From contig OZ250169.1 in the NCBI GenBank assembly GCA_965237955.1, positions 7,104,001 to 7,168,000 of the forward strand: a stretch of 64,000 nt of DNA, given 5' to 3'. Positions within the stretch are counted from its first letter, which is position 1. Every line of letters begins with the position of its first letter. This DNA is from Candidatus Marinacidobacterales bacterium. GTDB lineage: Bacteria; Acidobacteriota; Vicinamibacteria; Marinacidobacterales; SMYC01. The notes under the pieces are model-generated. The model made no database searches. It was not told where the DNA came from and saw only the letters and a list, made by a program, of their open reading frames with translations. Positions 1 to 64,000 of this stretch are shown piece after piece. Position numbers and translations under genes: made by a program.

Positions 1-695
1 GAGACAAACGCGGCGGCAAGGAGTCGAAACGCACCGGACGTCAGAGGGACGCTCGTTCCGGTTTCAGTCGTCACCTCACCTTGCGCGAGCTCCTTTGCGA
101 CGAGAACGCTCGCAATCGCAGCCACGAAGTTCAACGACGCGGCGACGAGACCCGTGCCGCGCAGGCCCAAGAGTCCGATGACGTAGAGCTCGCCCGCGAG
201 CGCGCCGACGACGGCGCCGAGCGTGTTGAAGCCGTACAGGCGTCCGAGCACGCGACCAAAGTTCGAGTCCGACCCCGAGAGCGTCTTGACGAGGAGCGGC
301 AACGTCGCACCCATGGCCGTCGCGGGAACCAGTAGAAGAGCAAAGGCGAAGAGCAAACGTAGCGGCTGAAGCACCCACGGTACGTCCAGAAAAGGCCGGA
401 AGATCGGCGCGAGCACCGGTGTGAGCAAAGGAAAAACGAGCACGAGCAGGAACCCCACGACGCCGATCACGACTTCGACGGCCGCGTAGACCATGAGCGG
501 TCGTTTCAGCTTGGGCCCATAGCGCGCCGCGAGCAAATTGCCCAGACCGAGTCCTCCCATGAACGCCGCGAGGACGACACTCGAAGCCCAGAGGCTATTG
601 CCAAAGGTGAAACCGGCGAGGCGGAACCACAACGTTTCGAACAAAAGAGCCGAGGCACCCGAAAGAAAAAAGATCACGCACAGAGCGAGCGTCAA
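1..695 (-). CDS. Fused MFS/spermidine synthase-like membrane protein, N-terminal part (runs off the window)
   Basis: Manual translation from TTG at 695 after GGAGG: MTLALCVIFFLSGASALLFETLWFRLAGFTFGNSLWASSVVLAAFMGGLGLG...LLVPATAMGATLPLL...GRLYGFNTLGAVVG, typical of this family. Absent from the ORF track because there is no stop in the window. Confidence 0.85.
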   Translation of the reverse strand, partial: MTLALCVIFFLSGASALLFETLWFRLAGFTFGNSLWASSVVLAAFMGGLGLGNLLAARYGPKLKRPLMVYAAVEVVIGVVGFLLVLVFPLLTPVLAPIFRPFLDVPWVLQPLRLLFAFALLLVPATAMGATLPLLVKTLSGSDSNFGRVLGRLYGFNTLGAVVGALAGELYVIGLLGLRGTGLVAASLNFVAAIASVLVAKELAQGEVTTETGTSVPLTSGAFRLLAAAFV

Positions 696-949
696 GAGGC
701 CTCCAAAGCGAGCGGGAATACGATTGTCGACGAAGTTTAGCTATTTGAAGTGTACCGAAACACTGTGGGTGCTGCCACAGTTCAGTCGCCAGTCCCCAGT
801 CTCCAGCTGCTGTCAGCTGAAAGCAGCTCCTGACTGACAGCTTAACCGGGGAATGGAACAGGGATGAAACCCCTCTTTCGTGCGCGTCGGTTGAGATTGT
901 GCCGCCGCGTTGTGCCATCCGCCACCGCACGTCACTGGAAAGGCAAGAA

Positions 950-990
950 CTCACCGCAGAGCACGCGGGGCACGCCGAGACTCGCAGAGA
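950..990. repeat. Short tandem ~9-mer repeat cluster (AGAGCACGC type), left member of an inverted pair
   Basis: CTCACCGCAGAGCACGC (950-966) is the exact reverse complement of 3153-3169. Confidence 0.7.
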
Positions 991-1769
991 AAACGGCACG
1001 GCGCACTCGCAACGAAAACAACCGCACCGACCCACAAATTGAGGGGGACGCGTCGTTATCGGAACGTCGAAGTAATCTCCTGACAGATTCCTGTCGGAAG
1101 TATGCCAACGATGTGCCGTTGCGGAGCGACTCTGTCCGGACGCAGTTGAAGCGTGGGTGACGGCTCACGCACACGGTCCGCTGAACGCCGGTACTGGTCC
1201 ATCTTCTCTTGGCCGTAGTCCAGCTCCGCCATGTAGGCGTTGTGTGCAGGACATAAGAGTCGTATATTTTTGGCGTCGCGGCCGCCGCCGAGGCCATAGG
1301 CTTCGTCGTGATGGAACTGCAGTCCCTCGCGCTCCGGACAACGTCTGCCGTCCGCGCTGACAAACGTGCATTGGTCACAGTCGCGCTCGCACACGAAGCG
1401 CTTGACCGGTGCGGAGATACCACGCACGCCCGGCGACGTGTCGGCTTGTTCGAGGCTTTTTCTCGGCTTTTTCGTCTTGCCGAAGCGTTTCGCTTCGACC
1501 CGTTCCAGTTTCTCGCTCACCGCTGCTTCGACAATCGATGCGAGGTCGTTGCCGGGCATGAGCGCCGCGAGTCGTTTGAGCTTGTCGCGGAGCTCGGCGC
1601 TCGCGGTGAACTGCACTTTGTAGCGTTCCGGCGCCAACGCCTCGACCACCGCCGGCTTTTCAGGTGGGGTGGGATCGGCAGTGGGCGGAGAGCTCTGAGC
1701 CGCTCCGGACGTGAGAAAAAATCGCGTTTCCCAAGGGAGATGGGGATGGTTGGTCCACACTTCTGTCAA

Positions 1770-2528
1770 CTAGGGGGTTATGCGGCTTTTCGCGGCTTTC
1801 AGCTTGTCATACTCCTTCAACGCTGATTCTAGACGATCCTGTCTCTCTCGCCTGGCGCGTTGCTGCGCTGCCTGCATCTGCAGGCTCGATTCCTCCTCCG
1901 TCTGGGCGTTGAGAGTCTCTACCGCCTCACGCGCCTGCTCCAGGCACTCTTCGACCGTCGGCTTGCGGCGAAATCCACTCGACGAAGCGTTCGCGCGCAC
2001 CTTCGTCCCATCCAGCATGACTCGCTCGAGCGTGATCAATCCGTCCGAACTCAGAACTCCCAGAGCTTGCACAAACAACTCGTCCAGGATCTCCCTATGA
2101 ATCATCCGAAAGTCCGACAGCGTGTGCGCACTGATGCTCTGCATTCCGCTGAGCCATTGATACGCCGGATGATGTTCGCACAGCCGCTCAACCGCGCGGG
2201 CCGAACTCACGGCTTGGCTGTAGCTGTAGACCCACAGGCTCACCAGTAGCTGAGGATCAAACGCAGGCCGGCCTGCGCCACCCGCGACCGAGCGGACTTG
2301 ATCCGTGTACCCGCTGAGATCCAGCCGACCCACGAACTCCCAGATCGCACGCGCTGGGTGATCCTCTGGGATCAAACGCTCCACGTCGACCGTCCGCAGC
2401 AGCAGCTGCGCCCTATCGACCACCTTCAACCGAGCTTGTGTCACGCGCGCTCCCTCATCGCCGTCATCACCATCGCTGCGTTTTCGCGGACTCGGAAAGC
2501 CTGGAAGTGACGTTTGCTTATCACCCAC
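1770..2528 (-). pseudogene. IS1182-family transposase, C-terminally truncated
   Basis: DUF772-like N-terminus (LIPEDHPARAI, GRPAFDPQLL, SSARAVERLC) and first DDE aspartate (LDGTKVRANAS). Ends prematurely at the deletion junction. Confidence 0.9.
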
Positions 2529-2724
2529 GTTTACCCCGCTTCCTCCCACGCTTTGCCTTAGGCGTCCGACGCACAATCAGTGTGTTTCGATCCTCCACCA
2601 CCCACTCCAGCTCCTCGCCCGGCTCCATCTCTAGCGCCTGGGCTAAAGGTGACGGGCAAATCACATAGAACTGACGGGTGTCGTTGGCTCGCTTGATCAC
2701 CTGCAGCTTTGTCACGTATCCCAT
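2521..2724 (-). CDS. AbrB/MazE/SpoVT-like small DNA-binding protein carried by the IS
   Basis: MGYVTKLQVIKRANDTRQFYVICPSPLAQALEMEPGEELEWVVED fits a swapped-hairpin pattern. Lies inside the IRs; its stop overlaps the transposase GTG. Confidence 0.7.
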   Translation of the reverse strand: MGYVTKLQVIKRANDTRQFYVICPSPLAQALEMEPGEELEWVVEDRNTLIVRRTPKAKRGRKRGKRG

Positions 2725-3119
2725 GCTGGTCACTCTATAACATAGCTGCACCGCTAGTCAAGCTTAATTTTTTCTCACGTCCTCCGTCTGGACGGAGCTC
2801 GTTTTTCGGTTGCTGCGCTCGGTTGGCTCGCCGCTTGGGGAGCTTGCGGACGACGCCGGGAACATCCGGCTTCGGCGCAATCTCGGCCACCAGTTGGCTA
2901 AGCGCTTCTTTGGTCTTGTGAGTTGCTCGAGCCAAGAGCTCGTCGCAGTTGGCGTCCGTCAGATGAGGTGCCAGCACGGCAATGCCGCTCAAGTGAAACC
3001 GTCCATCCTCGAGCATCGTCAACAGCTCGGGATGTCGGCGTGACGCACGTGCAGCGGCGATCCGTAGATAGGCTTCTGTCTCTCCTAGCGTTTCCGCGCG
3101 GGCCACCGCGGTGTCATTT

Positions 3120-3170
3120 CTTGGTTGCGGCTTCGCTGCGCTGCGTTTCTCTGCGTGCTCTGCGGTGAGA
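3120..3170. repeat. Short repeat cluster, right member of the inverted pair with 950-990
   Basis: GCGTGCTCTGCGGTGAG at 3153-3169, preceded by TTGGTTGCGGCTTCGCTGCGCTGCG. Confidence 0.7.
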
Positions 3171-3342
3171 AAAACTACCCGAGACTCTGCCGCACCAGTT
3201 CCAGGCGACTGCAGCTGGACGGCCTTAGCTCCATGGTGCGCTGAACGGAGCTTACTCCCTCACCCTAACGACCTGTCAGTGCCTCATATCGCCGCGCGAG
3301 AGCGCGGTCGAGTTACTGGGGACTCCCCTGGAGACTGGTGAC

Positions 3343-3395
3343 CCGCCTTCGCCGTTGGCTTCGGCGGGCCAGCCGTAGCCTTGCGCGAAGACTGG
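3343..3395. repeat. REP/MITE-like hairpin element (CCGCCTTCGC...GCTTCGGCGGG...GTAGCCTT type)
   Basis: Same motif as 47321-47372; both copies are preceded by AC. Confidence 0.65.
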
Positions 3396-3412
3396 CTGGA
3401 GGCTGGCTGCCC

Positions 3413-6293
3413 TCATTCCTCGGTGCGGGGGCCTATCTCCACGTCGGTGATCGCTTGCATCACCGCGTCGTGGAACAGCGGACGCACTTCGTAGAGTTTT
3501 CGGTTCTCACGGGTGGGGTGCACCCGGTTGGTGAGGAGGATGGCGAAAAGCTCCCGCTTCGGGTCGATCCAGATCGAAGTCCCGGTGAACCCCGTGTGCC
3601 CGAAGGACTCACCCGAGAAATACTTCCCCGACGAGCTCCGCCCCGACGGGGTATCCCAGCCGAGCGCCCGGCTGGAGTCGGGGACGAGCTCGGCGCGGGT
3701 GGTGAAGAGCTCGATCGTAGCGCCGTTCACAAGCCGGTGCCCGTTGTACGCCCCGCCATTGAGAATCATCTGTACGAACGGCGCGAGGCTGCGTGCCGTG
3801 GAAAAAAGCCCGGCGTGCGGCGCAAGCCCTCCGAGACCGTATGCGTTCTCGTCGTGCACTTCCCCGTGAACGACCCGGCCGCGCCACTCGTCTCGTTCGG
3901 TCGGCGCGATCCGTGAACTGAGCGACGCGGGCGGCTGGAAGAGAGTCTCGTCCATACCGAGTGGCTCGAAGAGCTCTTCTTGCGCAAGAACGTCGAGAGG
4001 TTTCCCGGTGATGCGCTCGAGGATCTCCCCAAGAAGGAGAACCCCGAGATCGGAATAGGAAGTCTTGGACCTTGGCGTGTAGTCGAGCGGCATCTCGCAG
4101 ATCGTTTCGATGTACCCGGCCCGGGATTCTTCCGGCGTCTTTCCCTCGAACTTCTTGTAGAGCTCGGTCCACCACAAGAGCCCGCCGGAATGAGCGAGCA
4201 GATCCTTGACGAGAACGGTGTCTTTCTCGCCGCCGGTGAACTCCGGTATATACGCGGTCACAGGGCTTTCGAGATCCAACTGCTCCCGCTCGTAGAGGAT
4301 CATCGAAAGCGTGGTGGTGACGATCACCTTCGTGAGCGACGCCAGGTCGTACATCGTGTCGCGGCGGACGCGCTCGGCGTCTTCGTCGTAGCTCAAACGG
4401 CCGAGCGCCTCCTCGACCACGATTTCACCTCGTCTCGCCACGAGCACGACGGCACCCGGTGTTGCCCCGTCCTCGATCGCTTTGCGCACCCGATCGACCG
4501 CATCGTTCAGACCGCGCTTCGACATCCCCACTTCCTCGGGGTTTTCCTGTTGCTCGAGTTTCATAGCGTGCGCATCGGCGCGAAGGCCGTGCCCTTGAGG
4601 ATACCCCTCGGACAGACGAACCGGAAGCCTACCGTTGATTGGGACTTCCCCGAAGAGCGCCCGCGCGAGTGCGCGCTGCGACGCCGGCGCAAAATCATAG
4701 GTCGCGATGAGCGCGGCTGCCCCCGAAAGCTCGCTCAACGCATACGGTGTTCCAAGGCTCACGAAAATCACCCGCGTCCCGCGACGCGCGAGCTCGGCGA
4801 GAGCCTCGGTCAGGGCCCCGGCTCGCTCGCCGGGCCCGAGCAGCGATCGTTTCTGTGCATAGCTGGCGACGACGACGACTTCACCTTGTTCCGGGACGAT
4901 CCGCTCTGCCATGGTGTCGACGGTACGCGGCGTGAGACGAACACGGCGCACCCGGCGAGCTCGCTTTTGGAGCTCCTCAGCAAGGACGTCCGGATCCGAC
5001 GCGCGATCGCGGGCGAACAGGTAGTCGACGAGAAGCACGTCAGGTGGCTCCGCACTACTCAACGGAACGATCTCGTTGTCGTTGCGCACCAGGGTGAGCG
5101 TCTTGGAAGCAATGGCGTCGATACGTTCGCGAGCGCTCGGTGGGTTCACCGTGCGTTGCACGGCCATGAGGTCGACAGTGCGCTTGCGATGCAAGTCGAG
5201 CCGAGCCTTGGCTTGCAAAATACGCCGCACCGCATCACCGATGCGAGCCTCGGAGAGTTCGCCGCGTCGAACGCCTCGCAAAACAGACTCATACGTCACG
5301 AGTGGATCGGGGGGCACGAGCAGCATGTCGACACCGGCCTCGACCGCGGCCACCGCCACTTCTCCGTCCCATGCGCCGGCACGCGCGCCGCCCATGTCGA
5401 GCGCGTCGCTCACGATGAGGCCTTTGAAACCGAGCTCCCCGCGGAGAGCTCCCTGGAGGACTTCTTTCGAGATCGTTACCGGTTTGTCGGCGGGCCCACC
5501 CAACGCCGGTACCGCAATGTGCGCCGTCATGACTGCGGCGACACCGGCATCCACGGCTGCCGCGAACGGAACGAGCTCGACGTTTCGCAGTCGTTCGCGA
5601 TCGGACCGCACCACCGGCATGCTCAGATGCGAATCGACAGCGGTAGCTCCATGCCCGGGGAAGTGCTTTGCGGTCGTGAGAACACCGAGCTCTTGCGCCC
5701 GTTGGATGTACGCGGCGCCCAGGCGTGCCGCTTGTTCGGGATCTTCCCCGAACGAGCGCGTGTTGATCACCGTGTTCGCCGGGTTCGTGTTCAGATCCAA
5801 GACCGGGTTCAACAGCAAATGGATTCCGAGCGCACGCGCCTCACGGGCGGTGACCTCGGCTTGAAACTCGATGTCGTCCTCCGACGCGCCGGCGCCCATG
5901 GCCATCGCCACGGGAAAACGGCTCGCGCCCTCGACCCGCATGGCCGGGCCCCACTCGTAGTCGGACGCCATGAGGAGAGGGAGCCTCGCCGCCTCTTGAA
6001 GCCGGTTGGCAAGCGCCGCCGTCTCCTAAGGGTTCTCCTTTGAAGAATACGAAACCGCCGATCCGACCCGCGCGGGCTGCCGCAAGAAGCTCCTGAACTT
6101 CCGCATCCGATTCATTCGCAAAAAGGCTATTGCTTCGCGGATAGATCATCTGGCCCACTTTTTGTTCGAGGGTGAGCGTGGCGAGCGTTTCCTCGACCCA
6201 CAACGCGTTTCTGGCATCGGGTGCTTCGCCACGCCTCGAGCCCGCGCAGCCGACGCCAAACGCGAGGAGGATCGTCAGAGCAATTCGTTTCAT
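3413..6293 (-). CDS. GH3 beta-N-acetylglucosaminidase fused to a beta-lactamase/serine hydrolase domain (lipoprotein); frameshift near 6030
   Basis: KHFPGHGATAVDSH and SDALDMG (GH3); DLASLTK (SxxK), LLAHSGG, FGHTGFTG. The signal peptide and LTLEQKVGQM lie in ORF 5841..6293 in another frame, so this is a pseudogene or a sequencing error. Confidence 0.88.
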
Positions 6294-6326
6294 ATACGGC
6301 CAATCCTACTTACAATAGAGACGCAT

Positions 6327-7082
6327 ATGAAACAGCTCATCGTGACCGCCGACGACTTCGGCCTCACTCCCGGTGTCGTCACTGGCATCGTCGAGGCGCA
6401 CGAGCGGGGGATCGTCACCGCAACATCGCTCATGGTCAACGCGCCGGCGGCGGACGCGGCGTTCAAGTGGGCGCGCGAGCATGATTCTCTCGCCGTCGGG
6501 CTCCACTTCGTTCTCACCTTCGGCCGGCCGGTCGGCCCCGCGTGGCCGCTCGGCGATCTCCTCGATGGCGACGGCTCGTTCCGGAAGCTCGATGCGGGCG
6601 TCCATGACGAGGCCACCCCGGGACAGGTCGGCGCTGAGCTCAGGGCGCAGCTCGAGCGCTTCAAAGCCAATGTCGGCCGTCCGCCCACGCACATCGATGG
6701 CCACCATCACGTGCATGCGGTTCCGGGTATCCTGAGCGCGGTTCTCGAAGCGGCACGCCGCTATCAGATCCCGGTGCGCTCGCCGGACGACCGCACGCAC
6801 GCTCGCTTGCGAGCCATTGGAGTTCCGACATCAGATACGTTCGTCGACACTTTCTACGGCGAGGACAACGTCGACGAAGACGAGCTCGTCGCGATTATCA
6901 ACGAGCTTCCCGAGGGTACCACCGAGCTCATCTGCCATCCGGCCCACGAAGATACTCTCCTTCCCACACTCAGCAGCTACACCGACGCGCGATACCTCGA
7001 GTGTCGGACGCTCACATCGGACGATGCCCAGCAGGCATTGATCGAGTGCGACGTCGAGCTCGTACCGAGCCCCGTGTCCTAG
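6327..7082 (+). CDS. ChbG/HpnK (YdjC) family deacetylase
   Basis: [39 protein letters not shown] motifs. Confidence 0.92.
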
Positions 7083-7125
7083 TGCCCAGACGGCACGCTT
7101 GATAATGTCGAAGAAGAGGAGAACT

Positions 7126-8373
7126 ATGGGAAAAGCTCTCGAAGGTACTCGCATCCTGGATATGACCCACGTTCAGTCAGGACCAACGTGCACCCAGATC
7201 CTGGCGTGGTTCGGCGCTGACGTCATCAAGGTCGAGCGCCCCGGATCCGGTGACGCCACGCGCGGCCAGCTGCGCGACATACCGGACGTGGACAGCCTGT
7301 ATTTCACGATGCTGAACGCCAACAAGCGCAGCATCACCTTGAATCCCAAGACCGAAGCGGGCAACAAAATCTTCGCCAAATTGATCGAAGAGTGTGACGT
7401 GATGGTCGAGAACTTCGCTCCCGGCGCGATCGATCGTATGGGATTTCCATGGGAGAAAATTCAGGAGCTGAACCCACGCATGATCTACGCCTCGATAAAG
7501 GGGTTCGGCCCAGGTCCGCTCCAGGATTGCAAGGTTTACGAGAACGTCGCCCAATGCACCGGCGGAGCAGCGTCGACCACGGGCGAGATCGATCGTGTTC
7601 CCATGGTGACCGGCGCCCAGATTGGCGATTCCGGCACCGGCATCCACCTCGTGGCGGGCATCCTCGCCGCACTATTGCACCGTGAGAAAAGCGGCAAGGG
7701 TCAGCGCGTGGAATGTGCCATGCAAGATGCCGTGCTCAATCTTTGCCGGGTGAAACTCCGCGACCAGCAACGCCTCGCCCACGGCCCACTCACAGAGTAT
7801 CCGCAGTATCCCAACGGCGAGTTCGGCGATGCGGTGCCGCGCGCCGGTAACGCCTCCGGCGGCGGCCAGCCGGGCTGGATCGTCAAATGCAAAGGATGGG
7901 AGACCGATCCGGACGCCTATATTTACATCATCACCCAGGTGGCCGCGTTCGCCGCACTGGCCACGGCCATCGGTCATGAAGATTGGCTCGAGGATCCGGA
8001 ATGGAACACGCCCAGGGCACGCCTTCCCAAGCTGGACAAGATGTTTAATGAGATCGAGAAGTGGACCATGACCAAAGACAAGATGGAGGTCATGGACATC
8101 CTCAACCCGTTGAACGTTCCGTGCGGTCCAATTCTGTCCATGAAAGAGATCGCCGAACAAGAATCTCTTCGGAAGACCGGTACCGTGGTCGAGGTCGATC
8201 ACCCTGAACGCGGCAAGTATCTGACGGTCGGGAACCCGATCAAGCTCTCCGACTCGCCCGCCGACGTCCAGCGCGCGCCGCTTCTCGGCGAGCATACCGA
8301 AGAGATCCTCAAGACCGTCGTCGGTCTCGATAACAAAGAAATCGAGGCAGCACGCGAGCACGGAGCGATCTGA
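7126..8373 (+). CDS. frc: Formyl-CoA transferase
   Basis: [61 protein letters not shown]. Confidence 0.95.
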
Positions 8374-8377
8374 CACG

Positions 8378-9439
8378 GTGAAATACAACGTACTGATTCT
8401 CGGTGCCTCGTACGGTTCGTTGTTCGGCACGAAGTTGTTGCTCGCCGGGCACTCGGCAACGTTGATCTGTACGAAGCCCACCGCCGAGCTCATCAACCGC
8501 GACGGAACCGTGGTGCGCTTCCCGATCCGCGGCCGAGAGACGCCGGTCGAGATCTCATCGAAGGCGCTCGACGGTCATCTTTCCGCAAGCACACCAGACG
8601 ATGTCGAGCCCGGTGATTTCGACTTGGTCGTGCTCGGCATGCAGGAAGCTCAGTACGGCTCCGACGGCGTACGCGAGCTGATGGGACGCATCGCGACGGC
8701 ACGCGTGCCGTGTCTCGCGATCATGAACATGCCGCCGCTTCCCTACCTCGAGCGCATTCCCGGACTTTCGACGGAGCCGTTGAAGCAGTGTTTTGCCGAC
8801 CCCGGTGTTTGGGAAGGCTTCGATCCCGGGCTCGTCACGCTCGCGAGCCCCGACCCCCAAGCATTTCGCCCGCCCGACGAGCCGAAGAACGTTCTCCAAG
8901 TCGGTTTGCCGACGAACTTCAAAGCGGCGCGCTTCGAATCCGAACAGCACACGAACATGCTTCGCGAGCTGGAGTCCGACATCGACGCCATCCGGTTCGA
9001 TCCCGGCGACGGCGCCCTCGAGATCCCGGTCAAGCTCAAGGTGCACGATTCCGTCTTCGTGCCGCTCGCCAAGTGGCCGATGCTCATCACCGGCAACTAC
9101 CGCTGCATCCGGCGTGACGACATGATCCCGATCAAGGACGCCGTACACGCCGATATCGAGATGTCTCGGGACATCTACGCGTGGGCCGCGAAACTGTGTA
9201 CGAAGCTCGGAGCCGCTGATGCCGACCTGGTTCCCTTCGAGAAATACGCGAAAGCGGCAGAAGGGCTAGCGAAACCGTCGTCCGCGGCGCGTGCTCTTTT
9301 CGGCGGCGCCAAGGACATCGAGCGCGTCGACTGCCTGGTGCGGCAGATCGCAAAACAACAGGGCCTGCAGTCGGAGACGGTGGACGAGATCGTTACACTC
9401 GTGGACGAACGTCTAGAGAAAAACCGCGCGGGCGACTGA
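8378..9439 (+). CDS. Ketopantoate reductase-like Rossmann protein, coupled to frc
   Basis: N-terminal ILGASYGSL dinucleotide-binding motif; 4 bp downstream of frc. Confidence 0.65.
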   Translation: MKYNVLILGASYGSLFGTKLLLAGHSATLICTKPTAELINRDGTVVRFPIRGRETPVEISSKALDGHLSASTPDDVEPGDFDLVVLGMQEAQYGSDGVRELMGRIATARVPCLAIMNMPPLPYLERIPGLSTEPLKQCFADPGVWEGFDPGLVTLASPDPQAFRPPDEPKNVLQVGLPTNFKAARFESEQHTNMLRELESDIDAIRFDPGDGALEIPVKLKVHDSVFVPLAKWPMLITGNYRCIRRDDMIPIKDAVHADIEMSRDIYAWAAKLCTKLGAADADLVPFEKYAKAAEGLAKPSSAARALFGGAKDIERVDCLVRQIAKQQGLQSETVDEIVTLVDERLEKNRAGD

Positions 9440-9573
9440 ACGAGGAAAACTCGTCTCTTCATTCGCCTGTTTTTGGACGTTTGGAGACGGGGGACAAGTC
9501 CCGCCATCCGCTGATTGAAGCTCACCCTGGTCCCAGCTAGAATTGCCATCCAGAAGACCGACGAGTCACAAAA

Positions 9574-12114
9574 GTGATCGGCCAAACCCTCGCCCACTAC
9601 AAGATCCTGGAGAAGATTGGCTCAGGAGGCATGGGCGAGGTCTATCTGGCCGAGGACACCAAGCTCGACCGGAAGGTCGCACTGAAAGTTCTTCCGCCCG
9701 AGATGGCCGAGAGCGAAGAGCGCCGGGCCCGGTTCAAGCGTGAAGCCAAAGCCATCGCTGCACTCAATCATCCCAACATCGTCACCGTCCACTCGGTCGA
9801 AGAAGCTGACGGTGTCCACTTCATCACGATGGAGCTGGTCCAGGGGAAGACGCTTACGGAGCTGATCCCGAAGAAGGGCCTGCCGCTGAACCAGTACTTC
9901 GAATTAGCGATTCCCCTGGCCGATGCGGTGAGTGTTGCCCACCAGAAGGGCATCATCCACCTGGATCTGAAACCCGACAACTTGATGCAGGACGAGGAGC
10001 GGCGGCTCAAGATTCTCGATTTCGGCCTCGCGAAATGGAGGCAAGAGATCCGGGAGGCAGGTCTGAGCGAGCTACCCACGCAGGCGGCTACCGGAGAAGG
10101 ACGCATTGTGGGGACGGTGGCCTACATATCTCCCGAGCAGGCGGAAGGCAAGACGGTTGATCATCGCTCCGATATCTTCTCGATTGGAATCATCCTTTAT
10201 GAGATGGCGACGGGACAACGCCCTTTCACAGGAGAAACGACCGCTTCGGTTCTTTCGTCCATCATCAAAGAGACGCCTCTTTCGGTCACCGAAGTCAATC
10301 CCGCTCTACCAAAGTCCCTGTGGAGAATCACCAGACGGTGTTTGGCCAAAGATACGGAACGTCGGTATCAGTCTGCCAAAGAGATCCGAAATGAACTGGA
10401 GGAATTGAAGGGGGAGCTGGCCTCGGGAGAGCTCGTGGAGGGAGCGGTCGTTACGAAGCGCTCTCCGGTCGTGAAATGACCTACTTCCTTCGAGAGCTAC
10501 CGAGCGACCGTCTTCGCTTCACCAACCCGATTCAGATCACCTCGGCAGCGGGCGTGGAAGACTTTCCCACGTGGTCTCCCGATGGCGAGCGCCTGGCATT
10601 TCAGTCGGAGGAGAGCGGCAATCCTGACATCTGGGTGACCCAGCTCGGAGGCGGGGGAGCGGTGAACCGAACGGTGGCTCGCGTCGAGGAAGACCAAAGT
10701 CCGAGGTGGTCTCCCGACGGGAGCCAGATTGCGTTCCTCTCGGGGACGGACGTCTTCGTCATGCCAGCGGTGGGTGGCCGGCCTCGCAAGGTGTACGCTC
10801 CGGAAAGTGCGCGTTTCATAGGTTCAATTGACTGGTCGGCGGACGGCGCCGAGCTCGCGGTCGCTTTCAGTGCACCGGAAGGGCACTTCATCGACATCTT
10901 CTCCCTCCCGTCCCAGGAGACGCGGCGAATAGCCTCTCCGAGAAGATGCTGGGACCAGAGCTGGTCTCCTGATGGGCGCTACTTCGCTTGCGTCGCCGCG
11001 GGGAATGATCGTGCGCAAAGGACAAGCCTCTACCTTTTGCCTTCCACCGGAGGTGAGCCCATCGCCGTCACCGACAGGAGCTCGGGCGAGTGGAGCCCGA
11101 GCTGGTCCTCGGATGGACGCCGGCTCTTTTTCGTCTCGAACCGCGGCGGGAGTATGGATCTCTGGCAGCAACGCATCGGGGAGGAAGGGCCGGTGGGTGC
11201 TCCGGAGCCCTTGACGGTTGGTGTCGGCATGCGAAGGGCGGCCTTTTCTCCCGACGGGACGAAGCTCGCTTACTCCAGGGGCCGGATGGTGTCGAACGTG
11301 TGGCGCGCGCCCATTCTCCGCGAACGTCCAGCGACCCGGGCCGATGCCGAGCAGATCACCATAGGCCAGGCATACACCGGCCTCGGCGACATCTCTCCTG
11401 ATGGCCGGAGACTCCTGGTGGGCCGGAATAGGGGTATCTGGGTGCTCCCCGCCGAGGGGGGGCGAGATGGCCCTATTAACGACGGATGCCCGGGAGGGAA
11501 GATGGTCGCCGGACGGACGGGAGATTGTGTTCGGGTCACGCCGCGGGGGAAACCCGGATCTCTGGGTGATGCCCGCGGAGGGGGGTCCTGCCCGGCAGCT
11601 TACTTCAGACCCAGAAGGGGATCACGATCCGACGTGGTCTCCTGACGGAACGGAGATCGCCTTTCGCTCGCTCCGGAGCGGCAACTCCGACATTTGGGTG
11701 GTCTCGGCGGATGGGGGTGAACCGCGCCAGGTGACGGATCATCCCGGAAGCGATCAAAGCCCCGCCTGGTCGCCCGACGGCAAGTGGTTGGTGTTCCAGT
11801 CCCTCGGTCGCGGGGCCGGTCTCTGGCGCATTCCCGCTAGTGGAGGGGAAGCCGAGCCTGTCGCCGAGGGCAGGGCATACCGACCTAGCTGGTCGCCCGA
11901 CGGCAAGGAGATCTACTTCGTGCGACCGACCGACATCAGCACCAACATCTGGGCGGTGTCGTTAGAGGATGGGCGCGAGTACCCGGTGACCGATTTCTCG
12001 GGACGGCACGGGAGCCTCTACGAGTTCCCCCTCGCCACGGACGGAGACTACCTGTACTTTACCTGGGGAGAAGACCTCGGCGACATCTGGGTCATGGACG
12101 TCGTGGCAGAATGA
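9574..12114 (+). pseudogene. Ser/Thr protein kinase with TolB-like (PD40) beta-propeller, broken into three ORFs
   Basis: GSGGMGEV, VALK, HLDLKPDN (HRD changed to HLD), DFG. The transmembrane linker appears lost at ~10476. WSPDG repeats follow, with a frameshift in a G-run at ~11460. Confidence 0.85.
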
Positions 12115-13444
12115 TCTTTACTGTCGTACCCGCTCCCTCCACGCTTTCGAGCTGAATCTCGCCTCCCAAGCTGTGGATGATGCTCCGGCAGTTGAACAGC
12201 CCCCAGTTGCCTGTAGAGACCCTGCCCTCAGCCACCGTAAACGAAGGCTCGAATATCTGGTCCAGTCGCTCCGCCGGAATCCCGTGTCCGTCGTCCTCGA
12301 CCTCGACGACGACACCGTTTTTGTTGGCGCAGGAGCGAACGTGAATCGTGCCGTTGTCGCCGATCGCGTGCCTCGCGTTCAGCAGAAGATTCGTGAACAC
12401 GGCACTCAACTGTTGTGGACGGCACCGGAAAGTTGGAAGCGGCTCGAGCTCCAGGGTGATGTCCGCGGTCTTCTCGAGCTCGGCTCTTAGAGTCTCAACG
12501 GTATCCTCGAGTAGAACACGCACGTCGACCGCCGCTTCCTCCGCCCGATCAAGATGAGTGAACCGCTGCATCCGTCCGACAACCTCGCTCAGGCGTTCGC
12601 AGGAGCGTCTGGCCGTCGTCTCGATGTCGCCCAGCACTTTCATCAGCCGGTCTGAGGGTTGCTCTCCAGCTTGCGACTTCTCGAGGGCGACAGCCAGGGT
12701 GCTCAAGTTACTTTTGATAACCCCGATGGGCGAATTGAGCTCGTGACTCAAAGCTGCCGCGAGCCGTCCTTGCGCCGCCGCACTCTTGGCGAGAGTCACC
12801 TGCGCCTGAGCTCGTAGCACTTGCTGGCGGGCCTGAAAGGCGGAGGCTCGCTGGTGGTAGACCACAGCCGTCAATCCCACAAAGATGAGCGTCACCACAA
12901 CGAGGGAGGCCAAATTCAACGGCGAAACGTCCGGAACGAATAACTTCTCTGGATAAATCGCCATCGCGCCAACGTAGGTTACGAACATCGATGACCCGAG
13001 AGCTAGAGTGTGAAGCGGCCGTAAAGGCATCGCGCCGATACTCACCAGCATCACCAGATTGATGTTCGGCGGAACGGCGTGCTCGACTCCAGGATAAGAG
13101 GCTGTCACCGCCGTTACGATGAAGATCAACGCCACGCCATAGCCGATGACACATCCGGCTAGCCGCGCGTGTTTACGTAGCCTGGGCAGGACCCAGAACG
13201 GGACCCCCACCAGGCCCGTCCCCATCAGAGCGAGATCGGGCCAAACCCAGATGTGAGACAAATATCCCAGCTTGCTCAATATCGTAGTGACCGTCAGCAT
13301 GAACCCAACCCCTACCACGGTGATGAAGACGATTGCTCTCAGGCCGACGACGGCGACCCTCGTCAACTCTTCGCGCAAGGCGGGATCCCGCTGCTCTTCT
13401 TCAGGCAGCAGATATCGTTTCCAATCGCTCCACCGGATACCCAT
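12092..13444 (-). CDS. Membrane sensor histidine kinase
   Basis: Several TM helices, LSHELNSPI H-box, NLLLNA N-box, DDGHGI G1, IFEPSFT, GWGL-like G2 (GNWGLF). Confidence 0.9.
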   Translation of the reverse strand: MGIRWSDWKRYLLPEEEQRDPALREELTRVAVVGLRAIVFITVVGVGFMLTVTTILSKLGYLSHIWVWPDLALMGTGLVGVPFWVLPRLRKHARLAGCVIGYGVALIFIVTAVTASYPGVEHAVPPNINLVMLVSIGAMPLRPLHTLALGSSMFVTYVGAMAIYPEKLFVPDVSPLNLASLVVVTLIFVGLTAVVYHQRASAFQARQQVLRAQAQVTLAKSAAAQGRLAAALSHELNSPIGVIKSNLSTLAVALEKSQAGEQPSDRLMKVLGDIETTARRSCERLSEVVGRMQRFTHLDRAEEAAVDVRVLLEDTVETLRAELEKTADITLELEPLPTFRCRPQQLSAVFTNLLLNARHAIGDNGTIHVRSCANKNGVVVEVEDDGHGIPAERLDQIFEPSFTVAEGRVSTGNWGLFNCRSIIHSLGGEIQLESVEGAGTTVKIILPRRP

Positions 13445-13899
13445 CGTATGCCTCCCCGGGAGTTGACCCCACGGCCAGGACATTCTAGTCCATGTATCAG
13501 AAATTGTTTTGCAATACGCATCGCCACATGGTCGAGCACAGCGCGGCGGAGCCGCAACGAAACTCATGACTTTGGAGTGGGAGCAGTCCGTCTGGCCATC
13601 GCCCGGTCAGTGAACCAGGAAGCTCGGCCGAGTCAAGGTTAGCCTCGTTTCGCTCGGCGGCTTCGCCGACCCTCGACATATTGACTCGACCTGCGCAACG
13701 GGTAGCGGTTCTGTCTCACTCAACTCCGGACGTGAGAAAAAATCGCGTTTCCCAAGGGAGATGGGGATGGTTGGTCCACACTTCTGTCAACTAGGGGGTC
13801 GGGTCCGCGCGGTACGGATTCACCCGATATCGTATCGGCGTTTCGTTGGTGCTCTATGACTAGCGCTTTAACAAGTCGGGCTGCGTGTGCTCAACGCGC

Positions 13900-15466
13900 T
13901 CACGTCGGCACGAGTGTCGATACCATCTTCGGCCTCCAGCGGAGGCGAATCCACTGCAAGATATCGTAGGTGAGGGCGACCCACAGAGATTCAGTGCGCA
14001 CTTTGGCGACTCCGCGCACGCTAAACTGCCGCAGGCCGAACTTGGTTTTGATCCAGAGATTCGGAAACTCGGCCACCTGCGAGCGTGTCTTATAGATGGC
14101 CTTGGCTTCGTCGGTCTGCATCTTCTTCCGGAACGCGGCTATGTCGGGCAAGAGTTCGCGCCGCTCGATCGAGCGGCCGTGCTGCGTACGAGGACAACAC
14201 TGCTCTTTGGCCGGACACGTCTGGCAGTCTTGCTTAGACGCCTTATATCGATAGCGCATCGTGCCATGGCTTTCCTGCTTGGCGTCGTAGCGTAAGTGCT
14301 TGCCCTGCGGGCACACATACGTGTTGGTCTGCGTATCGAAGACAAACTTCGACGCCTCGTATTCCGCTTTCACGCCGTGGTGCTTATACGACTTGCGCCG
14401 ATTGGCCTCTGCTGCCTTGTTCTCGTGGTCGGGGCCGACGAGATCGATGCCGCGCTTCGCCATCTCCGCGATGTTGTTGCTACTTAATGTAGCCTCCATC
14501 TACGACCATCTGCTCGGGCGCACGCTGCATGCTCTGCTCAATCCGTTCTATGGCCGGCGTCAGCTGCTGATAATCGCTACCGGCCTGCGTGGCATCGATG
14601 TCGACAATCAGGCCGTGTGCGGCATCCGTTGAGACTTGGACGTTGTAGTTAGGTGCGGAGCCGCCCTCGGCTTGCTTCATCACCCGCGCGTCGGGATCGG
14701 TCGTGCTCACGCAGTCTATGCGGCTTTTCGCGGCTTTCAGCTTGTCATACTCCTTCAACGCTGATTCTAGACGATCCTGTCTCTCTCGCCTGGCGCGTTG
14801 CTGCGCTGCCTGCATCTGCCGGCTCGATTCCTCCTCCGTCTGGGCGTTGAGAGTCTCTACCGCCTCACGCGCCTGCTCCAGGCACTCTTCGACCGTCGGC
14901 TTGCGGCGAAATCCACTCGACGAAGCGTTCGCGCGCACCTTCGTCCCATCCAGCATGACTCGCTCGAGCGTGATCAATCCGTCCGAACTCAGAACTCCCA
15001 GAGCTTGCACAAACAACTCGTCCAGGATCTCCCTATGAATCATCCGAAAGTCCGACAGCGTGTGCGCACTGATGCTCTGCATTCCGCTGAGCCATTGATA
15101 CGCCGGATGATGTTCGCACAGCCGCTCAACCGCGCGGGCCGAACTCACGGCTTGGCTGTAGCTGTAGACCCACAGGCTCACCAGTAGCTGAGGATCAAAC
15201 GCAGGCCGGCCTGCGCCACCCGCGACCGAGCGGACTTGATCCGTGTACCCGCTGAGATCCAGCCGACCCACGAACTCCCAGATCGCACGCGCTGGGTGAT
15301 CCTCTGGGATCAAACGCTCCACGTCGACCGTCCGCAGCAGCAGCTGCGCCCTATCGACCACCTTCAACCGAGCTTGTGTCACGCGCGCTCCCTCATCGCC
15401 GTCATCACCATCGCTGCGTTTTCGCGGACTCGGAAAGCCTGGAAGTGACGTTTGCTTATCACCCAC
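13900..15466 (-). CDS. IS1182-family DDE transposase, +1 frameshift near 14490
   Basis: LDGTKV, STTDPDARVMK, YNVQ, VVDGGY, then YVCPQGK, CQTCPAKEQC, YKTRSQVAEFPNLWIK, GLRQFSVRG in ORF 13900..14499. Confidence 0.9.
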
Positions 15467-15772
15467 GTTTACCCCGCTTCCTCCCACGCTTTGCCTTAGG
15501 CGTCCGACGCACAATCAGTGTGTTTCGATCCTCCACCACCCACTCCAGCTCCTCGCCCGGCTCCATCTCTAGCGCCTGGGCTAAAGGTGACGGGCAAATC
15601 ACATAGAACTGACGGGTGTCGTTGGTGTTCCGCTTCAGCGGAAATGAGACTTTCTGCAAGTGACGGGTTCTCTCCCCTGCCTGGGTGAACTGCCATGGTA
15701 TCGCCACCGGGAGGATAGGGCACTGCTGGGAAGCAACCCGAGCGCCCGGTGGCCGGAATACGGTTGGCATTA

Positions 15773-16819
15773 TTACGCACTGTGTTCATGCTCCCGGGCT
15801 CCGGTATGAGCCAAACCGGATCCGCTCAAAGCGGAAAATCCCGGGGGTTCGGGGGCAGAGCCCCCGTTCGCTATGTGACAACTGGATTCTCCGAGCCGTT
15901 TGAGGTTTTCTTCGCGGCGATGCTTGCGTGCGTTCTCGAGTTTGTCGAGACGTACCTGCTTGCGCTCTTCGTGACGGAGGAGAAACCGGTCTTCGGGCGT
16001 GAGGTATTCGATTCCTGCGTGGAGCCTCTTTGCGTTGTAAATCTCTATCCATTCTCCGATGATGTCTTTCGCGTGAAGCTGATTGCGAAGCTCCTTGTCG
16101 GAGAGGCCCTCCTCGCGCAACGTGCGATGAAATCGCTCGATTGCACCGTTGGACTGCGGATGATGAATGCGAATACGAATCTGCTTCAATGAGAAGTGCT
16201 TGATGAGTTTGCGGAAGTCCTTGCTGGTAAATTGGCTGCCGTTGTCGTTGACAATCTGGGGCCGTTCTCCAGGGTAGCGCTCCAGTGCTGCATGGACCAC
16301 ATCCGTCACTTCGGCGGCGGTCATGCGCGACAGCAGTTCCCAGTACACGATGTAGCGCGAGAAGCCGTCCAGCACTCCGATGAAGAAATACCACCGTCCC
16401 GCGATCCACAGGTACATCAAGTCCGTATGCCAGCGTTCGTGGGGGCGTTTCGGAAGTTCGGGCTTGCGGCCTACGGACGGTGTGGCATTCCACCTTGCGA
16501 GCAAATCGTTCCGGTCCAGAATGCGGTACACGCTGCTCGGGCTCAGGCAAACGACATCCTCGTCCACCATCATCCAGCACAGCCGCCGGTAGCCGTCCCG
16601 TGGGTGTGCTAAAGCATAGACCGTCACCGCCTCCTCCTCTTCGGCAAGCACCTGGTCCAAGTCTGGTGCCTTGGGCTTGATGTCCTCCAGCGCTCCCTCC
16701 TTGCGCCTCTTTTGCCAGCGGTAGTACAGCGAGCGAGAGAGCCCGAGCTTCGAGACAACCCATTCCAGCTTCACCCGGCTTCTCTCCATCGTCTGCTCGA
16801 TACAATCCAAAATCCTCAA
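15773..16819 (-). CDS. IS3 transposase OrfB (rve integrase core)
   Basis: WHTDLMY, LDGFSRYIV, NDNGSQF, PQSNGAIERFHRTLREE, YNAKRLHAGIEY. Confidence 0.93.
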   Translation of the reverse strand: MRILDCIEQTMERSRVKLEWVVSKLGLSRSLYYRWQKRRKEGALEDIKPKAPDLDQVLAEEEEAVTVYALAHPRDGYRRLCWMMVDEDVVCLSPSSVYRILDRNDLLARWNATPSVGRKPELPKRPHERWHTDLMYLWIAGRWYFFIGVLDGFSRYIVYWELLSRMTAAEVTDVVHAALERYPGERPQIVNDNGSQFTSKDFRKLIKHFSLKQIRIRIHHPQSNGAIERFHRTLREEGLSDKELRNQLHAKDIIGEWIEIYNAKRLHAGIEYLTPEDRFLLRHEERKQVRLDKLENARKHRREENLKRLGESSCHIANGGSAPEPPGFSALSGSGLAHTGAREHEHSA

Positions 16820-16851
16820 CTTCTCGTGCGGCTCGAAACGACACCGGTCGA

Positions 16852-17145
16852 CTAGCTTCCAAGCGTTTTTTTTAGGTCCAGATTCTCCATGGTGATCTCT
16901 ACCACCACCGATTTCATCCTCTCAAGCTCTTGACGCAGCTTCTCCTCGCGGCGAGACGCCTTCTCCTTCTTGCCATTCTGAAATGATTCCAGTGTCGCCT
17001 CCTCCGATTGTTTCAGCCACTGATAGTACTGCCCTGTATTCAATGCGTGGCGCCGACACACCTCGGACACCGTCGCACCACTCTCCTGGCACTCCTTGAG
17101 TATCTGCAGCTTCTCCTTCGCTGACCAACGTTTCCTGCCGTCCAT
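16852..17145 (-). CDS. IS3 transposase OrfA (HTH)
   Basis: RKRWSAKEKLQIL..VSEVCRRH..YYQW; A8 slippery run at its 3' end (16866-16873). Confidence 0.92.
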   Translation of the reverse strand: MDGRKRWSAKEKLQILKECQESGATVSEVCRRHALNTGQYYQWLKQSEEATLESFQNGKKEKASRREEKLRQELERMKSVVVEITMENLDLKKTLGS

Positions 17146-17336
17146 CTCTGCCTTCTCCCTTCGTTGAGTATAAGACAGAGGCGAAAACCGTCACTTACTA
17201 CGACCCCCAAAAGTCTCATTTTGGCTGAACCAATACAGTTGGCTCGCTTGATCACCTGCAGCTTTGTCACGTATCCCATGCTGGTCACTCTATAACATAG
17301 CTGTACAGCTAGTTAAGCTTAATTTTTTATCACGTC

Positions 17337-17355
17337 CTCTGCCCGGGCAGAGTTG
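17337..17355. repeat. HNH-associated palindrome, upstream copy (its left tip lies at 13721-13726, split off by IS1182)
   Basis: CTCTGCCCGGGCAGAGTTG is identical to 18637-18655. Confidence 0.9.
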
Positions 17356-17574
17356 AGCGTGAGCTCGCGAAGAAAAAGATCACTTTGTGCTTGACAGCTT
17401 TTTGAAGGCGTGTTGGAAAAAAGTGTGCGCGCGATCTCTAGTGCGTCTGTGCGCGGCGTAAAGCAACGATAGTCGCCTTGTTTTCGCTGTCGAGACTTCG
17501 CAAGACCGTTGACGTCTTTGCGTTTGACAGGCGCGAACTGAGTGTGACGAAAAACTCCATGCTATAAGAAACAC

Positions 17575-18660
17575 ATGAACAACATAGACGAATTGAGATC
17601 GCTTTCCGACGACGAGTTGCTTCATCGTGTGTCGGATTTGTTAGCGCAGTCGCGACGTGTCGAGTGGGTTCTTGTCGCACACATCGCGGAAGTCGATGCA
17701 CGTCGACTCTATGCTCGCGAAGCTTCGCCGTCGATGATTCACCACTGCATGGATGTGTTGCATTTGTCGGAAGGGGAAGCTTATCGGCGCATCGCCGCAG
17801 CTCGGCTGTCACGCAAGTATCCGGTGATCCTTACGATGCTCAAGGACGGACGCCTTCACTTGTGCGGTATCGGAGTGCTGTCCAAGCACCTGAGTGACGC
17901 CAACTACGAAGACGTCTTGGCCAAAGCCACGCACAAGAGCAAACGTGAGCTCGAAAAGCTCGTGGCCGAGTTGGCTCCGAAACCGGATGTTGCGCCGACG
18001 ATTCGTAAGCGGCCGCAACGCAAAGCGAAGGCGGCGCCTCCCGAATCGTCGAACGAGCTCTGCCCGGACAGAGGTGAGCAAAATGCTCCCCCAGTCGAGC
18101 CCGCCCCTCCACAAGCCCCTGAAAAACCGGCAACGGTCGAGCCTCTGGCGAAAGCGCGCTACAAAGTCGAGTTCACGGCGAGCGAGGAGCTCCGCGACAA
18201 GCTCAAACGGCTCGAGGCGCTCATGCCGGGAAGCGACCTCGCGTCCATCATAGACGCGGCCGTGTCCGAAAAACTCGAGCGCGTCGAGGCCAAACGCTTC
18301 GGTAAGACCAACAAGCCGAGAAAAAGCCTTGAAGCAGCTGATACCTCGTCGGGTGTGCGCGGCATCTCGGCCCCAGTCCGGCGTTTCGTCTGCGAACGTG
18401 ACGGGGACCAATGCACGTTCGAAAGCCCTGACGGCAAACGATGCCCCGAGCGTGACAGGCTGGAGTTCCATCACGACGAACCCTGCGGACTAGGCGGAGA
18501 CCGAAGCGCGAAGAACGTCCGGCTCCTCTGTAAATTACACAACGCCTATATGGCTGAGCTCGACTACGGCAAAGAAAAGATGGACCAGTACCGGCGCTCC
18601 GCCGACCGCGTCTCGGAACCTCAACCCACACTCGAACTCTGCCCGGGCAGAGTTGCGTAA
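17575..18660 (+). CDS. DUF222-like HNH endonuclease (copy 2, intact, 361 aa)
   Basis: LSDDELL..LVAHIAEVDARRLY..LSEGEAYRRIAAAR N-domain; C-terminal VCERDGDQCTF..C..LEFHH..GG..NVRLLCKLHN. TGCTATAAG extended -10 ends 6 nt before the ATG. Confidence 0.88.
   Translation: MNNIDELRSLSDDELLHRVSDLLAQSRRVEWVLVAHIAEVDARRLYAREASPSMIHHCMDVLHLSEGEAYRRIAAARLSRKYPVILTMLKDGRLHLCGIGVLSKHLSDANYEDVLAKATHKSKRELEKLVAELAPKPDVAPTIRKRPQRKAKAAPPESSNELCPDRGEQNAPPVEPAPPQAPEKPATVEPLAKARYKVEFTASEELRDKLKRLEALMPGSDLASIIDAAVSEKLERVEAKRFGKTNKPRKSLEAADTSSGVRGISAPVRRFVCERDGDQCTFESPDGKRCPERDRLEFHHDEPCGLGGDRSAKNVRLLCKLHNAYMAELDYGKEKMDQYRRSADRVSEPQPTLELCPGRVA
18635..18654. repeat. Perfect 20-bp palindrome at the 3' end of the HNH ORF
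   Basis: AACTCTGCCCGGGCAGAGTT is its own reverse complement and encodes ELCPGRV. Confidence 0.92.
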
Positions 18661-18740
18661 ACTCCACCGCCACCCAGGCACCGCGCGGTCTCCAACCCCA
18701 GAGCCCCGACCACAGGGATCGCCACGGCGTGGAGTTTACG
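18656..18740. repeat. 85-bp segment bounded by a perfect 12-bp inverted repeat
   Basis: CGTAAACTCCAC (18656-18667) / GTGGAGTTTACG (18729-18740). Confidence 0.7.
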
Positions 18741-18958
18741 ACTTGGTTGCTGCTAGCTGTGTTGCACACGGAGGAAAAACGAGAGCGCCGGGCGAGCATC
18801 GCATGCTTCACTGCTTCACTGCGGCACTCGGGAGTCAAACGAGCTCGGTGAGCTCTTCTCCCTCTGTTTTCAGCGAACCTTGACCGCGCACGCTCGTTTA
18901 GACTTTCGTCAGTAATCAAGGATCCAGGGGACTGGATTCCTTGTTAATAAGGTTGCGA

Positions 18959-19560
18959 ATGACCCTCAACTCCGGAACCCGCCTCGGCCCGTATGAAATC
19001 CTGTCGCCGATTGGCAAGCGTACAGGGCGAGGTCTACAAGGCCCGCGATCTCAAGCTGGGACGCCAGGAAGCCCGCGCCGCGTCAGCCTTGAATCATCCC
19101 AACATCGTCACGATCTACGAGATCGGCGAGCACGACGGCATGCCGTACATCGCGGTGGAGTACGTGGACGGCAAGACGTTGAGGGAGGTGCTCGCGGGTG
19201 GTCCGCTTCCTAACGACAAGCTCATCCGCTACGCGGCTCAGATGGCCGAGGGTCTTGCGAAAGCGCATCAGGCGGGGATAGTTCACCGTGACTTGAAGCC
19301 CGCGAACACCATTATTAGTGACGACGAGGTATATCAAGATCCTAGACTTTGGTCTCGCCAAGTTGATGCCGCAGAGCTCCGGCGTCGATCCCGAGATGGC
19401 GACGATGACGAAAGCGACGCGGGCGGGCACTCTTCTGGGCACGGTGCAGTACATGTCGCCGAGCAGGCCTCCGGCCGTCGCGTCGATTATCGTTCGGACC
19501 AGTTCTCGTTCGCGTCGATCCTCTACGAGATGATGACGGGAAGGCTCGCCTTTCAAAAGG
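18959..19560 (+). pseudogene. Degraded Ser/Thr protein kinase
   Basis: MTLNSGTRLGPYEILSPIG, EARAASALNHPNIVTIY, HRDLKPAN, KILDFGLAK, GTVQYMSP are spread over several frames with internal deletions. Confidence 0.9.
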
Positions 19561-19601
19561 GCGTTTCGAATGTCATGAACTCCAGCCCCCTTCCTCCCTG
19601 G

Positions 19602-22250
19602 CTACGACCGAAGGCGGATCACGCCCTCCGTCCCGTCTACCTCGACCGTCTGGCCGTCGCGTAGCTTCGATACGACCCTGTCAACCCCTACGACGCACGG
19701 CTTTCCGTACTCGCGCGCGATCACCGCGCCGTGCTGGAGAACCCCACCGACTTCGAGCACGACCGCTGCAGCGTTCACGAAAAGCGGCGTCCAGCCGGGG
19801 TCCGTCGTGTAGGCGACCAGCACGTCCCCCTTCTCGACCGGCTTGTCGCGCGGGTTGCGGAGCACCTTCACCGGCCCCGTCACCGACCCGGGTGACACGG
19901 CCATGCCCACGAGCTCGCCGGGCTTCCCCTCGCGCGGAGGCGGGCGAAGGATTCGGCCGCGCGAGTCGATCACTTGCGGGAACTCCGTCACGTGGGCGGC
20001 GAGCTGCTTCGCGAAGCGCGTCCGCTCCGCGCGGAGCCCGCCGAGGTCCAACGCGGGATCGCGGGCGGCCGCCTCGAGGTCGCGAAACGTCAGGTCGAAG
20101 ACGTCCTCGGCCGCGTCGAGACGCCCCTCGTTCACCAGGCGCTTCCCCTCGATCAGGGCGCGCTTGCGAATCGCGTAGGTGAGCAAGACCGCGTGGTACT
20201 TGGGCGTGTCGCGGGTTCCGCCGAACAGCTCGATGAGTCGGTGGACGCGTCGCAGCAACGCTCGCCGCAGCCAACCCGAGCGGCGCAGCAGCTCTTCGTA
20301 GGCGCGCCGCCGCTCCTCGACGTTGCGCTGGTGCGCGACCTCCGGGTCGAAGCCCGCCTCGTCGACGGCCATGAAGGACATCTGCTGCAGCGCGAGGGTG
20401 GGGTCGTCGGCGTAGCGCGGGCTCGCCACGTCCATCTCGTGCGGGCCGCGACAGCCGAACCGCCGCAGGAAGGCGTCCCACTCGCTCGAGAACTCAGCCG
20501 GCATCTCGCGCTTCTCGATCCGCTCGGCCAGCCCGGTGATGTCATCGAAGTCGGGGCGGTCCAACAGCTTGGCCAGTCGGAACAGCGCGATCCCCTGCTC
20601 GACGACGAGGTTGCCGGTGAAACCCCGCCTTAGCTTCTCGGCCAGGGCCCTCGCCTCCTCCGACTTTCTCGGGATCAAGAAGTCGGGCGAGACCAGCCCG
20701 GCGACTAGCGCCGGCATCGTCACGTTGAACATCTCCCGCCATATGCTTTGCGTGTACGTCCGTGCGAACTCGTCGAGTGGCAGGTCGTAGTCGAGGTTCC
20801 CGGTGAACTCCGCCTCAAAGGCGTCGACCTCCCGCTGGTACGCGCGCCGCGCGCGCGCCGGCGTGAGGAAGGCTCCGAGCGCGCTCCAGAAGAACCCGCG
20901 CAGCAACCAGAGGAGTTCGGGAATGAGCAGCAAGAGTCGGAGTCGCAACCACGGAGGCCGCGCCGCCGCGCGGTGCTGCTTCGGATCGATGTTGGCCAGG
21001 ATCTCTGCCAGCAGCGCGTCGGTGAGGGCGGTGTTCTTCGCCATCGCCCTGGGACTCATCCCTAGCCACATGAAATTGGAGAGGTTCATGTAGAATCGGC
21101 AGCCCGCCGTGAACACCAGACCCCCTGCGGGCGTGAAGTCCTCGACTCCGAGGAGTCTCTTCATCACTCTCGAGTACAACATGTCTTCTATCCAGGCGAG
21201 GCCGAGCGCCGAGATCGGCTCGTTGGTGGTCAGGCCCTTCGAGAGCGCGGCGTCCGCGTACAGCCGCCTGCGTTCGCCTGGGTTCGTCACCATCTCGGGC
21301 GGGAGCGGCACGTAGGTGGTGATGGGGCACGCCTGCAGGACGTGGAGGTGACCATCGGCGTAGGCCCACTCGATGTCCGTCGGGTGCCCGTAGAGCTCCT
21401 CGATGCGACACAGCACGTCGAGGAGCTCGCCGAGCTGGGCCTCACTCAAGGTCAGGTCCGCCCCGCGGTATCCTTCGCGTTCCACCGTGCCCCCGTCGCG
21501 ACCGAGCCAGATCGAGACTTGCTTGGCGCCGAGCTTCTTCTCGACGAGTTTGGCACTCACCTTGTCCACGACGAAGTGGTCGGGCGACGCAAGCCCTGCG
21601 ACGACCGACTCGCCGAGCCCCCAGTTCGCGTCGATGACGGCCTCGTCGTAGTCGTTCGTGAGCGGGTTGAGCGAGAAGCCCACGCCGGACACCTCGCTGT
21701 CGATTTGCTGCTGCACGACCACGGCGATATGCGGAGAGAGCACGTCGAAGTCCTGCTCAGCCTTGTACACGAGTACGCGCTCATCGAGGCTAGAGGCAAA
21801 GCAGAGTCGGACGGCGTCCTCCAGACTCTTAAGGTGCACCCCCAGGCGGGTCTCGTAGCCGCCCGCAAACGACGCCGACGCCAGGTCTTCCTCGGGCGAG
21901 GACGAGCGCACCGCGAACAGCGCGTCGTCGCCCAGCGCACGGAGGTTCTTGCGCAGGTCCGCCAGAGCTTGCCGCTGAGTCGCCGTCAGCGGGAGGGTCG
22001 GGCAGAGCCCCTTCAGCTCGTTGCAGAGGATCGCCCACTTGTCGGGCGTCGCCTCCGACAGCGCCGTCCACGTCGAGGACGCCCGAATCTCGTCGAACCA
22101 GGGCGCGAAGAACTCCGTGGTGAGTACGGCGCCGGGCGGAACGGGCAAGCCCGCCTCGAGCATCCGGATCAGCGAATAAGCCTTGCCGCCGACCTCCGCG
22201 ACGGTCGTCTGCTCGGTGCCGGGAAACGAAACGACCAGGGTCACGTCCAT
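19602..22250 (-). CDS. PEP-utilizing enzyme, PPDK_N + swivel His domain (rifampicin phosphotransferase-like architecture)
   Basis: VGGKAYSL, AVRSSSPEEDLASASFAG, ANWGLGESVVAG, DIEWA, TDPGWTPLF, GGVLQHGAVIAREYGKP. Confidence 0.85.
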   Translation of the reverse strand: MDVTLVVSFPGTEQTTVAEVGGKAYSLIRMLEAGLPVPPGAVLTTEFFAPWFDEIRASSTWTALSEATPDKWAILCNELKGLCPTLPLTATQRQALADLRKNLRALGDDALFAVRSSSPEEDLASASFAGGYETRLGVHLKSLEDAVRLCFASSLDERVLVYKAEQDFDVLSPHIAVVVQQQIDSEVSGVGFSLNPLTNDYDEAVIDANWGLGESVVAGLASPDHFVVDKVSAKLVEKKLGAKQVSIWLGRDGGTVEREGYRGADLTLSEAQLGELLDVLCRIEELYGHPTDIEWAYADGHLHVLQACPITTYVPLPPEMVTNPGERRRLYADAALSKGLTTNEPISALGLAWIEDMLYSRVMKRLLGVEDFTPAGGLVFTAGCRFYMNLSNFMWLGMSPRAMAKNTALTDALLAEILANIDPKQHRAAARPPWLRLRLLLLIPELLWLLRGFFWSALGAFLTPARARRAYQREVDAFEAEFTGNLDYDLPLDEFARTYTQSIWREMFNVTMPALVAGLVSPDFLIPRKSEEARALAEKLRRGFTGNLVVEQGIALFRLAKLLDRPDFDDITGLAERIEKREMPAEFSSEWDAFLRRFGCRGPHEMDVASPRYADDPTLALQQMSFMAVDEAGFDPEVAHQRNVEERRRAYEELLRRSGWLRRALLRRVHRLIELFGGTRDTPKYHAVLLTYAIRKRALIEGKRLVNEGRLDAAEDVFDLTFRDLEAAARDPALDLGGLRAERTRFAKQLAAHVTEFPQVIDSRGRILRPPPREGKPGELVGMAVSPGSVTGPVKVLRNPRDKPVEKGDVLVAYTTDPGWTPLFVNAAAVVLEVGGVLQHGAVIAREYGKPCVVGVDRVVSKLRDGQTVEVDGTEGVIRLRS

Positions 22251-22458
22251 ACCTTCGCGCTCGGTTCCAGGAACGCCCGGGCCTTCTCGACTATACGGAT
22301 ACCGTTCCTGACATCGTCGTCACCGCGGAAACGGTTCTGACCGTATCAAAGTCTCATCCTTTATTTGCCGCAAAGCGGCGCCGAGGATCGCGACTCCGTA
22401 AAGGCTAACGAGGAGCCGGCGTCTTGTCTAAGTTTATCGAGGTCGCGAAATCGCGTGA

Positions 22459-23547
22459 TCACTTTTTCTGGTCGCGCCGAAGCTGGGCCTCCAACACGAG
22501 CTGCGTGGTCGTTCGGACTCTCCGAGCGCTCGCGGGAATTCTGCAGGGAATGAAGTGGAACCGACCGCGACGAGCGACGACGAGGCGGAACGCCGCCTCC
22601 TCCTCGGTGAGGCCTTCTGAAAAGCACCGGCAAATCCGCCCCTCCAGCAGTTGAATCTCCCCGGTGTACGGTCCTTTGACATAGAGAACGCCGGTGGCTC
22701 GCGCGGCTTCCAGTATCTGCAGCACGTCGGCGTTGTCGAAGTACCCGAGGTTTCCCGATAGCTCGACATTCCCGCTCAGATAACGCTCGGAATCGATAGC
22801 AGCGAGCTTCGGAGCGAGAGCCGTCTCGGACGCATCGCTCCATTCGATCGGCTCGACGCGATCCAAACTCGGAATGTCGAGCCATGCGTCGAAATCGTGG
22901 CCCGGTACATCGAGCTCATGGGCTTGTCGAAGCGGCACCGATTCCCGGGCTAGCTCCGGGACTCTGGCAGACTCGATTGGCTCCGCGAGCAAAGGCGCTT
23001 CGAGCACAGGATCCGTAAGCAAATCCACACGATCATCATCGACTTCCGCGGGCGAGCGTTCGGCGCGGAACATGATCTGTAAGTCCGGATCGGAGTCGGA
23101 GTCCCAGATTAGTCCTTCGATAGGAGCGCCTGCGGGAGGAATGACCGCGCGGCCCTCGGTGCCGCCGAGACGACGAATCAACTTCCTAGTGAACGGTGAT
23201 AGCTGGGTGAAAAGGATGCCGTGGGTGCAATCGAAGGACTCGCGCGGGCGTCGGGTGTTCTCGCGCCAGACGATGCGCGCTTCGGCCCGGAACAGAAAGG
23301 AATACCCGTTGCGAACGTTGATGGTCACGACTCCGCCACTATCGAGCGCAGTGTCGGTGCGGACGCACGCGCCCAGCTCCGAGAGGTCTTTGATGTCTCC
23401 ATGGACCAAAGGAGCGGCCCTGCCGGCGAGAAACATCGACAGGTGGTTTTTGGGGACGAAGCGCGGTGAGGTTCTCGACTCGTCTCGAAAGGAATCCCCA
23501 TGGGCCATAACAGTTTCCAGGTTTTGAATAGCCAGAACGAGGGCCAC
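22459..23547 (-). CDS. PilZ domain + DUF4388 protein (start possibly 23508)
   Basis: RTSPRF and DLSELGA PilZ motifs; C-terminal LSGNLGYFDNADVLQILEAARATGVLYV..GRFHF. Confidence 0.8.
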   Translation of the reverse strand: MALVLAIQNLETVMAHGDSFRDESRTSPRFVPKNHLSMFLAGRAAPLVHGDIKDLSELGACVRTDTALDSGGVVTINVRNGYSFLFRAEARIVWRENTRRPRESFDCTHGILFTQLSPFTRKLIRRLGGTEGRAVIPPAGAPIEGLIWDSDSDPDLQIMFRAERSPAEVDDDRVDLLTDPVLEAPLLAEPIESARVPELARESVPLRQAHELDVPGHDFDAWLDIPSLDRVEPIEWSDASETALAPKLAAIDSERYLSGNVELSGNLGYFDNADVLQILEAARATGVLYVKGPYTGEIQLLEGRICRCFSEGLTEEEAAFRLVVARRGRFHFIPCRIPASARRVRTTTQLVLEAQLRRDQKK

Positions 23548-23658
23548 AGCCGCTCTGGACGAGCCGCCGCCTCGTGCGCCAATAACAGAAACGCAGTGCT
23601 GGGGAGATGCAACCTACTCGTTTTGGCGCCCCATTGTCAAATCGAAGTTTGGAACCGG

Positions 23659-23674
23659 TGCAATGCTCGTGCCT
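23659..23674 (-). promoter_or_regulatory. Putative sigma-54 (-24/-12) promoter for the PilZ/DUF4388 gene
   Basis: Minus strand AGGCACGAGCATTGCA matches TGGCACG-N4-TTGC with correct GG-N10-GC spacing. Confidence 0.6.
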
Positions 23675-23737
23675 CGACCTCACCCTCATACGCCAGTTTG
23701 ATAGGATTCCGCCACTCAACCGCAGGAGGTGTTCACA

Positions 23738-24007
23738 ATGAAGATGTTCGCATTTCTGTTTGTGAGTTTCGCGATATACCCAGGCCATCCGAACGGGAGC
23801 GCCCGGATCAGACTGGACGCATATGCGTATTTTCCGGCTCGAGAGCTTCGCGAGCTGGGATGCTTTTTCCGCCGGCCTCGATGCCGCCACGAAACGTGTT
23901 TACCCGGCGAGGCCGAGCGACGTGAGCTCATGGCGCCCGGGCCCGGCCTGCGTGATCTGGTGCGCCAGGAAATCTGGCGTGAGCAAACCCTTTCGGGCTC
24001 GAGCTGA
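23738..24007 (+). CDS. Small hypothetical protein
   Basis: AGGAGG RBS before ATG; hydrophobic N-terminus; no recognisable family. Confidence 0.4.
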   Translation: MKMFAFLFVSFAIYPGHPNGSARIRLDAYAYFPARELRELGCFFRRPRCRHETCLPGEAERRELMAPGPGLRDLVRQEIWREQTLSGSS

Positions 24008-24102
24008 GTCCGAGAGGCTCGAAGCAAGGAGCGAGCCGTTCGCGCAAGTTAGCAGGCGCGATACGGTGGGTCGTTCTTGGGGCATGGGACACTTCGGAGA
24101 CT

Positions 24103-25293
24103 TCAGCTTTCGCGAAGTGCGGACGCGATCGGCAAACGCGCCGCACGGATGGCCGGGAAGAGCCCACCGACGAGGCCGATGAGAGCGGCGTAGGTGATCG
24201 CCATCACCAGAAGCGCAGGCGTCACGTCGAACGCGAAGGCCACCTGCGAGAAACTCTGAAAGTTCATCGTCGCGGTGCGGAAGCCGTCGAAGGCGAAATA
24301 CGCCACCGCCGCCCCGAAGACGCCACCTATTAGTGCGAGAACGAGCGCTTCGACCAGCACCGAGATCACCACGGGACCATTTGCGAAACCCAGGGCGCGC
24401 AGTGTCGCGATCTCCCGCGTGCGTGCCGAGACCGCGCTGTACATCGTGTTGATCGCCCCGAGAACAGCGCCGAGGCCCATCATGCCCGCAATGATCGCAC
24501 CCAGCACCGAGACGAGCGTCGTGATGGCTTCGGACTGCGCTTCATAATATTCATCCTGGCGTACGACTTTCACGTTCAGCCGGGGGTCCGCGGTGAGACG
24601 GTCCTTGAACCCTTGAAATGCGTCTGGACTCTCGAGCTTGGCATAGACCGCCTGAAACGAGCTGCCGCGACGATACGCAGGCTGTAGGACACCCGCATCC
24701 GTCCAGATCTCCGATTCGGAAATGCTACCGTTCGCCGCAAAGACACCGACGATCTCCCAGTTCTCCCGCCCAACCGGTATCGTACCGCCCAGATCGAGCC
24801 CAGCGAACTCTCTGACGGCACCCACGCCGACGATGACTTCGTTCTTCCCCCACTCGAAAGCGCGGCCATCGATGATCTCGACGTCAGTGCGCACACCGAA
24901 CGCCATGGGCTCGACGCCTCTGAGCGGCACGTTAGCGTCCGTGCCAGTGGAGCGCTTGGGAACGTTGATGATCACGAACAGCTCCGCCGATGCCACCGCT
25001 CCGTCGCTGCTGCGCGCGATGCCTTCGGTGTCGGCGATGATTCGAGTTTGATCGCGAGAAAGACCACTCATCATTTCCGAGTCCGCGCCACTCCGCAGAA
25101 CCAGCGCGGTATCCGCACTTCCTGACGCCTCCATCACCTGACGATATCCCTGGCCGATCGAGAGCACGCCGACGAGGACCGCAACGACGCCGGCAATCCC
25201 GAAAATGGCGGACGCCGAGGAGCCCTTGCGCTCTCCGATCGATTGAGCGTTGAACTGAATCAGGGCGAAGAGCTGTGCGAACCAACTGATCAT
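24103..25293 (-). CDS. ABC transporter permease (FtsX/MacB type)
   Basis: NTMYSAVSARTREIATLRALGF, GGLFPAIRAARL. Confidence 0.92.
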   Translation of the reverse strand: MISWFAQLFALIQFNAQSIGERKGSSASAIFGIAGVVAVLVGVLSIGQGYRQVMEASGSADTALVLRSGADSEMMSGLSRDQTRIIADTEGIARSSDGAVASAELFVIINVPKRSTGTDANVPLRGVEPMAFGVRTDVEIIDGRAFEWGKNEVIVGVGAVREFAGLDLGGTIPVGRENWEIVGVFAANGSISESEIWTDAGVLQPAYRRGSSFQAVYAKLESPDAFQGFKDRLTADPRLNVKVVRQDEYYEAQSEAITTLVSVLGAIIAGMMGLGAVLGAINTMYSAVSARTREIATLRALGFANGPVVISVLVEALVLALIGGVFGAAVAYFAFDGFRTATMNFQSFSQVAFAFDVTPALLVMAITYAALIGLVGGLFPAIRAARLPIASALRES

Positions 25294-25303
25294 GACGAGA
25301 GCC

Positions 25304-26458
25304 TCAAAGCCGCCTGAGCGCATCCGCGATGCGTAGCCGACGGGCCTGGAGCGCGGGAAGCAATCCCGTGACGAGCCCGAGTGCCAAGACGAGTCCCACG
25401 CCGAGGACAACGTCTCGACGGGGGAAATAAAAGAGCGGGAGCCAGCCGCCGGTCGGATCGCCGGCGGAAACGAGAAGGCCCGCGATACCTAGCCCGGTGA
25501 GTCCGCCGAGCACCGCGATCGTCACCGACTCCCCGAGGACCAAGCCCAAAACCTGAGTGTCGGTGAATCCCACCGCCTTGAGGACGGCGAGCTCGCCGGT
25601 GCGCTCTCGTACCGACTGCGCCATCGTGTTCCCCGCTACCAGCAGAATCGTGAAGAACACGGCGCTGATGATCGCCGTGATCATCGCGCCGATGTTCCCG
25701 ATCTGCTCCGCGAAACCGGTGAGAAAAGCACCCTCGGTCTCCGCTTTCGTCTCGGCGGGCGAGTTCGCAAACATATCGTCGATCTCGCGCGCAACGCGAG
25801 CGGAGTCGTCGGGATCCTCGACCCGCACGACGTACCAGCTCACTTGGCCACGGAGGAATTGACGCGCTTCATCGAAGTAGTCGTAGTGGAAGAACAGCTG
25901 AGCGGTGTCGGTCCCCTGTTCGGCGCCGTCGTAGATGCCGACGATATCGAACTCCCACGTCAATTCGTTGCCGCTCTTGGGCCAGATCGTCGCCTGGATT
26001 GGAATCTTGTCTCCGATCTCGAAGCCGAAGCGCTCCGCAGTGGTGCGGCCTATTATCGCGCCGGTGCGAGTCCGGAACCACGCCTCCTTCTGCTCCTCCG
26101 GGAGGAGAAACTCGGGATACATCGCGAGGTACTCCTCGGGTTTGACGGGAAGCTGCGCAAAGAAGTTTCTCGGTTCTTGGTAGATGCCGCCGAACCACGT
26201 CGCGTGGGTCGCGTCGGCCACACCCTCGATCTGCTCCATGTCCGCCTCGTAGCTCACGGGAAGAAACTGGATGATCGAGACCTTGTGGCGCACCACGAGT
26301 CGATCCGCGCCGGCGACGTCGACGCCCTGGCTGAACGCCTGCTTGATCGCGGCCAAGTACCCGAACAAAGTAAAGGCGACGACGATCGACGCCAGGGTCA
26401 GGATCGTGCGGACCTTCTTCCTCTTGAAACTACTCCACACCAGACTCAGAAACTTCAT
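25304..26458 (-). CDS. ABC transporter permease (FtsX/MacB type)
   Basis: NTMAQSVRERTGELAVLKAVGF. Confidence 0.92.
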   Translation of the reverse strand: MKFLSLVWSSFKRKKVRTILTLASIVVAFTLFGYLAAIKQAFSQGVDVAGADRLVVRHKVSIIQFLPVSYEADMEQIEGVADATHATWFGGIYQEPRNFFAQLPVKPEEYLAMYPEFLLPEEQKEAWFRTRTGAIIGRTTAERFGFEIGDKIPIQATIWPKSGNELTWEFDIVGIYDGAEQGTDTAQLFFHYDYFDEARQFLRGQVSWYVVRVEDPDDSARVAREIDDMFANSPAETKAETEGAFLTGFAEQIGNIGAMITAIISAVFFTILLVAGNTMAQSVRERTGELAVLKAVGFTDTQVLGLVLGESVTIAVLGGLTGLGIAGLLVSAGDPTGGWLPLFYFPRRDVVLGVGLVLALGLVTGLLPALQARRLRIADALRRL

Positions 26459-27192
26459 GCAACCGCCTCCTCGCTGAGCCTGCCTTCGTTCAGATAGAGC
26501 GTACGCGTCGCACGAACGGCAGCGTGGGGATCGTGCGTGACCAAGATGATGGTCTTCCCGTGGTCCTTGTTGAGAGCCTGCAACAGATCGAGGATCTCGT
26601 CGCCGTTTTTTCGATCCAGATCGCCCGTGGGCTCATCAGCCAGAAGCAGCGTCGGATCGGAGACGATCCCTCTCGCGATGCCGACTCTCTGCTGCTCACC
26701 ACCCGAGAGCGCCCGAGGGAGGTGTTTTTTCCGATGAGAGAGTCCGACGATATCGAGCACGGTATCCACGTGCTTCTTACGCTCGGCGCGAATAAGATGC
26801 GTGAGCAACAGCGGAAGCTCCACGTTTCGCTCGGTGGTCAGCACCGGGAGCAAGTTGTAAAACTGGAACACGAACCCGATGTGTCGTGCGCGCCACGCCG
26901 CGAGTTTCGACCGCGACAGCTGATCGATGCGGTCTCCGGCCACCGTGACCGATCCCGCGGAGGGGCGGTCGATGCCCCCGATCAAGTTGAGAAGGGTGCT
27001 TTTTCCCGAGCCGGATGGACCCATCAGCGCGAGAAACTCACCTTGGGGTACTTCGAGATCGAGCTTCTCGAGCACGTGGATCTCTTCCGAGCCACGCCGA
27101 AAGTACTTGGTCGCACCCTCGACCCGTACCAGGGTCTCGAAAACCTCGGGGGCTGTCTCTTCGCTCTGCGCGAGTGCGCTGTCACTGCTCAT
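26455..27192 (-). CDS. ABC transporter ATP-binding protein
   Basis: [30 protein letters not shown]. Confidence 0.95.
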
Positions 27193-28406
27193 GGACTCGT
27201 TACCTCCACTTCGTCCCCGTCGGCGAGATCCGACGGTCCCTGCACGACGACACGCTCGCCGCCTTCGATTCCCGCCATCACCAAAGCTTCTTCGCCCTCG
27301 CCCGGGTTCAGCCGCACGGCACGCCGCTCGACGCGATCGCGGTTGACCACGAACACCACATCGGTGCCGTCATCGCGACGCACTGCCTCTCTTGGTATAG
27401 CTACGGCTCGCTGGCCAACCTGTTCCGTTTGATCTTCCCGAAACGCGACTTTGACGCCCATATCGGGAAGAACGCGGGGATCGAGCTCCTCGAAGCCGAT
27501 GCGAACACGCACCGTGGCCCGATCCCGATCCGCCGTGGGGACGATGGCGATGACGTGACACGGGATTTTCCAATCCGGGTACGCGTCCAGAGCCGCCTCG
27601 ACTTCTTGTCCCGCGCGAACTCTATTAATGTAGCTCTCGTTGACGTCGACTTCGATTTCGAGCGATTCCATATCGACGACGGTACCAATTCCGGTGCGCG
27701 TGAACCCGCCCCCGGCGCTCACGGGTGAGATCATCTCGCCCGGCTGGGCGTCTTTCGTCGTGACGACGCCGGAAAACGGGGCACGGATGATGGTGTCTTC
27801 GAGCTGCTGTTTCCACACCGCGACCCGGCTCTCGGCGACGGATTCCTCTTCGCGTTGGCGGCCGAGACGCGCTTCGAGCGAATCGGCCTCGGCCTGGACG
27901 GCGTCGAGCGCCGCCTGGCTCAAGACTTCATCGTCGACCAGAGCCGTCGTCCGGTCGAGCCGCAACTTCACTTCGACCAGTAGGGCCTGGGTTTCGTTAC
28001 GCGCCGTTTTCGCGGCCCGTAACTCCGCCTCGGCGAGATGCAAGCCCGTCTGGACATTCGAAGCATCGAGTCGCGCGACGACCTGACCCTTCTCCACGCG
28101 CATGCCCTCCTCGATGAGGACTTCGAGCACCCTCGCCGTCACTTTGGACGACACGGTGGCCTTGGTGCGCGCCGTGACATACCCCGACGCGTTCAACACA
28201 GTTTGTGCCCCGTCGAGCGACGTTTCGCGAGCGACGCTCACCACGACGACTTTGCCGGGCGGTTTCATCAACCACCACGCCAAACCGCCGATCGCGGCAA
28301 CAGGAATGAGGATGAAGAGAAGGATCCACATCCACGAACGGGAGCGCGAGTCGTCTACGCCACTGCGATCGATCTTCAGGCCGTCAAGGCTGGTCTTTTC
28401 GGTCAT
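27189..28406 (-). CDS. Efflux periplasmic adaptor (membrane fusion protein)
   Basis: N-terminal [34 protein letters not shown]. Confidence 0.92.
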
Positions 28407-28477
28407 ATCCCCCGCTAACCCTCACCTTATAGACATGGGAGTGCAGGGATCAAGCTCTCCGCTTCAAAAAGTTAAGC

Positions 28478-29713
28478 TCAAACGACGCCGTCCCGCCGTA
28501 ACTCGTCGAGCTCCTCGGAGCTCATGCCCAACATCCCTTGGTAAACCTCTTCATTGTGGGCTCCGAGCTCTGGGCCTACCCAGCTCGTTCCGCCCGGGGA
28601 CTCGGTGAGCTTCGGGACCATATTGGGAAGCTTGACCTCGGTGCCGTCCGCCAGACTCGCTGTTTCGAACATCTCTCTCGCCTTGAAGTGTTCGTCCTCG
28701 ACGATGTCTTCCATGCTGTAGATGGGGCCGGCGGGCACTCGAGCCTTTTCGAGCGATGCGAGCGCCTCCGAAAACGTGTGCCGTGACGCCCATGCGGCGA
28801 TGGCGCGGTCGATCTCCTTTTCGTGCTGGACGCGGCCGTCGTTTTGCTCCAGCCGCGGATCGGAAGCTAGGTCTTCGCGTCCGGCCGCCCGCATGAGGCG
28901 TTTGAAGATGCTGTCTCCATTGCCACCGATAATGATGTACTTGCCGTCGCGACACTCGTAAGTGTTCGACGGAACGATGCCGGAGAGCTTAGAGCCCTGT
29001 CGCTCGCGCACCTCCCCGAGGAGGTCGAACTCCGGGAGCGCGCTCTCCATCATGTTGAACACTGCTTCGTAGATGGCGACGTCGACGACTTGACCTTTGC
29101 CGTCGCCACCATGCTCCCGATGATAAAGCGCGGTGAGTAGGCCGAGGGCAGCGTGCAGCCCGGCGATGGTGTCACCAAGGCTCAAGTTGGAGCGCACCGG
29201 CGGTCTATCGGGATAGCCGGTGACATACCTCAGACCGCCAACGCCCTCGGCGACGGACGCGTAGCCAGGCTCGGCACTCCGCGGTCCCGTCTGCCCCCAC
29301 CCCGACACCCGCACCATGATGAGACCCGGATTCTCAGCCTTCAGCTCATCGTGGCCGAGCCCCCATTTCTCGAGCGTCCCGGGCTTGAAGTTCTCCAATA
29401 GCCCATCCACTTTGGTGGCAAGCGATCTCGCGATCTCCTGCCCTCGTGGATCGCGGAGGTTGAGGGTAATGCTCATTTTGTTGCGCCCCATGATCGCCCA
29501 CCACAGGGACGTACCGCCGTGCATGCCGCGCCACGCTCGGAGCGCATCGCCTTTACCGGGGGGTTCGATTTTGATGACTTCGGCTCCGAACCACGCCAGG
29601 AGAGTCGCCGCGAACGGGCCGGCGAGAAGCTGCCCCATCTCGAGAATCTTGAGTCCTGACAACGGGGACGGGTGAGACTTCGCTTCCGTCATGGGCATCG
29701 ACTCCTTCGGCAT
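28478..29713 (-). CDS. CaiB/BaiF family III CoA transferase
   Basis: PLSGLKILEMGQLLAGPFA, GAEVIKIEPP, ENFKPGTLEKWGLG, SGWGQTGP. Confidence 0.93.
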   Translation of the reverse strand: MPKESMPMTEAKSHPSPLSGLKILEMGQLLAGPFAATLLAWFGAEVIKIEPPGKGDALRAWRGMHGGTSLWWAIMGRNKMSITLNLRDPRGQEIARSLATKVDGLLENFKPGTLEKWGLGHDELKAENPGLIMVRVSGWGQTGPRSAEPGYASVAEGVGGLRYVTGYPDRPPVRSNLSLGDTIAGLHAALGLLTALYHREHGGDGKGQVVDVAIYEAVFNMMESALPEFDLLGEVRERQGSKLSGIVPSNTYECRDGKYIIIGGNGDSIFKRLMRAAGREDLASDPRLEQNDGRVQHEKEIDRAIAAWASRHTFSEALASLEKARVPAGPIYSMEDIVEDEHFKAREMFETASLADGTEVKLPNMVPKLTESPGGTSWVGPELGAHNEEVYQGMLGMSSEELDELRRDGVV

Positions 29714-29742
29714 GTCGTCCGAGGGTATTATAGTGACCGCCG

Positions 29743-30675
29743 ATGAAGCTGCCGAAGAAAGTCAACATCGTGGACGTCGGACCTCGCGACGGTTTTCAAA
29801 CGGAGCAGGCGTTCATCCCGACGGATTTGAAGATCCGCGTCATCGATGCGATCTCCCGGTCGGGAGTCCGCAAAATCGAGACGACCTCGTTCGTCAGTCC
29901 CAAAGCCGTCCCCCAGATGGCCGACGCGCGCGAAGTATTGCACCAGATTCAACGAGCGAAAGGTGTACGCTACACGGTCCTCGTTCCCAACACCCGGGGC
30001 GCGGAGCTCGCCGGCGAAGAAGACATCGACGGGATCCGGCTCGTCGTCTGCGCCAGCGAGACCTTCAACCAGAGAAACGTGCGCATGTCCGTCGACGATT
30101 CGGTACGAGAGTGCGAAGCGATCGTCGAGATCGCGTCGAGACGAAACGTTCCGGCAGAAGTTGCCATCGGCGTCGCGTTTGCCTGCCCTTTTGAGGGCCC
30201 CACTCCCGAAGATCGCGTCTTGGACCTCGCGCGGACGTTCGCGCGTATGGGAATTCGGGAGCTCTCGATCGCCGACACCGTGGGGATGGCGAACCCGAAA
30301 CAGATAACCCGGCTCATGACACGGTTGCAAGAAGAGCTCGGAGGCGACGTCGAGCTTTCGCTCCACATTCACAACACGCGTGGGCTTGGATTCGCCAACG
30401 TCCTCGCTGGACTTCAAGTGGGGATCGATACCTACGACGCCTCGATCGGCGGCTTGGGCGGATGTCCGGTGACTCCCGCCGCGACCGGCAACATCCCGAC
30501 CGAAGACCTCGTCAACATGTGCGAGGAGATGAACCTCGAGACCGGGATCGACATCGACCGAGTGATGGAGGCCTCACACATCATGGAAGACTTTCTCGGA
30601 CGGCGCCTACCGAGTCACGTCCTCCTTTCGGGGACGAACCAGCAAAGCTTCGAGCGCCATTCGCGCTCGCGATGA
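29743..30675 (+). CDS. Hydroxymethylglutaryl-CoA lyase family
   Basis: DVGPRDGFQ, SFVSPKAVPQMAD, ADTVG, LHIHNTRG, GGLGGCP, GNIPTEDLV. Confidence 0.93.
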   Translation: MKLPKKVNIVDVGPRDGFQTEQAFIPTDLKIRVIDAISRSGVRKIETTSFVSPKAVPQMADAREVLHQIQRAKGVRYTVLVPNTRGAELAGEEDIDGIRLVVCASETFNQRNVRMSVDDSVRECEAIVEIASRRNVPAEVAIGVAFACPFEGPTPEDRVLDLARTFARMGIRELSIADTVGMANPKQITRLMTRLQEELGGDVELSLHIHNTRGLGFANVLAGLQVGIDTYDASIGGLGGCPVTPAATGNIPTEDLVNMCEEMNLETGIDIDRVMEASHIMEDFLGRRLPSHVLLSGTNQQSFERHSRSR

Positions 30676-30908
30676 AGCTCCTCGGTTGTTAGTGAAAAAA
30701 AATCCGACCCGTCCAGGGTACGCAGCGTGGCAGGGTGGCACATGTGTGCCGGTTTGACGGCGGGGCGGTCTCGATGGCGTCGGAGAGGGATGGAGCTGTC
30801 AAGAAACGGATTTGGCGCCAGATCCACGTGGGGAACGCGGAAAACGCTCCGAGAGGCAGACCGGTATCGTCGAGCGAGCCCATCGAGTCTTGCGTCGCCG
30901 GCGGGAAT

Positions 30909-31940
30909 CTAGGTAGCGGCCGGCGTTGGGGCCGCGCGGCTTTCGAGCGACCACTCCCGTACGTCCAGCTCACCGAGCCAAATGCTCGGACCTTTGCGAC
31001 GGCGGTCCAAAACGGCCCGCATTAATTTCGGTGGAGTCCACTCGAGCGCATGCGGTGCGCGTCCCTTCACGCCGATGTGTTTCTTGTGGATCAGATCATG
31101 GTGAAAATTGCAGACGACGGTGAGGTTCCAAGGCGCAGACGCCATGGCTACGGTACTGAACGTGATGAACGTGTAATTGCGCACGGGCGCCACAAAAGGG
31201 ATAGGTACATTTCCACCCATCCCTTTCCAGGACGAGCTGGCGCATTTGTTTGTAGTCTGGGTTTTTCGCGAGCTCCGCCTCGGCTGCACGCTCGCTTTCG
31301 AACAGGCTCGGTTGCACGATTTGGCCAATTGGGCCAGTATCGATTGCTTCGACCCAGGGAAAACGGGACCCGCTTCGGTTTCGTTGTCGCGCGGCGAGTT
31401 GGTTGCGGGCGCGTCGGCTTCGTCGGCAGGCATCGCGGCTTCGCTCTCAGGCTCGTCGGGCTCCTCGGAGGTTTCTGTGTCGGTAGGAACATGGCCCCAT
31501 TCCGCAATAACCTCCGCGACGCCTGTCCTCGGTCAACGGGAGGTGAAGCACCGACGCGAGCGTGTCGGTGCCGTCCCTTGATGTTGACGCGGTGCTCGAG
31601 TTGCCGCACCGTCAGGGACAACGCGGATTCGAGCCACATCACCTCGTTCTCAGGAGCGGCGACGGAGGCCAGTCGACTCGCCTTACACCAGCCGAGCTTC
31701 CCGCTCGCCAGCGCGGCTCGGATTTTCGGAAGATGTTCGATCTTGCGCCCGAGTGAGACCAGATAGCCGGTCTTACGCGCCCCGAATCCGAAGCGTGCCT
31801 GCGCGTAGTCGGTGATGCTCGTGTAGCCAAAGTCTCGGTAGGCCCGCCTCTTGCCCACCGCGGACAGATAGCAGCACACGAGCGTCTCGGCCTTCTCGCT
31901 CTCGACAGCGGCTGTCTCGAGCTGTTGGTCGAGCTCCAGG
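30909..31940 (-). pseudogene. Second-type DUF222-like HNH endonuclease, fragmented
   Basis: AYRDFGYTSITDYAQARFG..LPKIRAALASGKLGWCKA..LTVRQLE; VLERDGWKCTYPFCG..LHVHHVQYRSHG; NLTVVCNFHH. Spread over three frames with deletions. Confidence 0.8.
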
Positions 31941-32050
31941 TTCGAGTGAGCGTCTCACGAGCGAAGTCCCAGATCCAGATGTCGTCTTCTTGATCACGAA
32001 CATCGAGGGCCACTCGGCTCCCGTCAGGAGAAATACGTGTGTCCGAGTAG
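31940..32050 (-). pseudogene. Isolated TolB/PD40 repeat fragment of a kinase-propeller gene
   Basis: YSDTRISPDGSRVALDVRDQEDDIWIWDFARETLTR resembles the repeat near 56900-57000. Confidence 0.75.
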
Positions 32051-32494
32051 CTACTCACACGAGGCCAGCGCGCTCTCCCCTATCGCCAGGAACACGACGC
32101 GATCGCTAATCACGAAGTTCAAGATCGCGCACGACGCGATCGAAGCGAGATTACCAACGAGATAGTGCAGTCCGAAATGTCCAACGAAAACGCTCATGAA
32201 CACGACATTGCCGAGGATCGAAACCGAGCCTGACGTGAGGTTGAACCGCAGAAGTCTTTGAAACCGTCCCGGGGTTCCGAGCAGTCCCCTATCACCCCAC
32301 GTCCACCGCTCGTGCCACAAAAAGTTGTGGATGATGGCCGACTCTACGGCGAGCGCGGTCGCCACGAGGTAGTGCATCTCGAGGCGACCGGCGAGCAGGG
32401 TGAGCATGCAAAGCTGCACGCCCACCCCGAGCCAGCCGACGGCACTGAACTTGAGCCAGCGATAGAAAAGGGGGCGCCATCGGCTTTCTTTCAT
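32051..32494 (-). CDS. GtrA family protein
   Basis: KFSAVG..HYLVATALAVESAIIHNFLWHERWTW..NFVISDRVVF. Confidence 0.9.
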   Translation of the reverse strand: MKESRWRPLFYRWLKFSAVGWLGVGVQLCMLTLLAGRLEMHYLVATALAVESAIIHNFLWHERWTWGDRGLLGTPGRFQRLLRFNLTSGSVSILGNVVFMSVFVGHFGLHYLVGNLASIASCAILNFVISDRVVFLAIGESALASCE

Positions 32495-33192
32495 CGAAGC
32501 GGCTCACGGAGATAGAGAGTGTGGGTATTGCGGGCTACGGTGACGAGGAGGGCTACCAGTAGTCCGACGATGGCGCAAACGCCGCCGAAGTCGAACAACA
32601 GATATTGCGTCCCCATGACAGTCACATAGGGATTGTGCAGAAGGTAGAGGGTACCCATCGCGAAGAGTATGCGGAGCTCCGTGGGGCCGAGCTTCATGAA
32701 ATGGATGCGAAACGTCCCCACGGCATAGGCCGCGAGGTAGATCTCGGAGGCGACCATGAGGTAGACGACCATGAGCGCGGCCGCAATCGGAAGGCCCATG
32801 AAGCTGGAGAGGCCGAGTCCCCCGATGAGAAAGAACGCGCCAAACACATCGGCGATGTGGTCGACGTAGTACCCGTACTTGGGCCGTTGCGCATTCCGGA
32901 CGCGGGCAAGCGTTCCATCGAGGCTGTCACCGAACCAATTGAGGAACAGAAAAATCACGACGCCGAACAGCGCGCGGGGTTGGTCGCCGGCCGCCCAAAA
33001 CGAGGCGCCTGCGCCCAGCATTCCGAGAAGACCGAGCGCGGTGAGGTGGTCGGAGTTGACCCACTTCGGCATCCGCTGCGCCATCCAAACGAGACAGCAT
33101 TTTTCGAGCCCGGAGAGAATGCTCCCGAGGTCCCGAGACATACTGTCCGGGCTGTCCGGGGTTTGGACGAAAGTCGTCGTAGTCGTGGCCAT
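32491..33192 (-). CDS. CDP-alcohol phosphatidyltransferase family
   Basis: DSLDGTLARVRNAQRPKYGYYVDHIAD signature; GGAGG RBS. Confidence 0.92.
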   Translation of the reverse strand: MATTTTTFVQTPDSPDSMSRDLGSILSGLEKCCLVWMAQRMPKWVNSDHLTALGLLGMLGAGASFWAAGDQPRALFGVVIFLFLNWFGDSLDGTLARVRNAQRPKYGYYVDHIADVFGAFFLIGGLGLSSFMGLPIAAALMVVYLMVASEIYLAAYAVGTFRIHFMKLGPTELRILFAMGTLYLLHNPYVTVMGTQYLLFDFGGVCAIVGLLVALLVTVARNTHTLYLREPLR

Positions 33193-33384
33193 GTGAGCCT
33201 CCTTTTTCGTTTCTTGCCGACAACGTTTGCAAACGATGTTCCATTCGAATTCACTCACTAAACTGTTCACAATCAAGCACTTAGAGTAGAGGAGGCACTT
33301 CACGCGGCTAACCATTCGGATAGAAGCGAAAGTGAGTGGATAGCCCGCCACTCGCGAAGGCGAGTGGGTAAAATGCTCCCGACG

Positions 33385-36219
33385 ATGCCCAAACCGGATC
33401 TCGTGCTCTGCCATGGCTGGCGTGGCGTGGGCGCATACGCCACAAAAACCCTCGGGAAATGGACCGCGCGCGACGCGCTCGGCGCGAGCCGCGCCGTGAT
33501 GCTGGTCCCCACCGCGGCCGCCGGTCATCTCCTCCGAGCCCAGCTCGAGCAGAACCTGCTGGCGCGCAAGGACGTCGCGTTCCTGCCCGTCATCGCGACG
33601 CCGTCGACCCTTGTCGACGATCTCGCGGAACAGACCGAGGGCAAGGTCCGCCTTGTCGATCCCCTGCTGCGAGAGGCACTCCTCCAGCATGCGTTCGAGC
33701 GCGCCGCCGAAGCCGACACGAAACCGCCCTTCGAGCTGCGCGGGGGCCTCGCCCGCCGCGTGCTCCAGCTCTACGACACGCTCTTGATGAACCGCTCCGA
33801 TCTCGACACGTTCATCGCTCGCGCACTCGAAGAGCTCGATGCGCCCGACGACGAAGGCGCAGAAAAACTAGCGCGCCAAACCCGGTTTCTGCACGCCTCG
33901 CTCGAAAGCTATCGGAGCTCGCTCGACGAGCTGAACCTGGTCGATCCGCCTTCGGCACGACACGTGCTTCGCAACCACGCGTTCCCTTTCGAGCACGCTT
34001 TGGTTTTGGGGAGTGAGACGCTCACACCTCTCGATCTCGACTTTTTGTCGGGTGCCGCAGACCTTCGATCAATAACGATCGCGGTCGCCGAGAAAAGCGC
34101 CGACTTGCCCTCGAAACTGGCGCGCGCGGTGCCGAACGTTCATGTAGACGACTCGCCCGAGCCCGCTCCGCCGGAGCTCCTCCTCCGTGAGCCTCTCGTC
34201 GCACGCGATCGAGAAGAATCGCTCGTCGATGCCGTGCGCATTCTCAAACAACTCGACGTCCCTCCCCACCGCGTTGCGATCGTCGTGCCCGCGCCATTGC
34301 CGTATCTGTATCTCGCAAAGAAAGTTCTCGATGACGCGAGCGTCGCTTACGAGCTCCAGGACAGCTTTCCTTTAGCGACAGAGCCGTACGTGGCGTCCGT
34401 CGATCTCGCGCTCGAGCTCGTCGCAACCGACGCGCATCGAAGCTCGGCGCTGGCACTTTTGCGAAGTCCGTTCTTCGAGTTCGACGGTGTCGGTCCCGCG
34501 GAAGTCGCGGCTTTCGACGAGCTCACGCTCCGCTATCGCGAGCCCGGAAGTGTGCGCCGGTGGGCATCACTCTACGAGCGCAAGCGCCGGCCGCCGGCGC
34601 AGGCAGCGCTTCCCGGAATGGAGTCGCGGGAGGAGTCCACCCGCGTCTTGCCGCCCCTCGCCGCGCTCGTCAAAGCAAGCGAGGCGCTCGCTCCCCTCGA
34701 CACCGAAAGCCCCATCACCGACAAGATCGCGTGCCTGCGTGCGTTCGTGGACAAGTACGCGCACGACGTTCCCGGCGCGCGTCACAACCGTGCGCGTGCC
34801 GCCATCGCGTCGATCCTCGGGCGACTCGAAGCTTCGGCACCATACATCGGAAAAGGCGGGAACCAGGACATAGACTTCCAAACGTTCCGCGAGCAGCTTC
34901 GACGCGCGATCGAAGCGCATACGTTCGATACGCGCTCGGGCACCGGTGGTGTCACCGTCGTCGACGCCCGCTCCGCTGGCTTCGGCTCGTTCGATCTCGT
35001 CATCCTGCTCGGCATCAACGATGGTGAATGGCCATCACGGGGAGAACGCAACATTTTCTATCCGCAGTGGCTCCTGCGTGAGTTCGGCTGGCCCTCCGAT
35101 CGAGAGCTTCTCGCGCTCGAGCGGAGCCGCTTCTCGAGCCTGCTCGACCTCGCCGCCGAGCACGTCGTCTTGCTGCGTCACCAACTCGAGGACGAGATCC
35201 CGACGGTAGCATCGCCGCTTCTCGAAGAGGTCGAGAGCTGGCTCGGGGACGAAATGGAGAGGCCGGAGAGAACAGAAACGGACGCACTCGAGGCGGATGC
35301 GCTGCGTGCGCTCGTCGTGACTCGAAGCGAAGCGCTCCGTCGTGGCCTGCTTGAGCCCGCCTTGATACCGCCACCGCCACCGCGCGATCGGCGACCCGGC
35401 CTCATCGGGGCGTTCGCCGTTCCCGACCCGGTCTCGCCGACGTCTCTCGAGCTCTACCTTCGCTGTCCGTTCAAATATTTTTCCCGGTACCTGCTCGGGC
35501 TCGAGGAAGAAGAGGACGTCGACGAGATGCTCACCCCACTCGAACGCGGGCGCATTCTGCACGATCTTCTCCAGGAAGGCTTCGAAGCGTGGGATGCGGG
35601 AAGCGATACCCCGCGTCCGATCACTCCAGAAACCTACGAAGAGGCGCTCGCGACGTTTCGTGACATCGCCGTGAAAAAAATTCCTCCCGAGCATCGCCGC
35701 GTCGAGTTAAACCGCCTCTTTGGAGGAGCAGGCGAGGCAGGGGCGATCGAGTGGCTCTTGCGATGGGAGCTCGACCGCGGTCCCCTCGAACGCCGCCTCG
35801 TCGAGTACGCGTTCCAGAGCCCTCTCCGGCTCGAGACCGGTCCACGTGGCGAGAAACCTTGGTTCGTTCAGATCAAAGGGCGCGTCGATCGTGCCGACAT
35901 CGACACCGGCGGCGGGCTGCACGTCTTCGACTACAAGAGCGGGCGCGCCCCAGATGCAGCGGTCACGCTCCAGGTGCCTCTCTACGCCATGTGTCTTTCA
36001 CAAGAGCTCGGCGCTCCCGTCCAAGAGGCCGCGTACTTGAGCTTTCGCGATCGACGTCCGATTCCGCGTGCTGACTTTCAGAAAGCGAGCGCCCTCCTGG
36101 TCGATACTTACGGAGCCATCCAAAGAGGCGAGTTTCCGCCGAAACCGCACAAGGACCTCCTCTGCTACAGCTGCGGCTTCGTCGGAGTGTGCCGCAAAGA
36201 GATCCAGGAGGACGCGTGA
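33385..36219 (+). CDS. addB: AddB-like subunit (inactive helicase fold + PD-(D/E)XK nuclease with Fe-S cysteines)
   Basis: SPTSLELYLRCPFKYF, RGRILH, KGRVDRAD, VFDYKSG, QVPLYA, CYSCGFVGVC. Confidence 0.85.
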   Translation: MPKPDLVLCHGWRGVGAYATKTLGKWTARDALGASRAVMLVPTAAAGHLLRAQLEQNLLARKDVAFLPVIATPSTLVDDLAEQTEGKVRLVDPLLREALLQHAFERAAEADTKPPFELRGGLARRVLQLYDTLLMNRSDLDTFIARALEELDAPDDEGAEKLARQTRFLHASLESYRSSLDELNLVDPPSARHVLRNHAFPFEHALVLGSETLTPLDLDFLSGAADLRSITIAVAEKSADLPSKLARAVPNVHVDDSPEPAPPELLLREPLVARDREESLVDAVRILKQLDVPPHRVAIVVPAPLPYLYLAKKVLDDASVAYELQDSFPLATEPYVASVDLALELVATDAHRSSALALLRSPFFEFDGVGPAEVAAFDELTLRYREPGSVRRWASLYERKRRPPAQAALPGMESREESTRVLPPLAALVKASEALAPLDTESPITDKIACLRAFVDKYAHDVPGARHNRARAAIASILGRLEASAPYIGKGGNQDIDFQTFREQLRRAIEAHTFDTRSGTGGVTVVDARSAGFGSFDLVILLGINDGEWPSRGERNIFYPQWLLREFGWPSDRELLALERSRFSSLLDLAAEHVVLLRHQLEDEIPTVASPLLEEVESWLGDEMERPERTETDALEADALRALVVTRSEALRRGLLEPALIPPPPPRDRRPGLIGAFAVPDPVSPTSLELYLRCPFKYFSRYLLGLEEEEDVDEMLTPLERGRILHDLLQEGFEAWDAGSDTPRPITPETYEEALATFRDIAVKKIPPEHRRVELNRLFGGAGEAGAIEWLLRWELDRGPLERRLVEYAFQSPLRLETGPRGEKPWFVQIKGRVDRADIDTGGGLHVFDYKSGRAPDAAVTLQVPLYAMCLSQELGAPVQEAAYLSFRDRRPIPRADFQKASALLVDTYGAIQRGEFPPKPHKDLLCYSCGFVGVCRKEIQEDA

Positions 36220-39200
36220 GCGACGACGTCACCTTCGTCGACCGTCGCGCGCGCGAGCTCGCGTCGGACCCGACGCTCAACATCGCGCTCGAGGCGTCCG
36301 CGGGCACCGGCAAAACGCGCGTTCTCGTGGAACGCTACGTACATCTCGTCGAAGAAGGTGCGAGCCCGCGCCATATCCTCGCAATCACGTTTACACGCAA
36401 GGCCGCGGGTGAGATGCGAAGCCGCGTCATCGACGAGCTCCGAGCCAGGCCCGAGCTGTGGGAGAACGTGCGCTCGCGCCTGTTCGAGATCCACATCACC
36501 ACCATCGATGCGTTCTGCCTCGGCCTCCTCCGAGAGTTTCCTCTCGAGGCCGGGCTCGACCCGGACGTCGCACTCATCGACGAGGTGGACAGCGACCGCC
36601 TGCTTTCCGAGTCCATCGAAGAAGTGCTCGGCGAAGCGCGGCGAGGATCCGACGTCGATGTGCGGTTTTTGATCGCACGGTTCAGTGAAGGCCCCCTCCG
36701 ACGGGGGATGCGAGACTTTCTCACGAGCCGTTTGCTCAAAGCCGAGCTTTTGGAGCGCTACGTCAAGCGCGTCGTGCCTGGCGGCGGCGGTGGCGGTGGC
36801 ATCAATCTCGCTCGCAGTCTGCGGCGTCTCTCCGAGACGCTCGCGGCTGCGTTTCGTGGCCCCGAGGGTGTCGAGCAGTTCCTCGCGACCGGCCCTCCCG
36901 ACGTCGCTCGCGGTTTGGCGTTCGCCCTCCGGCGCGCGATCGATCCGGAAACGATCGCGCCCGCGGACGTCGAAGAGATTGCGGGCTACTTCCTGACGCA
37001 ATCGAAAGAGCCTCGTCGCCGGCTGCCCGCTCGGTGGCGCAAAGAAAGCTTCGACACCGTCGACGCCTACGAGAAGCATCGCGACCGCGTTCTCGGCCTA
37101 GCGCCACTCGTGGCCCGCGCGTACAAGCAATGGCTGCGCGAGAAAGACTTCTACGCGATCCGCGAGCTCTTCCGGCTGTACGAGAAAGCCGCGGAGCGAT
37201 TTGCCAGGCTCAAGCGTGCGCGGGCCGGCCTCGACTTCAGCGACGTTCTGATCCGCACCGTCGATCTTCTCGAAAACCGCGGCGAGTTCGCCCAAAGCCG
37301 TTTTCGTCTCGAGTCCCGCTACCACCACCTCCTCATCGACGAATTTCAAGATACGAACGAAGTGCAGTGGCGGCTCGTGCAGGCACTGATCGAGTCATGG
37401 GGCGAGGGGCAGGGTCTCGTCCAAGAGGTGATCCTCGCGGAGCAAGCGGAGGGTGGCGGCAGCGGCCGCTTACGTGAGCCGAGCTTGTTCATCGTCGGCG
37501 ATCGCAAGCAATCGATCTACGGATGGCGCGACGCGCGCGTCGAGGTCATGGAAAAAGCCGCGCGTCGTCTGCTCAAAATCCGTGGCGGTGGCGGCCAGCG
37601 GCTCACGCTGCGGACGAGCTTTCGCGCGAGCGGCCCTCTGTTGTCCTTTTTGAACGACGTGTTCGACGAGCTTCCCAAGGTCAGGAGTGATTTGGACTGG
37701 TCGTTTCAATATCGCGAAGGTGACCACTTCCCCATCGCCGATAAAGATGATGCGCTTCGACCAATAGGCGTCGCCGTCGGGAGTGACCTCTCCGAGGTCG
37801 GCGCCGCCGTCGCCGACGAAGTCGTTCGCGTGCTGACGGAAGAAGGTCGCCGGCCGAAGGACATCGCGATCCTGTTCCGAAGCCGATCGTCTTACCGAAT
37901 CTATGAGCAAGCACTCGTCGAGCGAGGCGTGCCGGCATACGTGTACCGCGGACTCGGTTTTTTCGACTCCGCCGAGATGCGGGACATCGAAGCTCTCGTG
38001 CGCTACTTGGCCGAGCCTGCTTCCGAGCTTCGTGCAGCAGAGCTCGCGCGCTCGCGGTTCGTCGGAATTTCGGATGCGGGGCTCGTTCGCATGGCAACGG
38101 GCCGCAAGCGTTTCATCGCGCAGTGGCTCTCCGGTCGAGACGCTCGCGCCGGTCTCCCGCTCGAGCCGGGTGACGCCGACGCGGTCCATCGAGCGCACGA
38201 GCGCGTTCCCGAGTGGTTCGAATGGGTCGACAGAATCCCGCCAGCCGATCTGCTCGAGCGCATCCTGAACGACACCGACTACGCGGCGTCATTCATCGAC
38301 GACGAGCAAAGCTGGGAGAATCTGAAGAAGGTTCTCGAGATCGTACGGCGCGCGCAAAACCGCGGATACCTCACCCTCTCGCGCCTCGCCGATTACCTCG
38401 CGAGCGCTAGAACCGATGAGGAATCACCGGCAGTGCTCGAAGCGGTCGACGCCGTCAACCTGATGACGGTCCACGCCGCCAAAGGCCTCGAGTTCGACAC
38501 CGTGTTCCTGGTCAACATGCACCAGCGCACGCGGCAAGATACGTCGCTTCCGAGAATCCAGGAGCTCCCCGACGGCCGCGTCGAAGTGAGAGCGATCGCC
38601 GCAGTGGAGACCGACAACCATCTTCGACATCTTCCCAGTCGCGTCGAGGAAGAGGAAAAGCGTCTGCTATACGTCGCGCTCACCCGCGCACGACGAAACC
38701 TCGTCCTGTCCACGGTTCTGAGCGATGACGATCCAACCGAGCAAAGTTTCTTCCGCCTACTCCCGGAAAGCCTGTGTGCGACGTTCGCAGCCGCCGGTGA
38801 TGTTGACGCGGGCGAGCGCGAGCTCGTGTGGAACGGCCACGCAATTCGGGTGGTCAAGCCCACCAGCCCCGTCGAGGGACGCACCTACCGCGAGGAGCCG
38901 CGCGCGCGCGAAAGGCGCCTTCACCTCGAGCCACGCGAAAGCACGCGCGTCGTCTCCGCGCTCACAGAACGGACCACGCGCCACCGCATCGTGCCAGACG
39001 TGAGCGGCGTCGCCGTCTACAACATCCCCTTTTCGATGGCGGAAGGCCAACGCGTCCGTCGTGGGGTCATCGGCTGCCTGGTCGTGACCCCCAGCCTCGT
39101 GACTGTGATCGATGACACCCAAAGCTCGGACGCGGTCATGGAGCTCTGGCTACGTGCCGCCGCTGCGGCGTTCCCGACAAGAGCCGTTGAGGGACGGGTG

Positions 39201-39272
39201 CGGAGCGAAAACGGAGAGTCCCGGACGGTGCGCCTCGGCGACGAGACCCAGGAGCAACTACCGCTGTTCTGA
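36216..39272 (+). CDS. addA: AddA-like UvrD helicase with degenerate C-terminal nuclease domain
   Basis: ASAGTGKT, AITFTRKAAGEM, LIDEFQDT, VGDRKQSIYGWR, MTVHAAKGLEF, EEKRLLYVALTRAR. GTGA overlap with addB. Confidence 0.88.
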   Translation: MSDDVTFVDRRARELASDPTLNIALEASAGTGKTRVLVERYVHLVEEGASPRHILAITFTRKAAGEMRSRVIDELRARPELWENVRSRLFEIHITTIDAFCLGLLREFPLEAGLDPDVALIDEVDSDRLLSESIEEVLGEARRGSDVDVRFLIARFSEGPLRRGMRDFLTSRLLKAELLERYVKRVVPGGGGGGGINLARSLRRLSETLAAAFRGPEGVEQFLATGPPDVARGLAFALRRAIDPETIAPADVEEIAGYFLTQSKEPRRRLPARWRKESFDTVDAYEKHRDRVLGLAPLVARAYKQWLREKDFYAIRELFRLYEKAAERFARLKRARAGLDFSDVLIRTVDLLENRGEFAQSRFRLESRYHHLLIDEFQDTNEVQWRLVQALIESWGEGQGLVQEVILAEQAEGGGSGRLREPSLFIVGDRKQSIYGWRDARVEVMEKAARRLLKIRGGGGQRLTLRTSFRASGPLLSFLNDVFDELPKVRSDLDWSFQYREGDHFPIADKDDALRPIGVAVGSDLSEVGAAVADEVVRVLTEEGRRPKDIAILFRSRSSYRIYEQALVERGVPAYVYRGLGFFDSAEMRDIEALVRYLAEPASELRAAELARSRFVGISDAGLVRMATGRKRFIAQWLSGRDARAGLPLEPGDADAVHRAHERVPEWFEWVDRIPPADLLERILNDTDYAASFIDDEQSWENLKKVLEIVRRAQNRGYLTLSRLADYLASARTDEESPAVLEAVDAVNLMTVHAAKGLEFDTVFLVNMHQRTRQDTSLPRIQELPDGRVEVRAIAAVETDNHLRHLPSRVEEEEKRLLYVALTRARRNLVLSTVLSDDDPTEQSFFRLLPESLCATFAAAGDVDAGERELVWNGHAIRVVKPTSPVEGRTYREEPRARERRLHLEPRESTRVVSALTERTTRHRIVPDVSGVAVYNIPFSMAEGQRVRRGVIGCLVVTPSLVTVIDDTQSSDAVMELWLRAAAAAFPTRAVEGRVRSENGESRTVRLGDETQEQLPLF

Positions 39273-39317
39273 TACCATTATTAATAGAGTTCCAACCAAC
39301 CCATCCAAACTCCAATT

Positions 39318-41726
39318 ATGGCTCTGCTCCGAAAGAACCCTCGGGCTGCCGATCGTGCCCGCAAGGCCGGCGACTGGATTACCGCTGCCCAATTGTACGA
39401 AGAGATAGGCCAGCTCGACCTCGCCATCGACTGCTACGAGAAGGCGGGCCGGCTCATCGTCTGTGCCCAGCTCACTCTCCAGCTGGATCGGCCGGATCGA
39501 GAAGAGATGGCGGTGGGCTTTTTCCTGCGAGGCGGGGAGCCCGAGCGCGCCGCCGCGATCCTGCGCCAGCTCGGCAGAGACCGGCAAGCCGCTGAAGCGT
39601 TTCTCCAAGCGGGGTATAACCTCGATGCGGCAGCTTGCTTCGCCGATGCCGGTGAGCTGGGACGCGCCGTCGATCTCTACGTGCAAGAAGGCAAGACGCA
39701 GCAGGCCGCGGAGCTGTGTGCAGACCTCAAAGAGTGGGCGCGCGCCGGCGAGCTCTATGCCAAAGTCGGTTTGTTCCTGAAGGCGGCACAGTGCTTCGAG
39801 AACCAGGGTAACCACAAGCGCGCTGCCGAGATCTACCAAACGAGCGGTCGGGTCAAAGAGGCCGCTTTGGCCTTCGGCAAAGCCGGAGACCTGCTCGCGG
39901 CCGCGCGTCTGTTCGACGAGCGCGTCAAGGAGATCAAGAGAAGCGGCACTTACGTGCCTCCGGGTCAGCAGCAAGAGCTGGACGTCGCGGCGCGCGGAGC
40001 CGCCCATTTCTACGAGACCGCGGGCGCGCCCGACAAAGCCCTCGAAATCCTCGTGCTCGCGGAGCACTACGAATCGGCGGCCGAGCTCGCCGAGAAGATC
40101 GAGGAGTACGCGCGTGCGGGCGAGCTCTACCACGAAGCTAGAAACGACAAGAGGGCTTCGGAGATGTACGCGCTCGCCGGCGACGACGTGCGCGCCGCCA
40201 AGCTCGAGGCCGAGTACCAGCTCGACCACGGAAACGACGAAGCGGCAGCGGACGCGCTCCACCGTGCCGGCGATGTCCTCCCCGCTGCGGAGCTCTTCGA
40301 GCAGCTCGGTCGATTCGATCGGGCCGCCGAGTGTTACCAAGCGCTCGAGGCGTGGCCGCGAGCGGCCGATAGCGCGGCGCGTGCAGGTCTCGACGACCAA
40401 GCGGCGGTTTTTTTCGAGCGAGCGGGCGATCCCGGACGAGCCGCCGAGCTACAAATGAAGCTCGGCGCCTTCGAGAACGCGGCCGCGAACTTCGCCAAAG
40501 TCGAACGCTTCTTCGAAGCCGCCCAAGCCGCCGCCGAAGCGAACGCCGAGCGCGAGATGCTCAACTACCTACAACAGGTTCCCAAGGACGACGCGAATCA
40601 CATCGAGTCGGTCGTCACTCTCGCCCACGCATTCATTCGCCGCGGGTGGAGCTCGATCGCCGTCGACAGACTCGAGTCGGTTCTTACCGGTCAGGTCGTG
40701 ACCGCCGACAACCTCGAGCTCTGGGACCCGTTCGCGACCGCGCTCGAGGAGATCGGCGAGCTCGAGCGCGCCGAGGAGCTTCTTCGCAACATGATATCGG
40801 TGTCGTACAACTACAGAGACATCGACAAACGCCACGCGAAGCTCGTCGAGAAGATCGAAGAGGAGAAGAAGCGAGAGAGCTCGTTTGACCCCACCCTCGT
40901 CGACAATAGGGACGGCGACGCGACCACGTTCGACGGAAACCGCTACAAACTCGACGAGCTCCTCGGTCGGGGCGGTATGGGCGAGGTTTACCGGGCGTTC
41001 GATCGATTGTTGAGCCGCTCGCTCGCCTACAAGGTACTCTCGAATCGCCTCGCGGAAGACCCGGTGGCGCGGGACTTACTCCTTCAGGAAGCGCGTTCAG
41101 CCGCCGGCTTGAACCATCCCAACATTATTACCGTCTACGATCTCGGCATCGAGAACGGGCGTGCGTTCATCTGTATGGAGCTCGTCGAAGGTGAGAGCTA
41201 CGCGAAGATCCTCAAGCGCGACAAGCGCCTCTCGCTAGCGGAGATCATGCACCTCGTCGTGTCGGCGTGCCAAGGACTCGACCACGCGCACCATCGGGGG
41301 ATCGTTCACCGTGACCTCAAGCCGTCGAACATCCTTCTCACCAAAGAACATCGCGTGAAGATTCTGGATTTCGGACTCGCCCAGCCGATCCAACCCGACG
41401 ATGGCGATTCGAGCGGCTCCTCCGGCGGCACCCAAAGATACATCGCTCCGGAGCAAGCACGCGGCGAGGCCACCGATGCCCGCACCGATCTCTACTCGTT
41501 CGGGGCGACCCTCTTCGAGCTGGCCGCGGGACGAGCACCCTTCATCGAAGGCAACCTCTTACAGCACCATATTCACACCGCGGCACCACGATTGAAGTCC
41601 ATCGCGCCCGACGTTCCCGACGAGCTCGACGAGCTGGTGATGCACTGTCTGGAAAAAGATCCCGCGAAACGTTTCCAGTCCGCAGGCGAGCTGCTGTCCT
41701 ACGCCCAGGCGGCGGGCCTGGTCTGA
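39318..41726 (+). CDS. TPR-like alpha-repeat protein with C-terminal Ser/Thr kinase
   Basis: Many A(A/G)ELY/F..AG repeats; GRGGMGEV, HRDLKPSN, DFG, YIAPE, DLYSFG. Confidence 0.9.
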   Translation: MALLRKNPRAADRARKAGDWITAAQLYEEIGQLDLAIDCYEKAGRLIVCAQLTLQLDRPDREEMAVGFFLRGGEPERAAAILRQLGRDRQAAEAFLQAGYNLDAAACFADAGELGRAVDLYVQEGKTQQAAELCADLKEWARAGELYAKVGLFLKAAQCFENQGNHKRAAEIYQTSGRVKEAALAFGKAGDLLAAARLFDERVKEIKRSGTYVPPGQQQELDVAARGAAHFYETAGAPDKALEILVLAEHYESAAELAEKIEEYARAGELYHEARNDKRASEMYALAGDDVRAAKLEAEYQLDHGNDEAAADALHRAGDVLPAAELFEQLGRFDRAAECYQALEAWPRAADSAARAGLDDQAAVFFERAGDPGRAAELQMKLGAFENAAANFAKVERFFEAAQAAAEANAEREMLNYLQQVPKDDANHIESVVTLAHAFIRRGWSSIAVDRLESVLTGQVVTADNLELWDPFATALEEIGELERAEELLRNMISVSYNYRDIDKRHAKLVEKIEEEKKRESSFDPTLVDNRDGDATTFDGNRYKLDELLGRGGMGEVYRAFDRLLSRSLAYKVLSNRLAEDPVARDLLLQEARSAAGLNHPNIITVYDLGIENGRAFICMELVEGESYAKILKRDKRLSLAEIMHLVVSACQGLDHAHHRGIVHRDLKPSNILLTKEHRVKILDFGLAQPIQPDDGDSSGSSGGTQRYIAPEQARGEATDARTDLYSFGATLFELAAGRAPFIEGNLLQHHIHTAAPRLKSIAPDVPDELDELVMHCLEKDPAKRFQSAGELLSYAQAAGLV

Positions 41727-41983
41727 CATCGGTGTCGCCGTAGCTTACACGCACCGAGATCGCCGTAAAGCGTTGTCGGCGTGGCACCCGACGTGAGAAC
41801 AGCGGTTCACGAATGTCGGATTTCGTTACGATTCGTCCGTCATCGAGACGCACCCCTTTTTCTCAAGCTGCACTATCAGAAGACTTTGGCGTTTCTGGTC
41901 TTTGTTTTGCATGAAAAAATGCAACACCCCAGCGACTTGGCTTCCCGTCCTGGAGTCATCGAGCTCGTCAAAGGAGACGAACC

Positions 41984-42925
41984 ATGTTGTTGCACCCCAC
42001 GCGAAACTCGGCATTCGTTCGGTCCATTCCGCTTCTCTTCGTCCTGGTAGCAAGTCTCGTCCTCGTGACGAGCGCAGGCGCGACGCCTTCGCTCTTCGGC
42101 TCAGCGTTTTTCGGCCGAGACGGCGCGAGCACACTCGTGTCCCTCGATCCGTCCACGGGCGCGGCCACCGCCATCGGGTTGATTGGCTTCGAGCGCGTCA
42201 GCGCGCTGGCTTTCGATCCCACGACGGGCGTTTTGTACGGTACCGGCGAGCGTACCGACGGCAGTGATATTTCTGTGCTTCTCAGCATCGACACCACCAC
42301 GGGCGCGGGAACGGAAATCGGGCCCACCGGGCTCGAATCCTTTACCGATGGGCTCCGCTTCGGTGACGGCTTCGACTCCTCGACGGACCTCAGCTTTCGG
42401 AACTCCGACAACACGCTCTTCTCGTACACGTTCGACAACGATGGACTGTCGACCGTCGACCTCACCACCGGCGCGATGACCGAGGAAAATAGCGACACGT
42501 CGTTGTCAACCCTGGGGATACGGGGGTACGGGCTTGCGTTCTCGGCAACGGACACGCTCTACATGGCAGACGACATCGCCCTGTACACGCTCGATCCGGC
42601 CACCGGCGGCGTACTCACGACTCTCTCGCTCTCGTATCCAGCCGCGACTGGCATCAGCCGCCTCAACGCGCTGGACTTCGACCCGCTCACCGGCGTCCTC
42701 TACGGGTCGGTGAACGTCGGCTTCGGGTCCTCTCGCGCGAGCTTTCTCGCAACCGTGAATCTAGACACCGGTCTGGTGAGTGTCGTGGGACCGACTGGAG
42801 GAGACGGTCTCGGCCTCGACGCCATCGCGTTTGCTCGGGTACCCGAGCCCGGCTCGATGTCGCTGATCGGGCTCGGGCTGGCTGCGCTCGGCTGGATCGC
42901 GCGGCTTCGTCGGCCGCGGGTCTAG
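41984..42925 (+). CDS. PEP-CTERM sorting-domain surface protein (propeller-like repeats)
   Basis: Signal peptide, repeated LAFDPTTGVLYG / LDFDPLTGVLYG, C-terminal VPEPGS + TM + RLRR. Confidence 0.88.
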   Translation: MLLHPTRNSAFVRSIPLLFVLVASLVLVTSAGATPSLFGSAFFGRDGASTLVSLDPSTGAATAIGLIGFERVSALAFDPTTGVLYGTGERTDGSDISVLLSIDTTTGAGTEIGPTGLESFTDGLRFGDGFDSSTDLSFRNSDNTLFSYTFDNDGLSTVDLTTGAMTEENSDTSLSTLGIRGYGLAFSATDTLYMADDIALYTLDPATGGVLTTLSLSYPAATGISRLNALDFDPLTGVLYGSVNVGFGSSRASFLATVNLDTGLVSVVGPTGGDGLGLDAIAFARVPEPGSMSLIGLGLAALGWIARLRRPRV

Positions 42926-43704
42926 AGAAGCCTCAGCCGAGCCTTCTCGACCAGCCGCTCAGCCCGCCTTCTGTCGATCGGGTTGGTCGCCTTGTTGTCG
43001 GATTTGATCCCCGTTCCGACGATGACGCCGTCGGCGACGTCGAGGAGTGACTCGACGGTCTCGACGGTGACGCCGCTTCCGACGTAGATCGGGACGCCGA
43101 GCTCGAGCTCGGCGACGGCTCGTAAATCGTCGAGCGACGTCGCTTCGCCCGTTCCCCGGCCTGACACCACGAGCGCATCGGCAAGGCCGCGACGTACGGC
43201 GTCTTCCGCTTCGTCGGCGATGGAGTCGTGAGCAAGGCTACGCCCGTGTTTGACGTGCACGTCCGCCCAGATCGCCACGTCGGTGCCGAGTGCGGCCCGT
43301 GCTCGTAGCGTCTCGGCGGCTCGTCCTTCGATAACACCCTGATCGGTCGCAGTGGCACCCACGTGCACGTTGACCCGTATGAACTTCGCGCCCGCGGCGG
43401 CCGCAACCGCGAGCGCCGCGCGTGCGTCGTTACGCAAGACGTTGATACCGAGCGGAAGCTCGGGAGCCGCAGCGCGCACCGCGCACGCGAGCCGCGTCAT
43501 CGCAGCGATGGTGCTGACGTCGACTGTGTCCTTGAAAAAAGGCACGTCACCGAAATTCTCGATGATTGCCGCGTGGAAGCCGACCTCGTGCAGCAAACGC
43601 GCTTCCGCGACAAGGCGTGTCTCGATGTCGCCGAGGGATCGGTCACCACGTGGCGATCCGGGAAGTGCTGGTAAATGCAGCATTCCGACGAGAGCTTTTT
43701 TCAT
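42922..43704 (-). CDS. BtpA/SgcQ family protein
   Basis: GMLHLPALPGSP, IENFGDVPF, GINVLRND, ADVHVKH, VSGRGTG, VGSGVT. Confidence 0.92.
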   Translation of the reverse strand: MKKALVGMLHLPALPGSPRGDRSLGDIETRLVAEARLLHEVGFHAAIIENFGDVPFFKDTVDVSTIAAMTRLACAVRAAAPELPLGINVLRNDARAALAVAAAAGAKFIRVNVHVGATATDQGVIEGRAAETLRARAALGTDVAIWADVHVKHGRSLAHDSIADEAEDAVRRGLADALVVSGRGTGEATSLDDLRAVAELELGVPIYVGSGVTVETVESLLDVADGVIVGTGIKSDNKATNPIDRRRAERLVEKARLRLL

Positions 43705-43798
43705 GTCGAGGAGGATACACCAATCCTCGTGGAGCAGTTCATACGCAATCGCACCACGCCGTGCCAACCATGGAAGGGTCAAAGGAGGATACCTAGAT

Positions 43799-43941
43799 AT
43801 GAAACTACCCACCAAAACTTCAACCGGAAGGATTTCGGCGTGAGCCGGAACAAGACGCTCGATACCGGCGGTTTCGTCGGCGGCGAAGACGTTCGCATCC
43901 AACTCGAGATCGAAGCCGTCTCCATCGAAAACACCGACTAA
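43799..43941 (+). pseudogene. YceI family remnant (RBS + ATG joined to the C-terminus)
   Basis: AAGGAGG-ATG, then out of frame NRKDFGVSRNKTLDTGGFVGGEDVRIQLEIEAV*. Confidence 0.75.
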
Positions 43942-43968
43942 TAGGACCTCGAGGCAGGGGCGCAATGT

Positions 43969-44034
43969 ACCTCTCCCCCAACGGGGGGAGAGAGTTTCAC
44001 GGAGACGGCGCGTAAGCGCCGTCGGGTGAGGGGG
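43969..44034. repeat. REP-like double hairpin element (CCTCTCCC...GGGAGAG...GGGTGAGGGG)
   Basis: Second copy at 47307-47421; shares GGGGAGAGAGTTTCACGGAG and CGGGTGAGGGGG. Confidence 0.8.
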
Positions 44035-44074
44035 CGCCGACCTTGCGACTCGAGGACGGCGCACGTAGAATCCG

Positions 44075-44360
44075 CGCCTACGACTATGAAAATGCTTTCA
44101 CCCAGATGCGGCTTCACTCCCAAACGAGCCAATACGGCACGCTGTCTCGCGGTGAGAAGATGCTTCCCGACACCGACCGCGCGCGCTTCACCGACGCGCT
44201 CGAGGAGATCCGTTCGGGTCGATTCACCAAAGAGTGGAGCTCCGAGCAGGAGAACGGCTACCCGCGATTCGAGGAGCTGCGCAAACGGGCAGGCGCGCAC
44301 GCGCTCAACGACGCGGAGAAGCTGGCCCTCGAGGCGATGAAACGATCGGGAGTCGAATGA
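44075..44360 (+). pseudogene. Ketol-acid reductoisomerase-like C-terminal remnant
   Basis: QMRLHSQTSQYGTL..LEEIRSGRFTKEWSSEQENGYPRF; no N-terminal Rossmann domain. Confidence 0.75.
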
Positions 44361-45109
44361 CCGGGCGCGTGCGCGACAAGGTCGCCGTCGTCACCGGCGG
44401 CGCCACCGGCATCGGCGAAGCCACCGCCGAGTTTCTTGCACAGGAAGGGGCGCGCGTTGCCATCGTGGATCGAGACGCGGCGGGCGAGACGGTCGCGAAC
44501 CGCATCGACGGCGCGCGCTTCTACCGCGCCGACATCTCGAGCGAAAACGACGTCCGAGACGCGATGGCGCGCGCCGAGACCGATCTCGGGGGTATCGACA
44601 TTCTCGTCAACAACGCCGCCGTGTTCGTTCTCAAGGGACTCGATGCCACCCCCGAAGAGTGGCGTCAGTCGCTCGACGTCAACATCATCGGGACGTCGCT
44701 TTGCACGCGCTACGCCGCCGAATCGATGAAAAAGCGTAGCGGAGGCGCGATCGTCAACTTGAGCTCGATCTCCGGCTTCATCGCCCAGCCCGAGTTTCTA
44801 ACCTACAGTGCGACCAAGGCAGCGCTCGTCAACATGACTCGCTGCATGGCGCTCGACCTCGCCCCGCACAACATCCGTGTGAACTGCGTCTGTCCGGGCA
44901 CCATCCGCACCTCCGCAACCGATCGCCACATAGAGCAGACGGGTGAGACCGAGGAGGAGTTTCTCGCCGAGAACGCGCCCATGCATCTTCTGAATCGGGT
45001 CGGTACTCCGCGCGAGGTCGCGTACGCGATCCTCTTTCTCGCTTCCGACGAGGCGTCTTTCATTACCGCGACGCCGCTCATGGTCGATGGAGGTTACACC
45101 GCGAGATGA
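44357..45109 (+). CDS. SDR family oxidoreductase
   Basis: TGGATGIG, NNAA, YSATK, NCVCPG, LASDEASFIT. Confidence 0.93.
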   Translation: MTGRVRDKVAVVTGGATGIGEATAEFLAQEGARVAIVDRDAAGETVANRIDGARFYRADISSENDVRDAMARAETDLGGIDILVNNAAVFVLKGLDATPEEWRQSLDVNIIGTSLCTRYAAESMKKRSGGAIVNLSSISGFIAQPEFLTYSATKAALVNMTRCMALDLAPHNIRVNCVCPGTIRTSATDRHIEQTGETEEEFLAENAPMHLLNRVGTPREVAYAILFLASDEASFITATPLMVDGGYTAR

Positions 45110-45237
45110 CGACCAACATCCAATTCGGCTTCTGCGTGCCCATCTTCGCGAACCCCGGGATTGCGTTTTTTCGAACGCCCTGCTACGAGCGTCTCGATTG
45201 GAACGTCACCACGGGTAAGGAAGAAGAGCTTCTTTAA
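45106..45237 (+). pseudogene. LLM-class flavin-dependent oxidoreductase, N-terminal remnant
   Basis: MTTNIQFGFCVPIFANPG..FRTPCYERLDW, coupled to the SDR stop, ends after 43 codons. Confidence 0.55.
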
Positions 45238-46031
45238 GGCAGAGCGACAACCCAGCTGCCGTCCTCAAGCCACTTTTTTCGGAGCTGATCCATCAGGCCC
45301 GTCCCTTCGAACGCGCTGATGTAGCTCTCGATCAAGCTCTTCAGGCGAGCATCGCTCGTTGGCATCGCGATACCGATGGGCTCGACCGTCATCGGCTGAT
45401 CGAGCGTCGCGAGACCATCGTTCGGGTAGCGCATCACCGACAGGATGCAAATCGGCATGTCCGCAACGAGAGCGTCGACCTCGTCGGAGATCACCATCTT
45501 GACACCGGAATCGTAGTCTTTGACCTTCACGAGCTGTGCCTCGGGCAGATTCCTCTCGACGAACCTCTGGCTCGTCGAGTTCTCGAGCGCGGCGATCTTG
45601 AGATTCGCGCGGTTGAAATCGGCCTGGGTGGCCGCGATGAGCGCCCTCTCGTTGGTGAGGATCGACTTGCCTGACAGCATGTAAGGACCGACGAACTCGT
45701 GCTTCAAGCTCCGCTCGGCAGTGATGGCCATACCGGACATCACGATATCGACCTCGGAAGCATCCATGGCCGCCAGGAGGTCTCCGAACGGCTTGGTGAC
45801 GAACTTCACTTCTACATCGAAAGCACCCGCGAGCATCTTGGCGAGATCGATTTCGATACCCATGAGCTCGCCTGAGCGGTTTCTCACGTTGAAGGGCGGT
45901 TGGTTCCCAGATACGCCGACGCGAAGCTCACCGTTCGCGAGAACGCGTTCGAGTACTTGCGCCTGCGCGGTCGCGCCGAACGCGACAACGACCAACAGGG
46001 TTAGAATGATGGAACGTCTCAACATGTTCAT
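45234..46031 (-). CDS. Amino-acid ABC transporter substrate-binding protein (family 3)
   Basis: Signal peptide, GELRVG..QPPF, GIEIDLA, DIVMSGMAITAER. Confidence 0.9.
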   Translation of the reverse strand: MNMLRRSIILTLLVVVAFGATAQAQVLERVLANGELRVGVSGNQPPFNVRNRSGELMGIEIDLAKMLAGAFDVEVKFVTKPFGDLLAAMDASEVDIVMSGMAITAERSLKHEFVGPYMLSGKSILTNERALIAATQADFNRANLKIAALENSTSQRFVERNLPEAQLVKVKDYDSGVKMVISDEVDALVADMPICILSVMRYPNDGLATLDQPMTVEPIGIAMPTSDARLKSLIESYISAFEGTGLMDQLRKKWLEDGSWVVALP

Positions 46032-46134
46032 TTACAGTATTTTCTTTCGGATCGCCTAGGCCTTCCGGAGGCACAAAGAGCATAGTATCTCTATAAATCA
46101 GGTTCGGCGCAAAACGAGATACGCGGCCAAGCAA

Positions 46135-46422
46135 TCATGGTGCCGGTTCGCTCGGCCTCGTAGCGCTCGCCGCCGAGACGCGGTACGAGCCAGTGCTCCG
46201 CGAATACGACGGCGCCGACTGGCATGAGGATGAGGCCGTAGATCGCAACGTAATCCAACAACTTGAGAAAAACAGCGGGGAAACAGGAGAAAAATGTCGT
46301 CAGAACATACCCGCGAAGTAGCGTCCCGGCTTCAGGTCGCTTGCGGCGACGGGCTCTCGATCGAACTCGTAGAGCGCGTCCATACGCGCCGCGAGGTGGG
46401 CGAGCTTATTGGAAGAGTTCAT
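46135..46422 (-). pseudogene. Purine-cytosine permease-like transporter remnant (N-terminus fused to an internal piece)
   Basis: MNSSNK..YEFDREPV..YFAGMF, then CFPAVFLKLLDYVAIYGLILMPVGAVVFAEHWL in another frame. Confidence 0.6.
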
Positions 46423-47276
46423 TCGGCATTCATTAGTGCGGCGAGCCGATAGCCCGCGAGCGCGAGCTGCCGGTCGGAGACCTCTTGAACTTCGTCTTGA
46501 TACCGCCGCGGCGGTTGTGCGTCACGAACCAGGTACGGTGGATACGCGCACGTCATCGCCAGCTCGGCGCCCGCTTTGGACCAGTTCTCGAATCCTTCGA
46601 CACCAAGATCGCTCGCGAGTGATTCCGGCGGATGCAGCGTCATGATCTCGAGCGCTATACGGTCGACCCAGCCCGAATAGCTTTCGCTGTGGCGTTTCCC
46701 GCGGGCACGCATCTGGATGGAGTCCCAGAACGCGTGTAGATTCCCCCACGATTCCGTATCATCCAGCGCGAAGTCGTTCCCGCCGCGATCCCCTTCCGGC
46801 TCACGCGCGGTGACGCGAGCGCTGGAGTGGAGTGGCTGATGAATATCGCCCACGAGGTGAAGCATCCACGCGAGCTCGATAGGGTCGGAGTCAACCTTGT
46901 CGAACGAGCTCAGCCGCTCGATAAGCTCACCGTTCGTCCCCATCTCGGGCAGCGGCGTTCCATCATCACGCCAAAAGTGATTAACGTAATGCCACGTGGG
47001 CCGGTCGTACTTCTCTTGGCGCGCCGGCCACGCCTCGTCCCTAACGACATCCGGCCAATATCCGGTCCGGAAGAAGAGTTCCTGTGAGGTGAGCCCCGGA
47101 AGTGCGAGGTCCGCATCCGCCGGCGCCGTCCGCAGAAGCTCGACAGCACGCGCCCGCGCCCCCTCGCTCATGTGCTCCCAAGCGATGGCATCCACCACCA
47201 AATGCCCCACCCGATCCCAAGCCGAAACCGAAGGCGAACAAAGTACCGCAAGCAATAAGAACTTCAGGATTCGCAC
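46419..47276 (-). CDS. S1/P1 nuclease
   Basis: Signal peptide, AWDRVGH, WPDVVR, WHYVN, HLVGDIHQPLH, GDRGGN, NLHAFWD, LALAGYRLA. Confidence 0.93.
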   Translation of the reverse strand: MRILKFLLLAVLCSPSVSAWDRVGHLVVDAIAWEHMSEGARARAVELLRTAPADADLALPGLTSQELFFRTGYWPDVVRDEAWPARQEKYDRPTWHYVNHFWRDDGTPLPEMGTNGELIERLSSFDKVDSDPIELAWMLHLVGDIHQPLHSSARVTAREPEGDRGGNDFALDDTESWGNLHAFWDSIQMRARGKRHSESYSGWVDRIALEIMTLHPPESLASDLGVEGFENWSKAGAELAMTCAYPPYLVRDAQPPRRYQDEVQEVSDRQLALAGYRLAALMNAE

Positions 47277-47306
47277 AGGCGCGTGATAATAGCATGAGGC
47301 AAAAGA

Positions 47307-47421
47307 ACCTCTCCCCCAACCCGCCTTCGCTAGTAGCTTCGGCGGGTCCGCAGTAGCCTTTTGCGGAGGCGGACGGGGAGAGAGTTTCACGGAGGCTCGC
47401 CTCACGAGCCGGGTGAGGGGG
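47307..47421. repeat. Second REP-like element, with a 52-bp hairpin element nested at 47321-47372
   Basis: Compared with 43969-44034 it has an extra CCGCCTTCGC...GCGGAGGCGG segment flanked by AC on both sides. Confidence 0.8.
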
Positions 47422-47427
47422 ACACGC

Positions 47428-47497
47428 TTGGAACGTGAACGCATCGCGATCATCGGTGCAGGAATCAACGGCCTCGTCGCCGCCAATTACCTAGCGA
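47428..47497 (+). pseudogene. FAD-dependent oxidoreductase (phytoene dehydrogenase-like) N-terminal remnant
   Basis: ERIAIIGAGINGLVAANYLA Rossmann start, then homology stops. Confidence 0.65.
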
Positions 47498-47505
47498 CGA
47501 ACGAT

Positions 47506-47775
47506 CTAGTCCGCGCAGACGACGCTCGTCGGCTGACTCCCACCGCACAGAATGTTCTCGGTCCGCCCGCTGACAATCTGAGCGCACGCGTTGTCGCGCG
47601 CGGTCACGATCGCGTCGTCACGCGTGGGGCCGCGCGCGGTGCGGCAGGCTTGCCGGCCTTTGAAATCTATGCAGACTTCGCAGCTCACTTTCGCAGTCCC
47701 CATGGACGATGTCACGATGTAGACGACGACCGCGACGACGAAAACGACGATGACCAGTCTCACCTTTTTCGACAT
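47506..47775 (-). CDS. Small membrane-anchored Cys-rich hypothetical protein
   Basis: N-terminal TM; CEVC..C..NACA..C..C; follows 47780..48649 in the same operon. Confidence 0.7.
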   Translation of the reverse strand: MSKKVRLVIVVFVVAVVVYIVTSSMGTAKVSCEVCIDFKGRQACRTARGPTRDDAIVTARDNACAQIVSGRTENILCGGSQPTSVVCAD

Positions 47776-47779
47776 AACG

Positions 47780-48649
47780 TCAACCTCGCAATAGGGGTCT
47801 CGTCAGACACGTGGGACCACCTGATCCGTTCAAGCTAATCTCGGACCCGGGATAGGTCGAGACTTCGAAACCTTCGTTCTCGAGTCGTGCATTCGTTTTC
47901 TCGTTCTCGGCAATCGCGAGCAGCTTCTTTTCGCCGAGAGCGAGAACGTTGCAGCAGAGCGCATCTCGCTCGTCCGCTTCGATGGGAATGAGGTGGAACC
48001 CGCGGCGCTCGAGCTCGCCCACCGTCGACACCGCAAGCCACGGCAAATCGACGAGAGCGGCGCGTTCGTCCAAGACGCTGATGAGCGACATCAAATGGAG
48101 ACACGCCTCCGGGCCGGGACCGTATGGGAGCGGCGAGGTGAGAACGCGAACGTCGAACGGGGCGAGCAGCTGACGGACCTGCTCGATCCCATCGGCGTTG
48201 GTGCGATAGCCCTCGCCGATGAGAACGGTTTCGGTATCGAGCCAGAGCATGTCGCCCGCCTCGGTCAATCCCGGCGGCCCGATACGTCCGAGTACGGGAA
48301 TGTCAAGGGCTTCGAACCAACGTCCTTGGACTTCGGGCTCACCGCGTCGCGTGGGCTTGCCCATGTGCATCAGGATCATGCCGTGGTCGGTGGGAAACGA
48401 CGCATCGTGAACGTAGACAGCGTCGAGCGACAACGCGTCGTCGACCGGTAGCTCCAGAACTTCCGCACCGGCTTGTTCGAGTGCTCGCACGAGGCGGGTG
48501 TGGCCTTCCGATGCTTTGTCGATTGCGGGCTCGCGCAAGTAGCCGAGCTCCCGCCACGACGGCCCGTTATCCCAACGCGCCGTTTGGGGGTTGCAAACGA
48601 GCACGCGTCGCAGCGTGCCCGCCATCGTTTGGCCGCCGAAAGACTTCAT
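47780..48649 (-). CDS. Amidinotransferase / dimethylargininase family
   Basis: DAVYVHD, RRGEP, EAGD, GYRTN, CLHLMS, GSGGPTCLTRP. Confidence 0.9.
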   Translation of the reverse strand: MKSFGGQTMAGTLRRVLVCNPQTARWDNGPSWRELGYLREPAIDKASEGHTRLVRALEQAGAEVLELPVDDALSLDAVYVHDASFPTDHGMILMHMGKPTRRGEPEVQGRWFEALDIPVLGRIGPPGLTEAGDMLWLDTETVLIGEGYRTNADGIEQVRQLLAPFDVRVLTSPLPYGPGPEACLHLMSLISVLDERAALVDLPWLAVSTVGELERRGFHLIPIEADERDALCCNVLALGEKKLLAIAENEKTNARLENEGFEVSTYPGSEISLNGSGGPTCLTRPLLRG

Positions 48650-48651
48650 GG

Positions 48652-48966
48652 TCAGGGCGCCTCCAGGAAAGAAACGCTCTCCATCAGTTTGAAGCTCTCA
48701 CCTTTCACCATCGGGCCCGTCGTCTCGAAAATCTTCTGTACACGGTGATCGTCCATCAACGCTTTCCATTTACGCTCGTAGTCGGACAGGTCGTCGAACT
48801 TCCAGATCTCGGTCACTTCCCCCGCCGGTCCGACGAGGGTTTTGAAGATACCGACCGCCTGAAAGCCATGCTCGAGAATAACCGGCAAGAACTCCTTGGC
48901 ATAGAACGTTTCGAAGCGCCCCACGTCTTGAGCTTCGAGATGGAATGTCACATGCAGGTAGATCAT
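48652..48966 (-). CDS. NIPSNAP family protein
   Basis: 104 aa; VGIFKTLVGPAGEVTEIWKFDDLSDYE pattern. Confidence 0.75.
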   Translation of the reverse strand: MIYLHVTFHLEAQDVGRFETFYAKEFLPVILEHGFQAVGIFKTLVGPAGEVTEIWKFDDLSDYERKWKALMDDHRVQKIFETTGPMVKGESFKLMESVSFLEAP

Positions 48967-48979
48967 TTCACTCGCACGT

Positions 48980-50071
48980 TCATGGTTCGATGGTGGTTGC
49001 GTATTGGGCTACCGGGGATACGTCTCGTCCCACGAGCGTGACTGAGCCTCGGATCTCTTTCGGCTTCGACACCTTGGGCGCGTCGTACTGTACGAACTCG
49101 GCCTTTTCCTCACCGCCACCGATATCCCGGATCGTGCACTGGACGAGCTCGGCGCTCTTCTTCGTGCAGCCGCTACCCATGGTTCGGATCGACTAGCCAT
49201 CCGGAGTCGAGAATACCAGCGTCGCGTCGCCAGTTTTGCTCGTCGGGTTCTTGACGAACGCCGATACGGAGAAGAACCCGCCAGAGGGCACCGGATCGTT
49301 GAGCGTTACCCGCAGCGCCCCGCCGGCCGCGAAGCCCGGGCCCGAACCCTTGTCGACCGTCACATCCCGAACGCGGGTGCATCCGCCTTCCCTGCCGTTG
49401 ATCCTGAGCACGGCGCGCACCGACTTGGTCGTAGGTCCGGTGACGCCCCCGTATTCGTGGCTCACGACGCCTTCGAGGTCGAACAGGCCGTCGCTTCGCG
49501 GGTCTCCCATGCCGACGTCGAACGAGTCGACAACGCCGGAGGGGTTGTTTTCATCCCAGGTGATCTCGAGCGTCTTCTCCCCCGCCGGTGTTCCGCGGTA
49601 GCTGAGAAAAAGGCCTACGACGTTCCCCGCGACATAGCCGAGATCGCTGAATCGGGCTCGCACTTCGATAATCTCGTCGCAGCTGAACGAAGGGGCCTGT
49701 TCCCAAGAGATCACGCCGACGCGGGGACCTACGGTCACGATACCGCCCACACCGATGACGAGGTTCAGAGGAGGTAGCGGGCTGGTGGATGGAAAATCGA
49801 GCGGGATTTCCCCTGTGTTGTCGGTGAACAGAAACGCCCGCGGTCCGATCTCGGCGGTCGCCGCGCCGGAGAGCTGTACCTGCTGTCCTACGAACTGGGC
49901 GGGGTTCGTGAGAATCTCGCCGACAGTTGTCCCCTGCTCCTGACCGACGTCAGCTAGAATCGATGGTATCGGGCCAGGCCCGATCGGCCCCGCACCGTCT
50001 TCGCTGCCACCGCCGCAGCCAACCACCAAACACGCGGCCACGACCAAGAATGAGAGCTTCACAAAACGCAT
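48980..50071 (-). CDS. Lipoprotein with OB-fold-like and Ig-like segments; in-frame TAG at 49193-49195
   Basis: Lipobox LVVGC; FLFTDNTGEIPLD resembles YgiW/BOF. ORF 48980..49180 continues in the same frame. Confidence 0.6.
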
Positions 50072-50122
50072 CCTTTCCTCCCGGCACGACTATAACGCGA
50101 CCGTGTGTCAGAATGCCGACCA

Positions 50123-50763
50123 TGTTGGTACTCGATGCACTCGGAGAGATACGACTCACCCACCCGATGGATCTGATCGGCGAGATTCTCGACAGCGGAA
50201 CAAACGCGATTGGGGTCACGCTGTGCGACCCCAAAACCTACGGAGAGACCGCGTTCGACGAGGCGCTTCGAGCGGTTCTGGCCTACGACCGGCACATCGA
50301 AGCCCATCCCGAACGCTTGATGAAGGCGACGACGATCGCCGACGCGGAACGTGCCGCCAAAGAAGGTCGGCTTGGCATCTACTACCGGTTCCAGAACGCG
50401 ACGCCGCTACAACGAGATCTGGATCGCGTCGACCTTCGGCGCCGAGCTCATCGAACGGATGAATGCGGTCGGGATGCTCATCGACACCTCGCACGCATCG
50501 ATGGCCACCATGGCCGATGCCATCAACTTATCGAAACAACCCATGTCATCGAAGACGACCCGGAAGAGATCCGTATCCTCCAGGAGGAAGAGGGAGCGCA
50601 GTTCCAGCCCGACCAGTGGCCGCTCTACATCAACGAGCTGAACGGTCCTCAGCGCATGGAAGTCGTCCTCGACGGGTTATCGAAACGCGGTTACAAAGGC
50701 GACGCGCTCGAAAAGATCGCGGGAAAGAATCTCTACCGGCTGTACGCGGACGTGATTGGGTAG
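50123..50763 (+). pseudogene. Membrane dipeptidase (M19) with internal deletions
   Basis: AAKEGRLGIYYRFQNA, FGAELIERMNAVGMLIDTSHAS (other frame), LSKRGY..LEKIAGKNLYR. Confidence 0.8.
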
Positions 50764-50767
50764 AGCG

Positions 50768-51967
50768 CTAGCCGGCGCGCTGCTTGCCGAGAACGCGGCC
50801 CTTCTTCTGGAGCTCGGCGAGAAACCTCTGGAACTTGAAGAGATCGGCGCCCTCGACGTGAATGATCTTCACGCCGATCTCGTAGGCATCGTTCTCCTCT
50901 TCGACCCGAACGACGCGCGCGGCGCAGTTCCACGTCTTCGACTCACGAGGTAGCCGCAGCTCGAGCTGCACGATGCCGCCCACGACGAGTCGCCGCCGCG
51001 AGCGAAACAGTAGACCACCTTGGCTGACATTCGAGGTCGTAAACGTGAGCGGCGTCTTCTCCAGAACCTGAAGCTTTCCATCCACCGCGACGTCGAAGCG
51101 GACGAACTCACGCCGCTCGTCCGAGAACGCTTCCACCCGATTCTTGCCGAACGCCTTGGCTCGATAGAGGGCGGCATCGGCTCGTGCGATGAGGTCGTCG
51201 GTGTTGGAGGCGTCGGTCGGTACCGTCGCCACACCGATGCTCACGGTGACTCTTCCGAGCGGCTGGGTGTCCCCACCGGTAAACCGAGCACGCTCGATCC
51301 TGAGCCGCATGTTCTCCGCAGCGGTGAGAGCGCCGTTTTTGAGCGTCGTCGGAAGGATAACCGTGAACTCTTCCCCGCCGTAGCGGCACACGACATCGAC
51401 CTCGCGAACGCATTTGTTGAGCACGCCGGCGAGCTTCTTCAACGCGGCGTTTCCGGCGAGATGCCCGTTCTGATCGTTGAACCACTTGAAATCATCGACG
51501 TCGATCATCAGGAGCGACATGCCGCGGTCGTAGCGACGCACCCGCTTGATCTCCTGTTCGATCCGGTGCTTGAAGTAGCGGAAGTTGTAGCTCCGAGTGA
51601 GCTCGTCCACAATCACGGAATCCTCCGCCTGCTGAAGGAACTTGATCTCGACGATCGCCGGGTTGCGCAGCTTCTTTTGGACCTTCAGAAAGTAGTGCAC
51701 GACGACGACACGGAGGTCGAGCCGCGAGCCCGTCCTGCGATCGAGCTCCTCCCAAACGTCGAGGACCTTCTGCCAGTGATTTTTCGCGCGGCGGGGGGCG
51801 AAATCCAGATGGGCGAGGATGTAGAAGACACTCCGGTACGCGTCCGCCCCGTATTTCTCCTTGAGCTGCAGCAGGCGGCGTTTCCACGCGCCGCGGCCCT
51901 GGAGGCGCTCGAGCGAAGAGATGATCTTCTTAGACAGATCGGAGCTCTTGGTCGTCAGCTCGGGCAT
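50768..51967 (-). CDS. Diguanylate cyclase (GGEEF) with C-terminal PilZ
   Basis: DVDDFKWFNDQNGHLAG, REVD I-site, RYGGEEF, ADAALYRAK; ERREFVRF / NVSQGG PilZ motifs. Confidence 0.9.
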   Translation of the reverse strand: MPELTTKSSDLSKKIISSLERLQGRGAWKRRLLQLKEKYGADAYRSVFYILAHLDFAPRRAKNHWQKVLDVWEELDRRTGSRLDLRVVVVHYFLKVQKKLRNPAIVEIKFLQQAEDSVIVDELTRSYNFRYFKHRIEQEIKRVRRYDRGMSLLMIDVDDFKWFNDQNGHLAGNAALKKLAGVLNKCVREVDVVCRYGGEEFTVILPTTLKNGALTAAENMRLRIERARFTGGDTQPLGRVTVSIGVATVPTDASNTDDLIARADAALYRAKAFGKNRVEAFSDERREFVRFDVAVDGKLQVLEKTPLTFTTSNVSQGGLLFRSRRRLVVGGIVQLELRLPRESKTWNCAARVVRVEEENDAYEIGVKIIHVEGADLFKFQRFLAELQKKGRVLGKQRAG

Positions 51968-52096
51968 GAGATTCCAGACCCCAGTTGGTGATTCGAACAG
52001 TCTTATGGTTTGCAAATAGGATATCAAAATGCTTCCAATTGTTCACTGGCCGCCACGCGCTTGTTGGGTTAGAGTGCCCGCCTCAGGAGGGTCGTC

Positions 52097-53401
52097 ATGA
52101 GAAACGCTTTATGGGCCGTCGTTTTCGGCGGATTTATTGGCCTCGGCTGCGCCACGGAACAGGCTGAACAGGATGACCAGGCTGCCACGCCTGACGGGAG
52201 CCAGGCCTTCGTTGGCGCCACCCTGTTCGACGGTACCGGCGCGGACACGATCGGAAACGCCGTCATCGTCGTGCGGGATGGCCGGATCGAGGCCGTCGGC
52301 TCCGCCGATGCAGTCGAAATCCCAGCGGGTGCCGAGCGCATCGACGTTTCCGGAAAAACAATCGTCCCCGGCCTGATCAACACCCATGGCCACGTGAGCG
52401 CGGTGCGCGGGCTCGAAGGCGGCCACTACAACGAGGACAACCTACTCCGACAGCTCGGACTCTACGCGCGCTACGGCGTCACCGCGGTGAACTCTCTCGG
52501 CGGTGACGGAGCCGAAGCCGTCGCACTTCGCGACGCCGAGGACGCCAGCCTCGATCGAGCGCGGATTACCGTCGCCGGCGACGTCGTCACCGGTGAGACC
52601 GTCGAAGAGATCCAAGCGGCCGTCGACGCGAACATCGCTCTCGGCGTGGACTTCATCAAGATCCGGGTCGACGACAACCTCGGCACCGGAACCAAGATGA
52701 CGTCCGAGCTCTATCGAGCAGCGATCGACCGCGCGCACGACAATGGCATGAAGCTCGCCTCGCATTTGTTCTACCTCGAAGACGCCAAGGGTCTCCTGGA
52801 AGCGGGTACCGATTTCGTCGCCCACAGCGTGCGGGATCAGGAAGTCGACGACGAGGTCATCGCCCTCATGAAAGAGAAAAACGTCTGCTACTGCCCTACG
52901 CTGACGCGCGAGGTGTCGACCTTCGTGTATGAGTCGGTTCCGGAGTGGTTCGAAGACGCGTTCTTTCTCAAAGAAGCGGACCCCTCCGTGCTCGATCAGC
53001 TCAAAGACCCCGAGCGCATGCAGGGTGTCCAAGACAGTTCGGCGGCGAAGAGTTACAAGAAAGCCCTCGCAATCGCCATGCCGAACCTGAAGAAAGTTGC
53101 CGACGGCGGCGCAACGATCGCCTTCGGTACCGACACCGGACCTGCCGGGCGGTTCCAAGGCTACTTCGAGCACATGGAGCTCGAGATGATGGCCGACGCG
53201 GGTCTGTCGCCAAAGCAGATCCTGATGTCGGCGACGGGTGATGCTGCGATGTGCCTGGGGTTCACGGAAATAGGAACACTCGAATCTGGAAAATGGGCCG
53301 ATTTCATCGTCGTGAGCGACAATCCTCTGAAGGACATCCGCAACATGCGAAGCATCGACGCTGTGTATATCTCGGGCAATCGAGTCCCGGACGAAACTTG
53401 A
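52097..53401 (+). CDS. Amidohydrolase family lipoprotein
   Basis: PGLINTHGH, FIKIRVDD, ASH, AHS, FGTDTG, GTLESGKWADF. Confidence 0.9.
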   Translation: MRNALWAVVFGGFIGLGCATEQAEQDDQAATPDGSQAFVGATLFDGTGADTIGNAVIVVRDGRIEAVGSADAVEIPAGAERIDVSGKTIVPGLINTHGHVSAVRGLEGGHYNEDNLLRQLGLYARYGVTAVNSLGGDGAEAVALRDAEDASLDRARITVAGDVVTGETVEEIQAAVDANIALGVDFIKIRVDDNLGTGTKMTSELYRAAIDRAHDNGMKLASHLFYLEDAKGLLEAGTDFVAHSVRDQEVDDEVIALMKEKNVCYCPTLTREVSTFVYESVPEWFEDAFFLKEADPSVLDQLKDPERMQGVQDSSAAKSYKKALAIAMPNLKKVADGGATIAFGTDTGPAGRFQGYFEHMELEMMADAGLSPKQILMSATGDAAMCLGFTEIGTLESGKWADFIVVSDNPLKDIRNMRSIDAVYISGNRVPDET

Positions 53402-53418
53402 CGGCAAAGGAACTAATC

Positions 53419-53851
53419 ATGCGGACACCAACGAGAGATTACTTTCTTCACCGCCGACCAAAAACGTAAGGCGATTCAGGTCAACAAAGGCGCCCGCCAA
53501 ATGATGGAGTGGGCAAGAAAACATGACCTGCTCATCGTCTCCGGCGGCGACATGTTCGGAGCAGCCTACGCCAACCGCCAGGCCGACAACATCATCATGG
53601 TGGGTGAGGTTGGCTTCACCCCGCTCGAGGCGCTCAAGCAAGCGACGTCCAACGCCGCGATCGTGCTTGGGTGGTCTGGCGGAATGAATCCCTACAAGGA
53701 GGGCTCGCTGGGTGTGATCGAGGAAGGAGCCTACGCGGACATGCTTCTCGTCGATGGTAATCCTCTGGAGGACCTGAAGGTGATCCGCGACTACGAGAAC
53801 AACTTCAAGGTCATCATCAAGGACGGGAAGATCTGGAAGAACGAGCTTTAG
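53419..53851 (+). pseudogene. Amidohydrolase remnant (RBS + ATG joined to the C-terminal part)
   Basis: AAGGAA-ATG, then out of frame VSGGDMFG..FTPLEALKQATSNAA..LGVIEEGAYADMLLVDGNPL..IIKDGKIWK. Confidence 0.8.
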
Positions 53852-54089
53852 TGGCTCGTCGCGCCCCCAACACCATCGCGTGTGCTGCCGCGCTCGCCGT
53901 CACGGTGCAGCCTGGCTGGTCGCAGGAGCCCGATCCAGAAGCGGACCAGCACGGGCCGGAGCAAACTCAACCTCGCGCGAGTTTCGGGGGGCCGGACGGG
54001 ACGTCGCAAGTCCGGCGAAACGGGGGAGGGACACTTCGAGAAATCTCGTCTCTCCTTTACATGCAGCCACACAACTTGAGAGGACGAAA

Positions 54090-54118
54090 TTGACTATAGT
54101 GGATGACCATGGTACATT
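54090..54118 (+). promoter_or_regulatory. Sigma-70 promoter with tandem palindromic operator for the TA operon
   Basis: TTGACT-17 bp-TACATT overlapping TGACTATAGT and TGACCATGGT. Confidence 0.7.
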
Positions 54119-54125
54119 TTTAGCG

Positions 54126-54365
54126 GTGAAAGAGGTCAGCGTCTCCAAGTTCAAGGCGACCTGCCTCGAGCTTTTGCGCGAAGTCCAGGAGACTGGGCAG
54201 TCGATTCTCATCACGAAGCACGGCAACCCCGTCGCCGAAGTCCATCCGCCTCGACCGAAACGCGCCCGTAGCCCGATTGGCATCATGAAGGGCCGCGGAG
54301 AGATCTTGGGAGATATCGTCTCGCCCGCCGTGCCGGCCGAAGAGTGGGAGGGTCTCAAGAAGTGA
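54126..54365 (+). CDS. Phd/YefM family antitoxin
   Basis: VSVSKFKATCLELLREVQETGQSILITKHGNPVAEV. Confidence 0.9.
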   Translation: MKEVSVSKFKATCLELLREVQETGQSILITKHGNPVAEVHPPRPKRARSPIGIMKGRGEILGDIVSPAVPAEEWEGLKK

Positions 54366-54757
54366 AGCTTCTTCTCGACACCAGTGTGTTCTTGTGGATG
54401 GTGTTCGACGAGCCCAAACTCGGCCGAAAAACGAAACAGCTATTGGAAGCGTCGAGCACCGAGCTCTGGTTATCCCCGATCTCACTTTGGGAGTCGATGC
54501 TGCTCGACCGCGACGGCAAGCTTCGGCTCGAGCCAAATCCGCTTCGCTGGGCGCGCGATACCCTGGCGGCCTTTCCGTTCCACGAAGCTCCGCTCAATCA
54601 CGAAGTCGCGCTTTGTACCCGTGGGATCAGCATGGAGCACGAAGACCCCGCAGATCGCTTCCTCGCCGCCACTGCGGCCGTATACAATCTCACCCTTCTC
54701 ACCAGCGATGAGCGCTTGCTCGAAGGCCGCGGCTACTCGGTGCTCGCAAATGCCTAG
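54362..54757 (+). CDS. vapC: VapC/PIN domain toxin
   Basis: LLLDTSVFLW, SPISLWE, HEDPADRFLAATA, LLTSD; GTGA overlap with the antitoxin. Confidence 0.9.
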   Translation: MKLLLDTSVFLWMVFDEPKLGRKTKQLLEASSTELWLSPISLWESMLLDRDGKLRLEPNPLRWARDTLAAFPFHEAPLNHEVALCTRGISMEHEDPADRFLAATAAVYNLTLLTSDERLLEGRGYSVLANA

Positions 54758-55070
54758 ACACAGAATAGAACTCGATACAGCGATGCCATGCCTTCACTGT
54801 CACCGGTTGTGACCTGATTCGGTAATCGAATCGTGCGTGCCGGCCGTCTGCTCCAGCTAAAGTTATACAGCTCGGTCCCCGCGAGGTCACGTTCTGCAAG
54901 TTGATCGGGGAAGCGCCGGAGCCCGAGCGTTGCCAATATACGTAGTACAGGAGACCCCGATTGATCGGGAGTACCGTTTTCCTGGGCACCAGTCGCCGGC
55001 GTAGAGCCACTTACTCGCGACGACCATCTGGTTGCTTCCCGATCGACCGTCGTTCTAAGATCGCCACGCT

Positions 55071-57700
55071 GTGTCCCTCGAACCTGGTCAGAAGCTCGCC
55101 CACTACGAGGTTGTGGAGCCCATCGGTAAGGGCGGAATGGGAGAGGTCTACCGCGCGCGCGACACCAAGCTCGGCCGCGAGGTCGCCATCAAAACCCTCC
55201 CCGAAGCCTTCTCCCGGGACAAGGAGCGCCTGGCCCGCTTCGAGCGAGAAGCCCGGTTGCTCGCTTCGCTGAACCATCCCAACATCGCCACCATTCACGG
55301 TCTCGAGGAGTCGGATGGTGTGTGCTTCCTGGTGATGGAGCTGGTGGAGGGAGAGACCATCGCGGAGCGAATCGGAAGCGGCCCTTTGCCTCTGGAGGAA
55401 TCTCTCGCCATCGCGAAGCAAATCGCACAAGCGCTCGAAGCGGCCCATGCGAAAGGAATCATTCATCGGGATTTGAAACCGGCGAACATGAAGATCAAGA
55501 GCGACGGTCGGTCAAGGTTCTCGATTTCGGTCTGGCAAAGGCGCTGGAAGGCGCTACGCCGAATCTGGACGATTCCAACTCCCCCACGCTGACGCGGGCT
55601 GCTACCCAGGCGGGCGTCCTTCTCGGAACGGCTGCCTATATGAGCCCGGAGCAGGCTCGCGGCGAGCCGGTCGATAAGCGCGCCGACATCTGGGCCTTCG
55701 GCTGCGTGCTCTACGAGATGCTCACCGGCAGGCGGGTCTTCGAAGAAGATACGGTCTCGGACACCCTCGCTGCGGCTCTGAAAACCGATCCCGGTTGGAA
55801 CGCCCTTCCGAAAGACACCCCTCGCGGCCTTCGGAAGTTGCTGCACCGCTGCTTGAGGAGAAGCGCGAAAGAGCGCCTCCAGGACATCGGCGATGCGCGC
55901 ATCGAGATCGATGACGCCCTCTCCGAGCCGGAGGAGCTTGCGCCGGAGGCGGCCGTATCGAGCCGCCAACCGGCGCTGATCGTTGCGGCAATCTCCACTC
56001 TGGCTGGGCTTGCGCTTGGGGCCGTTGTCGCGTGGTGGGGCGTTTCGACGGGCTCCGTCGACATGCCCGTGCGGACCTTCCAGCTCGTTTCGGAGGATGT
56101 GCTGGACGTGTCGGCTCGTTATTCTCTGCCCGCGATCTCCGCGGACGGGAGGAGAGTCGCGTTTGCCAGCGGCGGCCGATTGTGGATCCGAGACCTGGAC
56201 CAGCTCGAGCCACGCGAGCTCCCGGGGACCGAAGGGGCGCGCCGGCCGTTCTGGTCGCCCGACGGCGAGACCGTCGGCTACGCGGTGGGGAGGGAGCTTC
56301 GCAAGATCCCCGCGCAGGCAGGCACGAGCACGCTCATTTGCGAGCTGCCCGGACCCTTCATGGGCGGGAGCTGGGGGGCCGGCGGGAGGATCGTCTTGTC
56401 GACCCCCGTCCGCGGCCTATTCCAGGTCCCGGCAACGAGCGGTGAGCCCCGCTCACTCGCCGTGCCCGATCGAGCCCGCGGCGAAGCCGGTTTTCATTCG
56501 CCGCAATTTCTCCCCGATGGCGAGACCCTCATCTTCAGGGTGCGGACGCGCGATCGGGAATTGTACACTCTCGGGCTGCAGACCGGAGGAACGCGAAAGG
56601 TCCTCCTTCAGGTCGATGGAGCGGTTCAGTCGCCGGTCTTTTCCCCCTCGGGCCACATCGTCTTCCAGCAAGATTTCCCCAACCGCGGCATCTGGGCGGC
56701 TCCGTTCTCTCTTTCGAGCCTGTCGCTGACCGGCGATCCTTTTCTGGTCGTTCCGGATGGGATCTACCCGAGTGTTTCGGCGGACGGCACGCTCGTCTAT
56801 GTTTCCGGAACCCGGTCCGTCGGAGACCGGCTCGCCTGGGTCGACCGCCAGGGGAACCTCCTCGAGACCTTCGGCCAACCTCATGATCAGATGCGGGCTC
56901 CGGCCATTTCCCCCGATGGCCGCAAGGTCGCGGTGATGGGACAAGAGAAAGGCAACCGCGACATCTGGGTGCATGATGCGACGCGAGACACCCGCACCCG
57001 GCTGACCCTCGCCCCGGCCGGAGAGTACGACCCGGTCTGGTCGCCCTCGGGAGATCGGATTGCGTTTGTCGCGGAAGGGGGCATCTTCGTGAAGGCAGCG
57101 GACGGTAGCGGTGAGGCCGAACCTCTGGTCACCGAAGAGGGGCCGCGACGGGTGATGGAGCCGAGCTGGTCGAGAGATGGGAAGTATTTGGCCTATACCA
57201 CCAACCGGGATGTGTGGTATCTTCCGCTCGACGCCGCGGAAAATACGCGCGAGCCGGTCGCTTTCTTGACAACTGCCGGCATCAGAGAAGGAGCAGCCCG
57301 ATTCTCTCCCGACGGACGGTATCTGGCCTACGCATCGGAGGAGTCGGGACGGCCCGAGGTCTACGTCAAGCCCTTCCCGGAAGGCGACGATCGCTGGCAA
57401 GTTTCCGTCCATGGAGGTGCCCACCCCCAATGGAGTGGTCGAGGCGACGAGATCTTCTATTTGGAGGAGAACACCCTGATGGTCACCTCGGTGCGGACCG
57501 AGCCCGACTTCTCCGTCGGTATTCCGCAGAAGCTCTTCTCGGGCGAGGGGCTGCAGGCGGAGCTCGCCGCCTTCGGCGACGCCCGCTATGACGTCGCGCC
57601 CGACGGGGAGCGGTTCGTGATCGTGAAGACCGTCTTCGAAGGTGAGCCCGCCATTACCGCCATCCAAAACTGGCCCGCGATCCTCGAGAAAGGGCGATGA
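55071..57700 (+). CDS. Ser/Thr kinase + TM + TolB-like propeller; single frameshift near 55510
   Basis: GKGGMGEV, VAIK, HRDLKPAN in ORF 55071..55592; VKVLDFGLAK, YMSPEQ and SPDG repeats in ORF 55322..57700. Confidence 0.88.
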
Positions 57701-57764
57701 GCAGCGGAATGGAGACCGCGGGCTTTCCGCGATGACTCTCGGACCGTCCCCTCGTACGTGAGGC

Positions 57765-58048
57765 GACCTCGCCCGGGCCTATGCGTTGGCGGGTAAGACG
57801 ACAACAAACGGCGCATGCTGGAAGGGCTAGAAGAACTATCGAAGAAAAGCTCTGTTCAGCCATTCTCGGTAGCAGTTCTTTACAGAGGTTACCGCAAAAG
57901 CGACCACGCCTTCGAGTGGCTGGAGGAAGCGTATCGGCACCGGAGTGGACGGTTGGCCTGTCTCAAAGGGAACCTGACGCTTGACCCCCGTCCGCCTCGT
58001 TCAGAACTGGTTCGAGAGCTGAAGCGGCTCGTTCCGAGGGACAACTAA
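57765..58048 (+). pseudogene. C-terminal TPR remnant of a kinase/adenylate-cyclase-type protein
   Basis: LARAYALAG; VQPFSVAVLY..DHAFEWLEEAYRHRSG..LK...LDP. Confidence 0.65.
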
Positions 58049-58095
58049 ACGCTCCAGCGTTAGGTCGTTGCCCCAACACCCCTCTGAAATCGCCT

Positions 58096-58186
58096 GATAT
58101 AACGACCCAGGTCAGCTGCGAGCGGCGTCAACTTTGGTTCGTCAAGTATGAGGACGCCGATCGTCAGCTGCACCTGATGTTATATC
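58096..58186 (-). other. Integron attC-like recombination site (solitary)
   Basis: GATATAAC...GTTATATC outer boxes; inner stem CAGGT-CAGCTG-CGAGCGGCGTC / GACGCCGATCG(T)CAGCTG(C)ACCTG with two extrahelical bases; 91 bp. Confidence 0.75.
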
Positions 58187-58464
58187 GCCGTGCGCGGTCA
58201 TTTCACGTCGGTGCCTCGAACGTGCGTCCCCGGGTGATTACGACTTACTGTGTGAAGCGAACAAAGCCGAGCTAGCAAATGCCGGATCAGCTCCATTGCG
58301 AGAGAAAACAAGCTATGTTAGCGGCGGGCGTAAATTGCACACTTATGGCGGACGAAAATTGCACACTCGGCCATCCGTAAAAGGAGGCCGTTGTCGTGTG
58401 TCTGGAGTGCCAGACATGACGGCGCGCCTTCAATCAGAATGGCGTTTCCGGAGTGGAGGCGCCG

Positions 58465-59508
58465 ATGTACGGAAGGGAGAAACGAGTGTTACTACGAGAG
58501 TATTTGGAGCAGGGAATCAAGAAGGCGGCGCTAGCAGACAAGCTAGGAATCAGCCGCCGAACGGTCCACCACTGGATAAAGACGGGTCAACTGGACCGAG
58601 AGTTGGACGAGGAAACGGTGCGCTACAAGAAGCGTCCGCGGATCGAGCGCAGGATCGACCCGTACCGGGAGATCCTTCATTCGCGCCTGCACGAGTTCCC
58701 GGAGCTGAGTTCAGTACGCCTGCATGATGAGATCCGTGCCGCGGGCTATGAAGGCGGCTACACGCAGGTCAAGGAGTACGTGCGGCAGATTCGCCCACAG
58801 CCACCGGCGGAGCCGCTGGTGCGTTTCGAGACCTCACCAGGCCACCAAGCTCAGGTCGATTTTGCACACTTTCGTTTGCCATGGGGTCGTCGGTGGGCAC
58901 TTCTCGTGGTGCTCGGATACTCGAGGCTGCTATGGCTTCGGTTTTTCAAGCGACAGGACATGCGGACGTTGTTCGCGGGGCTTGAGCAGGCCTTCCTATT
59001 TTTTGGAGGAGTTCCCAAAGAGCTCCTTTTTGACCAGATGCGTTCGGTCATCGTCGAGGATCACCGCCGGGAAGGTGGCCCTCTCGTTGAGAACCCAGAG
59101 TTCGTCCGCTTCGCCCACCACTGGGAGTTTCGAACAAGAGCGTGTCGCCCGTATCGGGCGAAGACCAAGGGCAAAGTGGAAAGGCCAATCCGCTATGTGA
59201 GAGGAAGCTTCTTCTACGGTCGCCACTTTATCAACGATGACGACCTCGATGCTCAGCTCGAGCGTTGGCTGAGTGACGTCGCCAACGTCCGACTCCATCG
59301 CACAACCAACGAACGACCGATAGAACGATTCGCGCGCGATGAAAGGGCCACTCTGAGACCGCTCGTTGAGCGGCCATATCGCTCTCTTGTACTGCCAAAC
59401 CAACCCGCGAGAAGAACTCCAAAAGCCTGCTTAACCACACTGCCTTCGATGGATGTCGAGCATCGTCCCCTCGAAGTCTACACGCGGCTCGTTGGAGGTG
59501 GACAATGA
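58465..59508 (+). CDS. istA: IS21 transposase
   Basis: HTH, RFETSPGHQAQVDF, LGYSR, FGGVPKELLFDQM, KTKGKVERP. Confidence 0.95.
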   Translation: MYGREKRVLLREYLEQGIKKAALADKLGISRRTVHHWIKTGQLDRELDEETVRYKKRPRIERRIDPYREILHSRLHEFPELSSVRLHDEIRAAGYEGGYTQVKEYVRQIRPQPPAEPLVRFETSPGHQAQVDFAHFRLPWGRRWALLVVLGYSRLLWLRFFKRQDMRTLFAGLEQAFLFFGGVPKELLFDQMRSVIVEDHRREGGPLVENPEFVRFAHHWEFRTRACRPYRAKTKGKVERPIRYVRGSFFYGRHFINDDDLDAQLERWLSDVANVRLHRTTNERPIERFARDERATLRPLVERPYRSLVLPNQPARRTPKACLTTLPSMDVEHRPLEVYTRLVGGGQ

Positions 59509-60332
59509 AGGCGAGCACAATATCGCGACGTGAGCAGATCCGTACGATGCTGGCCGACCTAAAGATGCCTGGCGCGCTCGAAGCTGTCGACCGCGTACTA
59601 TCTGATGCCGATGGCGGTGCGGTCACAACGGCGGAGGCCATCGAGAACCTTCTTGGAGCGCAGATCACGTTGAGAAACAACCGTCGTCTCCAAGCGGCGA
59701 TGCGCTCCTCACGACTCCCCGCGGTCAAAACAATCGATGAGTTCGATTTTTCGTTCCAGCCATCGATCAAACGCGAGCAGATTGAGAACCTTCACGAGCT
59801 CGGGTTCGTTGAACGTAAGGAGAACGTCGTCTTATTGGGACCTACTGGTGTGGGCAAAACTCATCTTGCCATCGCCGCTGCCCAGAATGGACGGCGCGTC
59901 TATTACGGCACCCTGGCTGAGCTCATCACCTCCCTCGAAGAGGCTCGTGACGCGGGCCGCCTCACTCGTCGACTCGCGGTTCTCAGTTATCCGTCACTGC
60001 TTGTTGTCGATGAAATCGGATACCTACCCGTCACCCAGACCGGCGCGGTGCTTTTTTTCCAGCTCATAAGTAGGCGATACGAGCGCGCTTCGACCGTGCT
60101 CACCTCTAACAAAAGTTTCGAGGAATGGGGCGAGATCCTTGGCGACGAAGTCATGGCCGCCGCTCTCATCGACCGCATTCTGCACCACTGCCACCTCGTC
60201 AACATCCGAGGAAACAGTTACCGCATGAGAGAGCACTCCGAACTGTGGCGAGCGCTCCATCCGGCGGGTTCGGACGAACCTCACCCGCCGGCTAAATCTC
60301 ATAGGAAATACACGGAGGCGACAGCGTCATAG
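59505..60332 (+). CDS. istB: IS21 helper ATPase
   Basis: GPTGVGKTHLA, LLVVDEIGYLP, LTSN, AALIDRILHH, GNSYR. Confidence 0.95.
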   Translation: MKASTISRREQIRTMLADLKMPGALEAVDRVLSDADGGAVTTAEAIENLLGAQITLRNNRRLQAAMRSSRLPAVKTIDEFDFSFQPSIKREQIENLHELGFVERKENVVLLGPTGVGKTHLAIAAAQNGRRVYYGTLAELITSLEEARDAGRLTRRLAVLSYPSLLVVDEIGYLPVTQTGAVLFFQLISRRYERASTVLTSNKSFEEWGEILGDEVMAAALIDRILHHCHLVNIRGNSYRMREHSELWRALHPAGSDEPHPPAKSHRKYTEATAS

Positions 60333-61269
60333 GGTTCGCCACCCATGGCTCGGGTGTGCAATTTTCATCCGCCATGAATGCGCAGTTTTCAGCCGGCGTT
60401 GACAAGCTAAAGCGATGCGGCGGAGCGGCTTGTCTTGCGGTCTGAATTGAGGCACCAAAAGGGTACGTTTCTGCTTGCGGGAAAGGAGGACGACAAACTT
60501 GGAATCTGTGGGGTTCGGGCCAACGGCCGCGATAACATCTGTAAACGAGGATCTGCAACGACGATCGTGTTTCGAGGTATTCTCACTGACGGGCTTCGAG
60601 GAGGAGGCGAACGACCCCCGAGGTCGAATCCGCTTCCGGAGCCGATCCGAATCAAGGGAACCCGATCGTCTACACAGTTGCCTTTGGCAACGTCGAGCAT
60701 ACACGGTTGTCACCTGATACGATCTGGGGCGGTTATCGCCGCTCTCGCCTCCAAACACATCATCCCCTAATGGAACTTATGACTTCGGCGATCCGATGGC
60801 CGGAAGCCGCATCGACTAGGTTTTTCGCACGAGAGGGGCCTGTGAACCAGTACCCAAACAAGAATCAGTGCGACATTTCCTCCGCGAGAGTCCGTTGCTC
60901 CCTCGTGAGAAACCCGTCCAGGTGAATACTTGTTTCCGTGTATATATCTTTGCCGGATTCGGTCGAAGCTGCGCGGCTCACCCAGTAGTAAGCTTTGACG
61001 AAATCAGTCGGCGAGTCGGGCCGATCGGACAGAAACGACAGCCCCAAGCGAAACCATGCGTCTGGGTCATTACCCTCAGCCAATTCGAGCAGCTCCTGAT
61101 GCGGCGGAAGGCCCAATGCCGGTTCTGAGGGACTCCATGGCTCCGAACGAATCCTCTTAACCACGACTACGAGCATCATTTTCACCTCGTCGCTTGCGTC
61201 CTCTGTTTCGGTTCAGCTGGAACATGACAGTCCTGAAGTTAAAATACGCACATGGAAAAAGGAGCTGTC

Positions 61270-61602
61270 ATGAGCAAAGGTCGTCGTCGTCACACTGCGG
61301 AGCAAAAGGCAGAGCTGTTGCGCCAGCACGTTGCCGAGAAAAAGCCGGTCTCGGAGGTATGCAACGAGGCAGAAATCCAGCCGAGCCTGTTCTACACATG
61401 GCAAAGGGAGCTATTGGCTGGAGCCCATACGGTGTTTTCGTTCCGTCGTGCGCCGAGCCGTGAGAAGGAGCTAAAGGAGAAGCTCTCCCGTCTCGAGGCG
61501 AAGGTGGCCCGTAAGGATCAGATCATCGCTGAGGTGACCGAAGAGTACGTGACACTCAAAAAAAACTTGGGGAAGCCTGAGTGGTGCCTGGATTCCCCAT
61601 GA
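61270..61602 (+). CDS. IS3 transposase OrfA
   Basis: RRRHTAEQKAELL..VSEVCNE..FYTWQ; A8 slippery run at 61558-61565. Confidence 0.9.
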   Translation: MSKGRRRHTAEQKAELLRQHVAEKKPVSEVCNEAEIQPSLFYTWQRELLAGAHTVFSFRRAPSREKELKEKLSRLEAKVARKDQIIAEVTEEYVTLKKNLGKPEWCLDSP

Positions 61603-61627
61603 CCGTCGTGACGAGGTTGTCGACTTC

Positions 61628-62542
61628 GTGAACACAATCGCCACCAAGACCCAGCTTCCGGTCCAGCAGATCGTTCAGTGGTGCGGGATCGCTCGGGGCA
61701 AGTTCTACGACTGGCGCAAGCGGTACGGGAAGGTGAATGAGCACAACGGCCTGGTGCCGCGGGATCACTGGATCGAAGAATGGGAGCGCCAGTCCGTGAT
61801 CGACTACTTCGACTGCCACCCACTGGACGGGTATCGCCGACTCACGTTCATGATGCTGGACGAAGACGTGGTGGCAGTTAGCCCCTCGACGACGTACCGG
61901 GTGTTGTCGAAGGCGGGTCGTCTGGACCGTTGGAACCCGAAGCCGTCGAAGAAGGGAACGGGCTTCGTTCAGCCGCTGCGAGCGCACCAGCACTGGCACA
62001 CGGATATCTCGTACTTGAACCTGGGTGGGACGTTCTACTACCTCTGCTCGTTTCTGGATGGTGCGAGCCGCGCGGTGGTTCACTGGGAGATTCGTGAGTC
62101 GATGACGGAAGCGGATGTGGAGTGCATCTTGGAGCGAGCAAAGGAGCGGTACCCCGATGCGCGGCCTCGAATCATCTCGGACAACGGTCCGCAGTACATC
62201 GCGAAGGACTTCAAGGCATTCATCCGCATCTCAGGGATGACGCACGTGAGGACCGCGCCGTACTACCCGCAATCGAACGGGAAGATCGAGCGTTGGCACA
62301 AGACGATAAAATCGGACGCCCTGCGTCCTGCCAGCCCCACGAGCCTCGAAGAGGCTCGCCGCTTGATGGAACGATTCGTCGAATATTACAACGGGGTTCG
62401 CCTGCACAGCGCGATCGGCTACATTGCGCCGCTGGACTTCATGGATGGCAAGGCCACCCAGATCTGGTCGGAGCGAGACCGCAAACTCGAGCAGGCTCGG
62501 AAGCTGCGGCGTGAGCGCCGTGCGAACAAGGTGCCCGCATGA
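61628..62542 (+). CDS. IS3 transposase OrfB
   Basis: WHTDISY, LDGASR, SDNGPQY, PQSNGKIERWHKT, RLHSAIGY. Confidence 0.93.
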   Translation: MNTIATKTQLPVQQIVQWCGIARGKFYDWRKRYGKVNEHNGLVPRDHWIEEWERQSVIDYFDCHPLDGYRRLTFMMLDEDVVAVSPSTTYRVLSKAGRLDRWNPKPSKKGTGFVQPLRAHQHWHTDISYLNLGGTFYYLCSFLDGASRAVVHWEIRESMTEADVECILERAKERYPDARPRIISDNGPQYIAKDFKAFIRISGMTHVRTAPYYPQSNGKIERWHKTIKSDALRPASPTSLEEARRLMERFVEYYNGVRLHSAIGYIAPLDFMDGKATQIWSERDRKLEQARKLRRERRANKVPA

Positions 62543-62971
62543 ACACTCTGATCCCAGGAGCCCCACTCCGTTCCCTCTCGCCCACAAGCATTGAGTACCA
62601 GAGAGCGCAGGGGGCGTCAAGGGCGGCGAAGCCGGCGCGCGCAGCGCGCTTTACCCTTGACGCCCCCGAGCACTCTGGTACGATCCCTGGGGCGATAGGG
62701 GACATCCTGCCGCCGGGCGTTGCGTTAACGTCCAACCTCGCTGTCATCTTCACGCTGAACCAATACACCTCCTCTACCCAGTCAAGCTCATACTCTTCCA
62801 AGAATATGACTCGGTGCGATCCGTTCACGCTTTCAATGGATCCCACGTTACTAAACAAGGCGTCCATACGTTGGCTGAGGCGTTCGCGCTCTTCTGCGCT
62901 TTCAACAGGCCAAGACATGAATGCCACGCCAATTTGCGTGCGGTCAACCTCGAAATCGTCGCTTGCTTTTT

Positions 62972-64000
62972 GGCCTCTCCTGCCATTTCAGTGGATCCTC
63001 TCGAGGGTGAGACCGCCACAGTTTAGGTAGACGAGACTGATGAGAGCTTCGGCAGAGTGGAGTCCAAAGCTGCGGTGGCTCAGCAGCCGGATTTTGTTGT
63101 TCATTCCTTCGAGTCGGCCGTTGCTGAGTCTCCACGTGACCCACGCGATGACGCCATCGAAGTGGCTGCGGATCATCTTCGCCGCGCGTTTGACGGGCTC
63201 TATCCTCGAGCTCATAGCGCGCCGCAGCCATCCTCGGAGAAACTTCTTGGCCCATGTCTCGGTTTTGTAGGTGTAGAGGTCCATGAAGTCGTCGCGCAGA
63301 AGCATGGCGCGGTAGAGGCGACGATTAGCTCGCACCTGCTCGCGGAGCACCCGTTTGTCTTTCGCGCTGCGGTTGTGTTTGGCCTTGAGAAGGGGAAACT
63401 TGGTGTTCTTGAGGTTGCGCCGGGCAGTCCCTTTGAGCTCGCGCACCAGCTCGCGCCGGGTCTTATCCACGGCCTCGTTCAGATGCTTGACGATGTGGAA
63501 GCGGTCAAAGATCACCCGTGCCTGAGGAGCCTTTTTGCCGACGACAGTTATGTACGGCTCCCACATGTCCATGCTGACCGCTTCGAGCTCCGCGGCTCTT
63601 TGTGGTCCGAGCTTGCGGAAAAACCGCAGCAGCGTCTTGGCCTTGCGCTCCTTTCCCGCCCAGACGACCCGGCCGCTGAGATGGTCTATTACCACTGTTA
63701 AGTACTTGTGGCGTTTGCGGTAGCTGATCTCGTCCATCCCAATCACCCGCAATCCATCGAGCTCGCGCCGCTCATCCCGCTGCTCGGCAACCACTCGCTG
63801 GATGATCCGTCGCACCGAACGCCACGTCACTCGGAAATAGTTCGCTACGGCGCTGACGTCCGTCCTCTGTGCCAGCCACGCTACCTCTTGTTCGAAGCTT
63901 TTGGTAAAGCGGCTTCCCTTGTCTGCCCAAGGCACCTTTTCTCTGACCACTCCACACCGCCGACATACCACTCGTCGGATCGAGTAGCGAAGATAGGTCC
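62972..64000 (-). mobile_element. ISL3-family element, partial (transposase 62988..>64000)
   Basis: C..CG..EKVPWA, IGMDEISYRKRHKYLTVVID, VSMDMW, FDRFH, SNGRLEGMNNKI; end GGCCTCTCC.. next to an AT-rich flank. Confidence 0.92.

Follow-up and report, generated by a model that had tools for sequence, protein, structure and literature searches.

An IS1182-family element occupying palindromes of multicopy HNH genes at a fixed register and with a 3-bp repeat in a Marinacidobacterales bacterium

The window, that is, the whole stretch of 64,000 nucleotides that was analysed from the genome of a Candidatus Marinacidobacterales bacterium, contains two copies of an IS1182 insertion sequence (IS), each lying in a palindrome of a different HNH gene. 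Copy 1 is inserted within the first of these genes, H1 (strand is given where a feature has one):

1056..1703, minus strand: C-terminal part of H1, from the end of the linker to the stop codon (open reading frame [ORF] 1056-1769)
1129..1146: 3' palindrome of H1 (P3), ACTCTGTCCGGACGCAGT, unoccupied
1702..1706: left remnant of the H1 linker palindrome (P2); 1704-1706 is TCC, the left copy of the 3-bp repeat
1707..2782, minus strand: IS1182 copy 1, 1076 bp, running from its right end (1707) to its left end (2782), with 15-bp terminal inverted repeats
1779..2576, minus strand: copy 1 transposase gene, truncated to its DUF772 part
2521..2724, minus strand: small passenger ORF, AbrB/MazE-like, which overlaps the start of the transposase gene
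2783..2798: right part of the H1 linker palindrome (P2); 2783-2785 is TCC, the right copy of the 3-bp repeat
2786..3088, minus strand: N-terminal part of H1, family residues 64-169

H1 lacks the leader and about 63 N-terminal codons, while its C-terminal part matches residues 169-361 of the second gene, H2, at 78%. Copy 1 carries a 916-bp internal deletion, located 72 bp inside its right end. The passenger ORF scored 21.2 bits against PF04014, under the 24.7 cut-off, and an atlas lead points to an AbrB/MazE/SpoVT cluster, with the family on 12% of members. An earlier, sequence-only reading of this DNA had held that removal of copy 1 restores the H1 frame, and this is correct when the IS is removed together with 3 bp, but not when it is removed with 2 bp. 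Copy 2 is inserted 238 bp upstream of H2:

13723..13727: left remnant of the H2 upstream palindrome (P1); 13725-13727 is TCC, a misfit to the palindrome
13728..17337, minus strand: IS1182 copy 2, 3610 bp including a nested element, with right end at 13728 and left end at 17337
13900..15514, minus strand: copy 2 transposase gene, frameshifted near 14480-14499
15626..17237, minus strand: nested IS3-family element with two ORFs, TG...CA ends and a 5-bp repeat, GTTGG
17338..17353: right part of the H2 upstream palindrome (P1); 17338-17340 is TCT, the native triplet
17391..17574, plus strand: conserved HNH-element leader of ~185 bp, from TTGACAG to a TATAAG box before the ATG
17575..18660, plus strand: HNH gene H2, intact, 361 aa
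18057..18074: H2 linker palindrome (P2), unoccupied
18636..18653: H2 3' palindrome (P3), unoccupied, same sequence as P1
18654..18900, plus strand: H2 3' tail

The TCC at 13725-13727 is likely a foreign triplet. With the right-hand TCT, 13 consecutive arm pairs span the junction at copy 2, and it is by using this triplet, rather than the left TCC, that the flanks rebuild a perfect palindrome, as had been proposed for them. The nested element (NF033516, 180.2 bits, above the threshold of 160) splits the small ORF of copy 2 and has five further copies in the genome. The leader, which could be aligned in 7 HNH elements and is listed for 10, had no Rfam match in a search of window positions 1-20000. 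A copy of the H2 3' tail, 94% identical, borders the IS1182 copy at genome position 4100193, where there is no HNH gene.

The transposase was assigned to IS1182 by a family-model search (NF033551, 404.6 bits against a cut-off of 270, residues 54-523), and a domain search matched DUF772 and DDE_Tnp_1_6. The element consists of a single DDE transposase gene and a small extra ORF between 15-bp terminal inverted repeats, GGACGTGAGAAAAAA, present in the 12 two-ended copies, and an intact 537-aa allele of the transposase is encoded at genome position 1564582-1566573 (L015). Putative catalytic residues D189, D339 and E482 were placed by motif alone, and there is a YREK-like motif (Y474-R477-E482-K489). 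Genome-wide there are 14 insertion events, 12 of them represented by two-ended copies. Mean divergence among the copies is only 0.35%, which indicates recent spread without implying present activity, and their mosaic ends point to frequent recombination between them.

The repeat had originally been described as a TC (or TCC/TCT) duplication. It is 3 bp long, not 2, clean in 8/12 two-ended copies, with one further copy having 4 bp and three having unequal triplets, among them copy 2 (TCC left, TCT right). Over five genomes, 3-bp repeats flank 28 of 44 two-ended copies, and the repeat is clean at 8/8 two-ended metagenome sites. Read along the transposase gene, the centre of the triplet is G in all 12 right flanks of the Marinacidobacterales genome and C in 23/23 right and 30/30 left flanks of the relative G008; opposite orientations of the triplet are fixed in two 89%-identical lineages, and G008 has entered the same palindrome in the reverse direction (L037). 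The 15 unequal pairs comprise 6-7 colinear cases, three two-locus hybrids (4100193, L043, L056) and five assigned to neither class. Unequal repeats at single loci occur at window copy 2, 2448758, L028 (where the left triplet is foreign, judged from a homologous gene), L060, L061, L062 and, weakly, L047. From point mutation alone, the probability of at least 6 in 44 is about 3e-4, and 8/10 one-base differences possibly involve just the base touching the IS end. IS haplotype is a weak predictor of the triplet, with p 0.013 in the best of 7 tests and p 0.067 for clean copies.

The target itself is well defined in this genome. In eight of the 12 two-ended copies, the insertion point follows base 5 of the 18-bp dyad RCTCYGTCYRGACRGAGY, and the left end of the IS points toward the core. 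The degenerate dyad has 19 exact matches in 8.1 Mb, several within reading frames, whereas 20 permuted symmetric consensuses gave 0-1 matches each, although the consensus was derived in part from occupied sites; 8/19 are occupied, and all eight are cut after base 5. The fixed register and common orientation first noticed in the window are upheld, both copies lying after (A/G)CTC plus one base in the left arms of their 18-bp dyads. Neither of the two cues that had been offered for the register is supported. CTC-N10-GAG occurs 3557 times, no more often than with spacers of 7, 8, 11, 13 or 14 (3560-3835), and only 5/129 perfect 18-bp palindromes and 8/3952 six-pair hairpins are occupied.

Most G008 sites are non-palindromic and yet have a common consensus, and their logo is symmetric about the triplet (G4, T5, G9 and C11 outward from both ends). 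A flank profile was trained on outward positions 4-12 of 43 G008 ends, with the triplet unscored and five HNH- or palindrome-located copies omitted. When applied within +/-12 bp of the sites here, it ranked the observed register first at 8/12 and second to its own 11-bp mirror at 3/12, while being one base off at the site with the 4-bp repeat. The symmetry of primary importance has its centre at the 3-bp overlap rather than at the axis of the palindrome. Ten of the 12 sites fall within the top 1% of genome positions, but their ranks run from 7 to 273,552, with one miss, so an extra source of specificity is indicated here, such as the second arm, cooperative binding, a cruciform or a tethering protein. 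Arms having the second arm are occupied in 8/22 cases versus 0/84 half-sites without it, a partly circular comparison in that the patterns were taken from the same sites. The triplet has an influence too: CTC-arm dyads are occupied in 8/11 cases versus 0/8 for CTG-arm dyads (Fisher p 0.003) with equal flank-profile scores, the CTG-type dyads all being non-independent members of one related subfamily. The CTG-type HNH elements have intact genes and zero insertions. In G008, target choice is far looser than in the Marinacidobacterales genome, and many copies are in genes.

Six of the 14 events lie within HNH-family elements, which make up ~0.3% of the genome (P about 2e-12), and two more adjoin HNH-element tails. 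One HNH element is occupied at all three of its palindromes, and 8/14 distinct metagenome sites of relatives abut an HNH gene. However, just 2/30 copies in G008 and 0/5 in G025 lie beside such a gene, and HNH genes are therefore not required by the element. The proposal that the IS exploits palindromes belonging to a multicopy HNH element is supported, without the association being obligatory.

Twenty loci of the HNH family were found in the genome (17 at >50% identity), and five relatives have 13-45 protein matches each, with 38 in G008 and 45 in G025. H2 is predicted to comprise a ParB/KorB-like helical N-terminal domain, a disordered linker and a zinc-binding HNH domain. In a fold search, the N-terminal domain matched the DNA-binding domains of ParB, Spo0J and KorB with Z of 8.6, 8.2 and 7.4 (rmsd 7.7, 3.6 and 3.7 over 133, 108 and 109 residues), Raf1 being level with ParB at Z 8.4 and values near 8 being common for helical domains. 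Among 86 homologues, C280, H300, C319 and H322 of the HNH domain are invariant and C290, N314 and N323 occur in at least 90%; Pfam HNH was matched in just 10, and the fold match to the GVE2 HNH gave Z 7.7 (rmsd 3.0, 75 residues). Each gene has palindromes at three places, one lying upstream of it, one within the linker and one at the stop codon, and they are more similar within than between elements (permutation p 0.004). Given this and the predicted fold, the palindromes are likely binding sites of the protein's own N-terminal domain. Judged by its copy number, the HNH element may be mobile or "selfish"; an empty orthologue was sought once, and a second filled site turned up.

We propose that this IS1182 element inserts by reading sequence, with a 3-bp stagger, and that the 18-bp palindromes of HNH elements are its favourite targets, a reading to which we give roughly two chances in three. 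The transposase would likely recognize a degenerate sequence, roughly GNCYRGAC-NNN-GTYYRGNC, with its symmetry centred on the three overlap bases; the palindromes would be favoured since each contains two such sites 11 bp apart. With the register set by the transposase footprint, either arm would be usable. In each lineage the triplet has a single orientation, and its two copies are sometimes unequal. The transposase could conceivably recognize an extruded hairpin or cruciform instead and cut a set number of bases away from its loop, as proposed for IS1272/TnSha1, since structure reading is known in the IS1182 family (outlined in PMC5678879 and PMC4923244), distant homologues (47-51% identity) occupy hairpin loops with 3-8 bp repeats, and full dyads here are occupied far above half-sites. 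This is improbable in view of the few perfect palindromes occupied (0/8 for CTG-type dyads), the little or no pairing at occupied off-consensus sites (5544662, 6483753, 2448758 and 1566573) and the consensus shared by mostly non-palindromic sites in G008.

Tethering, in which the ParB-like domain of the HNH protein (or the AbrB-like passenger) recruits or licenses the transpososome at the palindromes, is assigned a similarly small probability. The IS would then parasitise the protein of the HNH element in addition to its DNA. Tethering would account for specificity beyond the flank-profile prediction, a ParB/KorB-like domain is predicted, and an unrelated IS481-like element also gathers at HNH elements; yet G008 and G025 have abundant HNH matches and few or no adjacent copies, CTG-type elements with intact genes are empty, and the simpler effect of a bound protein would be to block its own site. 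Least probable of all is that insertion is much looser than it appears and that copies persist mainly in dispensable selfish elements. Several IS types are indeed gathered there, and loose sites inside genes hold many of the G008 copies, but survivorship leaves unexplained the single-base register, the empty CTG-type elements and the insertions into the same dyad in unrelated genes (the dyad at 6676518 is occupied inside such a gene, and the orthologous site was entered via the other arm in L165).

Returning to sequence-read insertion, the colinear unequal repeats suggest carry-over of donor flank, with gene conversion as the rival. The excised element may keep short 5' donor-flank overhangs, as piggyBac does, and ligation at the new site would sometimes retain at least one base of them; this is our preferred reading, at slightly less than even odds. 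The triplets might instead reflect adjacent deletions, or recombination and gene conversion between copies that are near-identical, with orientation set by the transposase or by unequal ends of the element and no donor DNA carried along, an account that we rate only a little lower. Three hybrids are demonstrated, IS ends are mosaic, unequal pairs occur in multicopy genomes versus 0/8 metagenome sites, the G008 right end differs at base 5, and the repeat can be absent after IS movements with deletions (described in bioRxiv 10.1101/2024.06.02.596822). Against this account, sister-copy homology at L028 and L060 stops no more than 2 bp from the changed base, CGA|IS|AGA recurs in 3/3 G012 copies at unrelated sites, and the distant homologues L138 and L141 also have unequal repeats at perfect hairpins. 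In addition, L178 and L183 share 17-bp end tips with opposite orientations (one site each), and the C-centre state appears at two places on a quick tree (G008; L175 and L178).

A bolder extension, which we consider rather unlikely, is target memory: the element would excise with three flanking bases at each end, and these would have to pair with the target overlap before insertion could finish, so that a new site inherits triplet and orientation; the palindromes would be operators of the ParB-like/HNH selfish gene, of which some copies in relatives end in the same IS terminus and may themselves be moved by the transposase. If true, flanking DNA rather than the transposase would carry a heritable targeting state, and this would explain both the opposite entry by sister lineages and the skipping of one palindrome subfamily.

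IS1182 palindrome targeting is already known, and the register and 3-bp repeat found here depart from the modes described for it. As outlined in PMC5678879 and PMC4923244, IS1272/TnSha1 deletes the stem-loop with no duplication and little sequence consensus, while in other IS1182 modes it is the loop or the entire hairpin that is duplicated. The likeness lies in the transposase family, the inverted-repeat targets and repeated independent insertions in one target. In contrast, here one arm contains the 3-bp repeat, at 5.5 bp from the axis, a clear consensus and fixed orientation are present, and the palindrome is retained, being largely rebuilt beside one end. Insertion at a constant position within dispersed palindromes of one family is also characteristic of REP-targeting ISPsy8, ISPa11, ISPpu9/10 and ISRm19/22, which are not given as IS1182 in the abstract of PMC1525189. 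Unlike high-copy extragenic REPs, the present target is rare, with 19 exact copies, some of them in reading frames, and is linked to a nuclease element.

The overhangs of piggyBac can alter bases at non-canonical sites. Like the present element, piggyBac has a DDE transposase; it follows an IS4-type pathway, and its excised ends bear flank-derived 5' overhangs that, as summarized in PMC7351741, do not steer target choice. Its target is the symmetric TTAA whatever the flank, whereas the overlap here is 3 bp, asymmetric, lineage-specific and oriented; in the present system the proposed mechanistic steps are read from genomes, and the YREK-like motif would fit a hairpin/overhang pathway. Carry-over of old-site letters, if it occurs, would be an unusual trait in a bacterial element of the IS1182 kind, whose members show several target habits, none with worked-out chemistry in the literature searched. 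Should flank bases steer both target and orientation, this would go beyond piggyBac, and the landing of a DDE transposase could be set by its donor. The subfamily provides a defined target and, in its strict and loose lineages, a natural panel for comparison. It also yields two sharp predictions, namely that sequence is read in preference to structure and that donor bases turn up at new junctions.

The multicopy HNH genes resemble the DUF222-HNH (REP13E12-type) genes (PMC3592412) in being multicopy. Their N-terminus is at most weakly DUF222-like: DUF222 in H2 scored 16.3 bits, under the 24.4 cut-off, and at E<=0.01 it is matched by 25/86 homologues. The literature searched contained no mention of three subfamily-matched palindromes per element or of such palindromes serving as IS targets. 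The nuclease family is widespread and unexplained; the IS is tied to its palindromes and marks them as probable functional sites. As a side observation, several IS types have built up in the HNH elements, which are dispensable; the IS481-like element accumulates immediately upstream of the TTGACAG.

The mobile element found twice in the window is a member of the IS1182 family, its intact transposase (537 residues, from an allele located outside the window in the same genome) scoring 404.6 bits against the IS1182 model, with a cut-off of 270. The same orientation given to both copies in the sequence-only reading is borne out by their transposase genes:

IS1182 copies of the window
1707-2782, transposase gene on the minus strand: copy 1, inside the truncated HNH gene H1
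13728-17337, transposase gene on the minus strand: copy 2, upstream of the intact HNH gene H2

The termini are 15-bp inverted repeats, GGACGTGAGAAAAAA, and an AbrB/MazE-like ORF of 67 residues (Pfam score under the cut-off) overlaps the transposase start. Copy 1 has 916 bp deleted, while copy 2 has a frameshifted transposase and an IS3-family element nested within it; other elements are nested in three further copies, at genome positions 4431667, 6483753 and 6676518 (3572, 4033 and 3444 bp, respectively). In the whole genome, 12 copies retain both ends, one retains a single end and one is a remnant; close relatives of the transposase occur in records of Candidatus Marinacidobacterales and other Acidobacteriota. 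A sequence search for a relative of the transposase with a solved structure returned none, and Rfam gave no match in window positions 1-20000.

Insertion generates a 3-bp repeat. Eight of the 12 two-ended copies have clean 3-bp repeats (TCC six times, ACC and TCT, in the window's reading direction), and the other four comprise one with a 4-bp repeat and three with unequal triplets, including copy 2 (TCC left, TCT right; the left end is that upstream of the transposase gene). The duplication had earlier been taken as TC, with excision of copy 1 restoring the HNH frame. The frame is indeed regained when the IS and three bases are removed, but not when the IS and two bases are, and a 2-base duplication is thereby rejected in favor of the 3-bp repeat.

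The insertions also occupy a fixed register. Eight of the 12 two-ended copies share one position in an 18-bp dyad, RCTCYGTCYRGACRGAGY: the element follows its fifth base, the left end facing the core; of the rest, two are in poorly pairing degenerate dyads, one in a weak dyad and one (that with the 4-bp repeat) in none. Searched against the IS-free genome, a slightly widened dyad consensus matches exactly at 19 places versus 0-1 per permuted symmetric control (n = 20), and allowing two mismatches yields 130 matches, inside the control range of 71-419. With only 19 exact copies and a two-mismatch count no higher than that of the controls, a high-copy REP family is not a fitting description of these palindromes. 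Neither of the proposed means of recognition, a CTC-N10-GAG dyad or structure itself, was supported. CTC-N10-GAG is no more frequent in the genome than the same arms at other spacings, which rules it out as the determinant, and only 5/129 perfect 18-bp palindromes and 8/3952 six-pair hairpins are occupied; therefore, shape alone does not select the site.

A different basis for the register emerged from related genomes. A DNA match to the IS was present in 8 of the 41 genomes searched, with near full-length copies in five besides this genome. In one such relative, G008, the element is 91% identical in DNA and 89% in protein, and its 30 mapped copies lie mostly in unrelated, non-palindromic sites. 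Outward from either end, G008 flanks favor +4 G, +5 T, +9 G and +11 C, with symmetry about the triplet. A profile of positions 4-12, with the triplet unscored, was trained on 43 G008 ends, with five copies that lie within HNH genes or complete palindromes set aside. Among the 12 sites of this genome, it ranked the observed register top within 12 bp at eight and second at three, where it was beaten only by the mirror arm 11 bp off, and it fell one base off at the 4-bp-repeat site. The palindrome is thus best read as two triplet-centered sites one helical turn apart, so that no hairpin is needed to explain why the register is fixed.

The profile explains only part of site choice, as the genome-wide ranks of the sites range from 7 to 273,552. 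Arms with a matching second arm were hit in 8/22 cases versus 0/84 for half-sites without one, a partly circular comparison. The triplet also counts: 8/11 CTC-arm dyads are occupied versus 0/8 CTG-arm dyads (p 0.003; the eight CTG dyads are related), and the latter have flank scores as good as the former. A perfect dyad in an unrelated gene (genome 6673059-6676518) is occupied in one arm here, while the orthologous site of a metagenome contig (L165) is occupied in the opposite arm. At L063-L067, L177, L187 and L215, in relative G025 and several metagenome contigs, the target is a longer palindrome in which GTTAC/GTAAC repeats surround the same GTCCGGAC core; this palindrome is also the tail of one HNH element. 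More distant IS1182 homologues with ends GAAGCTGTGAA (L125, L128, L131-L161) occupy hairpin loops or other repeats and have duplications of 3-8 bp, and the target mode of the studied subfamily thus differs from that of this nearest outgroup.

Palindrome targeting is already known in the IS1182 family from two reports (PMC5678879, PMC4923244), whose supplements hold further target sites. As described there, IS1272/TnSha1 differ from the present element in deleting hairpins without duplication and without a sequence consensus, and the alternatives reported for IS1182 are duplication of the loop or of the whole hairpin. Insertion at fixed points in REPs is known for other elements, the REP-targeting insertion sequences (PMC1525189). 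Searches of the open literature turned up no account of IS1182 inserting into a palindrome arm with a 3-bp repeat or into palindromes of HNH genes, of HNH-element palindromes serving as targets, or of oriented or unequal repeats in the family. The targeting pattern is real and a new variation on the IS1182 habit, and it provides a testable lead on IS1182 chemistry.

The HNH nuclease family that so often hosts these insertions has 20 loci in this genome and at least 3831 homologues. Every element carries a conserved leader plus as many as three palindromes, of which one lies ~250 bp upstream, one in the linker and one at the stop codon; palindromes of one element resemble each other more than those of different elements (p 0.004). 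Conservation of the HNH residues holds across 86 homologues. The best alignments of the predicted N-terminal domain are to the DNA-binding domains of ParB, Spo0J and KorB, with Raf1 scoring equally well, and because of this resemblance the palindromes are plausibly binding sites of the HNH protein itself. Foldseek with an alignment-based model of H2 returned nothing at E<=0.001; the single-sequence fold was unusable (pLDDT 43).

Insertion events are enriched in these elements, which make up 0.3% of the genome yet contain 6/14 events (P of about 2e-12, or 4e-8 when four distinct elements are counted among the 12 two-ended copies). Two of the other eight adjoin HNH-element tails without a gene, and six are unlinked. 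Of 33 metagenome pattern matches, 17 were excluded before counting, having no transposase and no end-like continuation; the remaining 16 are this IS at 14 distinct sites (three of the 16 being one site), all with dyad-type flanks and eight of the 14 with an HNH match within 60 bp. The suggestion that the IS exploits HNH-element palindromes therefore stands for this genome and the metagenomes, but not as an obligatory link, since only 2/30 copies in G008 and 0/5 in G025 adjoin an HNH gene; the G025 flanks are similar to one HNH element's tail. One HNH element (L206, genome 5301300-5307800) has the IS at all three palindromes: full copies in opposite orientations in the upstream and linker palindromes, and a decayed 180-bp remnant in the 3' palindrome.

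The triplets are oriented. Read along the transposase gene, the central base is G in 12/12 right flanks here and C in 23/23 right and 30/30 left flanks of G008, while G025 has CAA or CGA and G012 has CGA or AGA. From a symmetric complex, equal entry into CCA and TGG would be expected. At one G008 locus (L037), the IS lies in the same palindrome but with its opposite end facing the core. On a quick tree, the C state appears in G008 as well as in L175 and L178, each represented by one site, amid G-state neighbors. Replication direction was rejected as the cause, two copies 700 bp apart in opposite directions having the same triplet. Over five genomes the two-ended copies number 44, of which 28 are flanked by clean 3-bp repeats, one by a 4-bp repeat and 15 by unequal repeats. 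Three unequal pairs are hybrids of two loci, five were assigned to neither class, and single loci account for six or seven, namely copy 2, genome 2448758, L028, L060, L061, L062 and, weakly, L047. At copy 2, arm pairs run 13 consecutive across the junction; at L028 and L060, one homologous gene continues through both flanks with exact offset, and the homologue marks the left triplet of L028 as foreign. Two distant homologues (L138, L141) also have unequal repeats, at perfect hairpins.

Most likely, the sequences on either side of the 3-bp overlap are recognized by a transposase dimer, two sites 11 bp apart make a palindrome a better target, and the nuclease is not required for insertion. Excision would leave flank-derived 5' overhangs, sometimes sealed into the new site; this is the least certain step and draws on analogy with piggyBac, where such overhangs arise via an IS4-type hairpin pathway (PMC7351741). 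Partial nick translation would most often leave the base adjoining the IS end, the position that 8/10 one-base differences fit. Such carry-over of donor-flank bases is the reading we prefer, at a probability of roughly 0.45. Counted against it are mosaic IS ends, eight metagenome sites with clean repeats, a weak haplotype signal (one of seven tests of IS haplotype against triplet at p 0.013, non-significant once corrected) and the published statement that piggyBac targeting is not steered by the overhang (PMC7351741). Gene conversion or recombination as the source of the unequal repeats is a serious possibility, if short of an even chance. Homology to this genome revealed no reciprocal partners for the unequal flanks of G008, G012 and G025. 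Point mutation is an unlikely source (P about 3e-4). A stronger form of carry-over, in which each new site inherits both triplet and orientation, is doubtful. Junctions of right end, spacer and left end, as in a circle or tandem, numbered zero in 224 loci and zero in 401 sampled genomes, among which G000 is the sole known carrier, and a single viral match was not such a junction; the result is weak, since assemblies would rarely hold them.

Several relatives have HNH genes or 3' remnants whose tail ends in GGACGTGAGAAAAAA, 100-250 bp past the last palindrome and with no transposase nearby (L021, L036, L040, L045, L048 and L050 in G008; L058 and L059 in G012; L078 and L080-L083 in G017, G005, G015 and G018). 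Most adjoin a target-like half-site, and at L083 and L048 the far side of the terminus is the HNH element's own upstream palindrome. A fuzzy search found no second terminus, and this genome has no such units; they may be one-ended or non-autonomous elements mobilized by this transposase. A 141-bp IS piece lies within an HNH fragment at L021:1407-1547, and the far flank of L050 matches a multicopy element found here with 100% protein identity, which suggests recent exchange between genera.

Further features
L205:1740-3120 and genome 1522089, 1989011, 4886514, 5205986, 5576921, 5700238, 6231159 and 6560031: IS481-like element, 220.5 bits (cut-off 224)
Window 3413-6293, 9574-12114 and 18941-19664: genes of the host for a GH3/beta-lactamase-fold fusion and for two Ser/Thr kinases

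One end of the IS481-like element, reading GGTCCGGACC, is present in eight cases. In seven of them it falls between TTGACAG and the upstream palindrome, at a distance of 186-320 bp upstream from an HNH-family gene; in the eighth it is 1.9 kb away. A second IS family is concentrated on the same nuclease elements, and common descent may account for some of the cases. The H2 leader (window 17391-17568) has a -35-like TTGACA at its start and a -10-like TATAAG ~166 bp on, both kept in all aligned elements; a simple promoter scan of the leader gave no plus-strand promoter. Short CTCTGCG-type repeats (window 950-990 and 3145-3165) lie on either side of truncated H1, replacing its 5' end, and insertions into similar repeats occur at L124 and L126. 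Among the host genes, a frameshift separates an N-terminal piece of the GH3/beta-lactamase-fold fusion and both Ser/Thr kinase genes are in pieces; many HNH elements of the genome lie directly upstream of Ser/Thr kinase genes.

Follow-up and report, generated by a model that had tools for sequence, protein, structure and literature searches.

Why should a single bacterial HNH nuclease gene be accompanied by three symmetric DNA sites, two of which lie within its own reading frame? This question is raised by positions 17337..18660 of the window, that is, of the whole stretch of 64,000 nucleotides analyzed here. A preliminary description had drawn attention to an intact 361-aa HNH gene between two identical 19-mers spaced 1300 bp apart, and this holds: CTCTGCCCGGGCAGAGTTG occurs at 17337-17355 and at 18637-18655, and the open reading frame is uninterrupted on the forward strand at 17575..18660. 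It is also correct that the downstream 19-mer belongs to a perfect palindrome, AACTCTGCCCGGGCAGAGTT (pal-3', 18635..18654), which spans the final codons of the frame, and that a third variant with one mismatch, CTCTGCCCGGACAGAG (pal-L, 18058..18073), is found in the linker. A genome-wide search returned the exact 16-mer core only twice in 8.13 Mb, both times at this HNH locus, with pal-L as its sole one-mismatch match; when up to three mismatches were allowed, the window held 3 matches against a shuffle mean of 0.57, a number reached in 3 of 100 shuffles. No base separates the upstream 19-mer (pal-U, 17337..17355) from the right end of an insertion sequence, here called IS-A, which the preliminary description had missed. 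Contigs of samples X4 and X6 lack IS-A and join position 13723 straight to 17337, so in its native form the upstream site reads CAACTCTGCCCGGGCAGAGTTG, which is perfectly palindromic over 22 bp and has 21 nt in common with the 3' site; pal-U is the remnant of this native site, whose first bases are now found at 13721-13723, on the left side of IS-A. The conserved 5' region of the unit (17356..17574, forward strand) contains an A-rich tract, a -35-like TTGACA box (17391-17396) that the consensus promoter scan did not call, and a conserved leader to the ATG; it is alignable from about 17385 onward in nine genomic copies, and in other copies the equivalent upstream site stands about 240-250 nt before the ATG. 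Two RNA runs (X19 and X20) contained less than a tenth of the words sampled. It is uncertain whether the downstream flank (18661..18936, forward strand) belongs to the unit: it is common to one degraded copy elsewhere in the genome (18648-18936 against 4100193-4099903, 93% identity), which adjoins another IS-A.

The explanation that we favor, with a little less than even confidence, is that this is a multi-copy Acidobacteriota HNH unit, variable in presence and absence, whose three symmetric sites are the likely binding sites, and the predicted cutting sites, of its own protein. It is likely to be selfish and to represent a type of element not described before. The genome contains 30 matches to the family, of which 5 are uninterrupted and near full length and many are fragments, and the family is present in 26 of 41 related genomes, where the number of matches rises to about 49 per genome; the 14 small-genome relatives (f3) have no match. 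The protein is under purifying selection, with dN/dS of 0.08-0.26 in the N- and C-terminal domains for 9 of 10 paralogue pairs (dS 0.6-1.4) and of 0.38-0.46 for the closest pair (c6558/c5700, dS about 0.15). The paralogues are old (dS 0.15-1.4) and no pair in this genome is near-identical, so there is no sign of recent movement here. The preliminary description is supported in that the segment is repeated, varies in presence and absence, and is devoid of DDE, HUH and tyrosine recombinases; a serine recombinase is lacking as well. The linker palindrome was considered as a point at which N and C modules are swapped, and this was rejected: among 67 intact proteins (85 were considered, and 18 incomplete or frame-broken matches were dropped), 0 of 16 N-tree and 0 of 23 C-tree splits with support of at least 0.9 were in conflict. 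Defence-system models gave no match to the unit.

The sites follow the consensus AACT-nnn-TCCGGA-nnn-AGTT, in which the outer AACT/AGTT and the center (TCCGGA or CCCGGG) are conserved and the inner triplets vary in step. Site positions relative to the gene were examined in 80 sampled homologous loci and in the source genome. In the 80 loci, palindromes peak at +450..+500 (38 plus 5), +1050 (13) and -250 (11) over a background of 1-6 per 50-bp bin; a linker-equivalent palindrome is present in 43 of them and a 3'-equivalent in 18. ACT-N12-AGT anchors are concentrated in the upstream, linker and ORF-end zones (79/93), and 58 of these 79 zone anchors have at least five of six inner pairs complementary, with several Watson-Crick pair types per position (pair 5, for example, is GC in 13, CG in 9 and TA in 11). 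Position and covariation in homologues had been proposed as a check of the palindromes, and both are as anticipated: the same three positions are kept while the inner bases change in step. Full symmetry is seen in 39 of 74 AACTNNNTCCGGANNNAGTT sites, compared with 1.6% expected by chance, and it includes the center, where, among 44 distinct sites, CG forms pair 8-11 in 41 and pair 9-10 in 31. Dimers that read duplex DNA typically have sites symmetric through the very center, which a hairpin loop would not need. Sites of one locus also resemble each other more than sites of different loci do (2.65 versus 3.61 differences; a value this low came up in 11 of 5000 permutations). On the other hand, in several genomes a large subfamily retains a linker site that is asymmetric (CCG|CTT). 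The motif also leaves its trace in the protein, as had been supposed for the peptides ELCPDR and ELCPGR, which are located in the linker (dN/dS 0.3-0.7) and in the C-terminal tail.

The 361-aa protein consists of an N-terminal helical domain (1-135), a disordered linker (about 140-200) and a helical plus HNH domain (about 200-345), and its AF2 model has a pLDDT of 84. Across 24 diverse homologues, residues C280, C290, H300, C319, H322 and N323 do not vary; the HNH domain resembles GVE2 HNH (5h0o) and EcoKMcrA (6ghc) with Z 6.8 each, Foldseek matches it to McrA at E 0.012, and the protein hits HNH families of PHROGs with E 5e-4 to 2e-3. With this conserved Cys/His/Asn set and this fold, the protein is predicted to be a nuclease of the HNH (His-Me finger) type. 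The N domain (25-135) is closest to KorB (8qa8, Z 7.5, 97 residues aligned, rmsd 3.4 Å), followed by ParB-parS (6s6h, Z 7.4), KorB-operator (1r71, Z 7.0) and Spo0J (1vz0, Z 6.4), with SopB (Z 4.9) and VirB (Z 4.2) the weakest matches listed; all Z are below 8, where helical folds may match by chance, as a common helical arrangement can give such scores, and identity is 9-18%. KorB, ParB, Spo0J and SopB bind as dimers to palindromic operators or parS sites. A homodimer is likewise predicted for residues 1-140, with a score of 0.66 against 0.09 for the best of three controls, at least 92% of contacts agreeing between runs and a partner pLDDT of at least 81; as a rough benchmark only, since the prediction was made with an alignment of our own, 0.66 is reached by 20 of 30 solved one-chain pairs and 1 of 23 solved single chains. 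In contrast to the ParB group, the protein lacks the N-terminal CTPase domain and is fused to an HNH domain. We describe it as a predicted KorB/ParB-like DNA-binding domain tethered to a McrA-like HNH nuclease, and given this combination of a putative homodimerizing domain and HNH the palindromes are probably the protein's own sites. In Pfam, NCBIfam and PHROGs only weak DUF222 and HNH matches were obtained, and no HUH/Y1, DDE, tyrosine or serine recombinase.

The reading by a dimer is probably not the whole matter. Among 36 typable proteins, palindrome type showed no enrichment of covariation with N-domain residues, which hold only 5 of the top 30 mutual-information columns (the C part has 13, and the linker 12, which the site itself encodes), and such covariation was rejected. 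As the triplets do not track N-domain residues, their symmetry is not accounted for by a co-evolving dimer that simply reads them. This suggests that the site is also read as a structure, either hairpin or cruciform, or that it is kept symmetric via arm-to-arm correction.

The borders of the repeated segment connect the sites to the unit. Paralogue homology begins at 942-955, which corresponds to pal-U (three loci searched against two genomes), and the 5' repeat edge is sharp at the upstream palindrome. At the other end, the repeat of some copies stops at the 3' palindrome, and that of others continues for a further 30-115 nt. The earlier term palindrome-bounded is thus accurate only in part: it fits the 5' edge, but the 3' edge is often beyond the palindrome. 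One unit (L066, about 937-2388, about 1.45 kb) lies beside a tRNA gene and is absent at the same tRNA gene in two genomes (G023 and G033). This filled/empty comparison, the single clean pair, shows neither a target palindrome nor a target duplication; the insertion has no inverted terminal repeats, and 10 extra nt lie outside the palindrome at its left junction. Empty sites retaining one palindrome had been anticipated, and the one empty locus found has none. For three other loci (L063, L074, L085) no empty site was found and the sister genome contains orthologous filled copies, with no match found for the right flank of L063; for four more (L114, L132, L160, L161) the comparison with the sister genome gave no clean empty site, the flanks of L132 and L161 being far apart there, those of L114 non-adjacent and the right flank of L160 without a match. 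Long terminal inverted repeats were rejected as a general feature: a match between a copy's own upstream and downstream flanks was obtained in 1 of 61 loci only, and this match is the palindrome itself. One copy (c4072) has a weak flank match of 30 bp at 87%. The flanks of different copies match one another in the inverted sense.

For the mode of spreading of the HNH unit, we infer the following scheme. A dimer of the protein would bind each of the three palindromes; a dimer on the upstream site, which precedes the -35-like TTGACA by about 35 bp, might repress the unit's own promoter in the manner of KorB or I-TevI. If the HNH domain nicked or cut the outer sites, the unit would be released or exposed, and could subsequently be captured, or copied in, where DNA is broken elsewhere, with no canonical transposase, target palindrome or target duplication involved. 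In its most far-reaching form, this would define a new class of mobile element, in which a lone KorB-like and HNH protein drives excision and re-insertion through its own loop-less sites without any DDE, HUH, tyrosine or serine enzyme, and the same principle would underlie the spread of DUF222/HNH repeats of the REP13E12 type; we regard this extension as improbable at present. Nevertheless, a vague "selfish HNH gene" is hereby replaced by a signature of three sites, tied to a repeat edge and to a plausible palindrome-reading domain, that is directly testable.

Few repeated genes that lack an explanation are as common in bacteria as those of the DUF222/HNH type, and this branch alone comprises 16,700 representative clusters matching at E<=1e-3. 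To our knowledge, neither a transposase nor any other mechanism by which these genes or the REP13E12-type repeats multiply has been established. The DUF222/HNH proteins (PF02720), including REP13E12 of Mycobacterium tuberculosis, share with the window protein an N-terminal helical and a C-terminal HNH domain, a similar length and the nature of a dispersed multi-copy repeat, and some homologues of the window protein bear a precomputed PF02720 label. The window protein itself differs in scoring below the Pfam gathering threshold (its match is limited to residues 20-125 and reaches 16.3 bits, where 24.4 are required), and the c4072 copy reaches 22.4 bits in a search of the genome. The loci of the two true DUF222 proteins of this genome (93-96 bits) have no AACT...AGTT palindromes. 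REP13E12 was named a "novel repeated sequence", as cited in PMC10589994. A literature search gave no description of conserved in-gene palindromes for DUF222/REP13E12.

Other explanations of the same sites have to be weighed. In the first, they are operators only: the family would consist of self-repressing nucleases, useful to the host or selfish, whose sites serve autoregulation or roadblocking and whose copies arise through ordinary duplication, horizontal transfer and illegitimate recombination. KorB is a repressor, and both the KorB/ParB-like N domain with its predicted homodimer and the position of the upstream site just before the conserved -35-like TTGACA are consistent with this; so are the age of the paralogues, with no recent bursts, the ragged 3' edges and the absence of a match to defence-system models. 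But operators account for the promoter-near site and not for the conserved sites at linker and stop codon, and they leave three things unexplained: that in many copies the 5' repeat edge coincides sharply with the palindrome, that the family is so numerous and rich in fragments, and that bases out of contact with the protein stay symmetric. As a full account we find it unlikely.

The second alternative is a sharpened form of what the preliminary description had proposed, namely an autonomous transposable element acting through single-stranded DNA: the HNH protein would recognize and cut palindrome hairpins, as do IS200/IS605 TnpA and RAYT, and yield a circle of about 1.3 kb between the upstream and 3' sites. 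Inner triplets that change in step without tracking protein residues would fit such a hairpin reader, as would the 21 nt identical between the upstream and 3' sites of the window copy and the single insertion without target duplication or inverted terminal repeats. In two loci (L063 and L122), moreover, homology is lost exactly at both palindromes, and single contigs skip exactly from palindrome to palindrome (18071->18660 in X1; 1242->1981 of L007 in X4, side 53). These skipping contigs, however, occur singly, at a low depth of 5-6.5, and may equally well have come from slippage across the 20-bp direct repeats; no circle junction is among the joints listed, which come from assembled contigs and cannot show absence, and most copies reach 30-115 nt past the 3' palindrome. 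The palindromes are also loop-less, with symmetry and the strongest conservation at the center, and hairpin stability is moderate in pal-3' as ssDNA (-8.1 kcal/mol, z -3.3) and weak in pal-L of the window copy (-3.8 kcal/mol, z -0.6). HNH enzymes hydrolyze DNA and do not join it, a chemistry unfavorable to such a transposon, and no HUH or other strand-transfer enzyme is encoded. We consider this explanation doubtful, and distinctly so.

REP/RAYT and IS200/IS605 elements resemble the HNH unit in that short palindromes are tied to one gene, terminal inverted repeats are lacking and the one insertion observed has no duplication; here, one palindrome is at the 5' edge and another 0-115 nt inside the 3' edge, and the single case gives no target motif. 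Unlike them, the unit has no HUH/Y1 protein, and its palindromes are symmetric through a loop-less center and, in contrast to those of REP/RAYT, are never free-standing or extragenic in numbers. The 74 sites, 1-15 per genome, are all in 18 genomes that bear the family, none of the 14 f3 genomes has such sites, and a reversed control pattern was found nowhere. In the source genome, every ACT-N12-AGT palindrome with a CCGG/CYRG center is within or beside an HNH unit. The count of free palindromes in genomes with and without the gene, suggested earlier as a check of a REP/RAYT-like propagation, thus speaks against it: REP-like dispersal is refuted, with the exact motif at this locus only and, where positions were checked (the source genome and 80 sampled loci), sites only in or beside HNH units, and without a Y1 HUH protein or dispersed extragenic palindromes the unit is not a member of REP/RAYT. 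Free-standing homing endonucleases such as I-HmuI (HNH) and I-TevI have a tethered DNA-binding domain, and I-TevI represses its own promoter; homing enzymes cut the empty allele and reside in a fixed host gene. The HNH unit is similar in its combination of a nuclease with a predicted sequence-specific DNA-binding domain, in the flexible linker, in being a likely selfish gene and in a possible autorepressor site. It differs in that its sites are inside the element itself and its loci many and unrelated, and a homing endonuclease gene was rejected on one locus, where the empty sites of G023 and G033 have no palindrome and the sites are intact in the filled unit.

A role at the RNA level, in which mRNA hairpins would stop, process or stabilize the transcript (giving, for example, an N-domain-only product or a stable 3' end), appears very improbable. 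Two of the three sites are within the transcript, at the domain border and the stop codon, and their arms change in step, but the third is upstream of the conserved -35-like box. Mismatched pairs show no sense-strand G-U preference (TG/GT 12 versus CA/AC 16), there is no loop and the conserved center is itself symmetric, no T-run follows any site, the terminator scan called none there, and Rfam gave no match in 13300-19300.

That the palindromes are a part or leftover of IS-A, unrelated to the HNH gene, is hardly credible and is refuted: although 9 of 13 IS-A right ends abut such a palindrome, 3 of them without an HNH match within 6 kb, the remaining 4 copies end in ...CACGTC with no palindrome and with 5-bp duplications CTCYG or CACCG, the IS-A-free contigs of X4 and X6 have the intact palindrome at the same site, the sites accompany intact HNH genes in the source genome and in 17 others without any IS in the vicinity, and IS-A strikes only palindromes with an arm reading CTCYG.

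The reverse relation, with IS-A as a visitor to the sites of the HNH unit, agrees with the organization of the window. Inserted in the upstream palindrome and outside the HNH unit, the IS1182-like IS-A (reverse strand) comprises a left part of 1.9 kb (13723..15625), whose transposase matches DUF772, and a right end of 99 bp (17238..17336) that ends ...CTCACGTC flush with the palindrome. Nested between them is an IS3-family element (15626..17237, reverse strand) with ORFs matching HTH_Tnp_1 and rve and with five other genomic copies of 99.8-100% identity; the joint 15620->17238 was present in all four runs compared. IS-A has 13 genomic copies of about 99% identity. It matches DUF772 (6e-11) and, in an intact copy, DDE_Tnp_1_6 (4e-20), a pair that we take to be the mark of the IS1182 family, and its inverted ends are GACGTGAGAAAAAAT. 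At its palindromic targets, the palindrome is kept on one side, 5 bp (CTCYG) are duplicated and the right end is always toward the palindrome center. In a study on IS1272, another member of the IS1182 family, insertion was shown at three different inverted-repeat structures (PMC5678879). IS1272 is like IS-A, with its DUF772 and DDE_Tnp_1_6 make-up, in that both insert in palindromes, and unlike it in replacing the target repeat without duplication, whereas IS-A retains the palindrome and duplicates 5 bp. The sites of the HNH unit are preferred landing pads of IS-A, which makes them a natural case of one mobile element parasitizing the probable recognition sites of another. The window contains a further example, which had been overlooked. 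In a paralogous HNH unit (1125..3088, reverse strand), the linker palindrome is the point at which an IS-A copy with an internal deletion divides the unit, with the C-terminal half at 1125-1697, IS-A at 1703-2781 and the N-terminal part at 2774-3088. As previously reported, this paralogue holds palindromes of different sequence at both in-gene positions, the imperfect ACTGCGTCCGGACAGAGT at 1129-1146 (3' palindrome) and CTCCGTCCAGACGGAG at 2782-2797 on the reverse strand (linker palindrome).

The 19-mer CTCTGCCCGGGCAGAGTTG is present twice in the window, at 17337-17355 and 18637-18655 (spacing 1300 bp), and between both copies lies an uninterrupted ORF encoding a 361-aa HNH nuclease (17575-18660), the final codons of which overlap the second copy. 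A third copy with one mismatch is found at 18058-18073, within the low-complexity linker. The preliminary description had reported the identical pair around an intact HNH gene as well as the linker variant, and both are confirmed here. The 16-mer core has no further occurrence elsewhere in the 8.13-Mb genome, in which the linker copy is its only match within one mismatch. The native upstream site, CAACTCTGCCCGGGCAGAGTTG, is a perfect 22-bp palindrome that has 21 nt in common with the 3' site. The three-site palindrome feature is real, conserved and not a product of chance. The window also contains a paralogous HNH unit (1125-3088, minus strand), split at its linker palindrome by another copy of the IS1182-like insertion sequence IS-A and, without relation to the HNH unit, a ~105-bp repeat (12000-12104) with 81-93% identity to several other genomic places.

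In 80 homologous loci (L054-L133) taken with 1.2-kb flanks, palindromes were listed if they had 8 or more paired positions, no more than one mismatch and a loop no longer than 2. They peaked at +450..+500 nt (38 plus 5), +1050 (13) and -250 (11), while the other 50-bp bins held 1-6. Per locus, a palindrome was found in the linker zone in 43/80, at the ORF end in 18/80 and upstream in 21/80, a few of these 21 being unrelated and A/T-rich. Anchoring on the outer triplets alone (ACT-N12-AGT), so that symmetry was not used for selection, gave 79 anchors within the three zones (~16% of each locus) versus 14 elsewhere; at least 5 of the 6 inner pairs were complementary in 58 of the 79 zone anchors, with several Watson-Crick pair types at each inner position. 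The pattern AACTNNNTCCGGANNNAGTT, searched genome-wide in 41 genomes, yielded 74 sites; they fall in 18 genomes, each of which has the HNH family, and none is in the 14 genomes of f3, one family among these relatives; the reversed control pattern had zero sites in the 41 genomes. Full symmetry was observed in 39 of the 74 sites, versus 1.6% by chance. The covariation and fixed position anticipated beforehand are therefore found in the homologues, which neither lack the palindromes nor show independent arms. One subfamily, a single lineage (L065, L066, L122 and related loci; sites in genomes G004, G016, G025 and G033), has hybrid sites, with CCG|CCG upstream, CCG|CTT in the linker and CTT|CTG at the 3' end; each protein module is faced by half-sites that make up an inverted pair of their own.

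A protein search of the own genome gave 30 matches: five nearly full-length copies without interruption (68-76% identity), one copy with an internal TGA, and otherwise fragments; DNA homology between the genomic copies runs from ~17385 to ~18671. The family is present in 26 of the 41 related genomes, with up to 49 matches per genome, and in none of the 14 f3 genomes (2.7-4.2 Mb). A search of all representatives matched 16,700 clusters at E<=1e-3; the relatives with the family are labelled Acidobacteriota, 'Candidatus Marinacidobacterales' or Vicinamibacteria MAGs, and isolated matches are labelled Polyangiaceae, Thermodesulfobacteriota and Verrucomicrobiales. Paralogues of the own genome are separated by a dS of 0.6-1.4, with c6558/c5700 (dS ~0.15) the one closer pair. 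In both folded domains their dN/dS ranges from 0.08 to 0.26, except for that pair (0.38-0.46); the linker gives 0.24-1.1. The protein is maintained functional and the genomic copies are old. The own genome also carries a pair of almost identical, genuine DUF222-HNH genes, L146 (7765373-7766236) and L147 (4850058-4850921), scoring 93-96 bits to PF02720, with a frameshifted C-terminus in one; AACT...AGTT palindromes are absent from both.

The 361-aa protein itself has a DUF222 match below the Pfam threshold (residues 20-125, 16.3 bits versus a cut-off of 24.4), weak HNH matches in PHROGs and no match in PADLOC. The HNH/Zn residues are invariant in an alignment of 24 diverse homologues. In the AF2 model (pLDDT 84), residues ~140-200 are disordered. 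The best structural matches of the N domain (25-135) are DNA-binding domains, namely KorB (Z 7.5 and 7.0) and ParB on parS (7.4), with weaker ones to Spo0J (6.4), SopB (4.9) and VirB (4.2), and the C domain matches GVE2 HNH and EcoKMcrA (6.8 each); these Z values are middling and can be attained by helical folds by chance. For residues 1-140 the prediction is a symmetric homodimer contacting through a long helix (12-43). Its score is 0.66, versus 0.09 for the best of 3 controls; a score of that level was reached by 20 of 30 proteins solved as one-chain pairs and 1 of 23 solved as single chains, counts that apply here only roughly, as a custom alignment was used. The homodimer runs had at least 92% contact agreement and a pLDDT of at least 81.

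Sequence and models together point to the palindromes being sites of the unit's own protein, because a predicted dimeric, palindrome-reading domain is tethered to a nuclease, the symmetry runs through the very centre with outer and central bases conserved, the sites exist solely alongside the gene, and the repeat edge coincides with one of them. The upstream site would be positioned for autorepression of the unit; cutting by the protein at its sites, and the manner in which the unit would spread, are steps that we infer. Two results run against a simple read-out by a dimer: the variable triplets remain symmetric without tracking N-domain residues, and one large subfamily retains an asymmetric linker site. 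The sites may therefore involve a hairpin or cruciform component, or arm-to-arm correction. Action of the palindromes at the RNA level is unlikely, given that one site lies upstream of a conserved -35-like box, mismatches are without wobble bias (12 vs 16) and no RNA family matched. An exchange of N and C modules at the linker site was not supported.

Regarding the unit's edges, homology starts no more than a few bases from the upstream palindrome (query 942-955) in three separate searches, and the sequence to its left differs from locus to locus (copies in genomes G025, G033 and G023). On the 3' side, some copies (L063, L122) lose homology at the 3' palindrome and others 30-115 nt past it, behind a terminator-like hairpin. 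Among eight loci compared, one, L066, gave a clean filled/empty comparison: its unit (~937-2388, ~1.45 kb) is missing at the corresponding position in G023 and G033. In the stretch just before it (L066 positions 861-936) lies a tRNA gene whose 3' terminus is 5 nt from the unit, and tRNA genes are classic landing places for mobile DNA. Both empty sites at this locus are devoid of a palindrome, unlike the palindrome-retaining empty sites that the preliminary description had proposed to look for. In this single comparison no target duplication was seen, and 10 extra nt separate the tRNA flank from the palindrome. No empty site was found for the seven other loci: three had orthologous filled copies, and four had no clean empty site, with flanks non-adjacent in the sister genome (3) or the far flank unmatched (1). 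Two of the three HNH copies exclusive to G009 (L132, L161) lie at synteny breakpoints, where the sister genome G013 has the two flanks widely separated or on separate contigs. In other public samples, one low-depth metagenome contig (X1) jumps from 18071 to 18660, palindrome to palindrome, and another (X4) from the upstream to the linker palindrome of copy c4072; such contigs could result from slippage between 20-bp repeats as well as from site-directed events. Upstream flanks often match the reverse complement of other units' downstream flanks (21 inverted vs 3 direct in L054-L133), and the flanks ('wings') that surround several copies in the own genome form weak inverted repeats of 100-130 bp (window 13536-13671 vs other copies). 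Such matches could arise if units had inserted into a repeated target in both orientations, or if units had become inverted.

The sites of the own genome are found in four settings: within the HNH gene, ~250 nt upstream of it, upstream but separated by an IS that inserted later, and beside IS-A. Free-standing palindromes of this type are absent from the own genome, every one being in or near an HNH unit or beside IS-A, and the REP/RAYT-like system previously proposed is rejected on both defining features. The nearest known kind is the DUF222/HNH repeated gene of REP13E12 type, a name reportedly given in a 1999 paper, and what is new is the defined three-site DNA signature. The portions available to us of the literature on DUF222 with HNH, on REP13E12 and on multicopy or selfish palindromic HNH endonucleases describe no such in-gene palindromes. 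The proposed mechanism is directly testable.

BLAST of the surroundings against the own genome showed that the upstream palindrome copy directly abuts the right end of IS-A (13723-15625 and 17238-17336; transposase with DUF772 and DDE_Tnp_1_6 domains), in which an IS3-family element (15626-17237) is nested. In contigs from two other public samples (X4, X6), 13723 is joined straight to 17337; IS-A is therefore a later insertion. Its right end adjoins an HNH-unit-type palindrome in 9 of 13 genomic copies (~99% identity), always oriented toward the palindrome centre. Flanking repeats of 5 to 6 bp match in three copies (CTTCTG, CACCG, CTCTG); most others have ACTCCG at the left end versus CTCYG in the right flank, and the two flanks differ by one base in 3 copies, including that of the window. 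From sequence, these flanks may be read as 5-bp duplications with the consensus CTCYG. IS-A preferentially targets HNH-unit palindromes: it is present at all three palindromes of one HNH copy at 5.30 Mb (L016/L017 region, 5301840-5307134), and copies with arms GTG in place of CYG are free of it. According to PMC5678879, IS1272, of the IS1182 family, targets inverted-repeat structures.

Besides IS-A, an IS481-like element of 1.37 kb lies ~195 nt upstream of the ATG in five HNH copies of at least two subfamilies (c5700, c6558, c1986, c6229 and c5575; loci L009, L006, L013, L010 and L012, respectively), at an identical insertion point between an A-rich tract and a TTGACA box. Two of these five units carry an IS21-like element within the IS481-like one, and in c1986 the same inserted stretch contains an ISL3-like ORF.
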